Below are positions 1 through 64,000 of a stretch of 64,000 nucleotides of DNA, piece by piece (the stretch's first letter is position 1; each line of letters begins with the position of its first letter). Both the position numbers and the translations under genes were made by a program. Origin of the DNA: Candidatus Bathyarchaeota archaeon. Its GTDB lineage: Archaea > Thermoproteota > Bathyarchaeia > Bathyarchaeales > Bathycorpusculaceae. Location: contig OY970176.1 in NCBI GenBank assembly GCA_963707955.1, forward strand, positions 1,728,001 to 1,792,000. The letters are read 5' to 3'. The notes under the pieces were generated by a model. The model ran no database searches. It was not told the DNA's origin and worked only from the letters and a program-made list of their open reading frames with translations.

Positions 1-1
1 C

Positions 2-2209
2 CCAAACACGCTGAGAGATTTTGTCAATTGGACCATTAACAACTACCCAGCGAACTACTTGTTCTTGGTTCTTTGGGATCATGGAAGCGGCTGCATGGGT
101 ATTTGCTACGACACAACGAGTGGAAATGACTATTTGTCGCTTCCAAAAATCACTCAAGCTTTGACCGGAATCCCGGCGATCATAGACGATGTGCTCATGG
201 ACGCTTGCGGCCCGAGCATGCTAGAGGTGGCTTACCAGATTAAAGATTCTGCGAATATCCTAATTGGTCCTGAAGGCCTCGGCTACACCTCGAATATGCC
301 GCCTTATGATGCTTATCTAAACAACCTGTCAAACGACCCGTCAATTTCACCCAACGCGTTTGCCCAAGACATAGTTATGAACTATACAAGCTGGGCTTAC
401 GCCAACGCCCCTTGGATCCAAGATGCAACAATGACAGCGACAGACTTGACCAAGATGACGAGTCTCGCGGTAGCAGTCGACGATTTCGCTACAACATTGA
501 CGGAAAAAGAAACTCTCTACCACGAGCAGATAAGCTTGGCAAGAAACATGACTACAGGATATCCGGGACCCTATCAAAACTCAGACGGAACCTACCAAAC
601 TGGATACTATATTGATCTTTACGATTTCGCTTCCCTAGTAAATGCCACCGTGCCGGACGAGGAGCTAAGAAGAGATTCTAGCCAAGTCATGACTTCGATA
701 GATAACGCGGTAATCATGAACCTCTACATAAACGATCCAGGAACTTATGGTTTGGCAGTGTTTTTCCCCGATGAAAAAGAAAAGTATGACTATGACACGT
801 TTGCAACCATTTACGAAAGTACCGCATTTGCAATTAATACGCCCTGGGATGAGTTTGTCAAATATCACCTGTCAGGGTTCACGTTAACCATAAAGACAAT
901 GTGTTCAAACATGCCAGTCAAAGTTGACGACGATGTGTATAACACTACGGCTGAAGGGGAAATTGACGTGTTTCTCCAACCCGGCACTCACACAGTAAAC
1001 GTCACTTCAGTCTTTTCACCTGGACCTGATTCGCAACTAGTGTTTGTCAATTGGAATGACAGCTACACTTCAAGCACAAGAACGTTCAACATAGAAAACA
1101 GCGATGTAACGGCTGAAGCTGTATACGAGCTTCAATATCCCCTAGTCATAGAGACAAACTTCGGAGGTCAAACGGAGCCGCCAGTCGGCCAATACTGGTG
1201 CAATGCAAGTTCACCGGTACCGGTTCGTGCCATAGCTCCAAGCGCCGGCGCAGGGGAAAATTACACTGAACTTAAATGGATGATTCAGGAAGGTGCTACA
1301 AACTCAAGTAGCACCGACAATCCAATCAATATAACGATGAATGGACCGATCAATGCGACTGCTTTATGGATACACGAATACTTCCTAACCGTTTTTTCCC
1401 AGCACGGCACCCCCACACCGACCACTGGGTGGTTTGAAGCTGGGACACCCTTCAACGGATCAGTCACTTCGCCTCTCTCAGGATCAACAGGTACTCAATA
1501 CGTGTGCACTGGCTGGACAGGAACGGGGAACGTTCCCTCTTCAGGAGCCTCGTTGACAACCGATTTCACATTGGACCAGCCATCAAGCATAGAGTGGAAT
1601 TGGAAAACCCAGTATCTCCTAACGGTGGGCACAGATCCAACAGGGCTGAGCCCCCAGCCAAGCGTCTATCCCGCAGGAACCTGGTATGATAGCAACGCCG
1701 AAGTGGTCTGCACAGCACAGCAAGTAAGTGGTTACGCTTTTCAACAATGGACTGGGAGCGCAGGCTATGCATATCCAAACGGGGTCAACTCCATAAACAT
1801 CACAATGGACGGGCCGACCGACATCACAGCTCAATACGTTCGCGCGCAAGCTTGGTGGGCACTTTTGGTTCGTCCAGATGTGATGCAAACTATGGTCGCA
1901 GTGCTCGGAACAACGCTAACTCTTGGTCTAGTTGGGGGCACCTGGTTCAAGTCCAAGAAAAGAAGAAACCTGATCAAAGCGTTCTTGACTGAGGCCAATG
2001 ACGTTTATTCCAGGTTGAAAACTGATCCAAAAAAGTGTGAGGAAGAGCTCCATGCACTAAGAAACACGGTTCTGGAAGGATTAACCGAGGGCAAGATAAC
2101 TGAGGAAAACTACGAGATTGTCGATAAAAGGATAGACAAATACGTAGCGGAGCTTTCAGAGGCACAGCGACGTAAACGTAAGGCACCTGCTAAACGAGGC
2201 GATGATTAG
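2..2209 (+). CDS. Clostripain-family (C11) cysteine peptidase with C-terminal beta-sandwich repeats and membrane anchor; 5' end lies outside the window
   Basis: Frame is open from position 2 (PNTLRDFVNWTINNYPANYLFLVLWDHGSG). His (WDHG) and Cys (MDAC) motifs are typical of C11. Repeated 'W..QY.LTV' domains, then a TM helix followed by KSKKRR. Confidence 0.85.
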   Translation, partial: PNTLRDFVNWTINNYPANYLFLVLWDHGSGCMGICYDTTSGNDYLSLPKITQALTGIPAIIDDVLMDACGPSMLEVAYQIKDSANILIGPEGLGYTSNMPPYDAYLNNLSNDPSISPNAFAQDIVMNYTSWAYANAPWIQDATMTATDLTKMTSLAVAVDDFATTLTEKETLYHEQISLARNMTTGYPGPYQNSDGTYQTGYYIDLYDFASLVNATVPDEELRRDSSQVMTSIDNAVIMNLYINDPGTYGLAVFFPDEKEKYDYDTFATIYESTAFAINTPWDEFVKYHLSGFTLTIKTMCSNMPVKVDDDVYNTTAEGEIDVFLQPGTHTVNVTSVFSPGPDSQLVFVNWNDSYTSSTRTFNIENSDVTAEAVYELQYPLVIETNFGGQTEPPVGQYWCNASSPVPVRAIAPSAGAGENYTELKWMIQEGATNSSSTDNPINITMNGPINATALWIHEYFLTVFSQHGTPTPTTGWFEAGTPFNGSVTSPLSGSTGTQYVCTGWTGTGNVPSSGASLTTDFTLDQPSSIEWNWKTQYLLTVGTDPTGLSPQPSVYPAGTWYDSNAEVVCTAQQVSGYAFQQWTGSAGYAYPNGVNSINITMDGPTDITAQYVRAQAWWALLVRPDVMQTMVAVLGTTLTLGLVGGTWFKSKKRRNLIKAFLTEANDVYSRLKTDPKKCEEELHALRNTVLEGLTEGKITEENYEIVDKRIDKYVAELSEAQRRKRKAPAKRGDD

Positions 2210-2404
2210 TACCCCGCGAGCGCGCTGGCTTGTCCCTAAATTCGCAAATAGCGTGCGTGTAAAAGCATATACAAAAAGCATATACACTTTGCATATACAG
2301 TCGGGCGAGCAACGTTGAAAACGGTTAGCCCGTTCAGGTTGGATGCGGAGCCGTGTCGGCTGTTCAAGTAGGCCCGCATGATAAAGGGACGAGGCGGCGG
2401 GCGC

Positions 2405-3214
2405 TCATGGTTGTCTTGAAAGATTGTGCAAGGCTCTTTCCAAGTTAGCAAGATTTTGTATTGTTCTGTCGGGTTTCACGTTGTTCTTGCCTTCTCTGAT
2501 GTAGAATTGTGCAGTGTCTGTTACAGGTTGTTTCTTGCTTTTTTTGATGAGCAGGACTGTTTTCATGCCTAGTTGTTTGGCGCCTTCTATGTCAGCTCTG
2601 GGGGAGTCGCCTACGAATGCTGCCTCTTTAGCTTTTACGTCCAAGGTTTGGAGAGCTTTATGGAAAATCTTGGGGTTGGGTTTTCGCCATCCTAGGATTC
2701 CGGAGACTATTACGGCGTCGAAGTGTTTGGCGATGTTGAATTCTCTCAGGCCTTGGAAGATGGCTTCCGCGAATGACATGTTTGAGACGATGGCTAGCTT
2801 GTATTTCTTGTGCAGTTGTTCCAGAAGTGAAGGTAAATAGCTGTCTATGGTCAGCGACCTTGCGAAGCAGTTGGAAAAGGCTTCTGTCGCTTTGCGTATT
2901 CGTTCGTCTTCGGCGCCGACGTTAATGCTGCAGGATCTTAACGTTTCTATGATTCTTTCTGTGAAGTTCTGTTCTTCCAGGGTCTTTTCTGTCTGTTTGT
3001 AGAATCTGTCTCGTGAGTCGAAGTAGCCTTGTTTGAAGCTTTCGAAGGGCACGGATATACCGTTCTTACTAAGGCTCTGCACCATCCTTCCAAGGCACTT
3101 GTCGTAGTCAAATCGTTCAGTATTTACCAGAGTGTCTGCGAAGTCGAAGAGGACAGCCTTGACATTCAACCGATTCAGCCTTCTATTACCTTTTACCGTG
3201 AGATATCGGTTCAC
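2405..3214 (-). CDS. HAD-superfamily hydrolase
   Basis: Motifs FDFADTL, IVSN, RKPNP and FVGDSPRADIEGA. Confidence 0.9.
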   Translation of the reverse strand: MNRYLTVKGNRRLNRLNVKAVLFDFADTLVNTERFDYDKCLGRMVQSLSKNGISVPFESFKQGYFDSRDRFYKQTEKTLEEQNFTERIIETLRSCSINVGAEDERIRKATEAFSNCFARSLTIDSYLPSLLEQLHKKYKLAIVSNMSFAEAIFQGLREFNIAKHFDAVIVSGILGWRKPNPKIFHKALQTLDVKAKEAAFVGDSPRADIEGAKQLGMKTVLLIKKSKKQPVTDTAQFYIREGKNNVKPDRTIQNLANLERALHNLSRQP

Positions 3215-3484
3215 GATTTCCGTTATAAATGCTGAGCATTATTCGTTGCTCTCTAGATTTGAGAACATGTGGTATGGTTAACGTGGGAACGACGTAGTCC
3301 TACTGTTCCATGAGCTGGTCCGATATCTTGTCTCTGTTTCTATTGTATCATTGAGCAACTTGGGAGTACAGTTTCAGTCTGTACAGCCTTGTTCGGGTTG
3401 TTGACTAGCATCCGGCGCGCTTACAGTGCGGTTGGCGACGTTTTTCATGCCGCGCGCTAAGGGTGGAAACTGTGTTTCACAGCG

Positions 3485-3492
3485 TTTAAATA
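3485..3492 (+). promoter_or_regulatory. Putative archaeal TATA box upstream of the 3560 gene
   Basis: TTTAAATA about 70 nt upstream of the ATG. Confidence 0.5.
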
Positions 3493-3559
3493 GCACTAGT
3501 GGGCTAACCATTGTTAGTCGAGCGAGTTGTTCTAGGGAACATGGGGAAGGGGTTGGAGA

Positions 3560-6500
3560 ATGAAGAGAAAAGTAGTTGTTAGTTTCGTCCTGGTTATGTT
3601 GTTCTTGGTGTCGATGTTTCCATTAAGTGCTTTCCTTGGAGCAGCCAATTCTCACGGCAGCCCGGGACTTCTTGAGTCGCAGCCTACCGAAGACCCCGCT
3701 GACTGGTGGCCCATGTTCCACCACGACGTAACGCGGACAGGATACTCCACATCGACGGCGTCGACCACAAACCAGACTCTATGGAGCTACACAACAGGAG
3801 GTATGGTGGATTCTTCTCCTGCTGTTGTTGGCGGTTTTGTCTACGTGGGCTCATACGACGATAAGGTTTATGCTTTGAATGCTACGACGGGCGCGTTGAT
3901 ATGGAACTACACAACGGGCAGTGCGGTGGTTTCTTCTCCTGCCGTTGTTGGCGGTTTTGTCTACGTGGGCTCATACGACGATAAGGTTTATGCTTTGAAC
4001 GCCGCGACGGGCGCGTTAGTATGGAACCACACGACCGGCAGTGGTGTGTTGTCTTCTCCTGCTGTTGCCAGCGGCATGGTCTACGTGGGCTCAGATGACG
4101 ACAAAGTCTATGCTTTGAACGCTACGACAGGTGCATTCGTATGGAGCTACACGACCGGCAGTAGTGTGGGTTATTCTTCTCCTGCTGTTGTCGGTGGCAT
4201 GGTCTACGTGGGCTCATTCGACCACCAGGTTTACGCTTTAAACGCTGCGACGGGCGCGCGGATATGGAACTACACAACGGGCAGTGCGGTGGTTTCTTCT
4301 CCTGCTGTTGTTGGTGGTGTTGTCTACGTGGGCTCAGCTGACCACCAGGTTTACGCTTTGAACGCCGCGACGGGCGCGTTAGTATGGAACTACACAACCG
4401 GCAGTAGTGTGGGTTATTCTTCTCCTGCTGTTGTCGGTGGCATGGTCTACGTGGGCTCAAGTGACGATAAGGTTTATGCTTTGAACGCTACGACAGGCGC
4501 GTTAGTATGGAGGTACACAACTGGCTTTTACGTGTATTCTTCTCTTGCTGTTGCTGGTGGTTTCGTGTACGTGGGCTCAGATGACTACAAGGTTTACGCT
4601 TTGAACGCTGCTACGGGAGCATTCGTATGGAGCTACACGACCGGCAACTGGGTGTTTTCTTCTCCTGCTGTTGTTGGTGGTGCTGTCTACGTGGGCTCAG
4701 AGGATTACAAGGTTTACGCTTTTGGAACACCTCTTTCTGCTTCTATTTCGCCTGGCTCCTCAAAACTTGATGTTGGTCAGTCTCAACTGTTCACTTCAAC
4801 AGTCTCAGGCGGTACATCGCCATACACTTATCAATGGTATCTAAACGGCGCCCCAGTTTCGGGTGCTACGAATCCAGCTTGGACCTTTACACCTACATCA
4901 GCTGGTTCTTACATGATAAACATGGAAGTCAACGATAGCTTCGGAGTGCAGGCAACGTCTAACACTGCGACCGTTGCAGTAAGCAGTCAGCTTCCCTTTG
5001 ACTGGCCTATGTTCCGCTTCAACCCGGAGCACACAGGGACAACGCAGGACGTAACACCCCCACTCGAACTCACTTGGAACTTCACGACGGGCGACCTAGT
5101 CTATTCTTCTCCTGCCGTGAGTGGCGATTTCGTGTACGTTGGCTCACGCGATGGGAACATCTATGCCTTGGATGCCGTTAGTGGAACGCTGAAATGGAAA
5201 TACACAACGAGTGATTGGGTCCTCTCTTCCCCTGCCGTTAGTGGCGGTGTTGTTTACGTGGGGTCAGAGGATAGGAACCTCTACGCCCTGAACGCTGTTA
5301 CTGGAACGCTGGAATGGAACTACACGACAGGCGGCTATGTGGACTCTTCTCCCGCCGTCAGTGGTGGCGTCGTGTACGTCGGCTCAGACGATCAGAACCT
5401 CTACGCATTGAACGCGGCCACAGGAGTCCTGAAATGGAACTACACGACGGGCGGCTACATCGAGTCTTCCCCCGTTGTCAGCTGTGGTGTCGTCTACGTT
5501 GGCTCAGAGGACGGAAAAGTGTATGCCTTCGACGCGACTACCGGAGTCCTGAAATGGAACTACACGACGGGCGGCCTCGTCTATTCCTCGCCTGCAGTTA
5601 GTGGCGGTGTCGTCTACGTGGGTTCAGAAGACGATTACATCTATGCCTTGGACGCAACCACCGGAGCCCTTAAGTGGAGTCGCCCGTTGAGCGACTTTTC
5701 TGTCTATTCTTCTCCTGCCGTGAGTGGCGGCCTTGTTTACGTTGGCTCAGCGAACATCTTCGCTTTGAATTCTTCAACAGGAGACGTAAGTTGGAGCTAC
5801 ACGACAGATGGCAGCAACGCCCATTCTTCTCCCGCCGTTAGTGGCGGTGTGGTTTACGTTGGCTCAGACGATCACAACATCTACGCCCTCGATGCCTACA
5901 CCGGAGCATTCCTATGGAGCTACACGACGGGCGACCTTGTCTATTCTTCTCCTGCTGTTAGTGGCGGTTTCGTCTACGTTGGCTCATACGATGGGAAAAT
6001 CTACGCCTTCTCGCCGTCCGGTCCACAAACAAGATATCCGTGGCCCATGATCCACCACGACCTCACGCACACAAGCTACACTGAGAGCCCGGCACCCCAA
6101 ACAAACAACACAATGTGGAACTATGCGACAGGCAGCTATGTTTGGTCTTCTCCTGCAATCGCCGACGGTATGGTCTTCATCGGATCGACGGATAAAAATG
6201 TCTACGCTTTTAACGCGTCTACAGGCGCGAAGGTGTGGAACTACACAACCGGCAACCAGGTGGAAGATTCTTCTCCGGCTGTTGCTGATGGCAAAGTCTA
6301 CGTGGGGTCAGATGATCATAATGTTTACTGCTTGGACGCTTCCACCGGGGCTCTAGTTTGGAACTACGCGACAGGCAGCTATGTTTGGTCTTCTCCTGCT
6401 GTTGCTGGCGGTGTTGTCTACGTGGGTTCAGATGACCGCAAGGTTTACGCTTTGAACGCTACGACAGGCGTGCTAGTATGGAGCTACACGACCGGCAGTA

Positions 6501-8335
6501 GTGTGGATTCTTCTCCGGCTGTTGCCAGCGGCGTAGTCTACGTGGGCTCTGGTGACGACAACGTTTACGCACTGAACGCGACAACAGGCGCGAAGGTGTG
6601 GAACTACACGACAGGCAGCTATGTTTATTCTTCTCCTGCTGTTGCTGGTGGTAGGGTTTACGTAGGGTCGTACGATGGCAAAGTTTACTGTTTCGACGCT
6701 TCCACTGGGGCTCTAGTTTGGAACTACACCACAGGTAACTCGGTGTATTCTTCTCCCGCTGTTGCTGATGGCAAAGTCTACGTGGGGTCAGATGATCATA
6801 ATGTTTACTGCTTGGACGCTTCCACCGGAGCTCCAGTTTGGAACTACGCCACAGGTAACTGGGTATATTCTTCTCCTGCTGTTGCTGGTGGTAGGGTTTA
6901 CGTGGGGTCGTATGATGGCAAGGTTTACTGTTTGAACGCTTCCAGTGGGGCTCTAGTTTGGAACTACGCGACAGGCAGCTATGTTTTTTCTTCTCCTGCA
7001 ATCGCCGACGGTATGGTCTTCGTGGGTTCAGCAGACCATACTGTGTACGCATTTGGAGAGATCGTCAGGACAGAGGACTATGCGACGGTGCAGGCAGCAA
7101 TCAACGCTGCTCCCTCGGGAGCCACTGTTTTAGTCGCACCGGGCACGTACCATGAGTCTTTGATAATCAATAAGACAATAACTCTCCTTGGCATGTTAGG
7201 CAGTGAACCAACCTTTACTGGCGGCGGAAGCGGAATTGCCATAACGATCGTGCCGAGTGGATCTGGGTCGACTGTTGCTGGGATAGCGATAACCAGCTGG
7301 ACTCAAGGCATTCTAGTCAACGGAGCCAGTGGCTGCAACATCTACGGCAACATAATGTCTCTCATAAACCAAAACGGAATCAGCCTGCAAGGCTCCAAAG
7401 CCTCCAACAACCTTATCTACGATAACATATTCGAACAAGACACCGTCGCCGTCAGCTTAACTTCTTCAGCATCCAACAACACCATCACCGGCAACATGAT
7501 CAGCCTCAGCAGCATCGGCATCAACCTACAGTCCAGCGGCAACATCGTCTACGCCAACATAATGACCTACAACGTTGTTGCAATAAACATAACCAACTCG
7601 AACAACAACGTGTTCTTCCACAACGACTTCATCAGCAGCAACTACCAACTCACCATATCAAACTCAACGGGAAACGTCTGGGACAACGGCTACCCTAGCG
7701 GCGGCAACTACTGGAGCGATTACCTAACACAGAATCCGAACGCCACTGAAATCGACAGTTCAGGCATCTGGAACACGCCCTACGTCGTGGCTACAAACAA
7801 CGTGGACCACTATCCTCTTGTGAAGCCTTTCAGCCTGCACAACATCGAAATAGCAAGCTTTGTCTCGTCAAAAACCGTTATCGGACAGTCCTACACGGCA
7901 CAGATAAGCTTGGCAATCCTGGACGTCGGCACCTACGACGAAACGTTCACGCTGACCGTGGTCGCCAACTCAACGCTCATAACCCAGCAGACGGTTAGTC
8001 TGTCAAGTGGAGGCTCCACGACGCTGACGTTAACCTGGAACACTACGGACTGCGCCAAGGGCAACTACACAGTATTCGCCACAGCGGGCCCAGTTCCAAG
8101 CGAGGCTGACACTTCTGACAACAACCGCTCCGTCCCAGTAGTCGTAACCATCCCAGGCGACGTTGACGGCAACGGCAGAGTGGACATGGGCGACGTAGTC
8201 AGCCTCTGCACGGCTTTTGGTTCAACACTCGGACAATCAAGGTACGTTCCAAACTGCGACATAGAGGGCAACGGCAGAATCGACATGAGCGACATAATCA
8301 TCGCCTTACGCCACTTCGGACAACACTTGCCATAA
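3560..8335 (+). CDS. Secreted multidomain surface protein: three PQQ-like (BamB-type) beta-propellers, Ig/PKD-like module, NosD/pectin-lyase-like beta-helix, CARDB-like domain, C-terminal dockerin
   Basis: Signal peptide. About 24 repeats of 'W.YTTG..V.SSPAV.GG.VYVGS.D..VYA.NA.TG' in three blocks, each preceded by WPM(F/I). Also 'TVQAAINAA', N-rich beta-helix repeats, 'GGNYWSDY', and paired Ca-loops DVDGNGRVDMGD / DIEGNGRIDMSD. Confidence 0.9.
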   Translation: MKRKVVVSFVLVMLFLVSMFPLSAFLGAANSHGSPGLLESQPTEDPADWWPMFHHDVTRTGYSTSTASTTNQTLWSYTTGGMVDSSPAVVGGFVYVGSYDDKVYALNATTGALIWNYTTGSAVVSSPAVVGGFVYVGSYDDKVYALNAATGALVWNHTTGSGVLSSPAVASGMVYVGSDDDKVYALNATTGAFVWSYTTGSSVGYSSPAVVGGMVYVGSFDHQVYALNAATGARIWNYTTGSAVVSSPAVVGGVVYVGSADHQVYALNAATGALVWNYTTGSSVGYSSPAVVGGMVYVGSSDDKVYALNATTGALVWRYTTGFYVYSSLAVAGGFVYVGSDDYKVYALNAATGAFVWSYTTGNWVFSSPAVVGGAVYVGSEDYKVYAFGTPLSASISPGSSKLDVGQSQLFTSTVSGGTSPYTYQWYLNGAPVSGATNPAWTFTPTSAGSYMINMEVNDSFGVQATSNTATVAVSSQLPFDWPMFRFNPEHTGTTQDVTPPLELTWNFTTGDLVYSSPAVSGDFVYVGSRDGNIYALDAVSGTLKWKYTTSDWVLSSPAVSGGVVYVGSEDRNLYALNAVTGTLEWNYTTGGYVDSSPAVSGGVVYVGSDDQNLYALNAATGVLKWNYTTGGYIESSPVVSCGVVYVGSEDGKVYAFDATTGVLKWNYTTGGLVYSSPAVSGGVVYVGSEDDYIYALDATTGALKWSRPLSDFSVYSSPAVSGGLVYVGSANIFALNSSTGDVSWSYTTDGSNAHSSPAVSGGVVYVGSDDHNIYALDAYTGAFLWSYTTGDLVYSSPAVSGGFVYVGSYDGKIYAFSPSGPQTRYPWPMIHHDLTHTSYTESPAPQTNNTMWNYATGSYVWSSPAIADGMVFIGSTDKNVYAFNASTGAKVWNYTTGNQVEDSSPAVADGKVYVGSDDHNVYCLDASTGALVWNYATGSYVWSSPAVAGGVVYVGSDDRKVYALNATTGVLVWSYTTGSSVDSSPAVASGVVYVGSGDDNVYALNATTGAKVWNYTTGSYVYSSPAVAGGRVYVGSYDGKVYCFDASTGALVWNYTTGNSVYSSPAVADGKVYVGSDDHNVYCLDASTGAPVWNYATGNWVYSSPAVAGGRVYVGSYDGKVYCLNASSGALVWNYATGSYVFSSPAIADGMVFVGSADHTVYAFGEIVRTEDYATVQAAINAAPSGATVLVAPGTYHESLIINKTITLLGMLGSEPTFTGGGSGIAITIVPSGSGSTVAGIAITSWTQGILVNGASGCNIYGNIMSLINQNGISLQGSKASNNLIYDNIFEQDTVAVSLTSSASNNTITGNMISLSSIGINLQSSGNIVYANIMTYNVVAINITNSNNNVFFHNDFISSNYQLTISNSTGNVWDNGYPSGGNYWSDYLTQNPNATEIDSSGIWNTPYVVATNNVDHYPLVKPFSLHNIEIASFVSSKTVIGQSYTAQISLAILDVGTYDETFTLTVVANSTLITQQTVSLSSGGSTTLTLTWNTTDCAKGNYTVFATAGPVPSEADTSDNNRSVPVVVTIPGDVDGNGRVDMGDVVSLCTAFGSTLGQSRYVPNCDIEGNGRIDMSDIIIALRHFGQHLP
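3780..7050 (+). repeat. Intragenic ~120-123 bp tandem repeats encoding propeller blades, in three blocks (~3780-4725, ~5075-6010, ~6115-7050)
   Basis: Near-identical nucleotide units recur, e.g. tggaactacac..., tcttctcctgctgttg..., tacgtgggctca... Confidence 0.9.
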
Positions 8336-8513
8336 CGCGTGCAATGGGCCGTGCAGAACAACATCTTGGATGCCATAACACTCGTAAACGCCTTTCTCGC
8401 TACGCCTGGCAGTTCCAACTGGAACCCGAACGTAGACATCAACGGCGACGGCATCGTCGCACAGCTACGATGCCATAATACTTTCAGGCCACTTCAACCA
8501 ACACTGTCCATAA
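8336..8513 (+). pseudogene. Vestigial second dockerin of a different type immediately after the stop codon
   Basis: Reads NNILDAITLVNAFLATPGSSNWNPNVDINGDGIV, then after a 1-nt shift YDAIILSGHFNQHCP*. The first Ca-loop is missing. Confidence 0.8.
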
Positions 8514-8627
8514 CTGTTTTTCTTTGCGTGTTGGGAAGTAAGCGCGAGCTAGTTGGTTTGAAGAGATACTTAAATAAAAATAGCTGCATGTTTAAGATCG
8601 ACAAAAACTATGTTGAAAGATGGGAAA

Positions 8628-9647
8628 ATGAAGGTTAAGGCACGAAGAGGCTACTGCTTAGGAATCGAATCAACGGCTGACGACTTCAGCGTTGGAGTGT
8701 TGACGTTTGACGGTGAAATACTGGCGAACGTGATAGACGCTTACGTGCCGATTGAAGGTGGCATCCATCCGCGAGAGGCGGCCAGGCATCATGCTGACGT
8801 GGCGAGTAAAGTTCTTCGAGAGGCTTTCGCAAAATCTGGGATAAGGCCGAAAAGCTTGTCTGTCTTGGCGTTTTCTCAGGGTCCAGGTTTAGGTCCGTGT
8901 CTGCGCACTGGAGCAACTGTGGCCCGGGCTTTAGCATCTTACTTGGGCATTCCGCTTGTCGGAGTGAACCATTGCATAGCGCACATTGAGATAGGTAAGC
9001 TTAGAGCTGGCGCCAAGGACCCTGTGACGCTGTATGTTTCTGGCGGCAACACGATGGTCGCAGCCTTTGAATCTGGGCGTTACCGGGTTTTCGGCGAGAC
9101 GTTGGACATCGCTCTGGGAAATTGCCTTGATGTTTTCGCGAGGGAGGCAGGGCTGCGTCAAAGTGCAGGCATGCCGTTTGGTGCTGTGATAGAGAAGCTC
9201 GCGTTAGACGGGAAGAAGTTGATTGCGTTGCCCTACGCGGTTAAGGGCATGGATGTGTCCTTGAGTGGTCTGTTAACGGCGTCCGTTGCTCTGCTTAAGA
9301 AGGCAGACTGCAGGCTTGAGGACCTATGCTACAGTCTTCAGGAAACGGCTTTTTCGATGGTGACCGAGGTGACTGAAAGGGCTCTTGCTCACACTGGGAA
9401 GAAGGAGCTTCTCTTGACTGGCGGCGTGGCTGCTAACAGAAGGTTGCAGTCGATGATCAGAGCCGTGGCCGAGGAGCATGGCGTCAGGTTCGAAACGGTG
9501 GAGACGCAGTTTGCGGTGGACAACGGTGCGATGATTGCTTGGACTGGGGCTCTGGCTTACACTCATGGTGTTGTTACGCCGGTGGAGAAGAGTTTTGTCA
9601 GGCTGAGGTGGCGGCCTGAAGAGGTTGAAGTTCCGTGGGCAGAGTGA
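8628..9647 (+). CDS. kae1: KEOPS N6-threonylcarbamoyladenosine synthase Kae1
   Basis: LGIESTA, GGIHPREAARHH, GPGLGPCLR, VNHCIAHIEIG, VSGGNT, GETLDIALGN, DNGAMIAW. Confidence 0.95.
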   Translation: MKVKARRGYCLGIESTADDFSVGVLTFDGEILANVIDAYVPIEGGIHPREAARHHADVASKVLREAFAKSGIRPKSLSVLAFSQGPGLGPCLRTGATVARALASYLGIPLVGVNHCIAHIEIGKLRAGAKDPVTLYVSGGNTMVAAFESGRYRVFGETLDIALGNCLDVFAREAGLRQSAGMPFGAVIEKLALDGKKLIALPYAVKGMDVSLSGLLTASVALLKKADCRLEDLCYSLQETAFSMVTEVTERALAHTGKKELLLTGGVAANRRLQSMIRAVAEEHGVRFETVETQFAVDNGAMIAWTGALAYTHGVVTPVEKSFVRLRWRPEEVEVPWAE

Positions 9648-10309
9648 GTTCGCCAGTGTTGATCATGAAGGGGGCTGAGGCTAATCTCTACCTTGCAGAT
9701 TGGCATGGCAGAAGGGCAGTGATGAAGAAACGTCTGCCCAAGGAGTACAGGCCGCAGAAGCTTGATGAGCAGATTCGCAGGTACAGAACGATTCATGAGC
9801 CGCAGTTGATGCATGAGGCAAAGAGGGCTGGCGTGCCAACGCCGATGATCTTTCTGGTCGACGTGAAGAACACGACGATAATCATGGAGTACATCGAAGG
9901 AAAACAGGTGAAACAGCTGCTGAATGCGATCTCTGAGGGTGAGAGACAACGCTTGTGCTTCAGGATTGGCCAGTTGATAGCGAAACTTCACGAGTGCGGC
10001 TTGATCCATGGCGATTTGACCACGTCGAACATGATTGCAGGCTCAAGCAGGAGGGTTTTCTTCGTGGACTTCGGGCTTGGCGACAGGAGCGGAGAGGTTG
10101 AGGCGAGGGGCGTTGACCTGCACTTGATGAAGAGGGCCCTTGAAAGCACGCATTACGAATTCGCTGAGACTTGTTTTAAGTCTGTTTTGGCCGGTTACGA
10201 AGGCGTGTTAGGCGCGGGAGCAGCAAAAAGTGTTTTAGACAAAATCAGGGAAATAGAGAGGAGGGGACGCTATGTCGCGGAGAGGAAACAGGAAGAGTCT
10301 TCAGCTTAA
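9644..10309 (+). CDS. bud32: KEOPS kinase/ATPase Bud32
   Basis: KGAEA, HGDLTTSN, VDFGL, VDLHLM, IERRGRY; overlaps the kae1 stop (GTGA). Confidence 0.95.
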   Translation: MSSPVLIMKGAEANLYLADWHGRRAVMKKRLPKEYRPQKLDEQIRRYRTIHEPQLMHEAKRAGVPTPMIFLVDVKNTTIIMEYIEGKQVKQLLNAISEGERQRLCFRIGQLIAKLHECGLIHGDLTTSNMIAGSSRRVFFVDFGLGDRSGEVEARGVDLHLMKRALESTHYEFAETCFKSVLAGYEGVLGAGAAKSVLDKIREIERRGRYVAERKQEESSA

Positions 10310-10877
10310 AGGCCGCGTCATATTCTTTGCAACGAACAACGTTAACAAGTTCGATGAAGCCCGCCGGGTCCTAGCCGAATACAACGTAGCCGTTGGCATG
10401 CTAAGAGTGAAGTCGCTTGAGATTCAAAGTGAACGCCTCGAAGACATTGCCAAAGCAAGCGTCTTGAATGCTTTTGACAAATGTCGTCTGCCAATCATAG
10501 TGGAGGATGCCGGCTTGTTTATAGACGCTCTGAATGGTTTTCCAGGCCCCTACGCCGCTTACACGTACAAAACCGTTGGAAACCAAGGTCTGTTGAGACT
10601 GATGAAGAACGTCAAAGCCAGAAGGGCACACTTTGAGTCCGCGGTTGCATACTTCTCAGCGGAGCTGCAGTCGCCGGTCTGTTTTCACGGCGAAGTGATC
10701 GGAGAAATAGCGGATGAAGAGAAAAGGGGAAGCGGCAGGTCTGGCTTCGGTTTCGACCCGATCTTCAAGCCGCTGAGTAGCAGTAAGACTTTCGCTGAGA
10801 TGGGCATCACGGAGAAGAACGAGCATTCGCATAGGGCAAGAGCTTTACGAAAATTCGCAGAGTGGTACAAGAGCTAG
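10272..10877 (+). CDS. rdgB: Non-canonical purine NTP pyrophosphatase (RdgB/HAM1, dITP/XTPase)
   Basis: FATNN..K, VEDAGL..ALNGFPGPY, GFGFDPIF, SHRARA. Confidence 0.93.
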   Translation: MSRRGNRKSLQLKGRVIFFATNNVNKFDEARRVLAEYNVAVGMLRVKSLEIQSERLEDIAKASVLNAFDKCRLPIIVEDAGLFIDALNGFPGPYAAYTYKTVGNQGLLRLMKNVKARRAHFESAVAYFSAELQSPVCFHGEVIGEIADEEKRGSGRSGFGFDPIFKPLSSSKTFAEMGITEKNEHSHRARALRKFAEWYKS

Positions 10878-10878
10878 A

Positions 10879-11346
10879 GTGCTTCAGCCTCAGCCAGCGC
10901 GCGCGCCTACGCACGTCTGCATAAGTATTGACCCAGCAGCGGACTACGCCACAAGGTTCGTGCAGTACAACGCACACGAGTGCACGCTAGATGAGGCTCT
11001 TGAGGCGCTCAGAACGAGCCATGGAGGCGGGCTGGTGCATATGGCTTACACGATGAAAGGCGAGGATCGTGTTTCATTAGTCTGTAGTTGCTGCCCCTGC
11101 TGTTGCCACACGTTGGGCGGGCTTTTGCGCCACGGCATAGCCACTCAAGTTCTAACGTCCCGATTCATCGCGGAGCAAGACTATGACAGATGCAAAGCGT
11201 GCCGCAAGTGTGCGGACCGATGCGTTTTCGGAGCCCGAGACTTCATAGAAGGCAGACTTCAGTATGACCATTCCAAGTGCTTTGGCTGCGGCCTCTGCGT
11301 CTCAACCTGTCCTACAAGCGCGATAACTCTTGCGCCCCGACGATAG
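10879..11346 (+). CDS. 4Fe-4S dicluster ferredoxin-like protein, probably N-terminally truncated
   Basis: VCSCCPCCC plus CKACRKCADRC and CFGCGLCVSTCP. The start lacks an SD-like site and overlaps a (CG)5 tract. Confidence 0.7.
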   Translation: MLQPQPARAPTHVCISIDPAADYATRFVQYNAHECTLDEALEALRTSHGGGLVHMAYTMKGEDRVSLVCSCCPCCCHTLGGLLRHGIATQVLTSRFIAEQDYDRCKACRKCADRCVFGARDFIEGRLQYDHSKCFGCGLCVSTCPTSAITLAPRR

Positions 11347-11705
11347 CAGCTTTCGCCAGCACTTCCTGCATTTTGAGAACCCTGAAGAGTTCAACTTGAA
11401 GATAAACGGTTTCCTTTCGAAACAAACAGCATAGGCCTTTGAGCCCGCAAAATGTTGGTTGGTTGGGGTGAAGTTTTGTCCCAAACCCGAGGCTTTGATT
11501 CGGTGATTGCAACCTTGAATGGTTGTTGAAATTGTGTGATTTCTCTTATCGTGAGTTTCCTTTATCACTATGTCTTGAAGGGCTTTGGATATTCAAAAGG
11601 GATTAAAGATTTGCTGATACTCTAGTGCAGGGTAAATGTGCCCTATTCTTTCGTCTCAGCGCGCGGTATCGCGCTAGCACAAAGAAAAAAAGGATGGTGG
11701 TTGGT

Positions 11706-12209
11706 TTACTCCGCGAGTTTCTTTTTTAAGAATTCTCTTCGGTCTTTTCTGTTTAGTTTTTCGATTTCTGCTTTGTGTTTTTCGCGAATCAGTTTCAGCT
11801 TGCAATTGGTGTACAGCGCATCATACACGGGGCTTGCCTTAGCGATGGTTTCATAATCGTCTTTTGATACAATGCCAAAACCGGTCATAATGGCTTCCAT
11901 TCCTGCGGATTCGGCAGCCATCTCCATTTTGTCCGTGTCGGCAGCTCGGACGATTTTTGCCAACTCCAGGACTGCAGGATCCTTTACCTTATACTTGTCT
12001 ATAATAGCGTCGAAACTGCACTTGTCTCCGTGATGTCCGAGTTCGACTCCTGGCGCATCGTAGGGTATTGCCTTCTCTTTTTTGACGGTTTCTTCAATTT
12101 TTTCTACGGGAACGAAGAGGAATTCGGCTTTCGGGTCTATGAATCGTTTTATTAACCATGGGCATGCGGTTCTGTCCACGTGCACGAATAGTCTTGTTAC
12201 CCACTTCAT
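11706..12209 (-). CDS. ChrB-domain (chromate-resistance) protein
   Basis: MKWVTR..HVDRTACPWLIKRFIDPKAEFLFV, PYDAPGVELGH, CSFDA, LAKIVRAADT, YDALY; start reassigned to ATG at 12209. Confidence 0.85.
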   Translation of the reverse strand: MKWVTRLFVHVDRTACPWLIKRFIDPKAEFLFVPVEKIEETVKKEKAIPYDAPGVELGHHGDKCSFDAIIDKYKVKDPAVLELAKIVRAADTDKMEMAAESAGMEAIMTGFGIVSKDDYETIAKASPVYDALYTNCKLKLIREKHKAEIEKLNRKDRREFLKKKLAE

Positions 12210-12223
12210 GCTTTTCGTCAACA

Positions 12224-12433
12224 CTATTTGGCTTTCAATTCTTTGATGCGTTCCTGCACTGCTGCAAGCTCGTTCTTCAGTTCTTGTGCGTACTCTTCTA
12301 GTTTCTTGGTTTTCTCTTCTTTCGTTAGAAAGCGGCGAGTGAACTGCCCATATCCTTGATGGCCTTCGTGCCAACAATGCCTGCCATACCCATGGTGTTC
12401 TTCGCCATGTTCTTCACGCATACTTTTTTTCAC
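12224..12433 (-). CDS. Small protein with His/Gly-rich N-terminus and coiled-coil C-terminus
   Basis: EEHGEEHHGYGRHCWHEGH followed by RRFLTKEE..KLEEY...LKNEL; 14 nt upstream of the ChrB-like gene. Confidence 0.75.
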   Translation of the reverse strand: MKKSMREEHGEEHHGYGRHCWHEGHQGYGQFTRRFLTKEEKTKKLEEYAQELKNELAAVQERIKELKAK

Positions 12434-12521
12434 ACCCTCTTATGCAGATTAACTACTTATCACAGTAGAATATCTATTTGCATAAGTTTAACGTCAAGAT
12501 GAGTTCAAGCTGGTTTGCGGC

Positions 12522-13760
12522 ATGAATATTACGTCTGACAAAGTGGGAAAAGCCGTTTTTTGGACACTGTGCGTAATGGGAGTCTTTGCAATCCTTAGCT
12601 CGACAATGTCCAAGACTCTGCTTAACCCCTTTGCCATTACGCTGGGCACGCCTACTGATTGGTCAGGCTTTGTGGGTGCAGCTTCAACGATACCTGGCAT
12701 TCTGGTCAGTCTCCCTGCGTCTTCGCTTTCCGACATTTATGGCAGAAAGAAGTTCCTACTAGTATCAGGCTTCGTGTTTGCAACCGCACCTTTCTTCTAC
12801 CTTTTCATATCAACATGGTGGCAGCTCATACTCGTCAGGTTCTACCACGGGTTTGCAACTGCCATCTTCGTTCCCGTGGCCGAAGCTTCGATGGCCGAGT
12901 TGTTTCCGTCCCAGCGGGGGGAACGCATATCACTCTTCACGTCTGCAACGTACGTCGGCAGAAGCATCGCACCTTTCCTCGGCGGATACATACTGTTCAG
13001 CACCGCAAGTACTTCTGACCCTCTGTACAACTATCACGTCATGTACCTTGCAGTCGCAGCGGCTGGGCTGGCTGCCTTCGTCATGGCACTGCTGTTTCTA
13101 GCTGAGAGAAAGCCACCCATGGTCGCGGCGTCGAGAAAGCAAGATACTTTAAGGCGGATCTACGTTGGCTGGGGCGCTTTGGCCAAGAATCGTGCCGTGC
13201 TGACTGTCAGTTTTGTGCAAGCCAGCTTGTACTACTCATTCGGCGTAGTGGACTACTTTCTCTCTGGATACTTGAAGGATACACTGCATTTTGACTTCTT
13301 CTCGACGGCCGCTGTTTCGGGCAGCATAATCGTGCTTGCGATCTTCGTCAGAGCTTACATGGGAAGAGTCTCGGACAGAACGGGAAGACGGACACCGATA
13401 ATCGTTGGTCTATTAGTGTGTTCCGCCCCGCTGATAGCGTTGCCATACACTTCGGACCTTAGGATAATCTTGCTGCTCTCGCTCGTGTACGGGTTCGGCT
13501 TCGCTACGGCCACAGCATCCACGTGTCCTCTGATGACAGAGCTTGCTCCGAGCCAATTGGTTGGCACTTCAACGGGTTTTCTGGACACGATGATGGATGT
13601 GGGGCAGACAATTGGCCCTATAGTCGGCGGGTTCATCCTTGGAACGAGCTTTGGATACTTTGGCCTATTTCTGTCGCCCACTCTGGTCCTGCTCTCTGCT
13701 TGCCTAGTCTTTGTGCTGTCAGGAGTTGCGAATAGAAGAATCAACCGCGTTGAGGTCTAA
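12522..13760 (+). CDS. MFS transporter
   Basis: About 12 hydrophobic segments; motif A variants SLSDIYGRKK and GRVSDRTGRR. Confidence 0.92.
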   Translation: MNITSDKVGKAVFWTLCVMGVFAILSSTMSKTLLNPFAITLGTPTDWSGFVGAASTIPGILVSLPASSLSDIYGRKKFLLVSGFVFATAPFFYLFISTWWQLILVRFYHGFATAIFVPVAEASMAELFPSQRGERISLFTSATYVGRSIAPFLGGYILFSTASTSDPLYNYHVMYLAVAAAGLAAFVMALLFLAERKPPMVAASRKQDTLRRIYVGWGALAKNRAVLTVSFVQASLYYSFGVVDYFLSGYLKDTLHFDFFSTAAVSGSIIVLAIFVRAYMGRVSDRTGRRTPIIVGLLVCSAPLIALPYTSDLRIILLLSLVYGFGFATATASTCPLMTELAPSQLVGTSTGFLDTMMDVGQTIGPIVGGFILGTSFGYFGLFLSPTLVLLSACLVFVLSGVANRRINRVEV

Positions 13761-14076
13761 TGTAGAGCGCGCGTCTGGGACGATTGGGATAAGGAAGCTA
13801 TCAGACTTGACTTTGACGATGGGCACTTTAGAATAAAGCGCGCGCATTCTTCTCCAACGCACTCCGTGTTCATGTATGATGGTATAGGTATGGATGTATG
13901 TGTAGGTGTAGGAGAAGGAGTGAGCGTGGTCAGAGTGGAGCAGCTGGTCACAGAGTGGAGTAGGGACCCTAGGCAGTGGTTGAGCATGAAATATGACTTT
14001 ACTTTAAACCCAGACCCCAAAACAATTATTTAACAAGCCCGCGCCTTAATAAAAAAATGGAAATATTTGTTGGTTT

Positions 14077-14745
14077 TTAGACCCGTGTTGGCGTTGGCGG
14101 TGGAGGAGCCATTGTTGCTACAGGTTGTTCTGGTTGAGGTTTTATTTGGTAAAAGGCAATCGCAATCAATAGTATAGCGATCCACATTAGGAGGAAACCT
14201 ATGAGAATTATTGATAGAAATGCACCTATGAGTAGCAGTAGAGCTGCAGTTGAGAATAAACCTACGCTTGTTTTTGCTGAAAGAGTCTTTAGTGATCGTC
14301 TAGCAAAGAAAGCTGCAATTATAGCAAAAATCCACAATATAAATAATACTAAGAGTACTGATCCAACTATGGGCAAGACGTCACTTGTTTTTAAATTCGA
14401 GGTGGTTGGTGTTAACCCTGAGAGCGTTGACCACTTGCCGTCCCAAGTTGGAAAGATTTTGTGTAGGAAATCCGTTAGGATGGATGTGTAAAAAAACAGA
14501 TAAACGATTACTGCTCCTGCAATTACGATGCCTACTATGCCTGCGACTAAGCCGTATATGGAATTGTTGGTTATTCCGCTTTCCTTGTAATAGTCTGCAA
14601 AACCATGCAGAGCAACCAGAACGAGTATCAAGCCGACGAGTGCAATTATTCCCAGAAAAGGTTGACCGCCCGGTATTGGTATAAGTCCTATGAACATCAG
14701 TATTGCGCCTATGCCGCCTAAGTTCTTGCTTGATTCAAGATTCAT
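14077..14745 (-). CDS. DUF996-family membrane protein
   Basis: K.LGGIGAILM N-terminus, 'GLFSTAALLLLIGAFL.II.IG', Pro-rich tail. Confidence 0.75.
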   Translation of the reverse strand: MNLESSKNLGGIGAILMFIGLIPIPGGQPFLGIIALVGLILVLVALHGFADYYKESGITNNSIYGLVAGIVGIVIAGAVIVYLFFYTSILTDFLHKIFPTWDGKWSTLSGLTPTTSNLKTSDVLPIVGSVLLVLFILWIFAIIAAFFARRSLKTLSAKTSVGLFSTAALLLLIGAFLSIILIGFLLMWIAILLIAIAFYQIKPQPEQPVATMAPPPPTPTRV

Positions 14746-14795
14746 CGTTTTTTCCTCTAGTTTTTTGTCATCTTATTTAAAATAAAAGCTTTTTC

Positions 14796-14957
14796 ATGCC
14801 TTGGGTCAACGTAGATGAATCCATTTTCAACGACGTGAACGATGAGTTTCTTGTGAAAGTAGCATAGACATTAGAAGAGGCGACCAAATTACTTGAGGTC
14901 GACTTTGGATACGTGACTGAAATGGATGGAAAGATGCTGTTCAAGAAGAGGAAGTGA
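14796..14957 (+). pseudogene. Remnant resembling the C-terminus of a tyrosine recombinase/integrase
   Basis: Translates WVNVDESIFNDVNDEFLVKVA*TLEEATKLLEVDFGYVTEMDGKMLFKKRK*, with an in-frame TAG at 14865. This resembles the recalled 'EF.VKVA...EEA..LLEVGFEYV....G..LFRKRK' tail of Bathyarchaeia-type integrases. Confidence 0.6.
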
Positions 14958-14995
14958 ATGAAGGCGGCGGTCACTTTTGAAAAAGAATGGCTACT

Positions 14996-15003
14996 TTTAA
15001 ATA
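14996..15003 (+). promoter_or_regulatory. Putative TATA box of rps15
   Basis: TTTAAATA about 37 nt before the start. Confidence 0.55.
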
Positions 15004-15039
15004 TGCGTGCGCCCTCGCTGATACAGGTTCAAGGGATTA

Positions 15040-15483
15040 GTGATGCCCAAGCAGGAAAAGGGAAAGTCGCATCAGACGAGGCCTGTCGGCAAGCGGGCTC
15101 CGAGCTGGTGCAAGTATCAGCCTGAGGAAGTGGAGGCCCTCATCGTCAAGCTGGGCAAGGAGGGGCAATCGCCGAGCAGGATAGGGACGATCCTGAGGGA
15201 CCAGCATGCGATTCCCTTGTCGAAGCCGATAACCGGTAAGAGAGTTTTAGAGGTGCTCAAGGAGAACGAGCTGGCTCCATCATTACCTGAGGACTTGGCA
15301 AGTCTGCTTAACAAGGCTCACAGTCTGGGGCTTCACTTGGAGAAGAACAGGACCGACCTTTACAACAGAAGGGCGCTTCAGCTGATTGAAGCGAAGGTCC
15401 ACAAGCTCTCGAGGTATTATAAGCGTGAAGGTCTCTTGCCGCAGACGTGGAAGTACGAACCCAAAATAGCTTCAATAACCTGA
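15040..15483 (+). CDS. rps15: 30S ribosomal protein S15 (uS15, archaeal S15P/S13e)
   Basis: GKSHQTRP, SPSRIGTILRDQHAIP, LPEDL, LQLIEAKVHKLSRYYK. Confidence 0.96.
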   Translation: MMPKQEKGKSHQTRPVGKRAPSWCKYQPEEVEALIVKLGKEGQSPSRIGTILRDQHAIPLSKPITGKRVLEVLKENELAPSLPEDLASLLNKAHSLGLHLEKNRTDLYNRRALQLIEAKVHKLSRYYKREGLLPQTWKYEPKIASIT

Positions 15484-16423
15484 ACATCCCCGTTTTCCTA
15501 GCGTTTTCTAGCAGACATATCTGCTGGCGGCCTATGAAATGTGCAGTTTAAATCTTTAAATTCTCTCCTTTCAAAATCACTTTAGCCCGCTCACATTTAG
15601 AATGTTGTATTTTCCCATTTCAAATCTGTTCGAAGTGTCTTATCTCTCCATTTCCATTTTATAGAGAAGAAACTAAATTCTTCTCCGCGGTATGGACATG
15701 TTTTCTTAGTCATGTTTTCCACTATCGCGTGCGCTAAGCATGTACTAGTCGTCGTGGTCCCGGTCATGTGGAAACGTCGGATCATCGAACAGCATTAACC
15801 CGCCACTTCTAAGTCTTCTAGTCCTAGATCTTCTATCTCAGGTTCTTCCATGGCTTCCTGAAAACGGACTTTGCGCGCGCGACAGAGTTTTAAATAACAA
15901 CCGCAAAGAATATTGCGGAAGGTTGAGGGGGAAGGGCATATTTGTTTTCCCTTTCCTTTCTCCCGTTGCCTTTTTCCCTCTCCCTTCTCCTTCTCGTGCA
16001 ATCTTGACAATGAGGTTGCGCGCTATATGGCTTATGGAAGATAGTTCTAGAAGAATCATCTATTCAAGTCTAATTCAAGTTTACACAATGAGCGCGCGTT
16101 GTACCATCAAGAGCGCATACGGAGTGAGTGTCAGTGAGCGATGCGTTTCGATGACAATTCGCCAAAAGACGGTCAACTCTCTCCTTGATATGCTAATCCC
16201 ATGCGTTTCATGAATTCGCGCGCGATAAATCTGACCAGGATGAAGCTAATTGCGGCCGAAACGAACTTCGCTAGGGGCAAAGCCGTGCTAGCCATGTTTC
16301 TAAATAGACATGGTGACATAGTATCTTGTTTTCGCGCGCGTCAGACTCACGTATCGTGCAAAATACTTAAATAGCCCTAAGGATCCAATTGTATATTGCC
16401 AGACAAAGGGGAGAAAGGTAATT

Positions 16424-17934
16424 ATGAAGAGTCGTAAGACTGATGCTGTAGTATTGATTATCACCGTTATAATATTGGTAAGCACAATGGCAGTTTTTCG
16501 TGCCCATGGGGCATTCGCTCCTTGGCAAGGTTACGTTAAACCTGCATTCCCAGATTACGCTCCCAGCGGTATGCCGGATTTCGACGAGAAGCAGCCCCAG
16601 TTTACCACTGACGTAGGACACGTGCAATATTCTTGGTGTGTTCCAGTAGCTGTTGCAGATTCACTGTGGTGGCTTGACTCAGAAGGCGAATCAATAAACT
16701 ACTCGACTCCGGTACCTCCTCCAACGATTAGCGATCACTACAGCTTGGTAACTTCTTATGGTGGTTTGTGGGACGATCATGACCCCCAGAACGTTTTTGG
16801 ACTTGTCCCTGAATTGGCCGTGGACATGCACACAGATGGCATAGGAGTAGGCGGAGGCTATGTCGGGACGAGATACGCGGATATTCAGCCTGGGATTAAT
16901 ACCTACCTAACAAATCATGGTGTAGCCGGATTGTTCGAGGTTCATGGAGCGGATTTTGCCAACTTCAACTGGGTTGACCAACAGGTGGAGGCGTGTCAGG
17001 ACGTTGAGCTTTGTCTTGAATTCTGGTACTTCACCGGAAATGGTTGGCAACCGATTACAACACCAATCTTTGAATTGGGTCACTGCGTGACTTGCGCTGG
17101 CGTCAACTCCACAACAAGCCAAGTGCTTGTTAGCGACCCCTATTATAACGCCTTCGAAGCTGGTCTGGTTCCGGGACGCTCACCCGTCCCGCACGTAGAC
17201 ATCAGCACAAGTCTGACCACAACAATGCAACACTAGTGTCGCAAGATGCCTACAACGTGGTGCCATTCGTTTTTCCACCCGTGCTAACACCGCCTGGGTA
17301 CCCAGGGATGGTGTGGGAGTTGCAGAACTATCTGCAAATCAATGGCTTTACCATAGACCCGAACTGGCACGCTTTCATAAGAGGGGCGATTGCAACCTCA
17401 CCAATCCCAGTCCACGACGTAGCGGTCACGAACCTTACGACCTGCAAGGATGGATGTTTACCCTTTCGAACAGTTTCCCAAGGCTACACTGCACACGTGA
17501 ATGTGACTGTCGCCAACCACGGTAACGTGCCCGAGACTTTCAACGTAACTGCATACGCAAATGCCACTCTGATAGGCACCCAACAAGTCACCGGATTAGG
17601 TCCGACCAACATGTTTTCTCTCACGTATACATGGAACACAACTGGTTTCGCGCTTGGCAACTACACGTTGAGCGCCTACGCTTGGCCTGTTCTAGGAGAG
17701 ACGAACACGTCAAACAACAATTTCACAGACGGCGTAGTGGCAGTCACTATTCCAGGCGACGTTGACGGCAGCGGCAGAGTTGACATGGGCGACATAGTCA
17801 GCCTCTGCACGGCTTTTGGTTCAACACTCGGACAATCAAGGTACGTTGCAAACTGCGACATAGACGATAATCACAAAGTTGACATGGGCGACATAGTCAT
17901 CGCCTGCACCAACTTCGGACACCACTACCCATAG
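16424..17934 (+). pseudogene. Secreted papain-like (C39-like) cysteine peptidase + CARDB-like + dockerin, split by one frameshift near 17190-17215 (pseudogene or assembly error)
   Basis: ORFs 16424-17236 and 17236-17934 join via the -1 frame ...SDHNNATLVSQDAY. Signal peptide; putative triad WCVPVAVA / GHCVT / VSDPY; 'HDVAVTN' CARDB-like domain; dockerin ending HHYP. Confidence 0.75.
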
Positions 17935-18110
17935 CACGTACAATAACCGCGCAGAACAACATCCTGGATGCTACAACATTCGCTAACGTCTTCCTCGCTG
18001 CGCCTAGCAGTTCTAACTGGAACCCCAACGCGGACACAAACGGCGACGGCATCGTCGACATCTTGGACACAATGATCCTGTCAAACAACTTTCTAAAACA
18101 CTATCCATAA
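17935..18110 (+). pseudogene. Vestigial second dockerin of a different type after the stop codon
   Basis: Reads QNNILDATTFANVFLAAPSSSNWNPNADTNGDGIVDILDTMILSNNFLKHYP*; homologous to 8336-8513, including the junction. Confidence 0.8.
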
Positions 18111-18301
18111 CCCTTGGTGCCGACATGCGGGCGCGGATCGAAATTTCATGATTGGGAAGTATTCCCAGAGTGAGGCTGGCCACGACGTCCTTTTGCGACG
18201 CGCTCTAAGTCGTCCGCTAGTCCTTTCGTGACAAATATAGAAGTGTTAAAATTACAGATTTGATTAAATACTAAGTAGGGAGAAAGGGAGGAACGAGATG
18301 G

Positions 18302-21300
18302 GTGAGAGCAAGCACTGCGGTATGGACAATGCTAACCATACTTCTTCTCGGTGCTTTGCCACCAGCAATTAACATGGCGCACGCAACCACTCTATTGATT
18401 TCTAATGGAACCATGTTTGGAACCTTCGAAGAAGGAGGTTCTAATTCGACCACATTCCCATTAACTCCACCAACAATACAAGATTTCCTCATAAACAACA
18501 CGGCAACGGGTAACACGACTCAGTTTGCCTTCTACATTTCAGACAGCGTTGCCCTGCAGAACTGTGCTTTTTGGAACGATAACGGAACTGGAGGCACAGG
18601 AGCAAACTCGTCACTTCAATTAAGTGGGACAGGTCCAACTTATGCAAACTTCACAGTTAATCCTTTCACTGCAACCACGATGTTGAACTTCACCTTTTGG
18701 CTGTGGAACACTAACAGCTCAATTCCACCCGCGACCATCTGCTATAGAACTTTAGCCATTTACAATTCCAGCATGCCCTACACGAGTTTGGGAAGTGCCA
18801 TTTCCGCCGTTGAGGGCACAAACAATTGGACAACAGCTAACGATGCTCTTGGGACTTCTGGCGTTAACCCGTATGAAGGATTGATTTTGAACCAAAACAC
18901 TACAGTCTCAGTATGAGTCCGTCATAGATAGCTATGCTAACGGTCAGTTAGGAACAACAATTTCTGAAGCTTATTGCACTAATTCTTTCATGAATAGTAG
19001 TTGGAGCAACCCTGCACAGGCGTACGATAACAACACGGCAACAGGAGCGAGTTATAGCCAATCTCCTGCTTCAACAACCACTCAGTTTGGACTTGCTCTT
19101 TCAGCGCAAGTAAACGGAACGACAATTCAATATGATGTCAGTGACAGTAATGCTTCCGCTCAATCAAGTACTACGATGAGTGTTAGTATTGGAAATTCTA
19201 CGACTTCATGGACAAATGTGGCAAATGGAATAACGGTAACATGGTCTGCGTATGCAAATCTAACCTTTATTCAGTCAACATTCACCTATATCGAATTCAA
19301 CTTTACCGACAGTTCTTCCACAAATTATGGCAACGTGTATATAAATGAAGCACAGGCTTTCAGCATAAGTCATCCCCTCGTCCATGATTACCTTGATGTG
19401 CTCAAGTATTGTGCCTATGCTCAAAAAATGAATCTCACATGGTCAAGCCAACATAACGACCTGATTTATGCTCTCGGCAACATTACAATGTGTGGAAGCT
19501 TGCCTCAGACTGACAACTCTGCTTACACACAGATGCAGGCTAAAGGCTACACTGTTCCAAACGGGGACTTTCTTGTTCAAGATGCGTGGGCACTGTATGG
19601 CTACTACTATGCAAACAATTCGTGGGTGCCAAGTTCTATTCAATCTAAATGGAATATAGCAGCAGCCTATAATCAATTCGATATTGCTGCTAATTTCTCA
19701 GTTGCCAGCGGCTACGGTATTGGAGGAGTTGGAAACCTGAATGGAACTGGATTGCCTCTATGGATTTTCAACGATAGCACAGGAATGACCTATACAGACA
19801 GATATTACGATGAAGGTTCTGAAACTGTACAGGACTACGTTACTTTCTATTCGCTGCTCAACGTGAGCGATGCTCTGAACAAAGCGTTGTATTGGTGGGG
19901 ATATGTTGTTGATACGCATTGGAATCCTCTCGACATTTTATCAGCAGCTCCATCCTTGACATATTTCAGATACAGTAACTATTACGATATGTCAAGTGCA
20001 TATTCTATGGAATGTGAAGCTGGGTTTTTCCTCAAAGACATCAGCATCCTTCAATATTACTCTTCAAATCTTGTTAACTACAGCTATGTTCTTGCTGACA
20101 TTGGAACTAGATTTTTGACAAGCGAATGGGAAAGTGGTCAGTGGACTACCAGCCCAGGAGCCCCATCCTCCTATGTTGTTGTTCACTGTGATGTAAGTAA
20201 TACAGAATTAAGGCTTGAAAACACATTAGGTGCATGGCAGGCTCTTTTAGGTTGCTATCTTCAAATGAGTTCTGGCAACCAAACAAACATGAAGGATATG
20301 CTTTCTGGAAACACGACAACCAATATTCAGCCAGCATGGAGCTTACTATTAAATTCAGCATTATGGAACAGTTCAAATAAACAGTTCGCCTTTGGAACTT
20401 CAAGCGAAACATTTACCAATTCTGCTACGGCTCTCGGTGAAGTTACAATGTTTCAATTAGGCATTATCCCAGGCACTAGCACTGTTGCTTTTCCACTTGA
20501 AGAATTAGGCTATGAGTACACCTATGATATTGACCCTGTTCTTATGGGTTTCAACTTGAACAGCACAGCACGGCAAATCACGGTTCCAGTTGTGCAAGCT
20601 GGAACCATAACCTTCGATTACGGGCAGTCACCAATAACCCACAACTTCACCAGTGGCGGGGTCTACGTAATCAACTTTACAAGCAGTTGGAACATGATTT
20701 CAAGCGTGACCTATCAATCGGCGTTGCCAAGCAACCTCATATATTTCTACTTGCCAGGGCGGGCGCTCTCTGTCAATATCTCACCTACCTCGGTCACCCT
20801 GATTGTTGGTCAACCTCAGTTGTTCACTTCAATCATCTCTGGGGGCACTTCGCCTTACACGTACCAATGGTATTCGAATGGCTCAGCAGTTCAAGACGCC
20901 ACTTCCACCAGCTGGACCTTCACGCCTACGTCAGCAGGTCCTTTTACTGTTTACATGGAAGTCCACGACGGTGCCGGGGCGCAGGCAACGTCTAACACTG
21001 CGACCGCTACAGTGAATCCCGGAACCCACGACATAGCCGTCACCAACGTTGCGTCTTCTAAGACTGTGGTTGGTCAAGGCTTTAGCGTTAACGTAACCGT
21101 CACAGTGGCAAACCAAGGCGACTTTACCGAGACCTTCAACGTCACAGGATACGTCAACGCAGCCATCATAGGATCAGAAAACGTTACCTTACCAGCTGGC
21201 AACTCTCCGACAGTCACGTTCACGTGGAACACCACTGGCTTATTCTACGGCAACTACACCCTAAGCGCCTACGCAGAGCCTGTTCTAGGCGAGACGAACA

Positions 21301-21527
21301 CGGCAAACAACAATTTCACAGACGGCGTAGTGACAGTCACTATTCCAGGAGACGTTGACGGCAACGCCAGAGCTGACGTGGGCGACGTGGTCAAAATACT
21401 CTATGCTTTCGGATCAACACTCGGACAATCAAGGTACGTTCCAAACTGCGACATAGACGGCAACGGCAGAATCAATATGGGCGACATAATAATCGCCTTA
21501 CGCAACTTCGGAAAACATTACCCATAG
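18302..21527 (+). pseudogene. Large secreted protein (unknown, possibly alpha/alpha-barrel glycosidase-like domain; Ig/PKD-like; CARDB-like; dockerin) split by one frameshift near 18895
   Basis: Removing one A in 'ccaaaacac' joins 18302-18916 to 18990-21527 (NQTLQSQYESVIDSY...). Signal peptide, many N-x-S/T sequons, dockerin ending KHYP. Confidence 0.75.
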
Positions 21528-21761
21528 AGCGCTGTTATTGAAGTTTCGCGCCACACTTTGGGCACTTGAGAGGATAGTTTTCTTTGCTTATCATTTTCAA
21601 TCCACAGCCGAAGCAGACATAAATCTTGCATACTGGGCAATGATAGTTGCCGCCTTGAACGCAATTGCGCGCGTGCTTTTTATGTTTAATCCAAAGACAC
21701 AGAGCAACTGGAAAGGTTGGCTAGCTTTAAATAACTGGGTTCCTAGGCTAAAGTGATTGTC

Positions 21762-23216
21762 ATGGCCTTAGCTTTCGAAGATCAGGCCGCAGGTTTTTTG
21801 GGTCTGGCTGAAAGGGCAGCAAAAACAATCTCAGAAACTGCCAGGCAAGACGGGTTGATACACGTTTTCTCGCACTTGGACGCTGATGGGATTGCGGCAG
21901 CCGGAATCATGGGAAAAGCGTTGTTGAGGTTGGACGCGAAGTTTCGAATCCGCATAACCCAGTGGATTGAGGACAAGATCGTCGGTGAAGTTCTTTCAGA
22001 CAAGCCTCAACTCATAATCTTAACTGACCTAGGAAGCGGCTACATTGACCTGCTCAGCCAAAAACTTCCAGACTTCAAGATTGTAATCTTGGACCATCAT
22101 CAAATCGTCGGCAAACAGTCAGACAACATTGTCCACGTGAACCCCCATCTGCACGGAGTCGATGGGGCTCGAGACATCAGCGGTTCCGGCGTCGCGTACT
22201 TCGTGGCTAAGGCTCTGGACAAGCTGAACGTTGACCTATCACCCGTCGCTGTTGTCGGCGCCCTCGGAGACCTGCAGGACAAATACGACCAGCGCATGCT
22301 GAAAGGACTGAATGAAAAGATCGTTGAGGACGCAACAAACTCAGGTCTCCTGACCGTTGACAAAGACCTGATTTTCTTCGGCAGAGAAACTCGGCCAATC
22401 ATTAGGGCGTTGGCTTCGACCACAAGTCCATTCATCCCAGATATAAGCGGCGACGAGAACAAGAGCTTAGCTTTCCTCAAAAGCCTAGGCATTGAGCCAA
22501 AGGTTGGAGACAAATGGCGCGCCCTTAGGGACCTCTCGGAAGAAGAAAAGAAACGTTTGTGCTCAAAGTTGGCCGACCACCTGGTCTCGAAAGGCCTACA
22601 CTATGAGGTATCGAGCCTCATCGGACACGTTTACATCCTATGCAGTGAGGAGCCTTGGACCCCGCTCAGGGACGCCCGTGAGTTTGCAGTCTTGTTAAAC
22701 GCGACAGGGCGAATGGACAAGGCTGGTCTCGGAGTGGCGGTCTGCATGGGTGACAGGGGTCCAGCGCTCGAGGCAGCCAACAGAGTGCTTGAGGATTACA
22801 GAAGAACCATAAACAAGTACCTCGGCTGGGTGATGGAGAAGCCTGAAAGAATGAAGGAGTTCGAAAACATATACGTGGTTTACGGCGAAGACTTCATCGA
22901 CGACAAGATGGTCGGAGCGATCTCATCCATACTTACTTCAAGCCTTCCAAACCCGGAGAAACCCTTGATCGCTTACGCAAACTTGCAAGACGAAGGAATC
23001 GCAAAAATCTCGGCGAGAACCATGGACACCGTCATAAACAGAGGCGTTAACCTGGCCGAAGTGATGCAGGTTGCCGCAGAAAAATTCCATGGAAACGGCG
23101 GCGGACACAACATAGCCGCAGGTGCACAAGTCTCTATAGGGAACATCGACGACTTCATAAAAACTGTGAACGAACTCGTCGGCAAACAGCTCAAGGGAGA
23201 GAAGATTGGAAGCTGA
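21762..23216 (+). CDS. recJ: DHH-family phosphoesterase, archaeal RecJ/Cdc45-like
   Basis: SHLDADGI, TDLGSG, ILDHH, VGALGD, GGGHNIAAGA; sits in the rps15-DHH-pcc1-rps3ae cluster. Confidence 0.88.
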   Translation: MALAFEDQAAGFLGLAERAAKTISETARQDGLIHVFSHLDADGIAAAGIMGKALLRLDAKFRIRITQWIEDKIVGEVLSDKPQLIILTDLGSGYIDLLSQKLPDFKIVILDHHQIVGKQSDNIVHVNPHLHGVDGARDISGSGVAYFVAKALDKLNVDLSPVAVVGALGDLQDKYDQRMLKGLNEKIVEDATNSGLLTVDKDLIFFGRETRPIIRALASTTSPFIPDISGDENKSLAFLKSLGIEPKVGDKWRALRDLSEEEKKRLCSKLADHLVSKGLHYEVSSLIGHVYILCSEEPWTPLRDAREFAVLLNATGRMDKAGLGVAVCMGDRGPALEAANRVLEDYRRTINKYLGWVMEKPERMKEFENIYVVYGEDFIDDKMVGAISSILTSSLPNPEKPLIAYANLQDEGIAKISARTMDTVINRGVNLAEVMQVAAEKFHGNGGGHNIAAGAQVSIGNIDDFIKTVNELVGKQLKGEKIGS

Positions 23217-23454
23217 AATAACGCTGGAATACGACGATGTGAGGCTTGCAGAGGCCGTTGCCAAAGCAGTTTCGCCTGACAACCTAAAAACGCCGAGTGG
23301 CCTGTCAATTAAAACATCATGGCGGTCAACGAGAGTCATCACTTGCATCAACTACCGTGGAAAACTCGCGACATTCATCGCCACAATCGACGACCTTCTC
23401 TTTTGTGCATCAACAGCGGAGCGAGCTCTTCAAGCAGCGAGAAAGCTTGAGTGA
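23206..23454 (+). CDS. pcc1: KEOPS subunit Pcc1
   Basis: 82 aa; A.AV..AVSPDN, 'TFIATIDDLL'; canonical position after the DHH gene. Confidence 0.85.
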   Translation: MEAEITLEYDDVRLAEAVAKAVSPDNLKTPSGLSIKTSWRSTRVITCINYRGKLATFIATIDDLLFCASTAERALQAARKLE

Positions 23455-23507
23455 GAGACTTCGCGGCCAGAGTCGTCTCCAGCATATTGAATGTACTTTA
23501 TCGTAAG

Positions 23508-23515
23508 TTTAAATA
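23508..23515 (+). promoter_or_regulatory. Putative TATA box of serS
   Basis: TTTAAATA about 40 nt before the ATG. Confidence 0.55.
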
Positions 23516-23554
23516 GCTAATTCAAGGCTAGACCTAGAGGCTGCGAGTGAAAGC

Positions 23555-24844
23555 ATGCTGGACATCAAACTGATCCGCGAAAACCCTGAACTCATAAGGA
23601 ACAACCTGAGGAAGAGGGCTGACCCTGACAATCTGAAGATGCTCGATGGACTAATCGACTACGACAGAAAATGGCGACAGTACCTGACAGAGTTGAATAA
23701 TCTGCGACATGAAAGGAGACAGATAACAGCCACAATTGCTGAGGCCAAAAAGAAAGGAACGGATTCAAGCAGCGAAATGTTGAAAGCAAAAGATGTTGAT
23801 GCCAAAATCACGAAACTGGAAAAACAAGTAACAGAGTGCGAAGAGAAGGTTCACGAGTACCTGATGCGCCTTCCAAACCTTCTGCACGAAACGGTTCCAC
23901 TTGGCAAGGACGAGAATGACAATGTCGAAATAAGAAAGTGGGGCGACATACCCAAATTCGCTTTTCCAGTAAAGGATCACATGGACCTAGGCCTAAGTCT
24001 CGGTATAGTTGACGTTGAAAGAGCGGGAAAGATTGCTGGAGCCCGCTTCTTCTACCTAAGAAGAGACGCGGTTCTCCTCGACATGGCATTAGTCAACTTG
24101 GCCCTGGAAGAGATAGGTAAGAAGGGCTACACGCCGATTGAACCGCCTTTCCTCATGAGGCGAAGACCGTACGAAGGCGTCGTGGCCTTGAGTGATTTCG
24201 AAGATGTGCTCTACAAGGTTGAAGGTGAAGACCTGTACCTAATCGCAACTTCGGAGCATCCGATGGCAGCCATGTTTATGGACGAGGTGCTGAAAGCAGA
24301 GGACTTGCCGCTGAAGCTTGTCGGTATAAGCACAAACTTCAGGAAAGAGGCAGGCGCACACGGCAAAGACACCCGCGGCATATTCCGAACGCACCAGTTC
24401 AACAAGGTTGAACAGTTTGTTTTCAGCAGGCCCGAAGACTCATGGGCAATTCATGAGGAACTCATACGCAACGCTGAGGAGCTTGTGCAAAAACTCGGGT
24501 TGGCCTACCGAGTTGTCAATGTTTGCACGGGCGACATGGGCACAGTTGCGGCGAAGAGATACGACGTTGAAGCTTGGATGCCCGCGCAAAATGCTTACAG
24601 GGAAATAATCTCATGCAGCAACGACACGGACTATCAGGCCCGAAGGCTAAACATAAGGTACAGGGAGAAGGAAGGTGCAGCGCCAAAAGGGTTCGTGCAT
24701 ACATTGAACTCAACAGCCTTGGCCACAGGCAGAACCATCGTTGCAATAATTGAGAACTATCAACAAAAGGACGGGTCTGTGATCGTCCCAGAAGCGTTGA
24801 GAAAATACATGGGGGACATCAAGAAAATAGCTCCAAAGCGGTAA
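23555..24844 (+). CDS. serS: Serine--tRNA ligase (standard type)
   Basis: MLDIKLIREN, LIATSEHP, FRKEAGAHGKDTRGIFRTHQFNKVEQF, EIISCSN, HTLNSTALA. Confidence 0.97.
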   Translation: MLDIKLIRENPELIRNNLRKRADPDNLKMLDGLIDYDRKWRQYLTELNNLRHERRQITATIAEAKKKGTDSSSEMLKAKDVDAKITKLEKQVTECEEKVHEYLMRLPNLLHETVPLGKDENDNVEIRKWGDIPKFAFPVKDHMDLGLSLGIVDVERAGKIAGARFFYLRRDAVLLDMALVNLALEEIGKKGYTPIEPPFLMRRRPYEGVVALSDFEDVLYKVEGEDLYLIATSEHPMAAMFMDEVLKAEDLPLKLVGISTNFRKEAGAHGKDTRGIFRTHQFNKVEQFVFSRPEDSWAIHEELIRNAEELVQKLGLAYRVVNVCTGDMGTVAAKRYDVEAWMPAQNAYREIISCSNDTDYQARRLNIRYREKEGAAPKGFVHTLNSTALATGRTIVAIIENYQQKDGSVIVPEALRKYMGDIKKIAPKR

Positions 24845-24894
24845 AACTTTTAATACTATGCTGTGAACTTTGAAGCTGCATTCGGAGGGTAAGA

Positions 24895-25503
24895 GTGTCC
24901 TCAAAGACGAAGCGTGTGCGCGATAAGTGGCGAGGCAAGGTATGGTACATGGTGATGTCTCCACCGTACTTTGGAAACGTTGAGTTGGGAGGAGTACCAG
25001 CCGACGAGCCGGAAAAACTGATCGGAAGAGTCGTTGACTCAACGCTCTACGACATTACGAACGACTTTGCCCATCAGTACCTGAAGATGCGCTTCCAAAT
25101 ATCCGAAGTTGACGGCAAAACTGCCAAGACAATATTCAAGGGACATGAATACTCCCGAGACTACTTGCGCAGTCTTGTGAGGAGACGGACGACTAAAGTT
25201 GACGGCTTGTTCGGTGTTACGACGAAAGACGGGTACACGCTGCGAGTGGCTGTTAGCGCTTTTACGCTTTCAAGAATCAAGACGTCTCAAGAGAAAGTCG
25301 TGCGTGCAATCATGAACAGGATCATAAAGGAAAAGGCCGCGGCGCTTACGATGGACCAGGTTGCGCAGGAGATGGTGTTGGGAAAGATAGCTTCGGACAT
25401 CTACAACGAAGCCAAGAAGATTGCTCCGTTGCGCCACGTGGGTATCAGGGGCTCCAAAGTCGTGACGCAACTGGCTAAGCCGCAGGCGGCAGAGGCTAAG
25501 TAG
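24895..25503 (+). CDS. rps3ae: 30S ribosomal protein S3Ae (eS1)
   Basis: RDKWRGKVWY, DYLRSLVRRRTTKVD, KKIAPLR. Confidence 0.96.
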   Translation: MSSKTKRVRDKWRGKVWYMVMSPPYFGNVELGGVPADEPEKLIGRVVDSTLYDITNDFAHQYLKMRFQISEVDGKTAKTIFKGHEYSRDYLRSLVRRRTTKVDGLFGVTTKDGYTLRVAVSAFTLSRIKTSQEKVVRAIMNRIIKEKAAALTMDQVAQEMVLGKIASDIYNEAKKIAPLRHVGIRGSKVVTQLAKPQAAEAK

Positions 25504-26046
25504 CTACGCGGCGAGTGTTTTCCCGTATTCGTAGCCTTTTTCGAAAGCCGTCAGGTTTAGTTCTTCGGTGCCCTTAGGTATGTTCTCTTTGATCGATTCT
25601 TTAACGGCGTTTTCGTCCAGCAGTCTTGTGATTGCGACGAGCGCGCCTAGCATGACGATGTTTGCGACTATTCTTCTGCCAAGTTCTTCTGCGATTTTGG
25701 TGGCCGGAACCTGGAAGACCCTAGCATTTTCCAGGTTCTTCTTCGTGGGAATCATGTCTGGATCTATGATCACCGTGCCGCCAGGCTTGACGTCTGCTGC
25801 GTACTCATTATACGCGTGTTGCGACATGAGGATCAAGACGTCGGGCTGAACTACTTTCGGAAAGTCTATCTCTTCTTCCGATATAACGACTTCAGACTTG
25901 CAGGCCCCGCCTCTTGATTCTGGACCGTAAGACTGAGTTTGAACGGAATTCTTTCCGGCGTGTATAGAGGCTGCTGCGGCCACGATTATGCCTGACTTGA
26001 TTATTCCTTGACCGCCGAAGCCCGCAAACCTAACTTCAACTCGCAC
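25504..26046 (-). CDS. korC: 2-oxoacid:ferredoxin oxidoreductase gamma subunit
   Basis: RFAGFGGQG, QSYGPESRGG, ANIVMLGA. Confidence 0.9.
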   Translation of the reverse strand: MRVEVRFAGFGGQGIIKSGIIVAAAASIHAGKNSVQTQSYGPESRGGACKSEVVISEEEIDFPKVVQPDVLILMSQHAYNEYAADVKPGGTVIIDPDMIPTKKNLENARVFQVPATKIAEELGRRIVANIVMLGALVAITRLLDENAVKESIKENIPKGTEELNLTAFEKGYEYGKTLAA

Positions 26047-26047
26047 G

Positions 26048-26896
26048 TCAGCTCACTTTCTCCATGGCTTCTTCGTTTATTTTTGATATTTTCTCGTGGA
26101 GCATTCTTTCGTAACTGAGCTTCTCAACGTCCACAAACTCGCCGACTGCTATTCTTTCAGGCGTGATTTCCGCCTTTGAGGGGTCTGAGAAGCTGTCGAT
26201 GACTGAGGCCTTCCTGAACCATCCCATCATCTCAAGACCTGACCGCATCTTGTTGTAGCGGCCGTATATCTCAGGACAGGGTGAAAGCACTTCGATGAAG
26301 CAGAAGCCCTTCTTCTCCAGCATCCTCTTGATCGACTGTGTCAGCCTGCGCACGTGCAGGGTCGTCCATCTGGCGACGTACGTAGCTCCAGACGCTGCTG
26401 CCAAGTGCACGAGGTTGAACGGGTGCTCGATGTTTCCATACGGGCTTGTGGTCGTTATCGACTCAAGCGGGGTTGTCGGACCCTGCTGCCCGCCTGTCAT
26501 TCCGTAGTTCAAGTTGTTGGCGCAGAGGACCTTTACTCCTATGTTTCTTCGGGCGGCGTGTATAAAGTGGTTTCCGCCTATGGCGAAGAGGTCACCGTCT
26601 CCGCTTATCACCATGACCTCTAATTCGGGGTTTGCAAGTTTTACTCCTGTCGCAAAGGCCAACGCACGGCCGTGCGTCGTGTGGAATGAGTCCGCGTTTA
26701 TGTAGCCGGCTGTTCGGCCGATGCAGCCGATGCCTGATACGACTACGAGCTTATCTAGATCGAACTGCAACTCGTCCAGTGCGTGAGCGAAGCAGTTGAG
26801 GACAACGCCGTTGCCGCAACCTGCGCACCATATGTGTGGCATCATCTCGGCTCGGAGGTACTTTGAAAACGGATGCGTCATTTCCTGAACCATCAA
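26048..26896 (-). CDS. korB: 2-oxoacid:ferredoxin oxidoreductase beta subunit (TPP-binding)
   Basis: WCAGCG, SGIGC, HTTHGRA, SGDGD, YGMTGGQ, VLSPC. Confidence 0.92.
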   Translation of the reverse strand: MMVQEMTHPFSKYLRAEMMPHIWCAGCGNGVVLNCFAHALDELQFDLDKLVVVSGIGCIGRTAGYINADSFHTTHGRALAFATGVKLANPELEVMVISGDGDLFAIGGNHFIHAARRNIGVKVLCANNLNYGMTGGQQGPTTPLESITTTSPYGNIEHPFNLVHLAAASGATYVARWTTLHVRRLTQSIKRMLEKKGFCFIEVLSPCPEIYGRYNKMRSGLEMMGWFRKASVIDSFSDPSKAEITPERIAVGEFVDVEKLSYERMLHEKISKINEEAMEKVS

Positions 26897-28044
26897 GCAG
26901 CCCTCCTTATTGCGTCAAGAATCTCCGTCGGAGTGTGCGGTTCTTCCCCGAGCTTTGAAAGAAAAGTAACGGGCGTTTCTTTTGCCGCCCTTTCGACTTC
27001 TCGCACGAGTTGTCCGCAGTTCATCTCAGGAACGGCGATTGCTCGAACGTGCTGTGCGACTTTTGCCACGTGTTCTTCTGGAAACGGCCACAGCGTGATC
27101 AGGCGTAGCAATCCTGCCTTGATTCCTTTTTCTCTTGCCTTCCTTATGGCGCTCAACGCGGCCCGCGCAACTATGCCGTACGCTACGACTGCGACATCCG
27201 CGTCGTCGAGCATAACTTCTTCAACTCTTACTATCTTGTCAGCGTTCTTCTGTATCTTTTCGCACAGCCTGTTGACCAGCCTTGTCTGGTCTTCAGAGCT
27301 CGAAGTTCTAGGATAACCGCTCTCGTTGTGCGTTAAGCCCGTAGCATGGAAATGGTATCCCTCTCCGAAGCAGGCCATAGGCGGCACCAAATCGTCATCA
27401 GGCAAGAACGGCTTATACTCTTCAGGTGACACACGCGGCTTCTTTCGGTTAACTATCCTCACCTTGTCCATCGGCGGGATGACCACTTTTTCCCACATGT
27501 GGCCAACGATCTCGTCGGCCATCAGGAGCGTTGGCACTCTGTACGTTTCAGAAAGGTTGAAAGCCTCAACCGTGAGGTCGAACATCTCCTGAACGGAAGA
27601 AGGCGTCAGCGCAATTATACCATAGTCTCCATGCGAGCCCCATTTTGCCTGCATGACATCCTGCTGCCCAGGCATCGTTGGCTGTCCAGTGCTTGGTCCA
27701 GCTCGCATAACGTCCACGATGACGCAGGGCGCTTCTGTCATAACGGCGAGTCCGATGTTTTCCTGCATCAGGCTGAAGCCCGGTCCAGAAGTGGCCGTCA
27801 TCGCTTTCAAACCAGAGTATGATGCGCCGATCACCGCCGCAATTGAAGCGATCTCGTCTTCCATCTGTATGTAGATTCCGCCAAGCTGAGGCATCCTCCC
27901 AGACAGGGTTTCCGCGATCTCCGTTGCGGGGGTGATCGGGTAGCCTGCGAAAAATCGGCAGCCCGCAACAAGCGCGGCCTCTGCGCATGCTACGTCGCCG
28001 TTCAGGAAATGTGCGCCTGTGAGTATGTTCTTAGCTTTTAGCAT
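26893..28044 (-). CDS. korA: 2-oxoacid:ferredoxin oxidoreductase alpha subunit
   Basis: FAGYPITPATE, QMEDEIA, TATSGPGFSLM, RAGPSTG, PEMNCGQL. Confidence 0.93.
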   Translation of the reverse strand: MLKAKNILTGAHFLNGDVACAEAALVAGCRFFAGYPITPATEIAETLSGRMPQLGGIYIQMEDEIASIAAVIGASYSGLKAMTATSGPGFSLMQENIGLAVMTEAPCVIVDVMRAGPSTGQPTMPGQQDVMQAKWGSHGDYGIIALTPSSVQEMFDLTVEAFNLSETYRVPTLLMADEIVGHMWEKVVIPPMDKVRIVNRKKPRVSPEEYKPFLPDDDLVPPMACFGEGYHFHATGLTHNESGYPRTSSSEDQTRLVNRLCEKIQKNADKIVRVEEVMLDDADVAVVAYGIVARAALSAIRKAREKGIKAGLLRLITLWPFPEEHVAKVAQHVRAIAVPEMNCGQLVREVERAAKETPVTFLSKLGEEPHTPTEILDAIRRAA

Positions 28045-28324
28045 GCTTCGTATCCTTCTCGTTTGGTTTTTCAACGACAAAAATCGCGAAGTCCGGGCAG
28101 ACTGCAGTGCAGAAGCCGCAGTTTATGCATTTGCTTTCGTCCACGACTTTTGGAGGGTGAACTCCTCTCGCGTTTATTTCATCAGATTCTTCCAGGACTT
28201 TCCGTGGGCAATACTCGATGCAGTAGCCGCATCCTTTGCACTCATCCTTGATCAGATGGATTTCTGTCTTCACCTGCTTTATCGTTTCTTTGTCGAGCGC
28301 GGCGTGTCGAATTCTTTCAGGCAT
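28031..28324 (-). CDS. korD: 2-oxoacid:ferredoxin oxidoreductase delta subunit (2x[4Fe-4S])
   Basis: CKGCGYCIEYCP and CINCGFCTAVCPDFAI. Confidence 0.9.
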   Translation of the reverse strand: MPERIRHAALDKETIKQVKTEIHLIKDECKGCGYCIEYCPRKVLEESDEINARGVHPPKVVDESKCINCGFCTAVCPDFAIFVVEKPNEKDTKHAKS

Positions 28325-28327
28325 GTG

Positions 28328-30763
28328 CTAACTTACTTCCAAAGCTTTCTTAAAGACTTCTTTGGCCTTTTCAATTTCCTCTGGCTTAACTTTGTCTACG
28401 GTCAATTTCATCTCGCGGATTTTTGAAGCGAACTTCTCGCCCTCAGCGGCTGAACACCATAAAAGCTGCAGTCTTTCCTTGTTCAGTCCACTCTGCTCCA
28501 TCTTCTTCCAGAATCGTTCCACCCGCTTTTGCGTTTGGTAGTTGGCGTTTATGTAGTGGCAGTCTCCGATGTGGCAGCCGCTTACCAATACCGTTGCGGC
28601 TCCTCTTGCGAACGCTCTTTCAATAAACTTGGGTGCCACCCGGCCGGAACACATGGTTCTGATTATGCGCACGTTCGGCGGGTACTGCATTCTACTGACT
28701 CCCGCGAAGTCTGCGCCCGCGTAAGAGCACCAGTTGCAGTTGAACGCTACGATCTTCTTGTCTGCGTCATGCTCCGTGACGGCGTCTATCTGCCCGATTA
28801 TCTGGTCATCAGTGAAGTGGCTCTGCGTGAGAGCGCCGAAGGCGCATTCTGCTGCGCATGAGCCGCATCCGCCGCAGGCGGCCTCGATGATTTCGATGCA
28901 TTTCTTTTCCTTGTTGAGAGTTATTGCGTTGTATGGGCAGACTTTGACGCATAGTCCACACGCCTTGCATTTTTCTGGAAAGACTATGGGCGTGATGGCT
29001 TCAACAGTCACTTTTCCTTTCGCCATCAGTATGCCTGCACGCGCTGCCGCCGCGCTTGCTTGGGTCACACTGTCCTTTATGTCCTTGGGAGACTCGGCGC
29101 AGCCCGCGAAGAAGATGCCCCCTGTTGCAGCGTCCACCGGTCTCAGCTTGGGGTGTGCTTCCAAGAAGAAGCCATCCTGGTTTCTTGACAGTGTCAGCAT
29201 CCGCTGGATCATTTCGCTGTCCTTTCGGGCTTCTAAGCCTATTGACAGAATGGCCATGTCAGCTCTTATCTTGTAAACTTCGTTTTTCAGCGTGTCTTCT
29301 CCGATGAGCCAAAGGTTGTGGGTTTTTCTGTCCTCCTTTATCTCTGCTGGCAACCCGCGAATGAACACGACGCCCTCTCCTCTGGACCGTTTGTAAAGGT
29401 CTTCGAAACCTTTTCCGTAGGCTCTTATGTCAACGTAGAACACGTAGATCTCGGTGTCCGGCCAGTGCTCCTTGATGAGCAAGCTGTCCTTGATTGTGTT
29501 CATGCAGCAGACATTGCTGCAGTAAAGCTTTCCCGCCTTGTCCGAACGGGAGCCCACGCACTGGACGAACGCTACGCGTTTCGGAATCTGTTTGTCACTG
29601 GGTCTTATCAGGTGTCCTCCTGACGGGCCGCCTGCATTGATTAACCTCTCGAACTCGAGTGAGGTGATGACGTTTGGAAACTTGCCGTAACCATAGTTGG
29701 GCAACACTGAAGGGTCAAAAACGTCTGCGCCCGTCGCGACTATTATCGTGCCCACTTCGATCTCTTCGGTTTCAGGTTTCATCTCGAACTTTATCGCTTG
29801 CCTTTCGCATGCTTTTATGCACTTGTCGCAGACGATCACGCCTTCCTTGTTGAGGCAGAGGTTCATGTCAACAATGTACGTGGACGGAACTGCCTGAGCG
29901 AACGGTGTGAAAATCCCGTGTCTTATGGCTAATCCTACGTCAAACTCGTTTGGAGCAACTATGGGGCAGACTTTTACGCATTCTCCGCAGGCTGAGCAGT
30001 CCTTAGTGACGTAGCGTGGTTTCTTGAGCACTTTAACATGGAAGTTGCCTATGTACCCCTTCACATCCGTAACTTCGCTGTTGGTCAACAACTCAATGTT
30101 TGGGTGATGGCCCACATCGGACATTTTTGGCGCCAGTATGCAAATCGAGCAGTCCATCGTGGGGAAAGTCTTGTCTATACGCGCCATCATCCCGCCTATG
30201 CTGGGCTCTTTCTCAACCACGTACACTCCGTAACCAGTGTCCGCAAGGTCCAGAGCAGCTTGGATACCGGCAACTCCACCGCCTATGACCAGAGCCTTTC
30301 GGGTGATCGGCACTTCAGCCTCTTCTGCGGGCTGAAGAAGGGCAACCTTGGCCACGGCCATCTTAACCAAGTCTTTGGCCTTTTCCGTAGCTGCCTCGCG
30401 GTCATGGAGGTGAACCCAACTGCAGTGTTCACGGATGTTGGCCATTTCGAAGAGGTACTTGTTCAGCCCGGCTTCTTCACACGCTTTCCTGAAGGTTGGT
30501 TCGTGAAGCCTGGGAGAGCATGACGCAACCACAACTCGATTGAGCTTGTGCTCTTTGATGTCCTTCTTTATGCCCGCTTGGCCCTGATCTGAACACGTGT
30601 AACGGTTATCCAGCGCTAGGACAACGTGCGGCAACGTGCCCGCAAACTTTGCTACTTCCGCGCAGTCCAAGGAGCCAGCGATGTTCAAGCCACAGTGACA
30701 GACGTACACTCCTATGCGAGGTTCCTCTTCCTGTTTTGACTGTGGTTCCTTGTTTTCCGCCAT
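28328..30763 (-). CDS. hdrA: Heterodisulfide reductase subunit A fused to an MvhD-like [2Fe-2S] domain
   Basis: RIGVYVCHCG.NIAG, ASCSPRLHE, NIREHCSWVH, IGGGVAG, KTFPTMDCSIC, QCVGSR, YCSNVCC, EAHPKLRP; C-terminal CNWCSYAGAD..CSGRV..GCHIGDCHY. Confidence 0.95.
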   Translation of the reverse strand: MAENKEPQSKQEEEPRIGVYVCHCGLNIAGSLDCAEVAKFAGTLPHVVLALDNRYTCSDQGQAGIKKDIKEHKLNRVVVASCSPRLHEPTFRKACEEAGLNKYLFEMANIREHCSWVHLHDREAATEKAKDLVKMAVAKVALLQPAEEAEVPITRKALVIGGGVAGIQAALDLADTGYGVYVVEKEPSIGGMMARIDKTFPTMDCSICILAPKMSDVGHHPNIELLTNSEVTDVKGYIGNFHVKVLKKPRYVTKDCSACGECVKVCPIVAPNEFDVGLAIRHGIFTPFAQAVPSTYIVDMNLCLNKEGVIVCDKCIKACERQAIKFEMKPETEEIEVGTIIVATGADVFDPSVLPNYGYGKFPNVITSLEFERLINAGGPSGGHLIRPSDKQIPKRVAFVQCVGSRSDKAGKLYCSNVCCMNTIKDSLLIKEHWPDTEIYVFYVDIRAYGKGFEDLYKRSRGEGVVFIRGLPAEIKEDRKTHNLWLIGEDTLKNEVYKIRADMAILSIGLEARKDSEMIQRMLTLSRNQDGFFLEAHPKLRPVDAATGGIFFAGCAESPKDIKDSVTQASAAAARAGILMAKGKVTVEAITPIVFPEKCKACGLCVKVCPYNAITLNKEKKCIEIIEAACGGCGSCAAECAFGALTQSHFTDDQIIGQIDAVTEHDADKKIVAFNCNWCSYAGADFAGVSRMQYPPNVRIIRTMCSGRVAPKFIERAFARGAATVLVSGCHIGDCHYINANYQTQKRVERFWKKMEQSGLNKERLQLLWCSAAEGEKFASKIREMKLTVDKVKPEEIEKAKEVFKKALEVS

Positions 30764-30767
30764 CAGT

Positions 30768-32204
30768 TTATCCTTCCCTCAAAGACTTCATGTGATTCTC
30801 AATCGATTCCGCCGCGCGTTTCCCATCGCGGATCGCCTCTATCACGGAAACCGGTCCGCTAACAGCGTCTCCGCCTCCGAAAACTCCAGGCAGGCTGGTC
30901 TCCATCGTTATCGGGTCCACCCAGAGCGTTCCATCTTCGTTCAACCCAACATCTTTCGGCAAAAACTCCAGATCAGGAGATTCGCCTATCGCAAGAATAA
31001 CCATGTCCGTTTCCCGCTTGAACTCCGACCCTTCCACCAGAATCGCCTTTCTACGGCCAGTTTCATCTGGCTCACCCAGCTGCATGCGGACGCACTCAAT
31101 CGCGCAGACTTTGCCGTTTTCACCCAGAATCTTCTTGGGCGAAACGAGAAATTCGATTGTCACCTCTTCATGTTCAGCCTCTTCAACTTCGCGCGGGTTT
31201 GCAGGCATCTCATCCTCGGACCTGCGATAAAGAATAGCTACTTCGTTTGCCCCAAGGCAGCGCGCTGTTCTGGCCGCGTCGACGGCAACGTTTCCCCCGC
31301 CTACCACAACGACGTTCTTTCCAACGTCGACCTTCTTACCGAGGTTCGAGTCCCACAGAAAATCGAGAGCGTTAGTTACGCCTTTCAAGTCCGAGCCTTC
31401 AGCCTTCAGTTTTTGGCTCCTGTGGGCTCCTGCGCCTATGAAAACCGTCTTGTAGCCTTCTTTCTTCAAATCCGCAAAGCCCACGTCCTTGCCAATCTTC
31501 ATGCCCGTTTTGAATTCCACGCCCAGGTTCTTTATGAACTGAATCTCTTTGGCAACGACCTGTTTTGGCAAGCGACTCTGCGGTATGCCTTTCCTCAGCA
31601 TCCCGCCTGGCTCTGAAAGAGCTTCAAAAACTGTGACCGCGTATCCTTTTCGTCCCAACTCGTAGGCAACGGTGAGCCCAGCAGGGCCAGAGCCGATGAC
31701 CGCAACTTTCTCCTTCGAGGACTTCGTTGCTTTCTTTCTCTTCTTCATCTTGAACAATTCTTCCCGCATTTGCTCAATTTTCTCCAAGACAGTCTCCTTT
31801 TTCAGTCCAGCACGTTCTGGATGAAAACAAACTAACGTCGTCACAAGGGGAAGAGGAACATTCCTTACGATCTTCTGCAGCGCTTTGTCGAGTGCTTGCG
31901 TGTGTCCTTGGCTCACTGCAGCTGACCGCATGAACAAGAATATTTCGGGCAGGTTCAACCCTTGGGGGCAACGTTCGTGACATCGATAACACCATGCGCA
32001 GACCCATATTGCCTCCGAGGCCAAGACTTTTTCAGGGTTCGAGTAGATGTCTTCAAGAAGTCGTCTGGGGCTGTACTCGTTTCCCAGCATCTCAGCCATA
32101 GAACAGCTGGCTGTGCAGATGCCGCATTCAAAGCAGTTTTTCAGCTTCTTGGCATCCAGTATTTTTTCTATTACTTCTTTGGTGATTGAGGTTGAGCTTT
32201 CCAA
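30768..32204 (-). CDS. HdrC-like 2x[4Fe-4S] domain fused to a GltD/NfnL-like FAD/NAD(P)H oxidoreductase
   Basis: CFECGICTASC...SPRRL...IWVCAWCYRCHERCP (HdrC-like), then VAVIGSGPAGL, GGGNVAVDAAR, LYRRS, GVFGGGD; TTG start at 32204 inferred from an SD-like site. Confidence 0.85.
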   Translation of the reverse strand: MESSTSITKEVIEKILDAKKLKNCFECGICTASCSMAEMLGNEYSPRRLLEDIYSNPEKVLASEAIWVCAWCYRCHERCPQGLNLPEIFLFMRSAAVSQGHTQALDKALQKIVRNVPLPLVTTLVCFHPERAGLKKETVLEKIEQMREELFKMKKRKKATKSSKEKVAVIGSGPAGLTVAYELGRKGYAVTVFEALSEPGGMLRKGIPQSRLPKQVVAKEIQFIKNLGVEFKTGMKIGKDVGFADLKKEGYKTVFIGAGAHRSQKLKAEGSDLKGVTNALDFLWDSNLGKKVDVGKNVVVVGGGNVAVDAARTARCLGANEVAILYRRSEDEMPANPREVEEAEHEEVTIEFLVSPKKILGENGKVCAIECVRMQLGEPDETGRRKAILVEGSEFKRETDMVILAIGESPDLEFLPKDVGLNEDGTLWVDPITMETSLPGVFGGGDAVSGPVSVIEAIRDGKRAAESIENHMKSLREG

Positions 32205-32356
32205 GGCCGTGGGCCCTCTCAGGTACTGGAGGTTCGCAGAGATATAAAAGTTTACAAACGTAAAGGTTTTAAATAAACATACAAGCCGCGAGTTGTTTCG
32301 AGTGCACATTTATATGATGAGACATAGTAGAGCATGACCCAAAGGAGAACGTTTCG

Positions 32357-33391
32357 ATGGAAAAAGTGAAGGTCCTAGCCTACGGCGTTGGCGTAGTCGG
32401 CGGTTACATCGCGAAATACTTGCTTGAAAAAGAAGGAGTACAAATCGTCGGTGCAGTCGACGTCGCCAAAGACAAGGTCGGCAAGGACCTGGGCGAAGTT
32501 CTGGGGCTGAAAAAGAAAGTTGGAGTAACAGTCTCTGGCAACATCGATTCAGCCCTTTTGAAGGTCAAAGCAGACATTGCAGTCCACACTACATCTTCCT
32601 ACCTGAAGGACACCTTCGCACAGATAGCCTCAATCATAGAACACGGAGTCAACGTCATATCAACCTGCGAAGAACTGTCCTATCCATACGTTTCTGAACC
32701 AAAGCTTGCGAAAAAGCTTGACGCCCTGGCCAAGAAGCACGACGTAACGGTCTTGGGAACTGGCATAAACCCGGGCTTTCTCATGGATGCTCTCGTGATA
32801 ACTCTCACCGCACCCTGTCAGAAGATAGAGATGATCGAGGCAGTCCGAGTCATGAACGCAGCTACGAGGCGTTTACCATTCCAGAAGAAGATAGGTGCCG
32901 GTCTGTCAGTTCAAGAGTTCACGCGGAAGATCGAGAAGAAACAGATCACAGGCCATGTTGGTCTTGAGCAATCCATCGCCATGATCGCTGACGCTTTAGC
33001 ATGGAAACTCGACAAAGTGGTCGTCCAGCCCGCAGAGGCCGTGATCGCAAAGAAACCTGTCGAGAGCAAAGACATAAGAGTCAGCGCAGGAAAAGTGGCG
33101 GGTCTGAGACAAAAAGCAAAAGGCATTGCCAAAGACAAAGAAGTCATAGTCTTAGACTTCAGGGCTTACATAGGAGCTGAAGAAGAGTACGACGCAGTAA
33201 CAATCAAGGGCATGCCAGAAATTAGACAACGAATAAGTCCATGCGTACATGGCGACTTGGGAACAGTTGCGATGATCGTTAATTCGATTCCGAAAGTGAT
33301 CAACGCGCCTGCCGGCTTGTTTACGATGAAGGACCTGCCCGTTCCGTCGGTTGCACTCGAAGACATGCGAAAATACGTGAAAACAGTTTGA
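32357..33391 (+). CDS. NAD(P)-dependent amine dehydrogenase, DapB-like / 2,4-diaminopentanoate dehydrogenase (Ord) family
   Basis: YGVGVVG Rossmann motif, NVISTCEELSYP, LGTGINPGFLMD, GHVGLEQS, HGDLGTVA. Confidence 0.8.
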   Translation: MEKVKVLAYGVGVVGGYIAKYLLEKEGVQIVGAVDVAKDKVGKDLGEVLGLKKKVGVTVSGNIDSALLKVKADIAVHTTSSYLKDTFAQIASIIEHGVNVISTCEELSYPYVSEPKLAKKLDALAKKHDVTVLGTGINPGFLMDALVITLTAPCQKIEMIEAVRVMNAATRRLPFQKKIGAGLSVQEFTRKIEKKQITGHVGLEQSIAMIADALAWKLDKVVVQPAEAVIAKKPVESKDIRVSAGKVAGLRQKAKGIAKDKEVIVLDFRAYIGAEEEYDAVTIKGMPEIRQRISPCVHGDLGTVAMIVNSIPKVINAPAGLFTMKDLPVPSVALEDMRKYVKTV

Positions 33392-33441
33392 CTCGGCAGA
33401 GCTACAGTATTTATCAAGCTCGCTGGTAACAGTTCTCCATC

Positions 33442-33915
33442 GTGGTGGCAAGCGTGACAAAGACAGCTGGAGTTCATGAAAAGGGAACGTTCTCTCTAGT
33501 AGACATAATAAACAGAACCAAGGGTAAACGGGGTTTTCGAAAGGCCGGAGCGATTGCAGTGTTTGTCGGTGTCGTGCGAGGAGAAACATTGGAGGGTGAA
33601 AAAGTCCAGAGGCTGGAGCTGCAGGCATACCAAGAAAAGGCAGACCAGGTGCTCACGAAAATCTGCGACGACCTGAAAAGAAAGCCCGGCATAGTTGACG
33701 TTCAAATCCACCATCTACTCGGTGAATTCCACGTTGGTGAGGACATTGTCTATGTTCTGGTTGCAGGTTCTCATCGTGAAGAGGTTTTCCCTGTTCTGGA
33801 AGAGGCGGTCGAAAGGTACAAGAAAGACGCACCTATCTTCAAGAAAGAATCAGTAACATCTGTGAAGGGCGAGAAAAGGGCTTACTGGTTAGAAGAACGA
33901 CAGAGCCATCGGTAA
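33442..33915 (+). CDS. moaE: Molybdopterin synthase catalytic subunit MoaE
   Basis: GAIAVFVGVVR, LELQAY, HLLGEFHVGE, SHREE, KKDAPIFKKE. Confidence 0.9.
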   Translation: MVASVTKTAGVHEKGTFSLVDIINRTKGKRGFRKAGAIAVFVGVVRGETLEGEKVQRLELQAYQEKADQVLTKICDDLKRKPGIVDVQIHHLLGEFHVGEDIVYVLVAGSHREEVFPVLEEAVERYKKDAPIFKKESVTSVKGEKRAYWLEERQSHR

Positions 33916-34032
33916 AACTGTCATGTAGCATTAGCTTCGCGGTTTTTCTATATAGAATAGATAGCTTTTGATAGAATATTTGGAAATTCTAAATATGCGA
34001 GGACTCCGATGTTTTTATGCGGAGGTACTGCG

Positions 34033-34104
34033 ATGCAAAGAAGCAGCAGAAAAAGGAAACAGGATGAAAAACTGAGTGAACCTTGGTACTTTACGCATTT
34101 TTGA
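34033..34104 (+). CDS. Putative small protein, 23 aa (MQRSSRKRKQDEKLSEPWYFTHF)
   Basis: GGAGGT at 34021-34026, 6 nt before the ATG; AT-rich promoter-like region upstream. Confidence 0.5.
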   Translation: MQRSSRKRKQDEKLSEPWYFTHF

Positions 34105-34118
34105 GGTTGACGTCTTCA

Positions 34119-34241
34119 ATGCTAAATCAAGTCAAGGAAGATGGTGCACGTTCAAATAAGAAAAAAGACAAAGAACAGGCGACGAGACCAAACGCAGAGA
34201 TCATTGATTGGTTTTTGGCCATAGACTTGATACACGTATAA
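34119..34241 (+). CDS. Putative small protein, 40 aa (MLNQVKEDGARSNKKKDKEQATRPNAEIIDWFLAIDLIHV)
   Basis: SD-like GAGGTTGA overlaps the previous stop, 8 nt before the ATG. Confidence 0.45.
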   Translation: MLNQVKEDGARSNKKKDKEQATRPNAEIIDWFLAIDLIHV

Positions 34242-34291
34242 TGATGTGCGCATCAAGCTTCCAACGCAATTAGATTAGGATAGACACAGTC

Positions 34292-35368
34292 TCATTTTCT
34301 TTCAAACTGTCGACTTATAACAGATTCTACAGTCAGATTGAGGACGATTTCGCCGATGTCAGACGCGTATTCCGCGGTTCTTCTAACGCTTTCTATGATC
34401 AATCGGATGTTTGCAGCTTCTTCGACACCGATTTCTTGAGCCGCCAACACAGCCTCTTTTTCCATGGCAAGGATGTCCTTCGTCTTTTCGATAGCGCTCT
34501 CCGCAAGTTCAAAATCTCGTTTGAACAGAGATTCTATCGCGTTTTCAAAGATTGAAATGGCCAGTGAGCTCATGTCAAGAATCTTCTTGAGAATTCTTTC
34601 GTCGAGATGCTTCTTCAAAGGCAGAACATTTTCGGCAATGCTGACAGCGTGATCAGCCGTTCTTTCGACTGACTTGGTTACGAGCCGGTATCCGAGGCAT
34701 TCTCTTGCGTTGGCCAATCCTGTTTCTTTTATGATCGTTGGATTCTGTATAGCCATCTTGAGTTGACGAATGACGTACAGGTTGAACCGGTCAACTTCGT
34801 TATCAGTTGCCATAACATCTTTTGCAAGTTGATGGTCCGCCTTCTGCAGAGCCACTATTGCGTCCTTGTGCATCGAAGCCGTGATTATGGCCATTCTTCG
34901 CAAGGCACTTTGCACGGACAGTTCAGGATAGCTCAGCAGGACTTGTAATATCAACTCTGTCGGCGTATCCGTAACTATCTCGGTTCCCACGAGCAGATCG
35001 CGCGCAAAGCTCTTCAATGAACTCCGTTGCTTTGAAGAAAGTTGCTGTCCGTCCTGGGCTTTGATGTGCACTGTGTTGTAACCGACTAAGTAAGCAGAAA
35101 CTGTTTTCCGTATTATAGGGTCAGGCAGGTCCTTTGGAGAAACCATGACGTAGGCCTCTTGCAGTGGTTCTTGTTTTATCAAGTCTGACGGCATTATTGA
35201 CAATGATCCATCGTCTTCTGAACGTACGAGAATCGTACTGCTCTTCTTCAGTTGATTCTGAATTATCCATCTCTTGGGCAGAGAGATCACGTACGTTGAG
35301 CCGCCTGTCAGCTGAAGCCTTCTCGTTTCTCCTTCCTGTTTTCTGGAAGTGGGTGACACTCTACTCAT
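34292..35368 (-). CDS. AbrB-domain / double-PhoU phosphate uptake regulator
   Basis: RRLQLTGGSTYVISLPKRW (AbrB), DNEVDRF, KSVERTADHA, ESVRRTAEY; divergent from pstS. Confidence 0.92.
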   Translation of the reverse strand: MSRVSPTSRKQEGETRRLQLTGGSTYVISLPKRWIIQNQLKKSSTILVRSEDDGSLSIMPSDLIKQEPLQEAYVMVSPKDLPDPIIRKTVSAYLVGYNTVHIKAQDGQQLSSKQRSSLKSFARDLLVGTEIVTDTPTELILQVLLSYPELSVQSALRRMAIITASMHKDAIVALQKADHQLAKDVMATDNEVDRFNLYVIRQLKMAIQNPTIIKETGLANARECLGYRLVTKSVERTADHAVSIAENVLPLKKHLDERILKKILDMSSLAISIFENAIESLFKRDFELAESAIEKTKDILAMEKEAVLAAQEIGVEEAANIRLIIESVRRTAEYASDIGEIVLNLTVESVISRQFERK

Positions 35369-35384
35369 ATTTATAGTCAACTAC

Positions 35385-35446
35385 AATCTATTTATTAAAT
35401 GCTTCTCTATATAGTTTATAAAGAATATATAAGCAACATATATAAT
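35385..35446. promoter_or_regulatory. AT-rich divergent control region between the regulator and pstS, with repeated TATA(T/A)A boxes
   Basis: TATATA at 35408, 35426 and 35439; TATAAA at 35417; palindrome CTATATAG at 35407-35414. Confidence 0.55.
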
Positions 35447-35546
35447 TCTGCTCAACCTCTTAAGAGTTGAAAATTAAAATGAAAAACGAAGAGATGTTAA
35501 AAATGAACTCGATAAACGCAACTACGCGGAAACTGAGGTATAAAAA

Positions 35547-36716
35547 ATGAAAAATACATACGTAATCGCCTTAGCAGCAGTAGTACTCGTCATAGTCATA
35601 GGAGGCGTGTTTGCCTACACGTATCTGGGGCGATCAGCAGCATCAACGCCTACGCCAAAACTAGCGGCTGCAACCCTTAACGGAGCAGGAAGTACACTTG
35701 TCTACCCGCTAATGTCTGTTTGGGAATCAGTCTATGCAGGAGTCGAACCCCAAATAAAAGTTAACTACAATCCTGTTGGAAGCGGTACCGGAATTACTGA
35801 CTTTCAAGATCAAATTGTCGATTTTGGCGGATCGGATGCACCAATGACTGCGGCACAGTATGCGGCACTTCCTTCAGGCACAACGGCTCTAACCATACCA
35901 ATATCCGCCAGCGCAGTGGTACCAGCATATAACTTAAAGCTTGCCAACGGTTCAATCTGTGGGAACGGTCTCAATTTCACCGGCACAGTTCTAGCAAATA
36001 TTTTCTTGGGAACCATAACTACATGGAACGACACACAAATTCAAAGTCTAAACCCAACAATACCTTTGCCTGATACACCAATAACCACGGTTCATCGATC
36101 TGACGGAAGCGGAACCATGTTCGCCTTCACTGATTTCTTATCCGAAGCAAGCCCAACATGGAACAAAACGGCTGGAAAGAGTACGTCTGCAACCATTTGG
36201 CCAACCATTCCACTTGAAATCGCAGCTCCTAAAAATGCTGGTGTAGCAGCTGCCATTGCTGGTAACAATGGCGCGATCGGTCCGCTTGAAATTGCCTATA
36301 TACTTGAAAACACAGGTCAAACCTCACTTTACTATGGCACCGTTCAAAATGCTGCAGGCAACTTCATCCTAGCTAACGTGACAAACATAGCAGCCGCGCT
36401 TCAAGCCGGAGCCTCTTTTGGTCTTCCAGCGGGAAATGCTGCATGGACAAGTGTCTCTATGGTCGACAACGTATACGGCGATGCAGCAGCCACTAATATC
36501 TACCCAATTGTGACCTTAACTTACGCTCTGGTATATGAACAACAGTCTAGTTATACTCAAGGTGCAGCTCTCGTCAACTTCACTTCATGGATTGTGAACT
36601 CAGGCCAAACAGATGGACAAGGGTTAGGCTACGTCGCATTGCCAGCTAACATAGTCGCTGTTGACAACGCAACGATCAAGTTGATAACCTACGACGGAAC
36701 GCCAATACAAAGCTAG
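35547..36716 (+). CDS. pstS: Phosphate ABC transporter substrate-binding protein
   Basis: N-terminal TM segment, GAGSTLVYP, GSGTG, DFGGSDAPM, VHRSDGSGT, YPIV. Confidence 0.95.
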   Translation: MKNTYVIALAAVVLVIVIGGVFAYTYLGRSAASTPTPKLAAATLNGAGSTLVYPLMSVWESVYAGVEPQIKVNYNPVGSGTGITDFQDQIVDFGGSDAPMTAAQYAALPSGTTALTIPISASAVVPAYNLKLANGSICGNGLNFTGTVLANIFLGTITTWNDTQIQSLNPTIPLPDTPITTVHRSDGSGTMFAFTDFLSEASPTWNKTAGKSTSATIWPTIPLEIAAPKNAGVAAAIAGNNGAIGPLEIAYILENTGQTSLYYGTVQNAAGNFILANVTNIAAALQAGASFGLPAGNAAWTSVSMVDNVYGDAAATNIYPIVTLTYALVYEQQSSYTQGAALVNFTSWIVNSGQTDGQGLGYVALPANIVAVDNATIKLITYDGTPIQS

Positions 36717-36779
36717 AATTTAATAGGCTATTCCTCCCCAATTTTTTATACTAACCAAGAAATACTGAGGACCGCAAAA

Positions 36780-37709
36780 TTGCAATTCAAACTGTCAAGA
36801 GGAGATACAATATTGAAAATCGTTCTTGCAGCTGCAGCTTTATGCATTATAGGTCTTCTTGTTGCACTTGCGGTTGAACTTTATCTGGGCGCAGCCCCCT
36901 CAATATACAAATTCGGACCAGCCTTTTTGATTGGATCAAAGTGGGATTCAGGTAAGGATGTATTTGGTGCTTTGCCGTTTATTTACGGAACACTGTTAAC
37001 ATCAGCGATTGCTATTGTCATAGGACTCCCAATTAGCCTGGGAGTAGCTATCTTTATCTCAGAGAAGCTAAAAAGCCATCAAACCTTTGGTTATTTATTA
37101 GGAACAATAGTTGATCTCCTAGCGGTTGTGCCCAGTGTTATTTACGGTCTATGGGGGATATTAATCCTAGCCCCGTTATTGCGTGATTATGTGGAAAAGC
37201 CCTTACATAATTCTCTTGGTTTCATCCCATTATTCTCGGGGACTCCTTCTACATTTAATTTTTTTACGGCTGGAATCATATTAGCTATAATGATTATTCC
37301 AACAATGTCCGCAGTTTCTAGAGATGTCTTAAATGCGGTTCCAAATAGTCAGCGCGAAGCAATGTACTCGCTTGGCGCTACAGAATGGGAAGTCACACAG
37401 AAAAGCGTCTTGCCCTATGCCAGGTCAGGTATATTTGGTGCGTTTGTTTTGGGGCTGGGACGTGCTGTCGGTGAAACAATGGCTGTTACCATGGTGATCG
37501 GCAACATTCCCACAATTACTCCGAATTTGTTTTCGACTGGCCAAACTTTATCTTCGCTAATAGCAAATGAATTCGGCGAGTCTTCAGGACTTTATGAATC
37601 CGCCATAATTGAAATAGGACTAATCCTGTTTCTTGTAGCTTTATTAATTAATGTTTTTGCCCGACTTTTGCTTTGGAGGATGACTCATGGAACACAAGTT
37701 AAGGTTTGA
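36780..37709 (+). CDS. pstC: Phosphate ABC transporter permease
   Basis: FGALPFIYGT, VPSVIYGLWG, REAMYSLGATEWE, LGRAVGETMAV. Confidence 0.95.
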   Translation: MQFKLSRGDTILKIVLAAAALCIIGLLVALAVELYLGAAPSIYKFGPAFLIGSKWDSGKDVFGALPFIYGTLLTSAIAIVIGLPISLGVAIFISEKLKSHQTFGYLLGTIVDLLAVVPSVIYGLWGILILAPLLRDYVEKPLHNSLGFIPLFSGTPSTFNFFTAGIILAIMIIPTMSAVSRDVLNAVPNSQREAMYSLGATEWEVTQKSVLPYARSGIFGAFVLGLGRAVGETMAVTMVIGNIPTITPNLFSTGQTLSSLIANEFGESSGLYESAIIEIGLILFLVALLINVFARLLLWRMTHGTQVKV

Positions 37710-37723
37710 GAGGGGTTGCGGTA

Positions 37724-38602
37724 ATGACAAAATCTAATCTGCCTACGAGTATTTCACTCTGGCGAAAAATCGTTAACAAGTTAATGACCATATTAGTGAT
37801 AGTAGCCGTTGTTCTAGCCGTAGTACCCCTAATATTAATTCTCGGAGACGTTTTCATACGAGGAGGGTCAGCCATAAATCTAACGTTCTTAACTCATTTG
37901 CAGACTGCAATGAATTTTCCCGGCGGAGGAATAGCTAATGCACTAGTTGGTTCTTTTACAATGGTGGGTTTAGCTGCCCTTATTTCTATACCAATTGGTG
38001 TTGGAGCAGGTATCTTTTTTTCAGAATGGTCTTCATCTAAGCTTTCCACAGTTTCAGGTTTCATGAACGATGTGCTTACTGGATTTCCTTCAATGGTGAT
38101 AGGGCTGTTCGTTTTCGTTATAATTGTGATGACTACCAAAGAATTTTCTGCTTTTGCAGGTGCTGTCGCTTTAAGTTTCGTAATGATTCCTATTATTGCA
38201 AGGACGACAGGTGAATCTCTTAAGCTTGTTCCAATGACATTAAGAGAAGCCTCGATGGCTCTTGGAATCCCAAGATGGAAAACCGTGCTCAGCGTCGTTA
38301 TAAGTACAGGGAAAAATGGACTCTTGACTGGCATACTGTTGGCAGTGGCGCGTGCAACAGGAGAGACAGCTCCATTACTATTAACAGCGGGCTACAGCAA
38401 TTACATTGCATTAAGTTTATTTCAGCAAACAGGCTCATTAACAGTTCTCATTTACAATTACGGTACTTCTTCGAGCGCATCTTGGCAGACTCAGGCGTGG
38501 GGAGCAGCTTTAGTCCTTATACTCATCATGCTTGCACTGAATCTTTCGGTCAGGCTTATTATTGGAAGAAAACTAACAGAAACAAGGATGGTATATGTAT
38601 AG
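37724..38602 (+). CDS. pstA: Phosphate ABC transporter permease
   Basis: GGIANALVGS, PSMVIGLF, LREASMALG, ARATGETAPLL. Confidence 0.95.
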   Translation: MTKSNLPTSISLWRKIVNKLMTILVIVAVVLAVVPLILILGDVFIRGGSAINLTFLTHLQTAMNFPGGGIANALVGSFTMVGLAALISIPIGVGAGIFFSEWSSSKLSTVSGFMNDVLTGFPSMVIGLFVFVIIVMTTKEFSAFAGAVALSFVMIPIIARTTGESLKLVPMTLREASMALGIPRWKTVLSVVISTGKNGLLTGILLAVARATGETAPLLLTAGYSNYIALSLFQQTGSLTVLIYNYGTSSSASWQTQAWGAALVLILIMLALNLSVRLIIGRKLTETRMVYV

Positions 38603-38720
38603 TAAGGTGAAAGGATGAAAATTCAAAAGGCGACATACAAAATCAAGTTAGGAGGGACGATCAAAAATAAGTAACTACGAAAACCTAGGTTTATCGACGG
38701 TTAAGCTGGCAACGAAAGAC

Positions 38721-39452
38721 TTGAAAGCTAAATTTGGCAAAGTACAAGTTCTGAATGGAATCAACTTAGAGTTCCGTGAAAATAGCATAACTGCTATTAT
38801 GGGTCCTTCTGGATGTGGAAAAACTACGTTGATAAGATGCCTTAACCGGATTCACGAATTGACTCCAAACGCAAAAGTCGAAGGAGAGGTCATTTTAGAT
38901 GGAGTAAACATCTATTCTCCACGAGTTGATCCAGTTTTAATTCGCAGAAGGATAGGCATGGTCTTCCAGAAGGCCAATCCCTTTCCTACGATGTCTATAT
39001 ACGATAATGTGATAGCAGGCTTGAAACTCAGTGGTGTGAGAAATAAAGAGAAGCTCGACAGCGTGGCAGAAAGAAGTCTTCGAATGGCTTTCCTTTGGGA
39101 CGAAGTCAAAGATGATCTCAAGAAACCGGGAGTTGACTTGTCTGGGGGGCAACAGCAGAGGCTATGCATAGCGCGAGCCCTTGCGGTTGAGCCAGAAGTT
39201 ATTCTTATGGATGAGCCCTGCTCAGCTCTTGACCCAGTTGCTACCGCGAAAATTGAGGAATCAGTTATGTTGCTTAAACAGGATTATACGATAGTGATTG
39301 TGACGCATAATATGCAGCAAGCCGCACGTGTTTCGGACTTTACCGCTTTTATGTACTTAGGTGAACTTGTGGAGTTCGGTGACACAACGAGCATGTTTGA
39401 AAACCCAAAAAGTGAGTTAACAGAGAAATATCTAACTGGGAAATTTGGTTAG
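38721..39452 (+). CDS. pstB: Phosphate ABC transporter ATPase (true start probably further upstream)
   Basis: [60 protein letters not shown]. Confidence 0.95.
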
Positions 39453-39462
39453 GTGAAGACGC

Positions 39463-40101
39463 ATGAGCAGATTGCTGGACGCCGGTTTAGAACAACTAAC
39501 GGCTATCGTTTTGAAGATGGGTGAGGCCGCTGAAAAAGCAGTTAGGACGTCTATCGCAGGGTTCATGGATGGCAGGGACGTAAGTGAACAAGTTAGAGAA
39601 CTGTCGGAAATGCTGGTTACGATGACCGTCAGTGTTGAAGACAAGGCATTCGAGCTGATAGTGAAGTATCAGCCTGTTGCGTCGGACTTGAGGATAATAA
39701 ATTCCTACATGAAAATCGCCTACGATTTTGAAAGGTACGGCCGCTATGCCTGGGACATCTCTTTTACCCACCGAAAATTCGCTACCTCAGAGAAATGCGC
39801 ATACTCATGGGACACCATGGAAAAGATGACCGAGAAAACGTTGCATATGGTTCGGACGAGCATAAAAGCCCTAAGAACTAATGATGGAGAATTGGTCAAG
39901 TCTCTTGCAAGCACTGAGAGCGAGGTTGACGAGATGTACTCCAACTATCTGGACAAGTTGTCAAAGGCTCCTCCTACCACAAAATGCATAGTCTGCAACC
40001 TCCTAGTAGTTAGGTACCTTGAGAGAATAGCGGACCACGCAACTTACGTTGGTGAAGCGATTTATTACATCGCAAGCGGCGAGAAAATAAGTCTAAGGTA
40101 G
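39463..40101 (+). CDS. phoU: Phosphate transport regulator PhoU
   Basis: YQPVASDLR, DFERYGRYA, RYLERIADHA. Confidence 0.92.
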   Translation: MSRLLDAGLEQLTAIVLKMGEAAEKAVRTSIAGFMDGRDVSEQVRELSEMLVTMTVSVEDKAFELIVKYQPVASDLRIINSYMKIAYDFERYGRYAWDISFTHRKFATSEKCAYSWDTMEKMTEKTLHMVRTSIKALRTNDGELVKSLASTESEVDEMYSNYLDKLSKAPPTTKCIVCNLLVVRYLERIADHATYVGEAIYYIASGEKISLR

Positions 40102-40177
40102 AACTTGCTGCGAGGTTTTGGTCCTGAGAAAGGTTATAAGCACATGTGGAAAGGTAGTTTTAGCGGAGATGTAGAAC

Positions 40178-40846
40178 TTGGAAAGAAGAAGCTATGCATG
40201 GTTTGAAAAGCGTCGCAGGACAAAAGCTTTGGACTTAGCTCAAGAGCAGATAGCGAAAGCAATCGACACTGTAACCCTGTTACATCAGGCAACGAAGGGC
40301 ATTGCAGAAGGGAAGACAAAAGAAGCGATGCAGCGAATTGAGATTCTCTTCAAGACTGAAGAAGAGGTGGACCGTCTGCGAATGGACGTTTTCAAGGAGC
40401 TGTCAAAGGGTGCGGCCTTGGTTGCTGACTATCGTGAGGACCTGCTTCATCTTGTTAAAAGGCTCGACACTCTAGCTGATGATGTGAAGGACGCAGCAAG
40501 ATGCATGGAAATGCTCGCAGACACTCAGATTCCGCAGGAACTCTGCGAAAACACGGTGTGTATGACATCGGACCTGGTCGATTGCGCCCGTGCCCTACAT
40601 AACAGCATCGAGAAGATCTCGGTGGCTCCGGCAGAAGCAACAGAAGGTTCCAAAAAAGTCGAAGAGATTGAGCATCGAATTGACGACGATTATCTCAAGA
40701 CAAAGAAATTGTTCATCAAATACGGAGGGCAGATGAACGCGGGCACAATGGTAATCTTCGACGATTTGATCGAGTTCATCGAACAGGCTGCTGACATGTG
40801 TGCAGACACGGCTGACTACATCGTCATACTTTCCAACAGGGAATAG
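40178..40846 (+). CDS. DUF47 (PhoU-like) phosphate transport regulator
   Basis: EEEVDRLR...REDLLHLVKRLD.LAD, EHRIDD, IEQAADMCADTAD. Confidence 0.85.
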   Translation: MERRSYAWFEKRRRTKALDLAQEQIAKAIDTVTLLHQATKGIAEGKTKEAMQRIEILFKTEEEVDRLRMDVFKELSKGAALVADYREDLLHLVKRLDTLADDVKDAARCMEMLADTQIPQELCENTVCMTSDLVDCARALHNSIEKISVAPAEATEGSKKVEEIEHRIDDDYLKTKKLFIKYGGQMNAGTMVIFDDLIEFIEQAADMCADTADYIVILSNRE

Positions 40847-41012
40847 CGCGCGCGAGTTGGAAAATCTATAGATTGAAAATCCCGCGTGTGTCGTGGCTAC
40901 TTCGCCAGTGCAGTTGAACGTTGAAGTGATAACTGATCCCGCAGAAGTTCTGAGGTTTGTCGCTCAGGATGGTACGCACAAATCGTGTGTCCGCTCGCGT
41001 CTAACTAAAGTC

Positions 41013-41043
41013 AAACAAAGAAAGAAAAGGCGAGGTACTCGCC
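41013..41043 (-). terminator. Hairpin plus U-tract terminator downstream of alba
   Basis: Minus strand reads GGCGAG-TAC-CTCGCC-TTTTCTTTCTTTGTTT. Confidence 0.6.
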
Positions 41044-41077
41044 AAATGGGTACTTGGTTTTTTTAGGATTTCTGTTT

Positions 41078-41365
41078 CTAATCCTTTGCCAGCGTTATTT
41101 CCATTGTAGAAACCGCTCTTGCACCGCTTTCGCCTTCCCTGGCGGGCATCTGCTCTGTTCCTATGGCGATCTTTGAAACCTTCAGGTCCTTGAGGAAGCG
41201 GCTTCTCGTTATCTCAGCAACGTCCACCGCTGTCGTGATTGCTTGTCCTCTTGCCTTCAGTGTTATCTCTTTGCTGTTGGATGCCGATAGGCTGGTTATG
41301 ATCGCCAAGACGTAGCTCATTGCTGGTTTCCTGCCAATGAAAACAATCTTCGCACTTTCTGACAT
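41078..41365 (-). CDS. albA: DNA/RNA-binding chromatin protein Alba
   Basis: VFIGRKPAMSYVLA, LKARGQAITTAVDVAE, VSTMEITL. Confidence 0.95.
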   Translation of the reverse strand: MSESAKIVFIGRKPAMSYVLAIITSLSASNSKEITLKARGQAITTAVDVAEITRSRFLKDLKVSKIAIGTEQMPAREGESGARAVSTMEITLAKD

Positions 41366-41690
41366 TTTTCTTCACTCCTTTTGTTTTTAATTGTGTGTAG
41401 CGTTGTGTCTCTGTCTCATGTTCTCAACAGAACGCTACCGCGCCTTAATAATGCGCAACTCTCCTTTATAAACGCGATGAAAACAAACTTCTATTCGATT
41501 CCTCTATACAAAATCTGCTCAAGGACCGTCAATGATCAAGATTGGTTGCTCCACCATCCGTGTTGCCACACATTTACTCGTTTATAGTCTGAAGTTAGTT
41601 TTTTCTGTGAAATTCGTGGACGCGAGACAATGACAAGTCTCTTATGTTGTAACTCGACTGATAACAGGAGGCTGAGAGGTGAATTCACTG

Positions 41691-41996
41691 ATGGGGTTTG
41701 TGAAAGTAGCTTCGACAAAGGACCTGAAACCGGGTGAAATGATCGATGCTGGCGCGGGAGAAAAAGAGATCTGTGTTGCCAACATGGGAGGCAAGTACTA
41801 CGCGATTGGCAATCGTTGCACGCATATGGGTTGCTTGCTTTCAGACGGTACGCTGAGGGGAGAGAACGTAACGTGTCCGTGTCACGGTTCAGTTTTCAAC
41901 GTTCTAACGGGAGCCGTGGTGAAAGGACCTGCACAAAAATCTGAACCCGCATATGGAGTAAGGATAGAAGAAGACCAGGTCTTGATCGACGTGTGA
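41691..41996 (+). CDS. Rieske-type [2Fe-2S] ferredoxin
   Basis: CTHMGC ... CPCHGSVF. Confidence 0.92.
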   Translation: MGFVKVASTKDLKPGEMIDAGAGEKEICVANMGGKYYAIGNRCTHMGCLLSDGTLRGENVTCPCHGSVFNVLTGAVVKGPAQKSEPAYGVRIEEDQVLIDV

Positions 41997-42036
41997 ATGG
42001 GCAGCTGCGCCGTTTAAGCAAGCACACCGAGTGAGT

Positions 42037-43470
42037 CTATAGGCTTTTTAGGAAGCCTCTGGTAACGTCTCTCGCGGATTGAAGAAGTGGGTGTTTTATT
42101 TCTGTTAGAGCTCCAAACTTTCTCAGTCTGTCGACTCTGAAGTAGATAGGCGGATGTGGATCAAAGCTTATCCATTCTTGAATGCGATACGAGGGGATCC
42201 GCTCATTGAGAAGTCTTTTGAACCCTATTTCTTCTAGGGCGTTGGCCAGAATGTTGGGTTGTCCCATCACCATCGCTGACGTTAAGTCTGCTCTTGCTTC
42301 GAAGAACTTGGCGATGAAATACGTGATCGTCGACAGCACCCAGAAATATATGAGGAGAAGAATAAGGGAGCTTGTGGGAAAGAATCCGAAGATCACGTAG
42401 AACCATAGAAGGTATTGGACAGCAGATAGTCCGTAGAGCCAGAAGGGATCACGTCCCCTTAGGTGTCCAAATTCGTGTCCTAGGACGCTGAGAAGCTCGT
42501 CTTCCTCAAGTTGTACGAGAGCCCCCGTAGTAATTAAAACTACTCCTCGGCTTGGGCTTGGGCCAGAGGCAGCTGCGTTAGGAGCCAAAGTGTTGGTTAC
42601 CACGATCTTGGGCACTTTAAAATGGAATTTGTCTGCCACCTTTTTCACTAGTTCGTAAACATTCACTTTTGTTGAAGACAGATTCTCTGGGCTGCACTCA
42701 AGCCCATACTTTTTAAAAATCTGCCCAGTCGTCTCGCAGTTGATTTCCCCGTTCTTGGCGATTGTCTCTTGATAAATCTCTTTCTTCATTTCGGCAACCT
42801 TTTCAGGAGGGTACTTCTGCCTGAAACCGTCCTGTTCTTCAACCGGCAGGCTGTATTCAAGAATATGTATGGTCGGGTTCTCTTCGGTGATTCGCCAGTC
42901 TGACGTTCTTTCAATAAACTTTGGTGAATACACCACGAAGATGAACATAAGCACCAGCAGGACAATCGGCGTGTACGGGCCGATAAGGAAGAACAGGAAC
43001 AAGCCTAGCGTGATGAATATGACGAAGAGGAAAACTTGCGTCTCGAGAAAAATGCGGTTCAACGGTTTCCTTTCCTTGCCAGACATCTTTTCTGGCACAA
43101 TCCTCTCACCTTCTCGCCACGCAAAGAAGAGTGTGCCCCCTCTAACCTTTTCTTCAAATGATTCAACTGAGATCACGAGGTCCTGCCTAACTTGGGTCAT
43201 CGTTTCTTCCGAGACGTTCTCACTTAACGGCGTCATGTTTACGTCAATCGGCTTCCCACCCTTGACCGCTACTTCTAGAACGCGTGTTCCAGACTGATCC
43301 AAGGTTGTGAAGGTGAGGGAAGAACGGCCGTCGACTGTGGCTCTTGAGATGTTGGCAAACCTTTGTTGTTGGGGCATGAGATATTTTTGATAAATGAAGT
43401 CCAACAAGTTTCCCATGTAGCTTTCGGGAATTTCCATGTCAATCGAGAAGGAAACAGCTTTGTTGGACAT
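42037..43470 (-). CDS. M48 (HtpX-like) membrane zinc metalloprotease with long N-terminal extension
   Basis: PNAAASG, LGHEFGHL, EARAD, HPP. Confidence 0.88.
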   Translation of the reverse strand: MSNKAVSFSIDMEIPESYMGNLLDFIYQKYLMPQQQRFANISRATVDGRSSLTFTTLDQSGTRVLEVAVKGGKPIDVNMTPLSENVSEETMTQVRQDLVISVESFEEKVRGGTLFFAWREGERIVPEKMSGKERKPLNRIFLETQVFLFVIFITLGLFLFFLIGPYTPIVLLVLMFIFVVYSPKFIERTSDWRITEENPTIHILEYSLPVEEQDGFRQKYPPEKVAEMKKEIYQETIAKNGEINCETTGQIFKKYGLECSPENLSSTKVNVYELVKKVADKFHFKVPKIVVTNTLAPNAAASGPSPSRGVVLITTGALVQLEEDELLSVLGHEFGHLRGRDPFWLYGLSAVQYLLWFYVIFGFFPTSSLILLLIYFWVLSTITYFIAKFFEARADLTSAMVMGQPNILANALEEIGFKRLLNERIPSYRIQEWISFDPHPPIYFRVDRLRKFGALTEIKHPLLQSARDVTRGFLKSL

Positions 43471-43569
43471 TTCTGTTCATCTTTCAGCCGCGTATACATT
43501 TCAGTCTCTTACCAACATGTTCATTATAAAGTTGACCGTTAGACAGGCACAGCCGGAGCAGTCGGGAAT

Positions 43570-44181
43570 CTATTGCTGTTCCATGAAAGCGACAAATTCT
43601 TGAAGGGTGCGTTTTTGAAGTGTGTAGTTCGACCGCCTTTCTTCACCGATTGTTGAGTTGGGCTTCGGTCCGTAGTCGTGTCCCGGATAGACTTCGACGT
43701 TGTCGTCAAGTTTCATCAGCTTGTCAAAGAGGTTGTGATACATGTCCTCAGAACTTCCGTCGCCAAAATCTGTTCTTCCGCACTCGCCTACGAAGAGAGT
43801 GTCACCGGTGAGTACTTTGCCATCGACCAGTAAGCATATGCTATCTCGGCTGTGTCCTGGGGTGTGAACGACCTTGATTAAGACTTTGCCAAGCTTCAAA
43901 ATGTCGCCTTCAACCACTGCTGTGTCCTTCCTAGCTTTTGAGAGCTTGTGGGCGACGATTTTTGCGCCGAAGGCTGACCTGATGTCTTCATTGCCCGCCG
44001 TGTGGTCCCCGTGACTGTGCGTGTTTATGACATACTTAGCCGTCAGGTTCTGGCTGTGCAACAAAAGGCTTATTGCGTCGACGTTATAACTGGGGTCAAC
44101 GACCGCGGCTTCTCTGCTGTCCTCATCTGCGATGACATAGGAGAAGTTGTCGCCTCGATATTTGATCTGTTTAAAAAACAT
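43570..44181 (-). CDS. Metallo-beta-lactamase-fold hydrolase (glyoxalase II/ETHE1-like)
   Basis: THSHGDH, HTPGHS, TGDTLF, GRTD, YPGHDYG. Confidence 0.92.
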   Translation of the reverse strand: MFFKQIKYRGDNFSYVIADEDSREAAVVDPSYNVDAISLLLHSQNLTAKYVINTHSHGDHTAGNEDIRSAFGAKIVAHKLSKARKDTAVVEGDILKLGKVLIKVVHTPGHSRDSICLLVDGKVLTGDTLFVGECGRTDFGDGSSEDMYHNLFDKLMKLDDNVEVYPGHDYGPKPNSTIGEERRSNYTLQKRTLQEFVAFMEQQ

Positions 44182-44202
44182 GGTAGACACCATCATGCTA
44201 TA

Positions 44203-45579
44203 CTATTCTTTCCGAATATATTGTTCTGTTGGAAGATGCTCCACCTTCATTCCTAGGTCAGCCAGATCCTTCAAGTTTCCAACGCATCCGACGCTTGCGT
44301 CAATGTTGCGGTGTACAGGATGGAACCACATGTTCTTTGGCACGAGGTTGAACTGTAAAGGAATCCTGACTGTGACGCCGTATTTTTCGTTCAGATCCTT
44401 GAACAAGGAACCTGTTGAGCATGCCAGTCGCGTCGTAGTATAGCTCTTCAACAACTCTGAAGCGCCGAAGGCTCCGATGCCGTGCCACAGAACAGCGTTT
44501 TCCGGTGACGTCAGAGAGTACAGGAAGAACTGGGGTGAAGACGGCGTTTCCTTGAAGTTGTAATTCACCAACTTTTCACCTTCCACCGTGAAACTGTCAT
44601 CAGCTTTTGCCAGGCTGATGTCAGAAGGGTCGATCGCATTCGGGTAAAGCAGCGTCGTTCGATAGTCAACTTTGACGCTTTTGAGCTTGGCCCCGTCGAA
44701 GTAGATCCTCCCTCTAACGGCACGTTTTGACCCATAGCCCTTCGGCGAATGTGGAACCGTTAAAAGTGTGGTCAGGTTCTTCATGCTTCTGCCCATGCAT
44801 CTGTAAACTAGCTCAACCGACGAATAGTCCTTGTGAGCCTCTCTTATGATGTAGTGCAGCAAGCCGTCTGATGACTCTTTTTCCAGAGCACTCAGTGGCA
44901 ACCGCATCGAGTAAAGAAGTAGGTCGATGCCGAAAGCCTCTGACAGTTTTTCTAAGTGTTCGTATTTCACGGCGTCTATCATGTCCACGTAGCTGTTGTT
45001 GCAGGACTTGAGGTGGCGGTCTATCCTTTCAACTTCGCCCTTGCAGAAAAGTGACCCTTCATATTTCTGTGCGAACTGCTGGTCTATCTCAAGTTTCTCT
45101 GTTTTCACAGCAGCGGCCGGAAAGGCACTTTGGCCGCTGTTCACTATAGACTCTTTGAGCGGGTTCATCGAATACCTGTCAGCCTCGATATCGTCGGTGT
45201 TCAGCAGGAAAGAGACGACGACTCCATCAGGAGGCTTTTTCAGCAATGCGCATATTTCTTCCGTGTCCTGCACGGTCGGCTCATGCAACCCACGCTGGTG
45301 AAAGTAGTTGGCGCAGACCTCAAGCAGACGTGTGGCTATGATTCCCTGAACCTCTTCAACCGTGAGCTGCGGGTTTGAGTACTCAACTGAGCATCTTAGG
45401 AAGAAGTGTGAGCCGTCAGGCGTGACGTCGTTTCTCTGCCCTTTCTTGAGGTAATACAGGTTGACGGGTTTTCTTCTATCCTCTTTGAACGTGCCGAGTT
45501 CTCGCACTAGGGCCTCGACACAAGGCCATGAACTCTTCAGAAAGTCTTCAACGATTATTCTGCACAGGTTGGACGACAA
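44203..45579 (-). CDS. Hypothetical protein, 458 aa, soluble
   Basis: Long ORF with host-like composition, closely packed between the GNAT and MBL genes; no motif recognised. Confidence 0.8.
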   Translation of the reverse strand: MSSNLCRIIVEDFLKSSWPCVEALVRELGTFKEDRRKPVNLYYLKKGQRNDVTPDGSHFFLRCSVEYSNPQLTVEEVQGIIATRLLEVCANYFHQRGLHEPTVQDTEEICALLKKPPDGVVVSFLLNTDDIEADRYSMNPLKESIVNSGQSAFPAAAVKTEKLEIDQQFAQKYEGSLFCKGEVERIDRHLKSCNNSYVDMIDAVKYEHLEKLSEAFGIDLLLYSMRLPLSALEKESSDGLLHYIIREAHKDYSSVELVYRCMGRSMKNLTTLLTVPHSPKGYGSKRAVRGRIYFDGAKLKSVKVDYRTTLLYPNAIDPSDISLAKADDSFTVEGEKLVNYNFKETPSSPQFFLYSLTSPENAVLWHGIGAFGASELLKSYTTTRLACSTGSLFKDLNEKYGVTVRIPLQFNLVPKNMWFHPVHRNIDASVGCVGNLKDLADLGMKVEHLPTEQYIRKE

Positions 45580-45586
45580 CTAATAA

Positions 45587-46429
45587 TCACCCTCTCTCCA
45601 AAGATTCGGCCATGTAGACGCAATCCTCAGTGGCCGATGGACCATGGAACATCCTTTCCACGCTGAAGCTTTCATGAAAGCCAGATTCCTGCAACATGGA
45701 AACAATCCGCTTTTCCCTTTTCGGAACAAACACAGACGCTTCGAGACCCTCCAGCGCGCTTAAAGTAGCTCTTAACAGATCGACTGCCGTCTTGGCCTGT
45801 CCCCTCTTACACGCTAGGGGCCCCAATTCAGCCAATCCCCTGTACACTTTTGCGACCGCGAACCCCGAGATCTGCCCATCTTCGGTAGATACGAAGCATA
45901 GATTGTCACGGTCCATGAGAATCGGTTCAAGCATCTTTCTGCGGGATGCGCCGAAACAAGACTGGTCAAAGGCGATGACCTCCGCCAGTTCTTGTTTTGC
46001 AGCTTTCCTCACATTAGCCCCGAATGGCGAAGAAAAGCCTTTTCCCTTCAACACTGTGAACTCAGAGTCGCATTCAAAGCCGAGTCTCTTGTAGAACGGG
46101 ATTTTCTCGATGTACGCGTACAAGCCGACGGTGTCAACGTTTTTTTCTGTCAAGTACTTAAGAGCGTGCTTGACCAGCAGTGTTCCTCCACCCTTATTCC
46201 TTTTGCTCTCATCAACGATGAGGTTTCCAAACCAGCCGAGCTTGCTAAAGCTCACGGTGGTAGCGATTCCCACCCTGTCCGAATTGTCAAGAAGCACAAA
46301 ACACCCCTCTGGTTCCAACTCCATCATGAATTCAAAGTCTTGCTCCGCCAACCCCCAGCCCATCAGGCCGGTGATGCGGACGGCGAACTCGAAATCTGCC
46401 CTTGACATGTTCCTTGCGTGAAACACCAT
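45587..46429 (-). CDS. GNAT-family N-acetyltransferase (tandem GNAT)
   Basis: LIVDESKRNKGGGTLLV, FYKRLGF, ELGPL. Confidence 0.88.
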   Translation of the reverse strand: MVFHARNMSRADFEFAVRITGLMGWGLAEQDFEFMMELEPEGCFVLLDNSDRVGIATTVSFSKLGWFGNLIVDESKRNKGGGTLLVKHALKYLTEKNVDTVGLYAYIEKIPFYKRLGFECDSEFTVLKGKGFSSPFGANVRKAAKQELAEVIAFDQSCFGASRRKMLEPILMDRDNLCFVSTEDGQISGFAVAKVYRGLAELGPLACKRGQAKTAVDLLRATLSALEGLEASVFVPKREKRIVSMLQESGFHESFSVERMFHGPSATEDCVYMAESLERG

Positions 46430-46550
46430 ACGCTAGCCCTCTTCACGATGGATTGACGATTCTCAAGACTTATACGAGAGGATAAACTTTACTAACGTAC
46501 TCTGTTCATGATGAAGACCACAGGAAGGACAAACAACGGTAACGCCACGC

Positions 46551-47066
46551 TTGCACGTGAGAATAGTCCGCAAGGCTCCAGTATCGACATACCCGTTCAA
46601 AGATTACTTCAGCGGTTTCGACACGGTTGAAGCCGTGAAAAGGATCTTCGGCGAAAAGACGGATGAGGTTCTGTCAAATCTGAGGGTTGAGTTCATTGGG
46701 AGAAGAGGCTACATGGGCGTCAGCGAGGTCGACGGGCACCTTATAGCCAGCGCAGACTATTTATGCAGAGGCAACAGGGTCGACATATACCTCGACATAA
46801 TCCATGAGTTAGTTCACGTTAAGCAGTTTGCCGAAGGGAAGGAGCTTTTTGACCACAACTACTCCTACACAGAAAGGCCGACAGAGGTCGAGGCCTACCG
46901 GTGTGCAGTTGAGGAGGCAAGAAGACTGGGGATGAGTGACAAGAGAATCTGTGCTTACCTGAAGACCGAGTGGATGAGTGACGACGACTTCAGGCGGCTC
47001 GCGAAGGCCGTAAACGTCCGCTGCGCGAAAAGACCGGGAAACAGAAGTATCCACAGAGCCAGTTAA
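46551..47066 (+). CDS. Hypothetical protein with zincin-like HExxH motif
   Basis: IIHELVHVKQ ... PTEVEAY. Confidence 0.7.
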   Translation: MHVRIVRKAPVSTYPFKDYFSGFDTVEAVKRIFGEKTDEVLSNLRVEFIGRRGYMGVSEVDGHLIASADYLCRGNRVDIYLDIIHELVHVKQFAEGKELFDHNYSYTERPTEVEAYRCAVEEARRLGMSDKRICAYLKTEWMSDDDFRRLAKAVNVRCAKRPGNRSIHRAS

Positions 47067-47207
47067 CGGCATTTGTGTTATTAGAAAAAGGACAAGCTGA
47101 AGACCGCAAGAGACTAGTGGCGGAATTTAATCCGTAGCTACTCCAAAAGAGCAATATTTCGATTCTGCAGAGTTACTGGTGGGAATAAGGATGTTGAACG
47201 TTGCGAC

Positions 47208-48224
47208 TTGGAGAGTGCAGCGCCAGTGAAAGGCTTGACCGAAGGTGCACACTTGGTGGGGGTAGACTTGGGAGGTACCCGTGTGAGAGTTGTGCTCTCG
47301 GACGAAAAGGGCAACTTCGTTGAGAAGAGAAGCGAAGAGGTTGACAAGAGAAACGCCGAGGCGATCACTGACCAGATAGTCAAGCTTACTCGTTTCTTAT
47401 GCGCTAAACATGGCTTTGACGTCAAATCCTTACGGGGAGTAGGGATCGTGTCGGCGGGTCCTCTGATCCAAGAAGAGGGCGTGCTCTTCAAACCCCCAAA
47501 CCTGCCGTTTGACCGTGTACCCATCACGAAGCCCATCACAGAAAAGCTGGGCATACCAGCATGTTTGATCAACGATTGTGCCGGGGCGGTTCTGGGCGAA
47601 AACATGTTCGGCGCCGCAAAAGGGCTGGACAACTGCGTTTACGTAACGATAAGCACCGGTTTAGGCTGCGGAGCGATTGTTAACGGCACTTTGCTCTTGG
47701 GAAAAGATGGGAACGCCCATGAAGTCGGTCATTTCGTCATAGACTCTCAAGGCAGGCTGACATGTGGCTGCGGAAGACGCGGCCACTGGGAAGCTTACTG
47801 CTCTGGGAGAAACATTCCGAACTATGTCAGAATGCGACTCAAAGAAATGCATGCAAAAACGGTGAAGGAAAGTTTGCTGTTCAAGACATTAGAAGGCGAC
47901 CTGTCGAGGTTGGTTGCAGCTGACCTGTTCGCCTGTGCAAAAAAGGGCGATGGCCTGTCTGTCAAATTCGTCAACGAAATTGGGGTTCTGAACGCGATGG
48001 GCTTCGCGAGCGTGATAAACGCCTACGATCCGTCCCTGATCACGGTAGGTGGTACTGTAACATTGAGGAACAAGAAAATGATTCTCTCTCCAATCAAAAA
48101 ATACGTGAAGGACTACGCGATAAACAGGGTTCCGAAGATTATGGTTACACCTCTGGGCGAAAATGTCGGTGTTTACGGAGCTGTTGCAGCTGTTCTAAAA
48201 TACATACCATCCGCTGTGAAATAG
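47208..48224 (+). CDS. ROK-family sugar kinase (glucokinase-like)
   Basis: GVDLGGT, LINDC, ISTGLGCG, EVGH, CGCGRRGHWEAY. Confidence 0.93.
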   Translation: MESAAPVKGLTEGAHLVGVDLGGTRVRVVLSDEKGNFVEKRSEEVDKRNAEAITDQIVKLTRFLCAKHGFDVKSLRGVGIVSAGPLIQEEGVLFKPPNLPFDRVPITKPITEKLGIPACLINDCAGAVLGENMFGAAKGLDNCVYVTISTGLGCGAIVNGTLLLGKDGNAHEVGHFVIDSQGRLTCGCGRRGHWEAYCSGRNIPNYVRMRLKEMHAKTVKESLLFKTLEGDLSRLVAADLFACAKKGDGLSVKFVNEIGVLNAMGFASVINAYDPSLITVGGTVTLRNKKMILSPIKKYVKDYAINRVPKIMVTPLGENVGVYGAVAAVLKYIPSAVK

Positions 48225-48451
48225 TCAGAAAAAATGCGATATTTGGTCAACGGACCAAAATCAGAACCGTTGCAAATTGTCAGCCCAGGATCGTGGAAGT
48301 GCTCGTAGGATTTGAAACGCCCAAGCACGTGAAGATGCAACACAGGGGTGCTCATTCTTCTCAAGGATGCACTAGTACTGGTGTGACGGCCTCATCTAGT
48401 TCTCGTATTCAAATTTCGACTTCGACGAGATGTGTGTCAACTTATTGGGAG

Positions 48452-48706
48452 CTACTTGGTTGTTGTTGTTGCGGTTGTTGCGGTTGTTGCGGTTGTTGCC
48501 TTTGGCGTTTCCTTTTTCATCAGGGCCCATGCTGCTATTATGATGCCAATCAAACCGATGAGTCCGAACAAGCCGTAGACGTACAGATGTCTCCCTCCTA
48601 GACTGGGGGTGAAGTCGTAGGCGTTGAAGAGTTGAATTCCACCTAGTATTAGCGCGATGATAATCAGTAGTGCGCCGAGGCCCAGACCTATAGTCTTGCT
48701 GTTCAA
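48452..48706 (-). CDS. Small two-TM membrane protein with Thr/Ala-repeat tail
   Basis: Two hydrophobic segments; tail ATTATTATTATTTTK; SD-like GAGGTTGA upstream. Confidence 0.7.
   Translation of the reverse strand: MNSKTIGLGLGALLIIIALILGGIQLFNAYDFTPSLGGRHLYVYGLFGLIGLIGIIIAAWALMKKETPKATTATTATTATTTTK
48465..48499. repeat. 9-bp tandem repeat (GTTGTTGCG), about 3.9 copies
   Basis: Read directly from the sequence; encodes the Thr/Ala tail on the minus strand. Confidence 0.9.
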
Positions 48707-49073
48707 TCTTTCAACCTCTTGCCTAGGCGTTTAGAAGTAGGTGATATTTAAATTACTCGTAACTGAAGGCGCAACTGCGCGCTTGAGAGGATACGCTTTG
48801 ACCTTTGATCCTTGACTCACTGCTAGCGCGCGCTTTAAAGTCCATTTTCTTAGAACAAAACTCAGAAAACAATTGCGCCACATGTGGACGACTTGGCAAT
48901 GTTAACGTGAGCGTGCGGCATGCCCTTTGTGAAAGTGCAATGAATAGATGGAAAGCTGTCAAGCTCGTTGCTTAAGTGTTGCAGGTCAGATGCCTATCCG
49001 ACAAGGCTTTAAGTCTTATATCCTGTTATTCAGAATATTCTCGAAGAAGTGTTTGTGGGGAATGATTGAAGCT

Positions 49074-51755
49074 ATGTTGAAACGTTTTGCAGTGGTTTTC
49101 ATGGCATTGATAGTTGTTGTAAGCGTTAACAGTGTTGTCTTCAGAGTCTCTGCTGTTCCGAATTCAAGTTTGCCTCAATCAACGGGGCATAATGGTCTTG
49201 CCTCGTCCAATGGTGATCCATCTCAACTGGTTATAGGCGTAAACCATACAATCCCATGGGCTTATGACGAATTGACAGGTCTTGTTCTGAGGACAGGAGG
49301 AGAAAGCGTCGGCAACGTTTCAGTTGAAGGGCAGACTATCGCAATAGTTGTCAACGTGCCCTCAAACAATTTCTCAATTCTCTCGAATGAGCTCCAAAGA
49401 ACAGGGCTGGCCAGATATGTGGAACCGAACATGGTGTTCCAGGAACAGTTTGTTCCAAACGACCCGTACTACGTTTATCAGTGGGCTCTACCGAAGATTC
49501 AGGCTAGCTGGGCTTGGAACACAACCACAGGGAACTCGTCCATACTCGTGGCCATTGTCGATACCGGGATTGATTATAACCATCCTGACCTAGCTGGCAA
49601 CTACGTTCCGCTTGGCTATAACTGGATTAATAACAGCAATAATACGATGGACGACAATGGACACGGAACAGCTGTTGCTGGAGTAATCGCAGCAGTTCTG
49701 AACAATTCGGTGGGCATTGCAGGGATTGCTCAGGTTAGCATCATGGTTGAAAAAGCTTTGAACGCGAGTGGCATAGGCGTTGAAACCGACTTGGCGAATG
49801 CCATATTCGACGCAGTGGAAAAAGGTGCGCGCATTCTGAGTCTTAGCTGGGGCAGTAATTTTGACAGTTCGCTGATTCATGATGCGATTAGCTACGCGTA
49901 CCAGCATGGGGTTTTGGTGATTGCTGCGGCAGGAAACTCGAATTCTAATGTGAAGGTTTACCCCGCGGCCTACGACGAGGTTGTCGCTGTTGCTGCCACA
50001 GACGAGTCAGATAGGGAGGCGACGTTCTCAAACTGGGGAAGCTGGATTGGGGTTTCGGCGCCTGGAGTTAACATTTTTTCAACGATGCCCACGTACAATG
50101 TGACACTGAACGGTTACCCCTACTATGAGTCTATGAACTATGATTATTTGAGTGGCACGTCGTTGGCTTGTCCGCAGGCCGCAGGTGTGGCTGCTCTGAT
50201 TTGGAGCGCGTTTCCCAACGCGACGAGAGACTGGGTCAGAGGTCAATTAAGCTTCACGTGTGACGATTTGGGAGTCCCTGGCTTCGACGTGATCTACGGT
50301 GCTGGAAGGGTTAACGCAATGAAAGCCGTTGAACAGCAACCATTACAGCATAATGTGTTCCTGTACAGGTATGATATGCCAACGTTTATTCAGCCTGGAG
50401 ATATCGTTCCGATCAGCGTAACCGTTCTTGATTTTGGATCAAGCAACGAAAGCAACGTTAACGTAAGCCTTCTTGTCGATGGGAGCGTTGTTGATTCAAC
50501 ATTCATTCACGCTTTGGCAAGTGACTCGTTCGCCGCTCCAGTTACGCTTCTGTGGAATCCTCTTGAAATTGGGACCTACAATGTGACCATGTACGTTCAG
50601 CCCGTCACTGGTGAAACCATTGTCAGCGACAATGTAATATCAGTTCAGGTCAACGTGAATTTCTTGCTTACCTTGAGTCCGTCACGAGGACCCGTGGGAA
50701 CCGGCGTAACGGCGACGGGCGTCCAGTTTACTCCCAACAGTGTAGTGGAAATCACGTTTAATGACATGTTTTTGGGCTATGCGGCCACAGATGGCTCTGG
50801 CGATTTCACGTTCACGTTCAACGTGCCATTTTCGACGGCTCAAACGTGGGTCGTCAAGGCTTTTGACGCTAACGTCTTTGCTGAAACCGACTTCACCGTT
50901 GTCGATGTCACTCCGCTGAACGTTCAGGTAGATGTTGGCGCGCTTCAATTCAGAGGCGAAGTTGTCACGTTTCAGATCTACACGGCTTTCAACGGGTCCG
51001 CAGTCAACGCCACGGTTACAAGCGCCTTGCTGTACAAGCCTGACGGTTCGAACCAAACATTGACGGTTCAACCCGTTGCAGAAGGGCTTTTCGAGGCTTC
51101 CTACACGTTGCCCGCGGATGCTCAGACAGGCTCCTACGCGTTGGTCATAACCGCGGACTACTCGTCAAGCGTGGTTCAATCTGTGGGAACGGCGTTCAAA
51201 TCATTCTTGGTGAGCCCAACCCTCTCAGGGTGGAACGCCATGCTCACCAGCGTCAACCAAACTGTCGGAACAATCCAGACAGATGTGGGCTTAGTGAACG
51301 TGCGCCTTGACGCGCTTAACCTGACTCTAGCGCGCATTGAGGGAGACGTTGTAACGCTTAACTCCTCTTTGGGGACGATTCAGTCTGACTTGGAAACGAT
51401 AGGGTTCGAAGTCACGGCGATAAACGGGACGACAGCAACCATGGAAACTGTTCTAGGCACGGTTAACGGAACAGTGACTTCAATTAGGGATGAGGAAGCA
51501 ACTATCATAATTCAAGGAATCGGACAGGTTGAAAGTGACGTTTCCAGTTTGAAGGTTGCGCAGGGAAACTGGGCGATACCGCAGTACGCCATTCTAGCCT
51601 CAGCGCTGGTAGCAGCGGCATGTGCGTTGCTGGCGGTTGTGATGCTCAGGCGCAGGAGAGTAGCTGCGCGTGCACAAGAAGAACCCAAGAGTCCTGAGAG
51701 TCCACCTGAGAGCTCCGGCCAGGATTTGACCCCGGGGCAAGAGGGCGTCACCTGA
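49074..51755 (+). CDS. Membrane-anchored subtilisin-like (S8) serine protease with CARDB/Ig-like and repetitive stalk domains
   Basis: Signal peptide, VAIVDTG, NGHGTAVAG, AAAGNS, SGTSLACP, C-terminal TM followed by RRRR. Confidence 0.92.
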   Translation: MLKRFAVVFMALIVVVSVNSVVFRVSAVPNSSLPQSTGHNGLASSNGDPSQLVIGVNHTIPWAYDELTGLVLRTGGESVGNVSVEGQTIAIVVNVPSNNFSILSNELQRTGLARYVEPNMVFQEQFVPNDPYYVYQWALPKIQASWAWNTTTGNSSILVAIVDTGIDYNHPDLAGNYVPLGYNWINNSNNTMDDNGHGTAVAGVIAAVLNNSVGIAGIAQVSIMVEKALNASGIGVETDLANAIFDAVEKGARILSLSWGSNFDSSLIHDAISYAYQHGVLVIAAAGNSNSNVKVYPAAYDEVVAVAATDESDREATFSNWGSWIGVSAPGVNIFSTMPTYNVTLNGYPYYESMNYDYLSGTSLACPQAAGVAALIWSAFPNATRDWVRGQLSFTCDDLGVPGFDVIYGAGRVNAMKAVEQQPLQHNVFLYRYDMPTFIQPGDIVPISVTVLDFGSSNESNVNVSLLVDGSVVDSTFIHALASDSFAAPVTLLWNPLEIGTYNVTMYVQPVTGETIVSDNVISVQVNVNFLLTLSPSRGPVGTGVTATGVQFTPNSVVEITFNDMFLGYAATDGSGDFTFTFNVPFSTAQTWVVKAFDANVFAETDFTVVDVTPLNVQVDVGALQFRGEVVTFQIYTAFNGSAVNATVTSALLYKPDGSNQTLTVQPVAEGLFEASYTLPADAQTGSYALVITADYSSSVVQSVGTAFKSFLVSPTLSGWNAMLTSVNQTVGTIQTDVGLVNVRLDALNLTLARIEGDVVTLNSSLGTIQSDLETIGFEVTAINGTTATMETVLGTVNGTVTSIRDEEATIIIQGIGQVESDVSSLKVAQGNWAIPQYAILASALVAAACALLAVVMLRRRRVAARAQEEPKSPESPPESSGQDLTPGQEGVT

Positions 51756-51931
51756 TTTTTTCTCGTACGACTTTTATCTAACACGACGACTAGGTAGACT
51801 GCTGTTGAGGCATAAGGATTTCTTACGGGCTCGCTTCATATGAATGGCTCTTTGCAGAATAGTCGAGTTGAGTTTTAAACGTTTTTATTTATCTAGTAGG
51901 GTATCTTCCTTTTTGAAAAGCCGTGTGAAGA

Positions 51932-52699
51932 CTATTTTCTTCTGCCGAACGCCCAAGTTCCGATTGCTATCATGGCAAGATCGAAGCAGGTCACCACGAG
52001 GAGTTCGAGGTAGAGGGGGTACAGGGGCTGCCACGACCCGCCGAGGATCACTGTTCTCAAAGCGTCAACGGCATAAGTGAACGGGTTGCAGCTTGCGACT
52101 ATCTGCAACCAGCTTGGAACACCCGGGCCCCGAATAAGGAATAGTGCCCCACTCAGGAAGAACATTGGCATGTTAATGAAGTTCACGATCAACCCGAAGC
52201 TTTCCAAGCTTCCTATGAAACTGGCCACTGTAAGCCCGATGCTTACCAGTCCAAACGTTATTAGAATCATGATTGGCAACGCCTCTCCAAGAATCAAAGG
52301 ATTGAAAGTTATCCCCAAAAGTGCGCCCAGCACGAATACGAGTATTCCCTGAATCATGGCATCCGTGCTGGCACCCAGCAGCTTGCCTGTAAAAACGGAA
52401 AAACGCGAAATCGGTGCCACCATTATTTCCTTTAGAAAACCGAATTCTCTGTCCCATATCACGGAGATGCCTATAAACATCGACGTAAAAAGAAGTGTTT
52501 GTCCAATAATTCCAGGAAAGATGTACTGTTGATAGGTTAGCCCGGGGATCGGGATCCGAATCAAAGCGCTGAGGGCGCTCCCAAATATCACGAGCCACAG
52601 TAGCGGCTGAACAAAGCTACTCACGATTCTTGCCCTGTCCCTGAGGTAGCGCTTGATCTCGCGTAGCCAAAGGGTGTAAATCCCCCTGATCTCGGTCAT
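51932..52699 (-). CDS. ABC-2 type exporter permease
   Basis: QPLLWL, DREFGFLKEIMVAP, PMFFLSGA, NPFTYAVDALR. Confidence 0.93.
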   Translation of the reverse strand: MTEIRGIYTLWLREIKRYLRDRARIVSSFVQPLLWLVIFGSALSALIRIPIPGLTYQQYIFPGIIGQTLLFTSMFIGISVIWDREFGFLKEIMVAPISRFSVFTGKLLGASTDAMIQGILVFVLGALLGITFNPLILGEALPIMILITFGLVSIGLTVASFIGSLESFGLIVNFINMPMFFLSGALFLIRGPGVPSWLQIVASCNPFTYAVDALRTVILGGSWQPLYPLYLELLVVTCFDLAMIAIGTWAFGRRK

Positions 52700-53694
52700 T
52701 TGATGCGCCTCCTTCGAACAGCCGCCATACCATGCAGCTCCTCACCACCTTCAACACGAATCGCCCGACCAGTATAGTGTAAGAAAACATCTCCAAGGTT
52801 CGGCTCTCGCAACGAGACCGACTCAATGAAAATGCCGCTTTTCGCCGCCACTTCCACTATCCTGGGCAACAGAGCCTTTCCACCACGAACCGTGAGTTCA
52901 AGTCCGCCGCCCACTACGTTGGTCCTCAGAATGCCCGCAGTCCCAGCAACAACAGAAGAGAACTTCGACGCCTCCTTGGTGTTCACCGTTATAACGTCAC
53001 CCTCAAGCGTTAGCTTCAACGCGGCAGGAGTATCTGAAGCCACAATCTTACCGTAATCCATAATCGCTATGCGGTCAGAAAGCCTGTCAGCCTCATCCAT
53101 GTAATGTGTCGTTAAAACCATGGTAACGTCATGAGCTTTTCTCAACCCCTCAATGTGCGACCAAATGTGCTCCCGCGTCTGAGGATCAAGTCCAATCGTA
53201 GGCTCGTCCAGAAACAAAACCTTTGGAGAATGAATCAGCCCCCTCGCAATCTCCAACCGCCGCCGCATCCCGCCCGAATAAGTGCGCATTAGATCGTCAG
53301 CTCTGTCCTCAAGCTCAACAAGCTTCAAAACGCTGTCAATACGCGACTTCTGTTCACCCGGCGGCACACCATATAGATTGGCATGCATGTAAAGGTTTTC
53401 GCGTCCCGTCAGCCTGTCATCAATACTTGGATCTTGAAAAACAATTCCTATCGACTTCCGCACTTGCATATCCTGCTTGACAACATCAAAACCATTGACC
53501 CTCGCGGTTCCAGAAGTAGGTTTCAAAATGGCGCAAAGCATCGAAATCGTCGTCGTCTTCCCGGCCCCGTTGGGCCCCAGCAACCCAAAGACTTCCCCAC
53601 GCTCAACCGAAATGTTCAGCTTGTCAACTGCCACAAGGCCGTTAAAGCGTCTTGTAAGCTCGGTCGTCTCTATAGCATTGTCCAACTGCTTCAC
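52696..53694 (-). CDS. ABC exporter ATP-binding protein (DrrA-like)
   Basis: GPNGAGKTT, YSGGMRRRLEIARG, LDEPTIGLDP, TTHYMDEAD. Confidence 0.95.
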   Translation of the reverse strand: MKQLDNAIETTELTRRFNGLVAVDKLNISVERGEVFGLLGPNGAGKTTTISMLCAILKPTSGTARVNGFDVVKQDMQVRKSIGIVFQDPSIDDRLTGRENLYMHANLYGVPPGEQKSRIDSVLKLVELEDRADDLMRTYSGGMRRRLEIARGLIHSPKVLFLDEPTIGLDPQTREHIWSHIEGLRKAHDVTMVLTTHYMDEADRLSDRIAIMDYGKIVASDTPAALKLTLEGDVITVNTKEASKFSSVVAGTAGILRTNVVGGGLELTVRGGKALLPRIVEVAAKSGIFIESVSLREPNLGDVFLHYTGRAIRVEGGEELHGMAAVRRRRIK

Positions 53695-53887
53695 TTTCGA
53701 TTTTCACAACACTCTTAGCCAAAGAAAAAGCTAGGGCCACAATAAAAGTTTATGTTAAGACATTCTCTATCGACACCTTTCGCGTGGAAGGGGAGGAAAG
53801 GATCGCTGCTTGATTCTTGCGTTTGAGGCATCCAAGAATAGTTGGAGCAAAAAATACAAGTCTAAACTGTCTGATCAATGCCATGTG

Positions 53888-54946
53888 ATGAAGCAGATTA
53901 CCATTTTGGGTGCTGGTCTTTCGGGTCTAACTGCTGGAATAAACCTTGCAAGGAAAGGGTACGAGGTCGACGTTTACGAGAGAAATGAAGACGTGGGCAT
54001 GAGGTTCAACGGTGACATGCAAGGTTTAGAGAACTGGTCTGAAAGGAAAGACATCCTAGAAGAACTGAGAGAAATGAACATTGAAATCAGCTTTGACTGT
54101 GACCCTTTTTCAAAAGTGACCCTGACCAATTGCTCAAAAACCAAGGAAATCAATTCCCAAAGACCACTGTTTTACTTGGTGAAGCGGGGTTCTTTTTGTG
54201 GGACGATTGATTATAGTCTAAAAGCACAGGCGTTGAAATTAGGCGTAAACCTGCATTTTCGACGGACACTTTCCCCGGACGAAGCTGATATTGTCGCAAC
54301 AGGTCCTACATATCGGAAAGCACAGGGCATCGTTAAAGGAATTGTTTTCAACACTGATGTCGCTGACACAGCAATGGCGGTGTTTAACAACAACCTAGCT
54401 TTCAAAGGATACTCCTACCTATTAATCGCCAGAAAATACGGTTGCATCTGTACAGTAGTATTCGATGAAGTATGGCGAGCTAATGAGTGTTTTCAGAAGA
54501 CAAGAGAATATTTCGTGAGAAAACTCAATCTAAACGCAAGGTCAATCAAAGAGGTTGCCGGCGTTGGAAATTTCTCATCGAAATGTGCCAAGAAAAGGAT
54601 TCCCCTATACGTTGGTGAAGCTGCCGGGCTGCAGGACTTTCTCGGAGGCTTCGGAATGAGGTTTGCTATTACATCGGGTTATCTTGCAGCTCAAAGGTTT
54701 ATTGAAAACAGAGACTATGGAAGAATTGCGAATAGACGTTTTCAAAACAAGTTGAAAGCAGGTGTCGTCAACAGGTATTTGTGGGAAAACGTCCTATGCA
54801 AGAGAAATTATGCGTTCCTAATCAACATTGGAGACTTTGCAAAGGTCAACATGCATTCGATGTACAATTATAGTTTGTTGCAGAGAATGATTTACCCGCT
54901 CGCTTTGGCTAACTTGAAGAAAACGTACCCTCAACTTGAATTCTAG
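53888..54946 (+). CDS. FAD-dependent oxidoreductase (geranylgeranyl-reductase/dehydrogenase-like)
   Basis: ILGAGLSG, VYER, YVGEAAGLQD..GFGMRFAITSGYLAA. Confidence 0.82.
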   Translation: MKQITILGAGLSGLTAGINLARKGYEVDVYERNEDVGMRFNGDMQGLENWSERKDILEELREMNIEISFDCDPFSKVTLTNCSKTKEINSQRPLFYLVKRGSFCGTIDYSLKAQALKLGVNLHFRRTLSPDEADIVATGPTYRKAQGIVKGIVFNTDVADTAMAVFNNNLAFKGYSYLLIARKYGCICTVVFDEVWRANECFQKTREYFVRKLNLNARSIKEVAGVGNFSSKCAKKRIPLYVGEAAGLQDFLGGFGMRFAITSGYLAAQRFIENRDYGRIANRRFQNKLKAGVVNRYLWENVLCKRNYAFLINIGDFAKVNMHSMYNYSLLQRMIYPLALANLKKTYPQLEF

Positions 54947-55065
54947 AGCCAATTTTTCAATCGATTCTTCGGCTGAAGAAAGCATCATTCCGTAACTTGC
55001 AGACCCGGAGAGCTATTGAGGTGTTTTCCGCGCTGCAAGTTCGGTGCTTAAGAGTTAGTTGTGCT

Positions 55066-55734
55066 TTACACGGCGTAATGTATGTTCTTGGCAAATGTCA
55101 TTTTTATCAGTGGAGGTTTGAGGCGCTCAACTTTCACTTGGGCGAACCTTCGTTTTTGATCGCCGAGGACTTCTTGTGCCTTCTCCACGGTGATTGAATG
55201 CCCGCTCACGATTCTTATGGCATGTCGCACAACGGCGCGCATGATTGGTTTGTAGTTTTCCTTCATCCAAGCTTCACTTTGCGGCGTCAGTTCGCTGTCA
55301 AGCTCGTAGATCCATACCTCACCCTGCGGTTTCAAGACTCTGAAGAGTTCATCAAAGGCTTTCGCTTGGTTTTTCCAATGATGGAAGCTCAGGGTAGCTA
55401 CAACAAGATCCACGGACTCGTCGATGATGCCGATTTCTGCAGCGTCTCCTACGAGCAGTTCCAAGTTTTCTTTGCCAGCCTGCCGGGTCTTCTTCCGAGC
55501 TATCTTGATCATATCCCGCGAGATATCTAGGCCCACCATTCTCAGGTGCTGATTACGTAAAACAACCTTCTCCAGGAGATCTCCTGGGCCTGTTCCGATG
55601 TCCAGTACTGTTCCTGACGAAATTCGTCCAAGAATCTCATCTGCCACAGCGTCATGAAAGTCTTTGATTAAAGAAATTCTCTTCGATGCAAACCCATAAA
55701 ATTTTGCTGCCAATCCGGTGATCGCTTCTGACAT
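55066..55734 (-). CDS. Class I SAM-dependent methyltransferase
   Basis: VLDIGTGPG, GLDIS..M, GDA, SFHHW, RVLKPQG. Confidence 0.9.
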   Translation of the reverse strand: MSEAITGLAAKFYGFASKRISLIKDFHDAVADEILGRISSGTVLDIGTGPGDLLEKVVLRNQHLRMVGLDISRDMIKIARKKTRQAGKENLELLVGDAAEIGIIDESVDLVVATLSFHHWKNQAKAFDELFRVLKPQGEVWIYELDSELTPQSEAWMKENYKPIMRAVVRHAIRIVSGHSITVEKAQEVLGDQKRRFAQVKVERLKPPLIKMTFAKNIHYAV

Positions 55735-55948
55735 AAGCTGGCGCTGATGACAATGTGGAGACAACGAAAAATAGCTTTCTCAGGGCTCAGAACCATTTTC
55801 GGAAATGCTTGAAGATCTCTGTTCTTTTTTCAAGATGAGTGGAAATCCAGGAACCGCCTCCTTATTAGGTTGTGAGAATTGGATTCGACCGAAGCATTAA
55901 CTCTAAGAGCCAGGCGAGAAATACTGTGGATAGCTGTGCGGTGAGACG

Positions 55949-56818
55949 ATGAAAAGAAATGTTAAGCAGATTCTGAAGAGTAAGGCAACGGTAGAGGGCG
56001 CAGGTGTCAGACTCAAGCGAGTTTTTGGCTATAATGAAGTTCCTCTGTTTGACCCCTTCCTGCTCCTGGACAATTTTGGTTCAGAAAACCCTGAGGATTA
56101 CATCAGGGGATTTCCATGGCACCCTCATAGAGGGATTGAAACTGTCACTTATGTGCTTAGTGGAGAAGTTGAGCATGGTGACAGCATAGGTAACAGCGGG
56201 TTGATTAGAACCGGTGACGTTCAATGGATGACTGCAGGGTCAGGGATAATCCATCAGGAAATGCCCAAGAGATATGAAGGCTTGATGCAGGGATTTCAGC
56301 TTTGGGTGAACCTGCCCGCAAAAAAGAAGATGATTGACTCAAGATACCGTGGAATCACCAAAGACCAGATTCCAGTGCTGGAAAAAGAAGGATCTGAGAT
56401 CAGGGTGATAGCGGGGACCATCGATGGGACTGAGGGGCCGGTTCAAGATCTTGTGGTTGATGTTGATTATTTCGATGTGGAATTAGCTGCTTCCAAAACG
56501 TTCGAACACTCAACGGAAAGGGACCGAAACGTGTTTGCCTACGTAATTAAAGGTTCAGGCTATTTCGATGACAAACTAATCGAATCCCAACAATGTGCCC
56601 TGTTTGGTGAGGGCGACATCGTCAGAATAAAAACAAAAGATGGTATTCGCTTCTTGTTTGTATCAGGAAAGCCGTTGAAAGAACCTGTAGCTTGGGGAGG
56701 GCCTATCGTTATGAACACTCAGGAGGAGTTGGCAAAAGCCTTCCAGGAGCTTGATCAAGACACCTTCATCAGAACTGGCGGAACAGTAAAACCTTCAAGA
56801 AACTTCTATCGAAGCTAA
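55949..56818 (+). CDS. Pirin-family protein
   Basis: DPFLLLD, GFPWHPHRGIETVTY, QWMTAGSGIIHQE, QLWVNLP, GPIVMNT. Confidence 0.95.
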   Translation: MKRNVKQILKSKATVEGAGVRLKRVFGYNEVPLFDPFLLLDNFGSENPEDYIRGFPWHPHRGIETVTYVLSGEVEHGDSIGNSGLIRTGDVQWMTAGSGIIHQEMPKRYEGLMQGFQLWVNLPAKKKMIDSRYRGITKDQIPVLEKEGSEIRVIAGTIDGTEGPVQDLVVDVDYFDVELAASKTFEHSTERDRNVFAYVIKGSGYFDDKLIESQQCALFGEGDIVRIKTKDGIRFLFVSGKPLKEPVAWGGPIVMNTQEELAKAFQELDQDTFIRTGGTVKPSRNFYRS

Positions 56819-56961
56819 ACATAGATACAAGCTGGCAAGTGCCGTCCAAAAACTATATTTCCAACACCGCACAACCTCACGCAGTACAGTTGTGGACAAT
56901 GGGGCTATGCCAGTTCCAGGAGATTCTGTGAAAGGGATGGCTGAGTGAGGTTGTACTTCGA

Positions 56962-57927
56962 ATGATTCCGGTTGAAATCTCTTCTGTTAAGAAATCGTAT
57001 GGCGACGTGAAGGCGGTTGATGGGGTTTCCTTGTCGGTTAATGAAGGCGAAGTTTTCGCTCTTCTCGGCCCAAACGGCGCTGGTAAGACAACGCTGATAG
57101 AGATTTTGGAGGGTTTGCGGAAACGAGACGAGGGTACTGTGAAGGTGCTCGGTCTTGATCCATGGGGAAACAGCTATGCGCTTCATAGGAGAATTGGGGT
57201 GATACCGCAAGACTTCACGTTCTTTGACAAAGCAAACCCTAGAGAGGCGGTGGTATACTATGCGGATCTTTTTGGTGTCAGCGTCGACGTAGATGCGATC
57301 CTGAAAGAAGTTTTACTGGACGATTCGACAGAGGTCCTTTTTGAAAATCTTTCTGGAGGGCAGAAGCAGAAGCTGGGTCTTGCGCTCGCACTCGTGAATT
57401 CTGCTGAACTTCTTTTCCTCGATGAACCGACCACGGGGCTTGATCCGAACGCGAGAAGAGCGATTTGGGACGTGATAAGAGGGTTGAAAAGTAAGGGCAG
57501 AACCGTAATTCTGACTACTCATTACCTCGACGAGGCTCAGCAGCTTTCTGACAGGGTTGCTATCATGAATCATGGGCATATAGTGGCTCTGGGAACTTCT
57601 GAGGACATCATCGAAAGTCATGGTTCGGGGGAAAGGTTGGAAATCCACGGAACCGAGGAGTTGGCCGCCTACGTCAGGGCGAACACTAATCTGAAGGCTG
57701 AGTATAACGGCAAGGGTTTGGTCAGCATAGCGATTAGTCAGAAGCATGATGCGTTGGCGGCCTTGACGGCTGTCGAGCGGTCAGGACTCGAATGGCGCGA
57801 CCTTCACACACGCCGTGACAGTTTGGACGATGTGTTTGTCAAACTTGTAAGCGGAAGGATCGATGAGAAGGGCGAGATCAGAGTAGAGAATTCCGGTGAA
57901 AATTCACGTGATCAGGGGAGGCACTAG
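56962..57927 (+). CDS. ABC exporter ATP-binding protein
   Basis: GPNGAGKTT, LSGGQKQK, LDEPTTGLDP, TTHYLDEA. Confidence 0.95.
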   Translation: MIPVEISSVKKSYGDVKAVDGVSLSVNEGEVFALLGPNGAGKTTLIEILEGLRKRDEGTVKVLGLDPWGNSYALHRRIGVIPQDFTFFDKANPREAVVYYADLFGVSVDVDAILKEVLLDDSTEVLFENLSGGQKQKLGLALALVNSAELLFLDEPTTGLDPNARRAIWDVIRGLKSKGRTVILTTHYLDEAQQLSDRVAIMNHGHIVALGTSEDIIESHGSGERLEIHGTEELAAYVRANTNLKAEYNGKGLVSIAISQKHDALAALTAVERSGLEWRDLHTRRDSLDDVFVKLVSGRIDEKGEIRVENSGENSRDQGRH

Positions 57928-57932
57928 GACCA

Positions 57933-59027
57933 ATGGCCAGCGCAAGAAGAATCGTTTCTGACCTTCGCCTGTACGGTCGGGGATATCTGAGAAATGCGGC
58001 AGGACTGTTCTTCGGTCTGATATTCCCAGTGATCCTCATACTCATTTTCGGCGCCATTTTCTCGTCAGGCTTTTCCGGAACGATAACAGTCTACGTTCAA
58101 AACCAAGACACAGGTCCAATCTCCAACTATTTCCTAGGCAACCTTACCAAGACAGGCACAGTTAGCCTGGTATTGGTGAATAATTCTAAAGACTTCTCTC
58201 AATACCTCTCGGCTCATTCCGCGTCCGACGGGATAATCATTCCCCCAGATTTCTCGGCCAATTACATGACCGGCAAGCCTGTCAACGTGACACTCTATGG
58301 TAATCCTTCTCAAAGCTCCAGCGCCATCGTGAGCGGAACCGTAAACGGAGTGGTAAACGGGTTTAACCTAGCGCGCGCGGGGGGCTCACCGATCATCGGT
58401 ATAACTCAGACCACGGCCAATTCTCAGGTGACCAAATACATCGATTTTCTAGTTCCTGGCCTTATCGGCTTTTCAATACTCATCAGCCCGATGTTTTCCC
58501 TGGTGAACATATCCTCCGAGTACAAGAGAATAAAGCTTTTCAAACAGTTATCGTTGACTCCTCTCACCAAGATCGAGTGGCTAGCCTCCAAAGTACTCTT
58601 CTATATTCTCCTGTCAGTGGCGTCATTCTTGTTGATGGTTGCCGTAGGGGTCATAGCCTTCGGCGCACACGTTGCGCTCTCACCATGGCTCATACCGTTC
58701 CTAATACTTGGACCGATGTTCTTCGCCTCGCTGGGCATGCTAGTTGGGACCGTATCAAAGAGCACCGAAACAGCCAGCGTCGTCGGAAACGTAATAACCT
58801 TCCCAATGATGTTTCTCTCAGGCACGTTCTTCCCAATCTCGCTCATGCCCACGTATTTGCAATACTTGGCACATGTCCTACCCCTCTTCTATATCATCGA
58901 TGGACTCAACGGGGTTATGATATACAACAACTATGCACAGGCAACGATAGACCTGATAGTAGTCTTGATAATCACGATCGTCGCCTTCGTAGCTGCAGCG
59001 AGGATATTCAAGTGGAGAGAAGACTAG
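57933..59027 (+). CDS. ABC-2 type exporter permease
   Basis: FLVPGL, PMMFLSGTFFP, FKWRE; about six TM segments. Confidence 0.92.
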   Translation: MASARRIVSDLRLYGRGYLRNAAGLFFGLIFPVILILIFGAIFSSGFSGTITVYVQNQDTGPISNYFLGNLTKTGTVSLVLVNNSKDFSQYLSAHSASDGIIIPPDFSANYMTGKPVNVTLYGNPSQSSSAIVSGTVNGVVNGFNLARAGGSPIIGITQTTANSQVTKYIDFLVPGLIGFSILISPMFSLVNISSEYKRIKLFKQLSLTPLTKIEWLASKVLFYILLSVASFLLMVAVGVIAFGAHVALSPWLIPFLILGPMFFASLGMLVGTVSKSTETASVVGNVITFPMMFLSGTFFPISLMPTYLQYLAHVLPLFYIIDGLNGVMIYNNYAQATIDLIVVLIITIVAFVAAARIFKWRED

Positions 59028-59186
59028 CATCAGAAACAAGTATTCGTTGGACATTTCAAGAATCATGAACCAAGAGATTCGAAAGAGCATGTGCCTACTC
59101 AACGCGGTGCGAACTTCTAATCGCGTGTCATTTGAACGATTGTGAAACGCGAAAGGTTTTAGTTACGCGTACATCGTTGTTCTTTT

Positions 59187-59723
59187 GTGAGTAAAATGAG
59201 CGGTACAAATTCTCTCCTTGAAATCAACGATCTCGTATTGAAGAAGAAGATACTGTCTGTGCGTGAGCACTACGATCTGGAGGATGTGAGTGGAACGAAA
59301 TTGGGAGAAGCTGATGGCAATCTCTTCCAGTTTCCAGCGAAGTTTGTCGTCATTGATACCAATGGTTCGGAGTTGATGCACGTCGAAGGGAAAGTATTGT
59401 CGCTCCGAAGGCAGTTCACTTTCTATGACAATGCTGGAGTGGAACTGGGAACCATACAGAAAAAGATAGTCAAGCTGATTGGAGAAGAGTACTGGGTGGA
59501 AAGAGACGGGCGCGAGTTCATGCGCATCTACGGGAATTTCACGGAGCACGACTATCAGATGCAGGTCAACGGGGTTCAGGTCGCCTCTGTACACAAGAAG
59601 TGGGTCTCGGTGCGAGATCAGCTCAAGGTCTCGATAACAGGAGACGCGGATCACCGAGTTGTTATCGGAACAGTGATTGTGATCGAACATGTGGAAGTCA
59701 CGGAGAGGCAGAACCAGCACTAA
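59187..59723 (+). CDS. LURP-one/tubby-like (scramblase-like) protein
   Basis: LKKKILSVREHY, KVLSLRRQF, GNFTEHDY, VHKKWVSVRD. Confidence 0.78.
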   Translation: MSKMSGTNSLLEINDLVLKKKILSVREHYDLEDVSGTKLGEADGNLFQFPAKFVVIDTNGSELMHVEGKVLSLRRQFTFYDNAGVELGTIQKKIVKLIGEEYWVERDGREFMRIYGNFTEHDYQMQVNGVQVASVHKKWVSVRDQLKVSITGDADHRVVIGTVIVIEHVEVTERQNQH

Positions 59724-60382
59724 ACTGTAACAAAGTTCAACCTTGATTTGAGCAGTTTGTCGGATTTCTGGGCTCCTCTTGAGGTATGGGCCATAAAGAC
59801 TAGCAACGTTCAAGGTGCAGAACCCTCGTGTGTATACGCTAAACTTCCTCTCTCTATAGTTCCAGTAAAGGAAAATGATCTTTGACCCAGGTGAGGAATA
59901 ATGGATCCTTTCCGAAAAAGCAAACGTGACCCATCCTCTCTGCAACAAGTCGAAAGCATGCCCTCCTCCTTTTGAGTGAGCTCTACGCAATATCCTGAAT
60001 TGGGTTTCTTTTGCTGAAATACGCTCAGAACAAACCAGAAATTAGGGTGCCGAGGTCATGTTTACACTATTGTTTAGAACTTCGAGCATGCTTGTTCCTA
60101 AATTCTGTTCAAGAGGGAGGCATGGCGTTTTCCGATGGTGATGGTTAGTGTTACGGTTCGGGCTGGGTTCTTGCTTGCTCACACCCTCCCCCCCGGGTAT
60201 CCTATATGATCCAAATATGGTTGAAGAGCAGAATGAGTAGCGCAAGCTGCTTCCCGAAAGAATGTAGGAACGCGCTAGCGCGCATCAGCGCCTATGCGAA
60301 GAGTCTTTAGCCAAAAAAGTCTTATTGCTTCGCGCGCGCTGTTGATTCATGATTCATATTCAACTTCTGAAAAGTTTGACCC

Positions 60383-60769
60383 TCACGTTTGAGATTGTCG
60401 TTCGCTCTGTTCAAATCGTGCCAGTGAATAACATAGCAGGTCTGCCGCCAATTCCTCCGTTTTCTTGCATATGGCTCTCAGGTTGTCCAGTTGAACAGGA
60501 CACAATGCACACTGTTTACATTCTTGTTCGAGTTTTCTGTATTCCTCCCATGCGTTTTTGCTTCGCAGGATTTGAGAATCGGTTAACGTGTTAAGACGCT
60601 TTATCGCCGAGTCTAAAGCTTTCAAATCTAGAGTTTTCGGAGTGCGTTGCTCTAGTTCGTTCATCTTGTTTTTCAGTTTTTGCACTTTTTCCAAAGTTTT
60701 TCCGTAGTCCCCTTGAATTTGTCTCCCTGTCTCTTTAATTCGGGCTCGAAGCTCCATGGTGCGTCCCAA
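60383..60769 (-). CDS. Hypothetical coiled-coil protein with CxxCxxC
   Basis: 128-aa charged helical ORF containing ECKQCALCP. Confidence 0.5.
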   Translation of the reverse strand: MGRTMELRARIKETGRQIQGDYGKTLEKVQKLKNKMNELEQRTPKTLDLKALDSAIKRLNTLTDSQILRSKNAWEEYRKLEQECKQCALCPVQLDNLRAICKKTEELAADLLCYSLARFEQSERQSQT

Positions 60770-60874
60770 AGTGTTTCCCTGCTTTCTTTTTTCTCAAAGA
60801 ATGCATTTAGAATCGAAAACTATTTAGCCGTTTCAACCGCTATAGCCTTGACAAAAAACCGTTGGGAGTTTCCC

Positions 60875-61570
60875 TTGGAAATTACCTCTCTTATGGTTGA
60901 GTTTTCAGACAGGAGCGCAGGTAGGAAAACCGCGGGCTTCTTGGCGAGACCGAAAAAGGACGGGACGTATCCCGCCGTAATCGTGATTCACGAAATATGG
61001 GGTTTGGTGGACCACATAAAGGATGTGGCTGCGAGACTTGCGCGTGAAGGCTATGTTGCTCTTGCTGTGGATCTGTTTGAAGGAAAGACGGTAACGAAAC
61101 TGGAGGAAGGACGCAAGTTCAGGGAACAATTCACCGAAGAGAAAATTATTGGAGACTTGAACAGAGCATTTGATTACCTCAAGAATTTTTCGTACGTGAA
61201 CCCGAAAGGTATAGGAAGCATAGGGTTCTGTATGGGCGGGGGACTTTCACTTCTCTTTGCTTGCCATAACAAGGAGTTGGCGGCTGCTGTTGTCTTCTAT
61301 GGCAGAAACCCATCACCAATAGACCGAGTAAAGACGATTCAATGCCCGATTCTCGGCAACTACGCAGGAGCCGACATGGCGATAACTGAATCAGACATCA
61401 ACCTTCTAAAACAGACTCTGACAAAATACAAGAAGACCTTCGACATCAAAACATATCCAGAAGCTCCACACGCATTTTTTAATGACACACGAGAGAGTTA
61501 CAGACCCGAAGCCGCCAAAGACGCTTGGACAAGAACGCTGCAGTTTTTCAACAAATACTTGAAAGCCTAA
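60875..61570 (+). CDS. Dienelactone hydrolase family protein
   Basis: VIHEIWG, GYVALAVDL, GFCMGG, APHAFFND; TTG start after GGGAG. Confidence 0.92.
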   Translation: MEITSLMVEFSDRSAGRKTAGFLARPKKDGTYPAVIVIHEIWGLVDHIKDVAARLAREGYVALAVDLFEGKTVTKLEEGRKFREQFTEEKIIGDLNRAFDYLKNFSYVNPKGIGSIGFCMGGGLSLLFACHNKELAAAVVFYGRNPSPIDRVKTIQCPILGNYAGADMAITESDINLLKQTLTKYKKTFDIKTYPEAPHAFFNDTRESYRPEAAKDAWTRTLQFFNKYLKA

Positions 61571-61814
61571 AGGGCTCATTTTTTATCTCTCACTTTCTGC
61601 AACCAAGACCCCAATCTAAGTATACGGTAAAAACATGCTTGATGTACGTGCTGAAAATGCCGGTAGAAATCAAAGGGCAGAGGCTTTCTCAAACCCCTCA
61701 TGCTTCACTGATCCTGCTTTTCTACCGACAAACTGGAGCCAAATTTTAACCCATGCGTCAGCGTTCCGAAATGGTCTTATCTAGCCAAGATAGCCTCAAA
61801 ATATGCCCAAAATT

Positions 61815-63504
61815 ATGGTGCGGGGGGTTAGGTTTATGCTGTCGTTTAAAACTGTCAAGTTCCAAATTCCATAGCTAAGTTGCAACACTCTTGGCCTCTG
61901 CCAAAATCCAGCAATTTCAACTTTTCCGCAATTTCGCACCTTTTCGTTATTTCTTGAATCTTGTTCTTTGTAAGCGCTCACGCTTGCTTCATGGCTGATC
62001 TCCTATAGCTCAAATAACCCACTCAAAGACTTGCTTACATGCATTGGCTCAGCGCTGAGGATCGTCTGAATTACAGAAGATTTGTAAACTCGGATGATTT
62101 AGTAAACTTATTGGGGAACAAAAGAATTGGAGTTACATTTTCCTTCATTAGAAAGAGGACTAAGCAGTAACCCTAGATTAGGCGAGCTAGTCTATTCAAT
62201 TCCTGGAACTGAATACTTGAAGCTTCTTGACCAATTATTCGACGATCTCTATAATGGAGGATGCGAAGGGGTAGATAAAAAAGTTGTCGAAGTCTCAGAT
62301 TTGCTCAGATTTCAGTCCTTGGTTTCAGAATTGCAGTTTGCTCGTTACTTCATTCTGAAAAACTGCCAAGTTGAGTTTCTGCCCAATGACGCATTTTCTG
62401 GCAGAAAAGCCCCCGACATGCTCGTCACTGGCAACTCAAAAGATTACTTCGTTGAAGTTAAGAACATCCAGTTTGATGACGAAGAATACAATTTTGGAAA
62501 AGCGATAGCTGATGCATTGAATTCAGTGGGAAAGTCATTTATGGTGGTAATAAGATCTTCGAGCAACCTTTCCAAGCCAGCGTATAAATACGAAACCAAA
62601 AACCAGAAAGAACTTGATTCAAGGAATGCGTTGGAGGAATTCAGAACTAAGATTAGAGAGATCCCAGAAGACAAAAAGACGGAAATTAGTACGACCGTTG
62701 CGGACATAGAACTGTACCCGACAAGAAAAGGCAAGTCCTATCTTGGGATGAGTGCAATGAAACAAGTAATAACCCTGCGCGAAGAATACTTGGAACGAAT
62801 TAAGTATGATGTCTTGCAAAAAGGCAGTAAAAGAAATGATTGGTCAGGGTTTGAGCTTGACAAGCTTTACGTTGTAGCCATTGACGATGAATCGATTTTT
62901 TTCGACACAGATTGGTATAACATAATCATGTTTGGACTTGCAACCGAGTTTTATCCTCCTCTCCCAATTCCAGAGCCAACAATTGATGACACCATCCAAC
63001 ATGCAATCGATCTGGGATGGAAAGAATATCTGACAAAAATGCGCATTCTGCGCAATAACAGATCAGTCATCGAAGATAATCAAAGGGGGGCATTCTTCAA
63101 CGAAGAGGCAATGAAGAATGTGACAGCAGTAATGGTTCGGAATAGAACCAATTTCTACTTGATGGCAAATCCTTTTTCAGAAGATCGCATAAATAGCCCG
63201 AGCATATTGACCGAAATGGCAGATTGCATTATTGGGTGGGTATAACAGGAAACCTGTAATCACTGAGAAGGTCGTTTACGTTAACTCCATTAGCCAACCT
63301 GATTGAATTTGAACGGTTGGGTATTAAGATCGACGCGTAGCATAAGAAAAAAGGATTGCGCGATGGTAGTTGTCTAAGTTGACAGTTTAAACGCTCAAGT
63401 GAAATCAAAACCCACCCTGAATTTGAAGTCGTTTTTCTACCGTCCTGCGCTCAAAACGAGCGAAAAATGAGCTAAATGAATTGTTCTGAGATGGTGCGGG
63501 GGGT
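61815..63504. mobile_element. tRNA-Leu-anchored integrative islet (~1.7 kb) bounded by a 14-bp direct repeat
   Basis: ATGGTGCGGGGGGT at 61815-61828 and at 63491-63504 (tRNA 3' end). Interior is AT-rich; no integrase inside. Confidence 0.65.
62127..63245 (+). CDS. Hypothetical protein with PD-(D/E)xK nuclease-like motif
   Basis: VSEL....F ... KAPDMLV ... YFVEVKNI; AT-rich codon usage. Confidence 0.7.
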   Translation: MELHFPSLERGLSSNPRLGELVYSIPGTEYLKLLDQLFDDLYNGGCEGVDKKVVEVSDLLRFQSLVSELQFARYFILKNCQVEFLPNDAFSGRKAPDMLVTGNSKDYFVEVKNIQFDDEEYNFGKAIADALNSVGKSFMVVIRSSSNLSKPAYKYETKNQKELDSRNALEEFRTKIREIPEDKKTEISTTVADIELYPTRKGKSYLGMSAMKQVITLREEYLERIKYDVLQKGSKRNDWSGFELDKLYVVAIDDESIFFDTDWYNIIMFGLATEFYPPLPIPEPTIDDTIQHAIDLGWKEYLTKMRILRNNRSVIEDNQRGAFFNEEAMKNVTAVMVRNRTNFYLMANPFSEDRINSPSILTEMADCIIGWV

Positions 63505-63579
63505 GGGATTTGAACCCACGAACCCCTGCGGGATAGGCGCCTCAGGCCTACGCCTTTGGCCATGCTTGGCAACCCCCGC
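63492..63579 (-). tRNA. tRNA-Leu (anticodon GAG), CCA encoded, long variable arm, no intron
   Basis: Acceptor stem GCGGGGG/CCCCCGC-ACCA, anticodon arm TAGGC-CTGAGGC-GCCTA, T-arm GTGGG-TTCAAAT-CCCAC. Confidence 0.95.
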
Positions 63580-63679
63580 CCTGGCGAAGTAATCGCTCTA
63601 TCTCGTAACCTTTAGTCTGAATTAAATCTTGCCCATTGTGCGTTGGACAATAAGAAGGGATAGTTGAGCTTCTAGTTTT

Positions 63680-64000
63680 TCAGATTATGCGAAAATCTTC
63701 TTTAATCGTAGTCAACACGACATGCGTGTTCGTTCGTTCCACGTAAGGTAGTGACAAGAGACGTTTTGTGAACTTGCTGAGGTCTTCGCGGTTCTTGAAT
63801 TTTGCGACTATCGCGGCGTCTGACAAGCCGGTTAGGTCGTAAACGCAGCACACGTTAGGAATGCGCGCGATCTCGTTTTCCATCTCCAAGAGTCTTCCTT
63901 TGGAAACAGTTATTTCTGTCACAACCGTCAACTCGTAGCCGAGCTTCTCTTGGTCAAGAAGCGCCGTGTACCCCTTTATTATCCCTTCGTCTTCCATCTT
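63680..64000 (-). CDS. Lrp/AsnC-family transcriptional regulator (5' part outside the window)
   Basis: MEDEGIIKGY...EKLGY, YDLTG..D, VERTNTHVVLTTIKED. Confidence 0.9.
   Translation of the reverse strand, partial: KMEDEGIIKGYTALLDQEKLGYELTVVTEITVSKGRLLEMENEIARIPNVCCVYDLTGLSDAAIVAKFKNREDLSKFTKRLLSLPYVERTNTHVVLTTIKEDFRII

Follow-up and report, generated by a model that had tools for sequence, protein, structure and literature searches.

Dockerin remnants behind the stop codons of two bathyarchaeal surface-protein genes point to C-terminal displacement of docking modules

Introduction

What does it mean when a gene for a secreted protein ends in one kind of docking module, and the decayed body of another kind lies directly behind its stop codon? 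This question is raised by a 64,000-nt stretch of a Candidatus Bathyarchaeota genome (contig OY970176.1, positions 1,728,001 to 1,792,000; hereafter the window), in which two otherwise unrelated genes, A and B, end in this way. Docking modules of this kind have been studied in bacterial cellulosomes, where positions 10, 11, 17, 18 and 22 of each dockerin repeat have been linked to species-specific cohesin recognition (PMC3413522). A possible parallel for the displaced module comes from the toxin tips of rhs (and CDI) systems, for which C-terminal displacement has been described, the incumbent C-terminus being shunted, silent, to a place just downstream (Jackson et al., 2009; PMC2935791). We consider it probable that the two loci arose through C-terminal displacement of dockerin modules, and that the resulting cassette spread by homologous recombination. 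The stranded tags would then be a fossil record of address-label swapping on secreted proteins among closely related archaea.

Two Genes, One Junction

Gene A (3560..8335, forward strand, as are all features below) encodes, according to the ORF list and Pfam, a 1591-aa secreted PQQ beta-propeller/NosD beta-helix protein with an M-type dockerin at its C-terminus, which reads ...GDVDGNGRVDMGD...CDIEGNGRIDMSD...FGQHLP. The module, with loops D-M-G and D-M-S, occupies 8147..8335, including the TAA stop at 8333-8335. Gene B (16424..17934) has a signal/TM N-terminus, a weakly C39-like region, a CARDB region and an M-type dockerin at 17746-17934 (D-M-G in each loop), and closes with ...GDVDGSGRVDMGD...CDIDDNHKVDMGD...FGHHYP and a TAG stop. 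That both genes end in a dockerin with M-G or M-S at Ca-loop positions 10/11, as first proposed, is plainly seen, and both loops of both genes fit the pattern D-x-D/E-x-N/D-x-x-V/I-D-M-G/S-D. The two duplicated 12-residue Ca loops and the helices of Pfam family PF00404 are present, with Dockerin_1 matches of 26.6 bits in A and 22.7 bits in B, the latter slightly below the cut-off of 22.9. The C39-like label given earlier to gene B holds only as a sub-threshold Pfam match (Peptidase_C39_2, E 0.029, 15.4 bits; cut-off 24). Gene B appears as two ORFs in the window, broken at ~17236, from two extra letters at 17210 and 17212 that are missing in the short-read contigs of two runs (X1 and X2); without them it is a single 502-aa ORF.

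Behind each stop, the original prediction placed a 5'-truncated, non-coding dockerin of a different type, preceded by a spacer common to both loci, and this arrangement was confirmed, with a spacer of 23-24 nt. In both remnants Ca loop 1 lacks its first 8-9 residues; they score 51.7 (A) and 70.7 bits (B) in a purpose-built dockerin HMM, both without that loop. At gene A the spacer (8336..8359) is followed by remnant A (8360-8513). At gene B the spacer (17935..17957) differs from that of A by 4 substitutions and 1 deletion, and holds a TAA; remnant B (17958..18110), a truncated dockerin of the I-L type, reads NILDATTFANVFLAAPSSSNWNPNADTNGDGIVDILDTMILSNNFLKHYP up to its old stop at 18108-18110. 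It lacks a start codon and is open throughout its own frame, which the 1-nt spacer deletion sets apart from that of gene B. Its helix 1 is nearest to remnant A, to gene X of the sister genome G010 (described below) and to the I-L type of a second sister, G007, while its tail is nearest to the G007 I-L type (locus L059, 81%). The whole block of dockerin, stop, spacer and remnant shows 82% aligned identity between A and B (mean column identity 89% in another alignment). By blastn the remnants occur at only these two places in the 2.35-Mb genome, matching each other at E 3.5e-32, so their resemblance is not due to chance. Short-read contigs from run X1 span junction A (record 4, 8298-10118, 1 differing letter) and junction B (record 8, 17876-18500, 0 differing letters); the runs that supplied these contigs may be the window's source sample.

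The same junction of stop, spacer and truncated dockerin was found at gene A, gene B, thermopsin gene X of G010 (also L189 and L191) and thermopsin gene Y of loci L192/L194. Since X and Y, both thermopsin genes, are perhaps one orthologous locus, the independent host genes of the junction number three rather than four. The spacer shows 6 differences in gene X, and positions 8336-8362 (spacer plus the next three bases) are identical to L192 and L194 at 27/27 nt. The spacer of A resembles no dockerin loop 1 (233 of 300 shuffles scored equally well), and no further copy with at most 5 substitutions was found in this genome. Spacer scans of genome and metagenome collections matched 4 and 5 stretches, of which 1 and 3, respectively, were dockerin loci.

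The Resident Tag of Gene A

The best orthologue of gene A is a gene of a third sister genome (G001:C16), with 84% amino acid identity over residues 474-1528 only. At the nucleotide level the two are 86.6% identical over window positions 6704-8195, and the alignment resumes at 8361; between these points gene A carries ~165 extra nt (8196-8360), comprising the body of the M-type module, the stop and the spacer. The G001 gene ends in ..VVVTIPGDINGDGTVDIYD...DIYDAIILAGHFNQHIP, an intact I-Y dockerin. The ancestor of I-L type that had been expected in a sister orthologue was thus found in part, as an intact old-type dockerin that is I-Y and not I-L. Gene A itself sits in a 10.1-kb stretch, ending at window position 8569, that is absent at the same place from G001, G007 and G010.

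Remnant A repeats this duality within its own length. Helix 1 and linker (NILDAITLVNAFLATPGSSNWNPNV, 8360..8434) are of the I-L type, nearest to G007 I-L dockerins (83% and 81%), with 61/75 matches to remnant B and 61/76 to gene X of G010, and just 51/75 to its own G001 orthologue. The first 25 nt of the second Ca loop (8435..8467) are identical to a G001 dockerin (L003, 25/25). The remnant keeps the frame of gene A's TAA up to position 8460, where one extra base, a C, shifts the frame; the short-read contigs report no indel at 8435..8467 and so do not contradict the frameshift. The tail (8468..8513; ..YDAIILSGHFNQHCP in the shifted frame, old stop 8511-8513) is a former I-Y type dockerin end, and 8460-8513 matches the G001 orthologue (L016) at 46/54, two other G001 loci (L032/L003) at 47/54, and remnant B at 35/54. 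Among 45 informative sites, the ratio of B-like to orthologue-like sites is 20:8 to the left of 8458-8467 and 3:14 to the right, and the maximum chi-square breakpoint falls there (chi-square 12.2, permutation p 0.0046), where the old dockerin is best conserved. Tests of the mosaic at the level of sets give weak support (Mann-Whitney: 5' part, p 0.023; tail, p 0.075). Judged by these affinities, remnant A is a recombinant, with a 5' part like remnant B and the G007 I-L dockerins and a tail like I-Y dockerins, including that of its own orthologue. The claim that both remnants are of the I-L type accordingly survives for B, while the second loop of A (V-D-S-Y-D in the shifted frame after 8460) derives from the I-Y type. 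The resident tag of gene A would have been I-Y, as in G001, and the I-L part would have arrived with the cassette. A T-rich run, tgtttttcttt, comes after remnant A.

Dockerin Dialects and Cohesins

Each of these close genomes, whose syntenic DNA is mostly 85-95% identical, has a dockerin dialect. At Ca-loop positions 9-11, D-I-Y stands in both loops of 19 of 26 modules in G001, and each of the 26 examined shows I-Y or I-F in one loop or both; G007 has N-I-L in both loops of 17 of 27 modules and I-L in at least one loop of 23. In the genome of the window position 10 is M in 15 of the 18 intact modules and none of the 18 has I-Y or I-L, leaving no old-type dockerin gene, and G010 is likewise M-type. 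Dockerins more than 50% identical in amino acids to the module of gene A were found neither among 30 matches in G001 nor among 29 in G007; the best identities are 69% in G010 and 61% in G018.

The cohesin proteins are distributed in a similar manner. Those encoded here are matched over their full length in G010 (82%) and at 42-48% in G018; G001 and G007 offer only partial matches of at most 38%. Pfam cohesin matches number 2 here, 16 in G001 and 25 in G007; a purpose-built HMM finds ~8 cohesin-like proteins in this genome. The distribution of the M-type dockerin follows one cohesin-protein family. The proposed re-addressing of docking specificity draws on this co-distribution and on the residue positions involved, and is to that extent plausible; the role of positions 10/11 would be carried over to archaea by analogy with bacterial cellulosomes (PMC3413522). 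Vertical inheritance with losses and lateral transfer of the M-type system are both compatible with these data, in which the order of branching among the four closely related genomes is ambiguous.

The Other M-Type Genes

The M-type module of gene A (8147..8335), presumably the incoming "new tag," shares 69-93% nucleotide identity with other M-type modules of the genome (blastn). Its likeness to genes B and D is patchy, climbing to 94-98% from ~200 nt before the stop: 50-65% in the upstream CARDB region, 94-98% in the first half of the module and 72-92% in the second half. A remnant follows only two of the eight M-type dockerin genes. Behind the other six, sequence after the stop is unrelated, with CGCG at most in common and neither spacer nor remnant. 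One of them, gene C (18990..21527), an 845-aa CARDB protein with an M-type dockerin at 21339-21527, served as a comparison case. No full-length orthologue of genes C, E and F was found in G001, G007 or G010, and a tag swap is therefore not demonstrable for these three, which look like fast-shuffling mosaics. Most M-type tags may have arrived another way, or their remnants may since have been deleted. As the route of a genome-wide switch, the remnant-bearing cassette is thus exemplified at two loci, and with only two of eight genes carrying a remnant it is not established as the main one.

A Model of Displacement and Its Alternatives

Both stretches behind the stops would be non-functional fossils of older dockerins, pushed past the stop as an M-type module recombined on. 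We infer a single origin of the junction, a direction of transfer and a change of binding partner. A composite cassette, consisting of M-type dockerin, stop, ~24-nt spacer and an old I-L dockerin without most of Ca loop 1, would have arisen once in an I-L-using lineage, probably by homologous exchange upstream and an illegitimate join downstream. Having dockerin-gene homology on both sides, it could be copied into other old-type dockerin genes, also across closely related species. At gene A, the upstream exchange would lie at the conserved boundary of CARDB linker and loop 1 (..VTIPGD.., ~8147-8195) and the downstream one in the second Ca loop of the gene's own I-Y dockerin (8458-8467), which would leave a remnant that is I-L in front and I-Y behind. 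The protein would thereby have moved from an I-Y/I-L cohesin network, as in G001 and G007, to the M-type network that G010 and G018 also use. The remnants would now be neutral DNA, eroding by frameshift and deletion and probably included in the 3'UTR of a transcript that reaches the old T-run. A bolder form, which we regard as doubtful, would make this a self-propagating tag-swap cassette (with the 27-nt form of the spacer), whose old tag is its own downstream homology arm, converting any old-tag gene within and between related Bathyarchaeia, and whose spacer, perfectly conserved across distant lineages, is a working part. If true, the code by which proteins dock outside the cell would be switched throughout the genome, along with the cohesin proteins that match it.

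The 3' ends might instead be alike by common descent: one ancestral gene would have received the M-type module ahead of an I-L dockerin, A, B, X and Y would have inherited the block by duplication and N-terminal domain swapping with no conversion of resident old-type genes, and the I-Y tail of A would stem from conversion at a later time by an I-Y dockerin. These surface-protein genes have no stable orthologues and are built as domain mosaics, A and B lie just 9.6 kb apart and are the only loci in the genome with the junction, and X and Y have a thermopsin body in common. We nevertheless hold this to be unlikely. The body of gene A is orthologous to the G001 gene up to ..VVVTIPGD, and it is the intact I-Y tail of that very gene which fits remnant A; the identity of A to B and D begins only at the dockerin boundary, and the position of the breakpoint is what homologous exchange with a resident tag would be expected to produce. 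A single block duplication, recognized from the outset as fatal to a tag swap, can likewise appeal to the two loci here, and against it stand the mosaic structure of remnant A, whose tail is from the gene's own ancestral dockerin, and the recurrence of the junction behind different genes, both in G010 and on metagenome contigs.

Very unlikely, in our judgment, is a functional spacer, with or without the remnant, that travels with M-type genes as a 3' signal for termination, mRNA stability or recombination. Such a role would suit its full identity between A and L192/L194, where the dockerins differ (D-M-R loops with insertions), the adjacent 65 coding nt are only ~72% identical (counted from the alignment), and blastn finds no counterpart of the flanking genes in this genome. 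It sits poorly with the degraded spacers of B and X, with its absence behind the other six M-type genes, with scans that found no lineage beyond those carrying the junction, and with the lack of a convincing hairpin on inspection by eye. A double dockerin translated by stop-codon read-through is scarcely credible and was rejected: spacer and remnant share the frame of the stop in A, X and Y, but the second module lacks the Ca-binding part of loop 1, is frameshifted in A, offset and preceded by a spacer stop in B, and breaks off early in X and Y, and the stops bypassed would be both TAA and TAG.

Likeness to Known Systems

As in rhs/CDI (PMC2935791), a C-terminal module gained laterally or from a paralogue, with its own stop, is joined to a conserved upstream part, and the old end lies silent downstream instead of being deleted; A and B both have this order, and the G001 orthologue retains the intact old-type end. 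On the lateral origin of the new tip, an M-type clade was found in G010 and G018 and not in G001 or G007, and gene A lies in the insertion noted above, with the branching order again ambiguous. The differences from the same account are several. The dockerin is carried by archaeal surface proteins as a docking tag of ~60 aa, and is no toxin accompanied by an immunity gene; each gene has one displaced piece and not an orphan array; the remnants are 5'-truncated with no copy of CARDB or loop 1, whereas displaced rhs/CDI tips keep a core fragment; and the composite here seems to have been copied onward with the old module as a downstream homology arm. Bacterial cellulosomes, as that source (PMC3413522) presents them, share the two-loop Ca-binding dockerin fold and residues 10/11 that vary from species to species while staying uniform in any one genome. 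Here the proteins are archaeal and non-cellulosomal (peptidases, PQQ propellers, CARDB), and the dialects differ between genomes as close as those compared above.

Two further comparisons concern silent copies beside expressed genes. A diversity-generating retroelement, with a VR/TR pair, was considered and set aside: remnant B shares only ~30% amino acid identity with the dockerin of gene B and is not a near-identical template. In Neisseria pilE/pilS, truncated unexpressed copies lie beside the expressed gene, with homology in common, and donate by silent-cassette gene conversion. The copies here are also truncated, unexpressed and adjacent to an expressed gene with which they share homology, but nothing suggests that they act as donors; they are decaying, in a genome without old-type genes. 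Mosaic tracts with a supported breakpoint, as gene conversion leaves them, are seen in remnant A and in the 94-98% M-type tracts. Such patchy tracts are also a feature of concerted evolution of multigene families by gene conversion; the unit here is a short C-terminal module on otherwise unrelated genes, and its replacement deposits a datable fossil past the stop. Paralogues within a genome are closer than orthologues between genomes, both in the dialect census and in four likely G001/G007 orthologue pairs, where the dockerin is 68-73% identical in nucleotides against 80-86% for the upstream flank and follows the dialect of its genome.

Genes A and B and the Dockerins Behind Their Stops

The genome around the window is a single contig of 2.35 Mb; its Kae1 gene has close relatives that without exception carry the label Bathyarchaeia or Bathyarchaeota. 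The product of gene A (3560-8335), a protein of 1591 aa, combines PQQ beta-propeller repeats and a NosD-like beta-helix with a dockerin at the C-terminus, as read from the ORF list and Pfam. Gene B, which encodes CARDB and a dockerin and stops at 17934, appears in the window as two ORFs (16424-17236 and 17236-17934) that become a single ORF of 502 aa once letters 17210 and 17212 are removed; both letters are missing from the short-read contigs of runs X1 and X2, and they probably reflect a strain variant or a mistake in the assembly. The N-terminal part of gene B gives only a sub-threshold match to Peptidase_C39_2 in Pfam. The use of dockerin positions 10/11 as recognition residues comes from an account of bacterial cellulosomes (PMC3413522). 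Position 10 is methionine in both Ca loops of both dockerins (D-M-G and D-M-S in A; D-M-G twice in B), hence the label M-type.

A spacer of 23-24 nt directly follows each stop (8336-8359 and 17935-17957) and leads into a second dockerin that starts with ..NILD and lacks the first 8-9 residues of Ca loop 1. Remnant A (8360-8513) is in frame with the TAA of gene A and has a surplus C at 8460. Remnant B (17958-18110), which has a TAA of the spacer in front of it, does not share the frame of gene B, but its own frame runs through without interruption. The two loci can be aligned as one block from the dockerin start to the second loop of the remnant. Short-read-assembled contigs span both junctions, without any indel at 8460, but these contigs are an assembly check rather than independent biology, since the runs are possibly the sample of origin. 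At 8266 the window has G and all four runs have C, which would make E to D in loop 2 of the gene A dockerin; the contigs with C may derive from paralogues. Behind the old stop of remnant A stands tgtttttcttt (T-run at 8517-8525), plausibly an archaeal terminator, so that remnant A is probably part of the 3'UTR. A stop with a stranded dockerin behind it in two surface-protein genes, the core of the original observation, is confirmed.

The Orthologue of Gene A and the Incoming Piece

Gene A and its remnant lie inside a 10.1-kb insertion (genome 1726446-1736569, ending at window 8569) that separates an FtsJ-like methyltransferase gene from Kae1 in this genome when it is compared with the close sisters G001, G007 and G010. 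A clostripain-family (C11) peptidase gene (window 2-2209) and, on the minus strand, a HAD hydrolase gene (2405-3214) lie in the insertion as well. Synteny with Kae1 yielded no orthologue of gene A, which is not beside Kae1 in the sisters; the FtsJ-like gene occupies that place. The best match to the body of gene A is instead a G001 gene at C16:32366-35542, with 84% amino-acid identity over residues 474-1528, and this gene ends in an intact I-Y dockerin (..CAKGNYTVSATAGPVASEADTSDNNRSLRVVVTIPGDINGDGTVDIYD...NGDGTVDIYDAIILAGHFNQHIP, then the stop). A sister orthologue with an old-type end therefore exists for gene A. At the DNA level the two genes align over window 6704-8195 (86.6%) and 8361-8512 (77.6%), which leaves gene A with about 165 extra nt that contain the M-type module body, the stop and the spacer.

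For gene B, homologues of the N-terminal domain end in I-Y dockerins in G001 and G009 (57-61% amino-acid identity) and in N-M-K dockerins in G008 and G004. The orthologue search extended to the further M-type genes C (18990-21527), E and F, which gave no more than domain-level matches in G001, G007 and G010.

When gene A is compared with genes B and D, identity is 50-65% in the CARDB region, 94-98% from the dockerin start and 72-92% in the second half of the dockerin; beyond the dockerin, A and B remain 76-88% identical through the remnant to about 8460 and are less alike thereafter. This profile places the incoming piece in gene A between about 8147-8195 and about 8460. It also makes the near-identity of the first halves younger than the junction, which points to ongoing conversion among M-type modules.

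Remnant A as a Recombinant

Among 84 dockerin modules aligned at the nucleotide level, helix 1 and the linker of remnant A (8360-8434) are closest to I-L dockerins of G007 (83% and 81%), to remnant B (61/75) and to the remnant of gene X, a thermopsin gene of G010 (61/76), and agree with its own orthologue at 51/75 positions only. Loop 2 opens with 25 nt that a G001 dockerin shares without a difference. In the tail (8460-8513), the closest sequences are I-Y dockerins of G001 (47/54) and the orthologue (46/54), as against 35/54 for remnant B. Read in the shifted frame, the second loop gives V-D-S-Y-D, which marks it as I-Y-derived.

A three-sequence breakpoint test on remnant A, with remnant B and the orthologue as parents and 45 informative sites, found B-like to orthologue-like sites in a ratio of 20:8 to the left of 8458-8467 and 3:14 to the right (chi-square 12.2, reached by 0.46% of 5000 permutations). 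The extra C at 8460 is located at this breakpoint. The test is clearer than a Mann-Whitney comparison of the parts of remnant A with all G001 and all G007 dockerins, which was weak (p 0.023 and 0.075). Remnant B is I-L-like along its whole length, with a tail nearest to a G007 module (L059, 81%). It had also been proposed from synonymous changes that the remnants diverged while still coding. A hand count of about 7 synonymous and 8 non-synonymous changes in 33 codons is too small to reject neutrality, and the mosaic accounts better for the tails, which are indeed different yet dockerin-like because they come from distinct resident dockerins.

Frequency in the Genome

Whole-genome blastn and tblastn searches found remnants at these two places only. 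M-type dockerins are present at eight loci (A, B, C at 21339-21527 and five outside the window) with 69-93% nucleotide identity to A, and the DNA after the stop is unrelated in six of the eight. A dockerin HMM built here gave 21 genome matches: the two remnants, an orphan near 370.7 kb and 18 intact modules. I-Y and I-L are absent from positions 10/11 of all 18, and position 10 is methionine in one or both loops of 15. The orphan (L088, genome ~370707-370853, minus strand) is a 5'-truncated dockerin of 54 aa from stop to stop (..LSARDAILAAKAFGAHPGDPNWNPEADLNGDGTVEGFDIVILANFGHTA, then the stop); it is intergenic and has no dockerin gene in front of it.

Three other origins were considered. A tRNA or integration site was rejected for A and B, genome 1724001-1750000 containing no tRNA. 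The spacer is not a repeat found elsewhere in the genome, there being no further copy with up to 5 substitutions. Nor is it a decayed Ca loop 1, since the spacers, compared by local alignment with the loop 1 region of every dockerin module in the alignment, did no better than shuffles (the best score was reached by 233/300 for spacer A and 215/300 for spacer B).

The Same Junction in Other Lineages

Gene X (G010:C31), a thermopsin-CARDB gene, has an M-type dockerin; behind its stop come the spacer, identical to that of gene A at 21/27 positions, and 75 nt from the front of the remnant, then unrelated DNA and a tRNA-Pro. A spacer pattern scan led back to the X locus, in one genome record and in one metagenome contig (L189 and L191), and also to gene Y, another thermopsin-CARDB gene, on two metagenome contigs that are 98% alike (L192 and L194). 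The dockerin of Y is of a different kind, having D-M-R loops with insertions; its stop is followed by a spacer identical to that of gene A at 27/27 positions, then by about 20 nt, perhaps the beginning of the remnant, and then by unrelated DNA. The remaining genes of L192 have no blastn match in this genome. Five further scan matches (L186, L187, L188, L190 and L193) are without dockerin context and were set aside as chance.

The tRNA-Pro (L028:7121-7195) stands right behind gene X, and a tRNA-Gly (L085:1119-1196) right behind the M-type gene of this genome at about 2020 kb. Past X, the flank matches genome 609503-610910 at 91% identity; this genome has no such gene at that site. Taken together, these suggest island-like insertion sites.

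Dockerin Dialects Among Close Relatives

The close relatives among the ten other genomes of the genus are G001, G007 and G010, with 94-95% amino-acid identity to this genome in Kae1 and mostly 85-95% identity in syntenic DNA. One syntenic stretch put G010 farthest, a ranking that we dropped when 40 kb more showed the three sisters to be similarly distant. With dockerin plus remnant DNA as the query, the remnant part was matched 18-20 times in each of G001, G007 and G009 and 12 times in G003; the M-type part had no full-length match in G001 or G007.

A census of residues 9-11 in both loops of each module covered 24 of G001's 31 Pfam dockerin places, plus two more from the DNA search, and 27 of G007's 30. 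D-I-Y occupies both loops in 19/26 G001 modules, and none of the 26 lacks I-Y or I-F in both loops; N-I-L occupies both loops in 17/27 G007 modules, and I-L stands in one or both loops of 23/27. The modules sampled from G009, G003 and G002, few in number, are I-Y and the few from G008 and G004 N-M-K, and the dockerins of G010 are M-type. The best amino-acid identity to the module of gene A is 69% in G010 and 61% in G018, a genome of another genus in the same family; G001 and G007 dockerins never exceed 50%. Dialects are thus genome-specific: Bathyarchaeia genomes of this degree of syntenic identity use three of them, each uniform across dozens of unrelated secreted proteins.

In four likely orthologue pairs of G001 and G007, the upstream 237-327 nt are 80-86% identical and the dockerin 68-73%, and each dockerin matches the dialect of its own genome. 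Such a pattern is that of concerted evolution. G007 also holds a 5'-truncated stranded dockerin of another type (L053:4685-4850, G007:C2; ..LSARTLDAKQGDPNWAAASTYDLNGDGKIDILDVGMVAVNYG..), about 115 nt past the stop of an I-L dockerin gene, which may indicate recurrent displacement in the genus. In G001, a half dockerin with a single Ca loop (L050, G001:C5:21400-22300; ..GDINGDGTVDIYDAIIQSGHFNQHYP, then the stop) looks as if it were the product of recombination between its two repeats.

Mechanism and Significance

Cohesin-dockerin pairs are a standard example of a modular protein-assembly code, and to our knowledge the way in which such a code changes without breaking the system has usually been inferred from end states only. 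Here an intermediate is kept in the DNA: a new module and its stop stand ahead of a truncated old module that is intact in the sister orthologue, the junction is common to several genes and lineages, and a mapped recombination breakpoint lies within the old module. We infer a single origin of the composite in an I-L lineage, from which it would have been copied into gene A via exchanges, upstream in the ..IPGD/loop 1 region and downstream in loop 2. The protein of gene A would then be re-addressed by its new dockerin, given the predicted specificity, and the remnants would be neutral.

The proposed tag swap largely holds up, by the orthologue, the junction in other lineages and the breakpoint, on a scale narrower than was envisaged. 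C-terminal displacement in rhs tips is the closest described process (PMC2935791). Searches of the open-access literature returned nothing linking dockerin and gene conversion to the replacement of dockerin tags, and among the papers listed on Bathyarchaeota no title or abstract contained dockerin or cohesin. Specificity switching, tag-scaffold co-evolution and the recombination-driven rewiring of archaeal surface proteomes now become testable.

Cohesins

In this genome Pfam finds 2 cohesin matches, against 16 in G001, 25 in G007 and 4 in G010 (63% complete), and 18 dockerin matches, against 31 in G001 and 30 in G007; G001 and G007 are as complete as this genome. Most cohesins have thus been dropped in one lineage (2 Pfam matches against 16-25). 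A genus-specific HMM detects cohesin-like domains in about 8 proteins here, including that of the M-type gene H. Proteins of 546 and 996 aa, at about 2212.8 kb and 473.8-476.8 kb, carry cohesin domains of this genome. The two clear cohesin proteins have a full-length match of 82% in G010 and matches of 42-48% in a gene cluster of G018, as against partial matches only, at up to 38%, in G001 and G007. M-type dockerins and this cohesin-protein family are therefore co-distributed, which lends circumstantial support to a separate docking network for the M-type.

Elsewhere in the window, about 200 nt at ~60083-60283 resemble a small dispersed repeat, with at least 14 matching places in G001 and 3 in G007 (82-90% identity).
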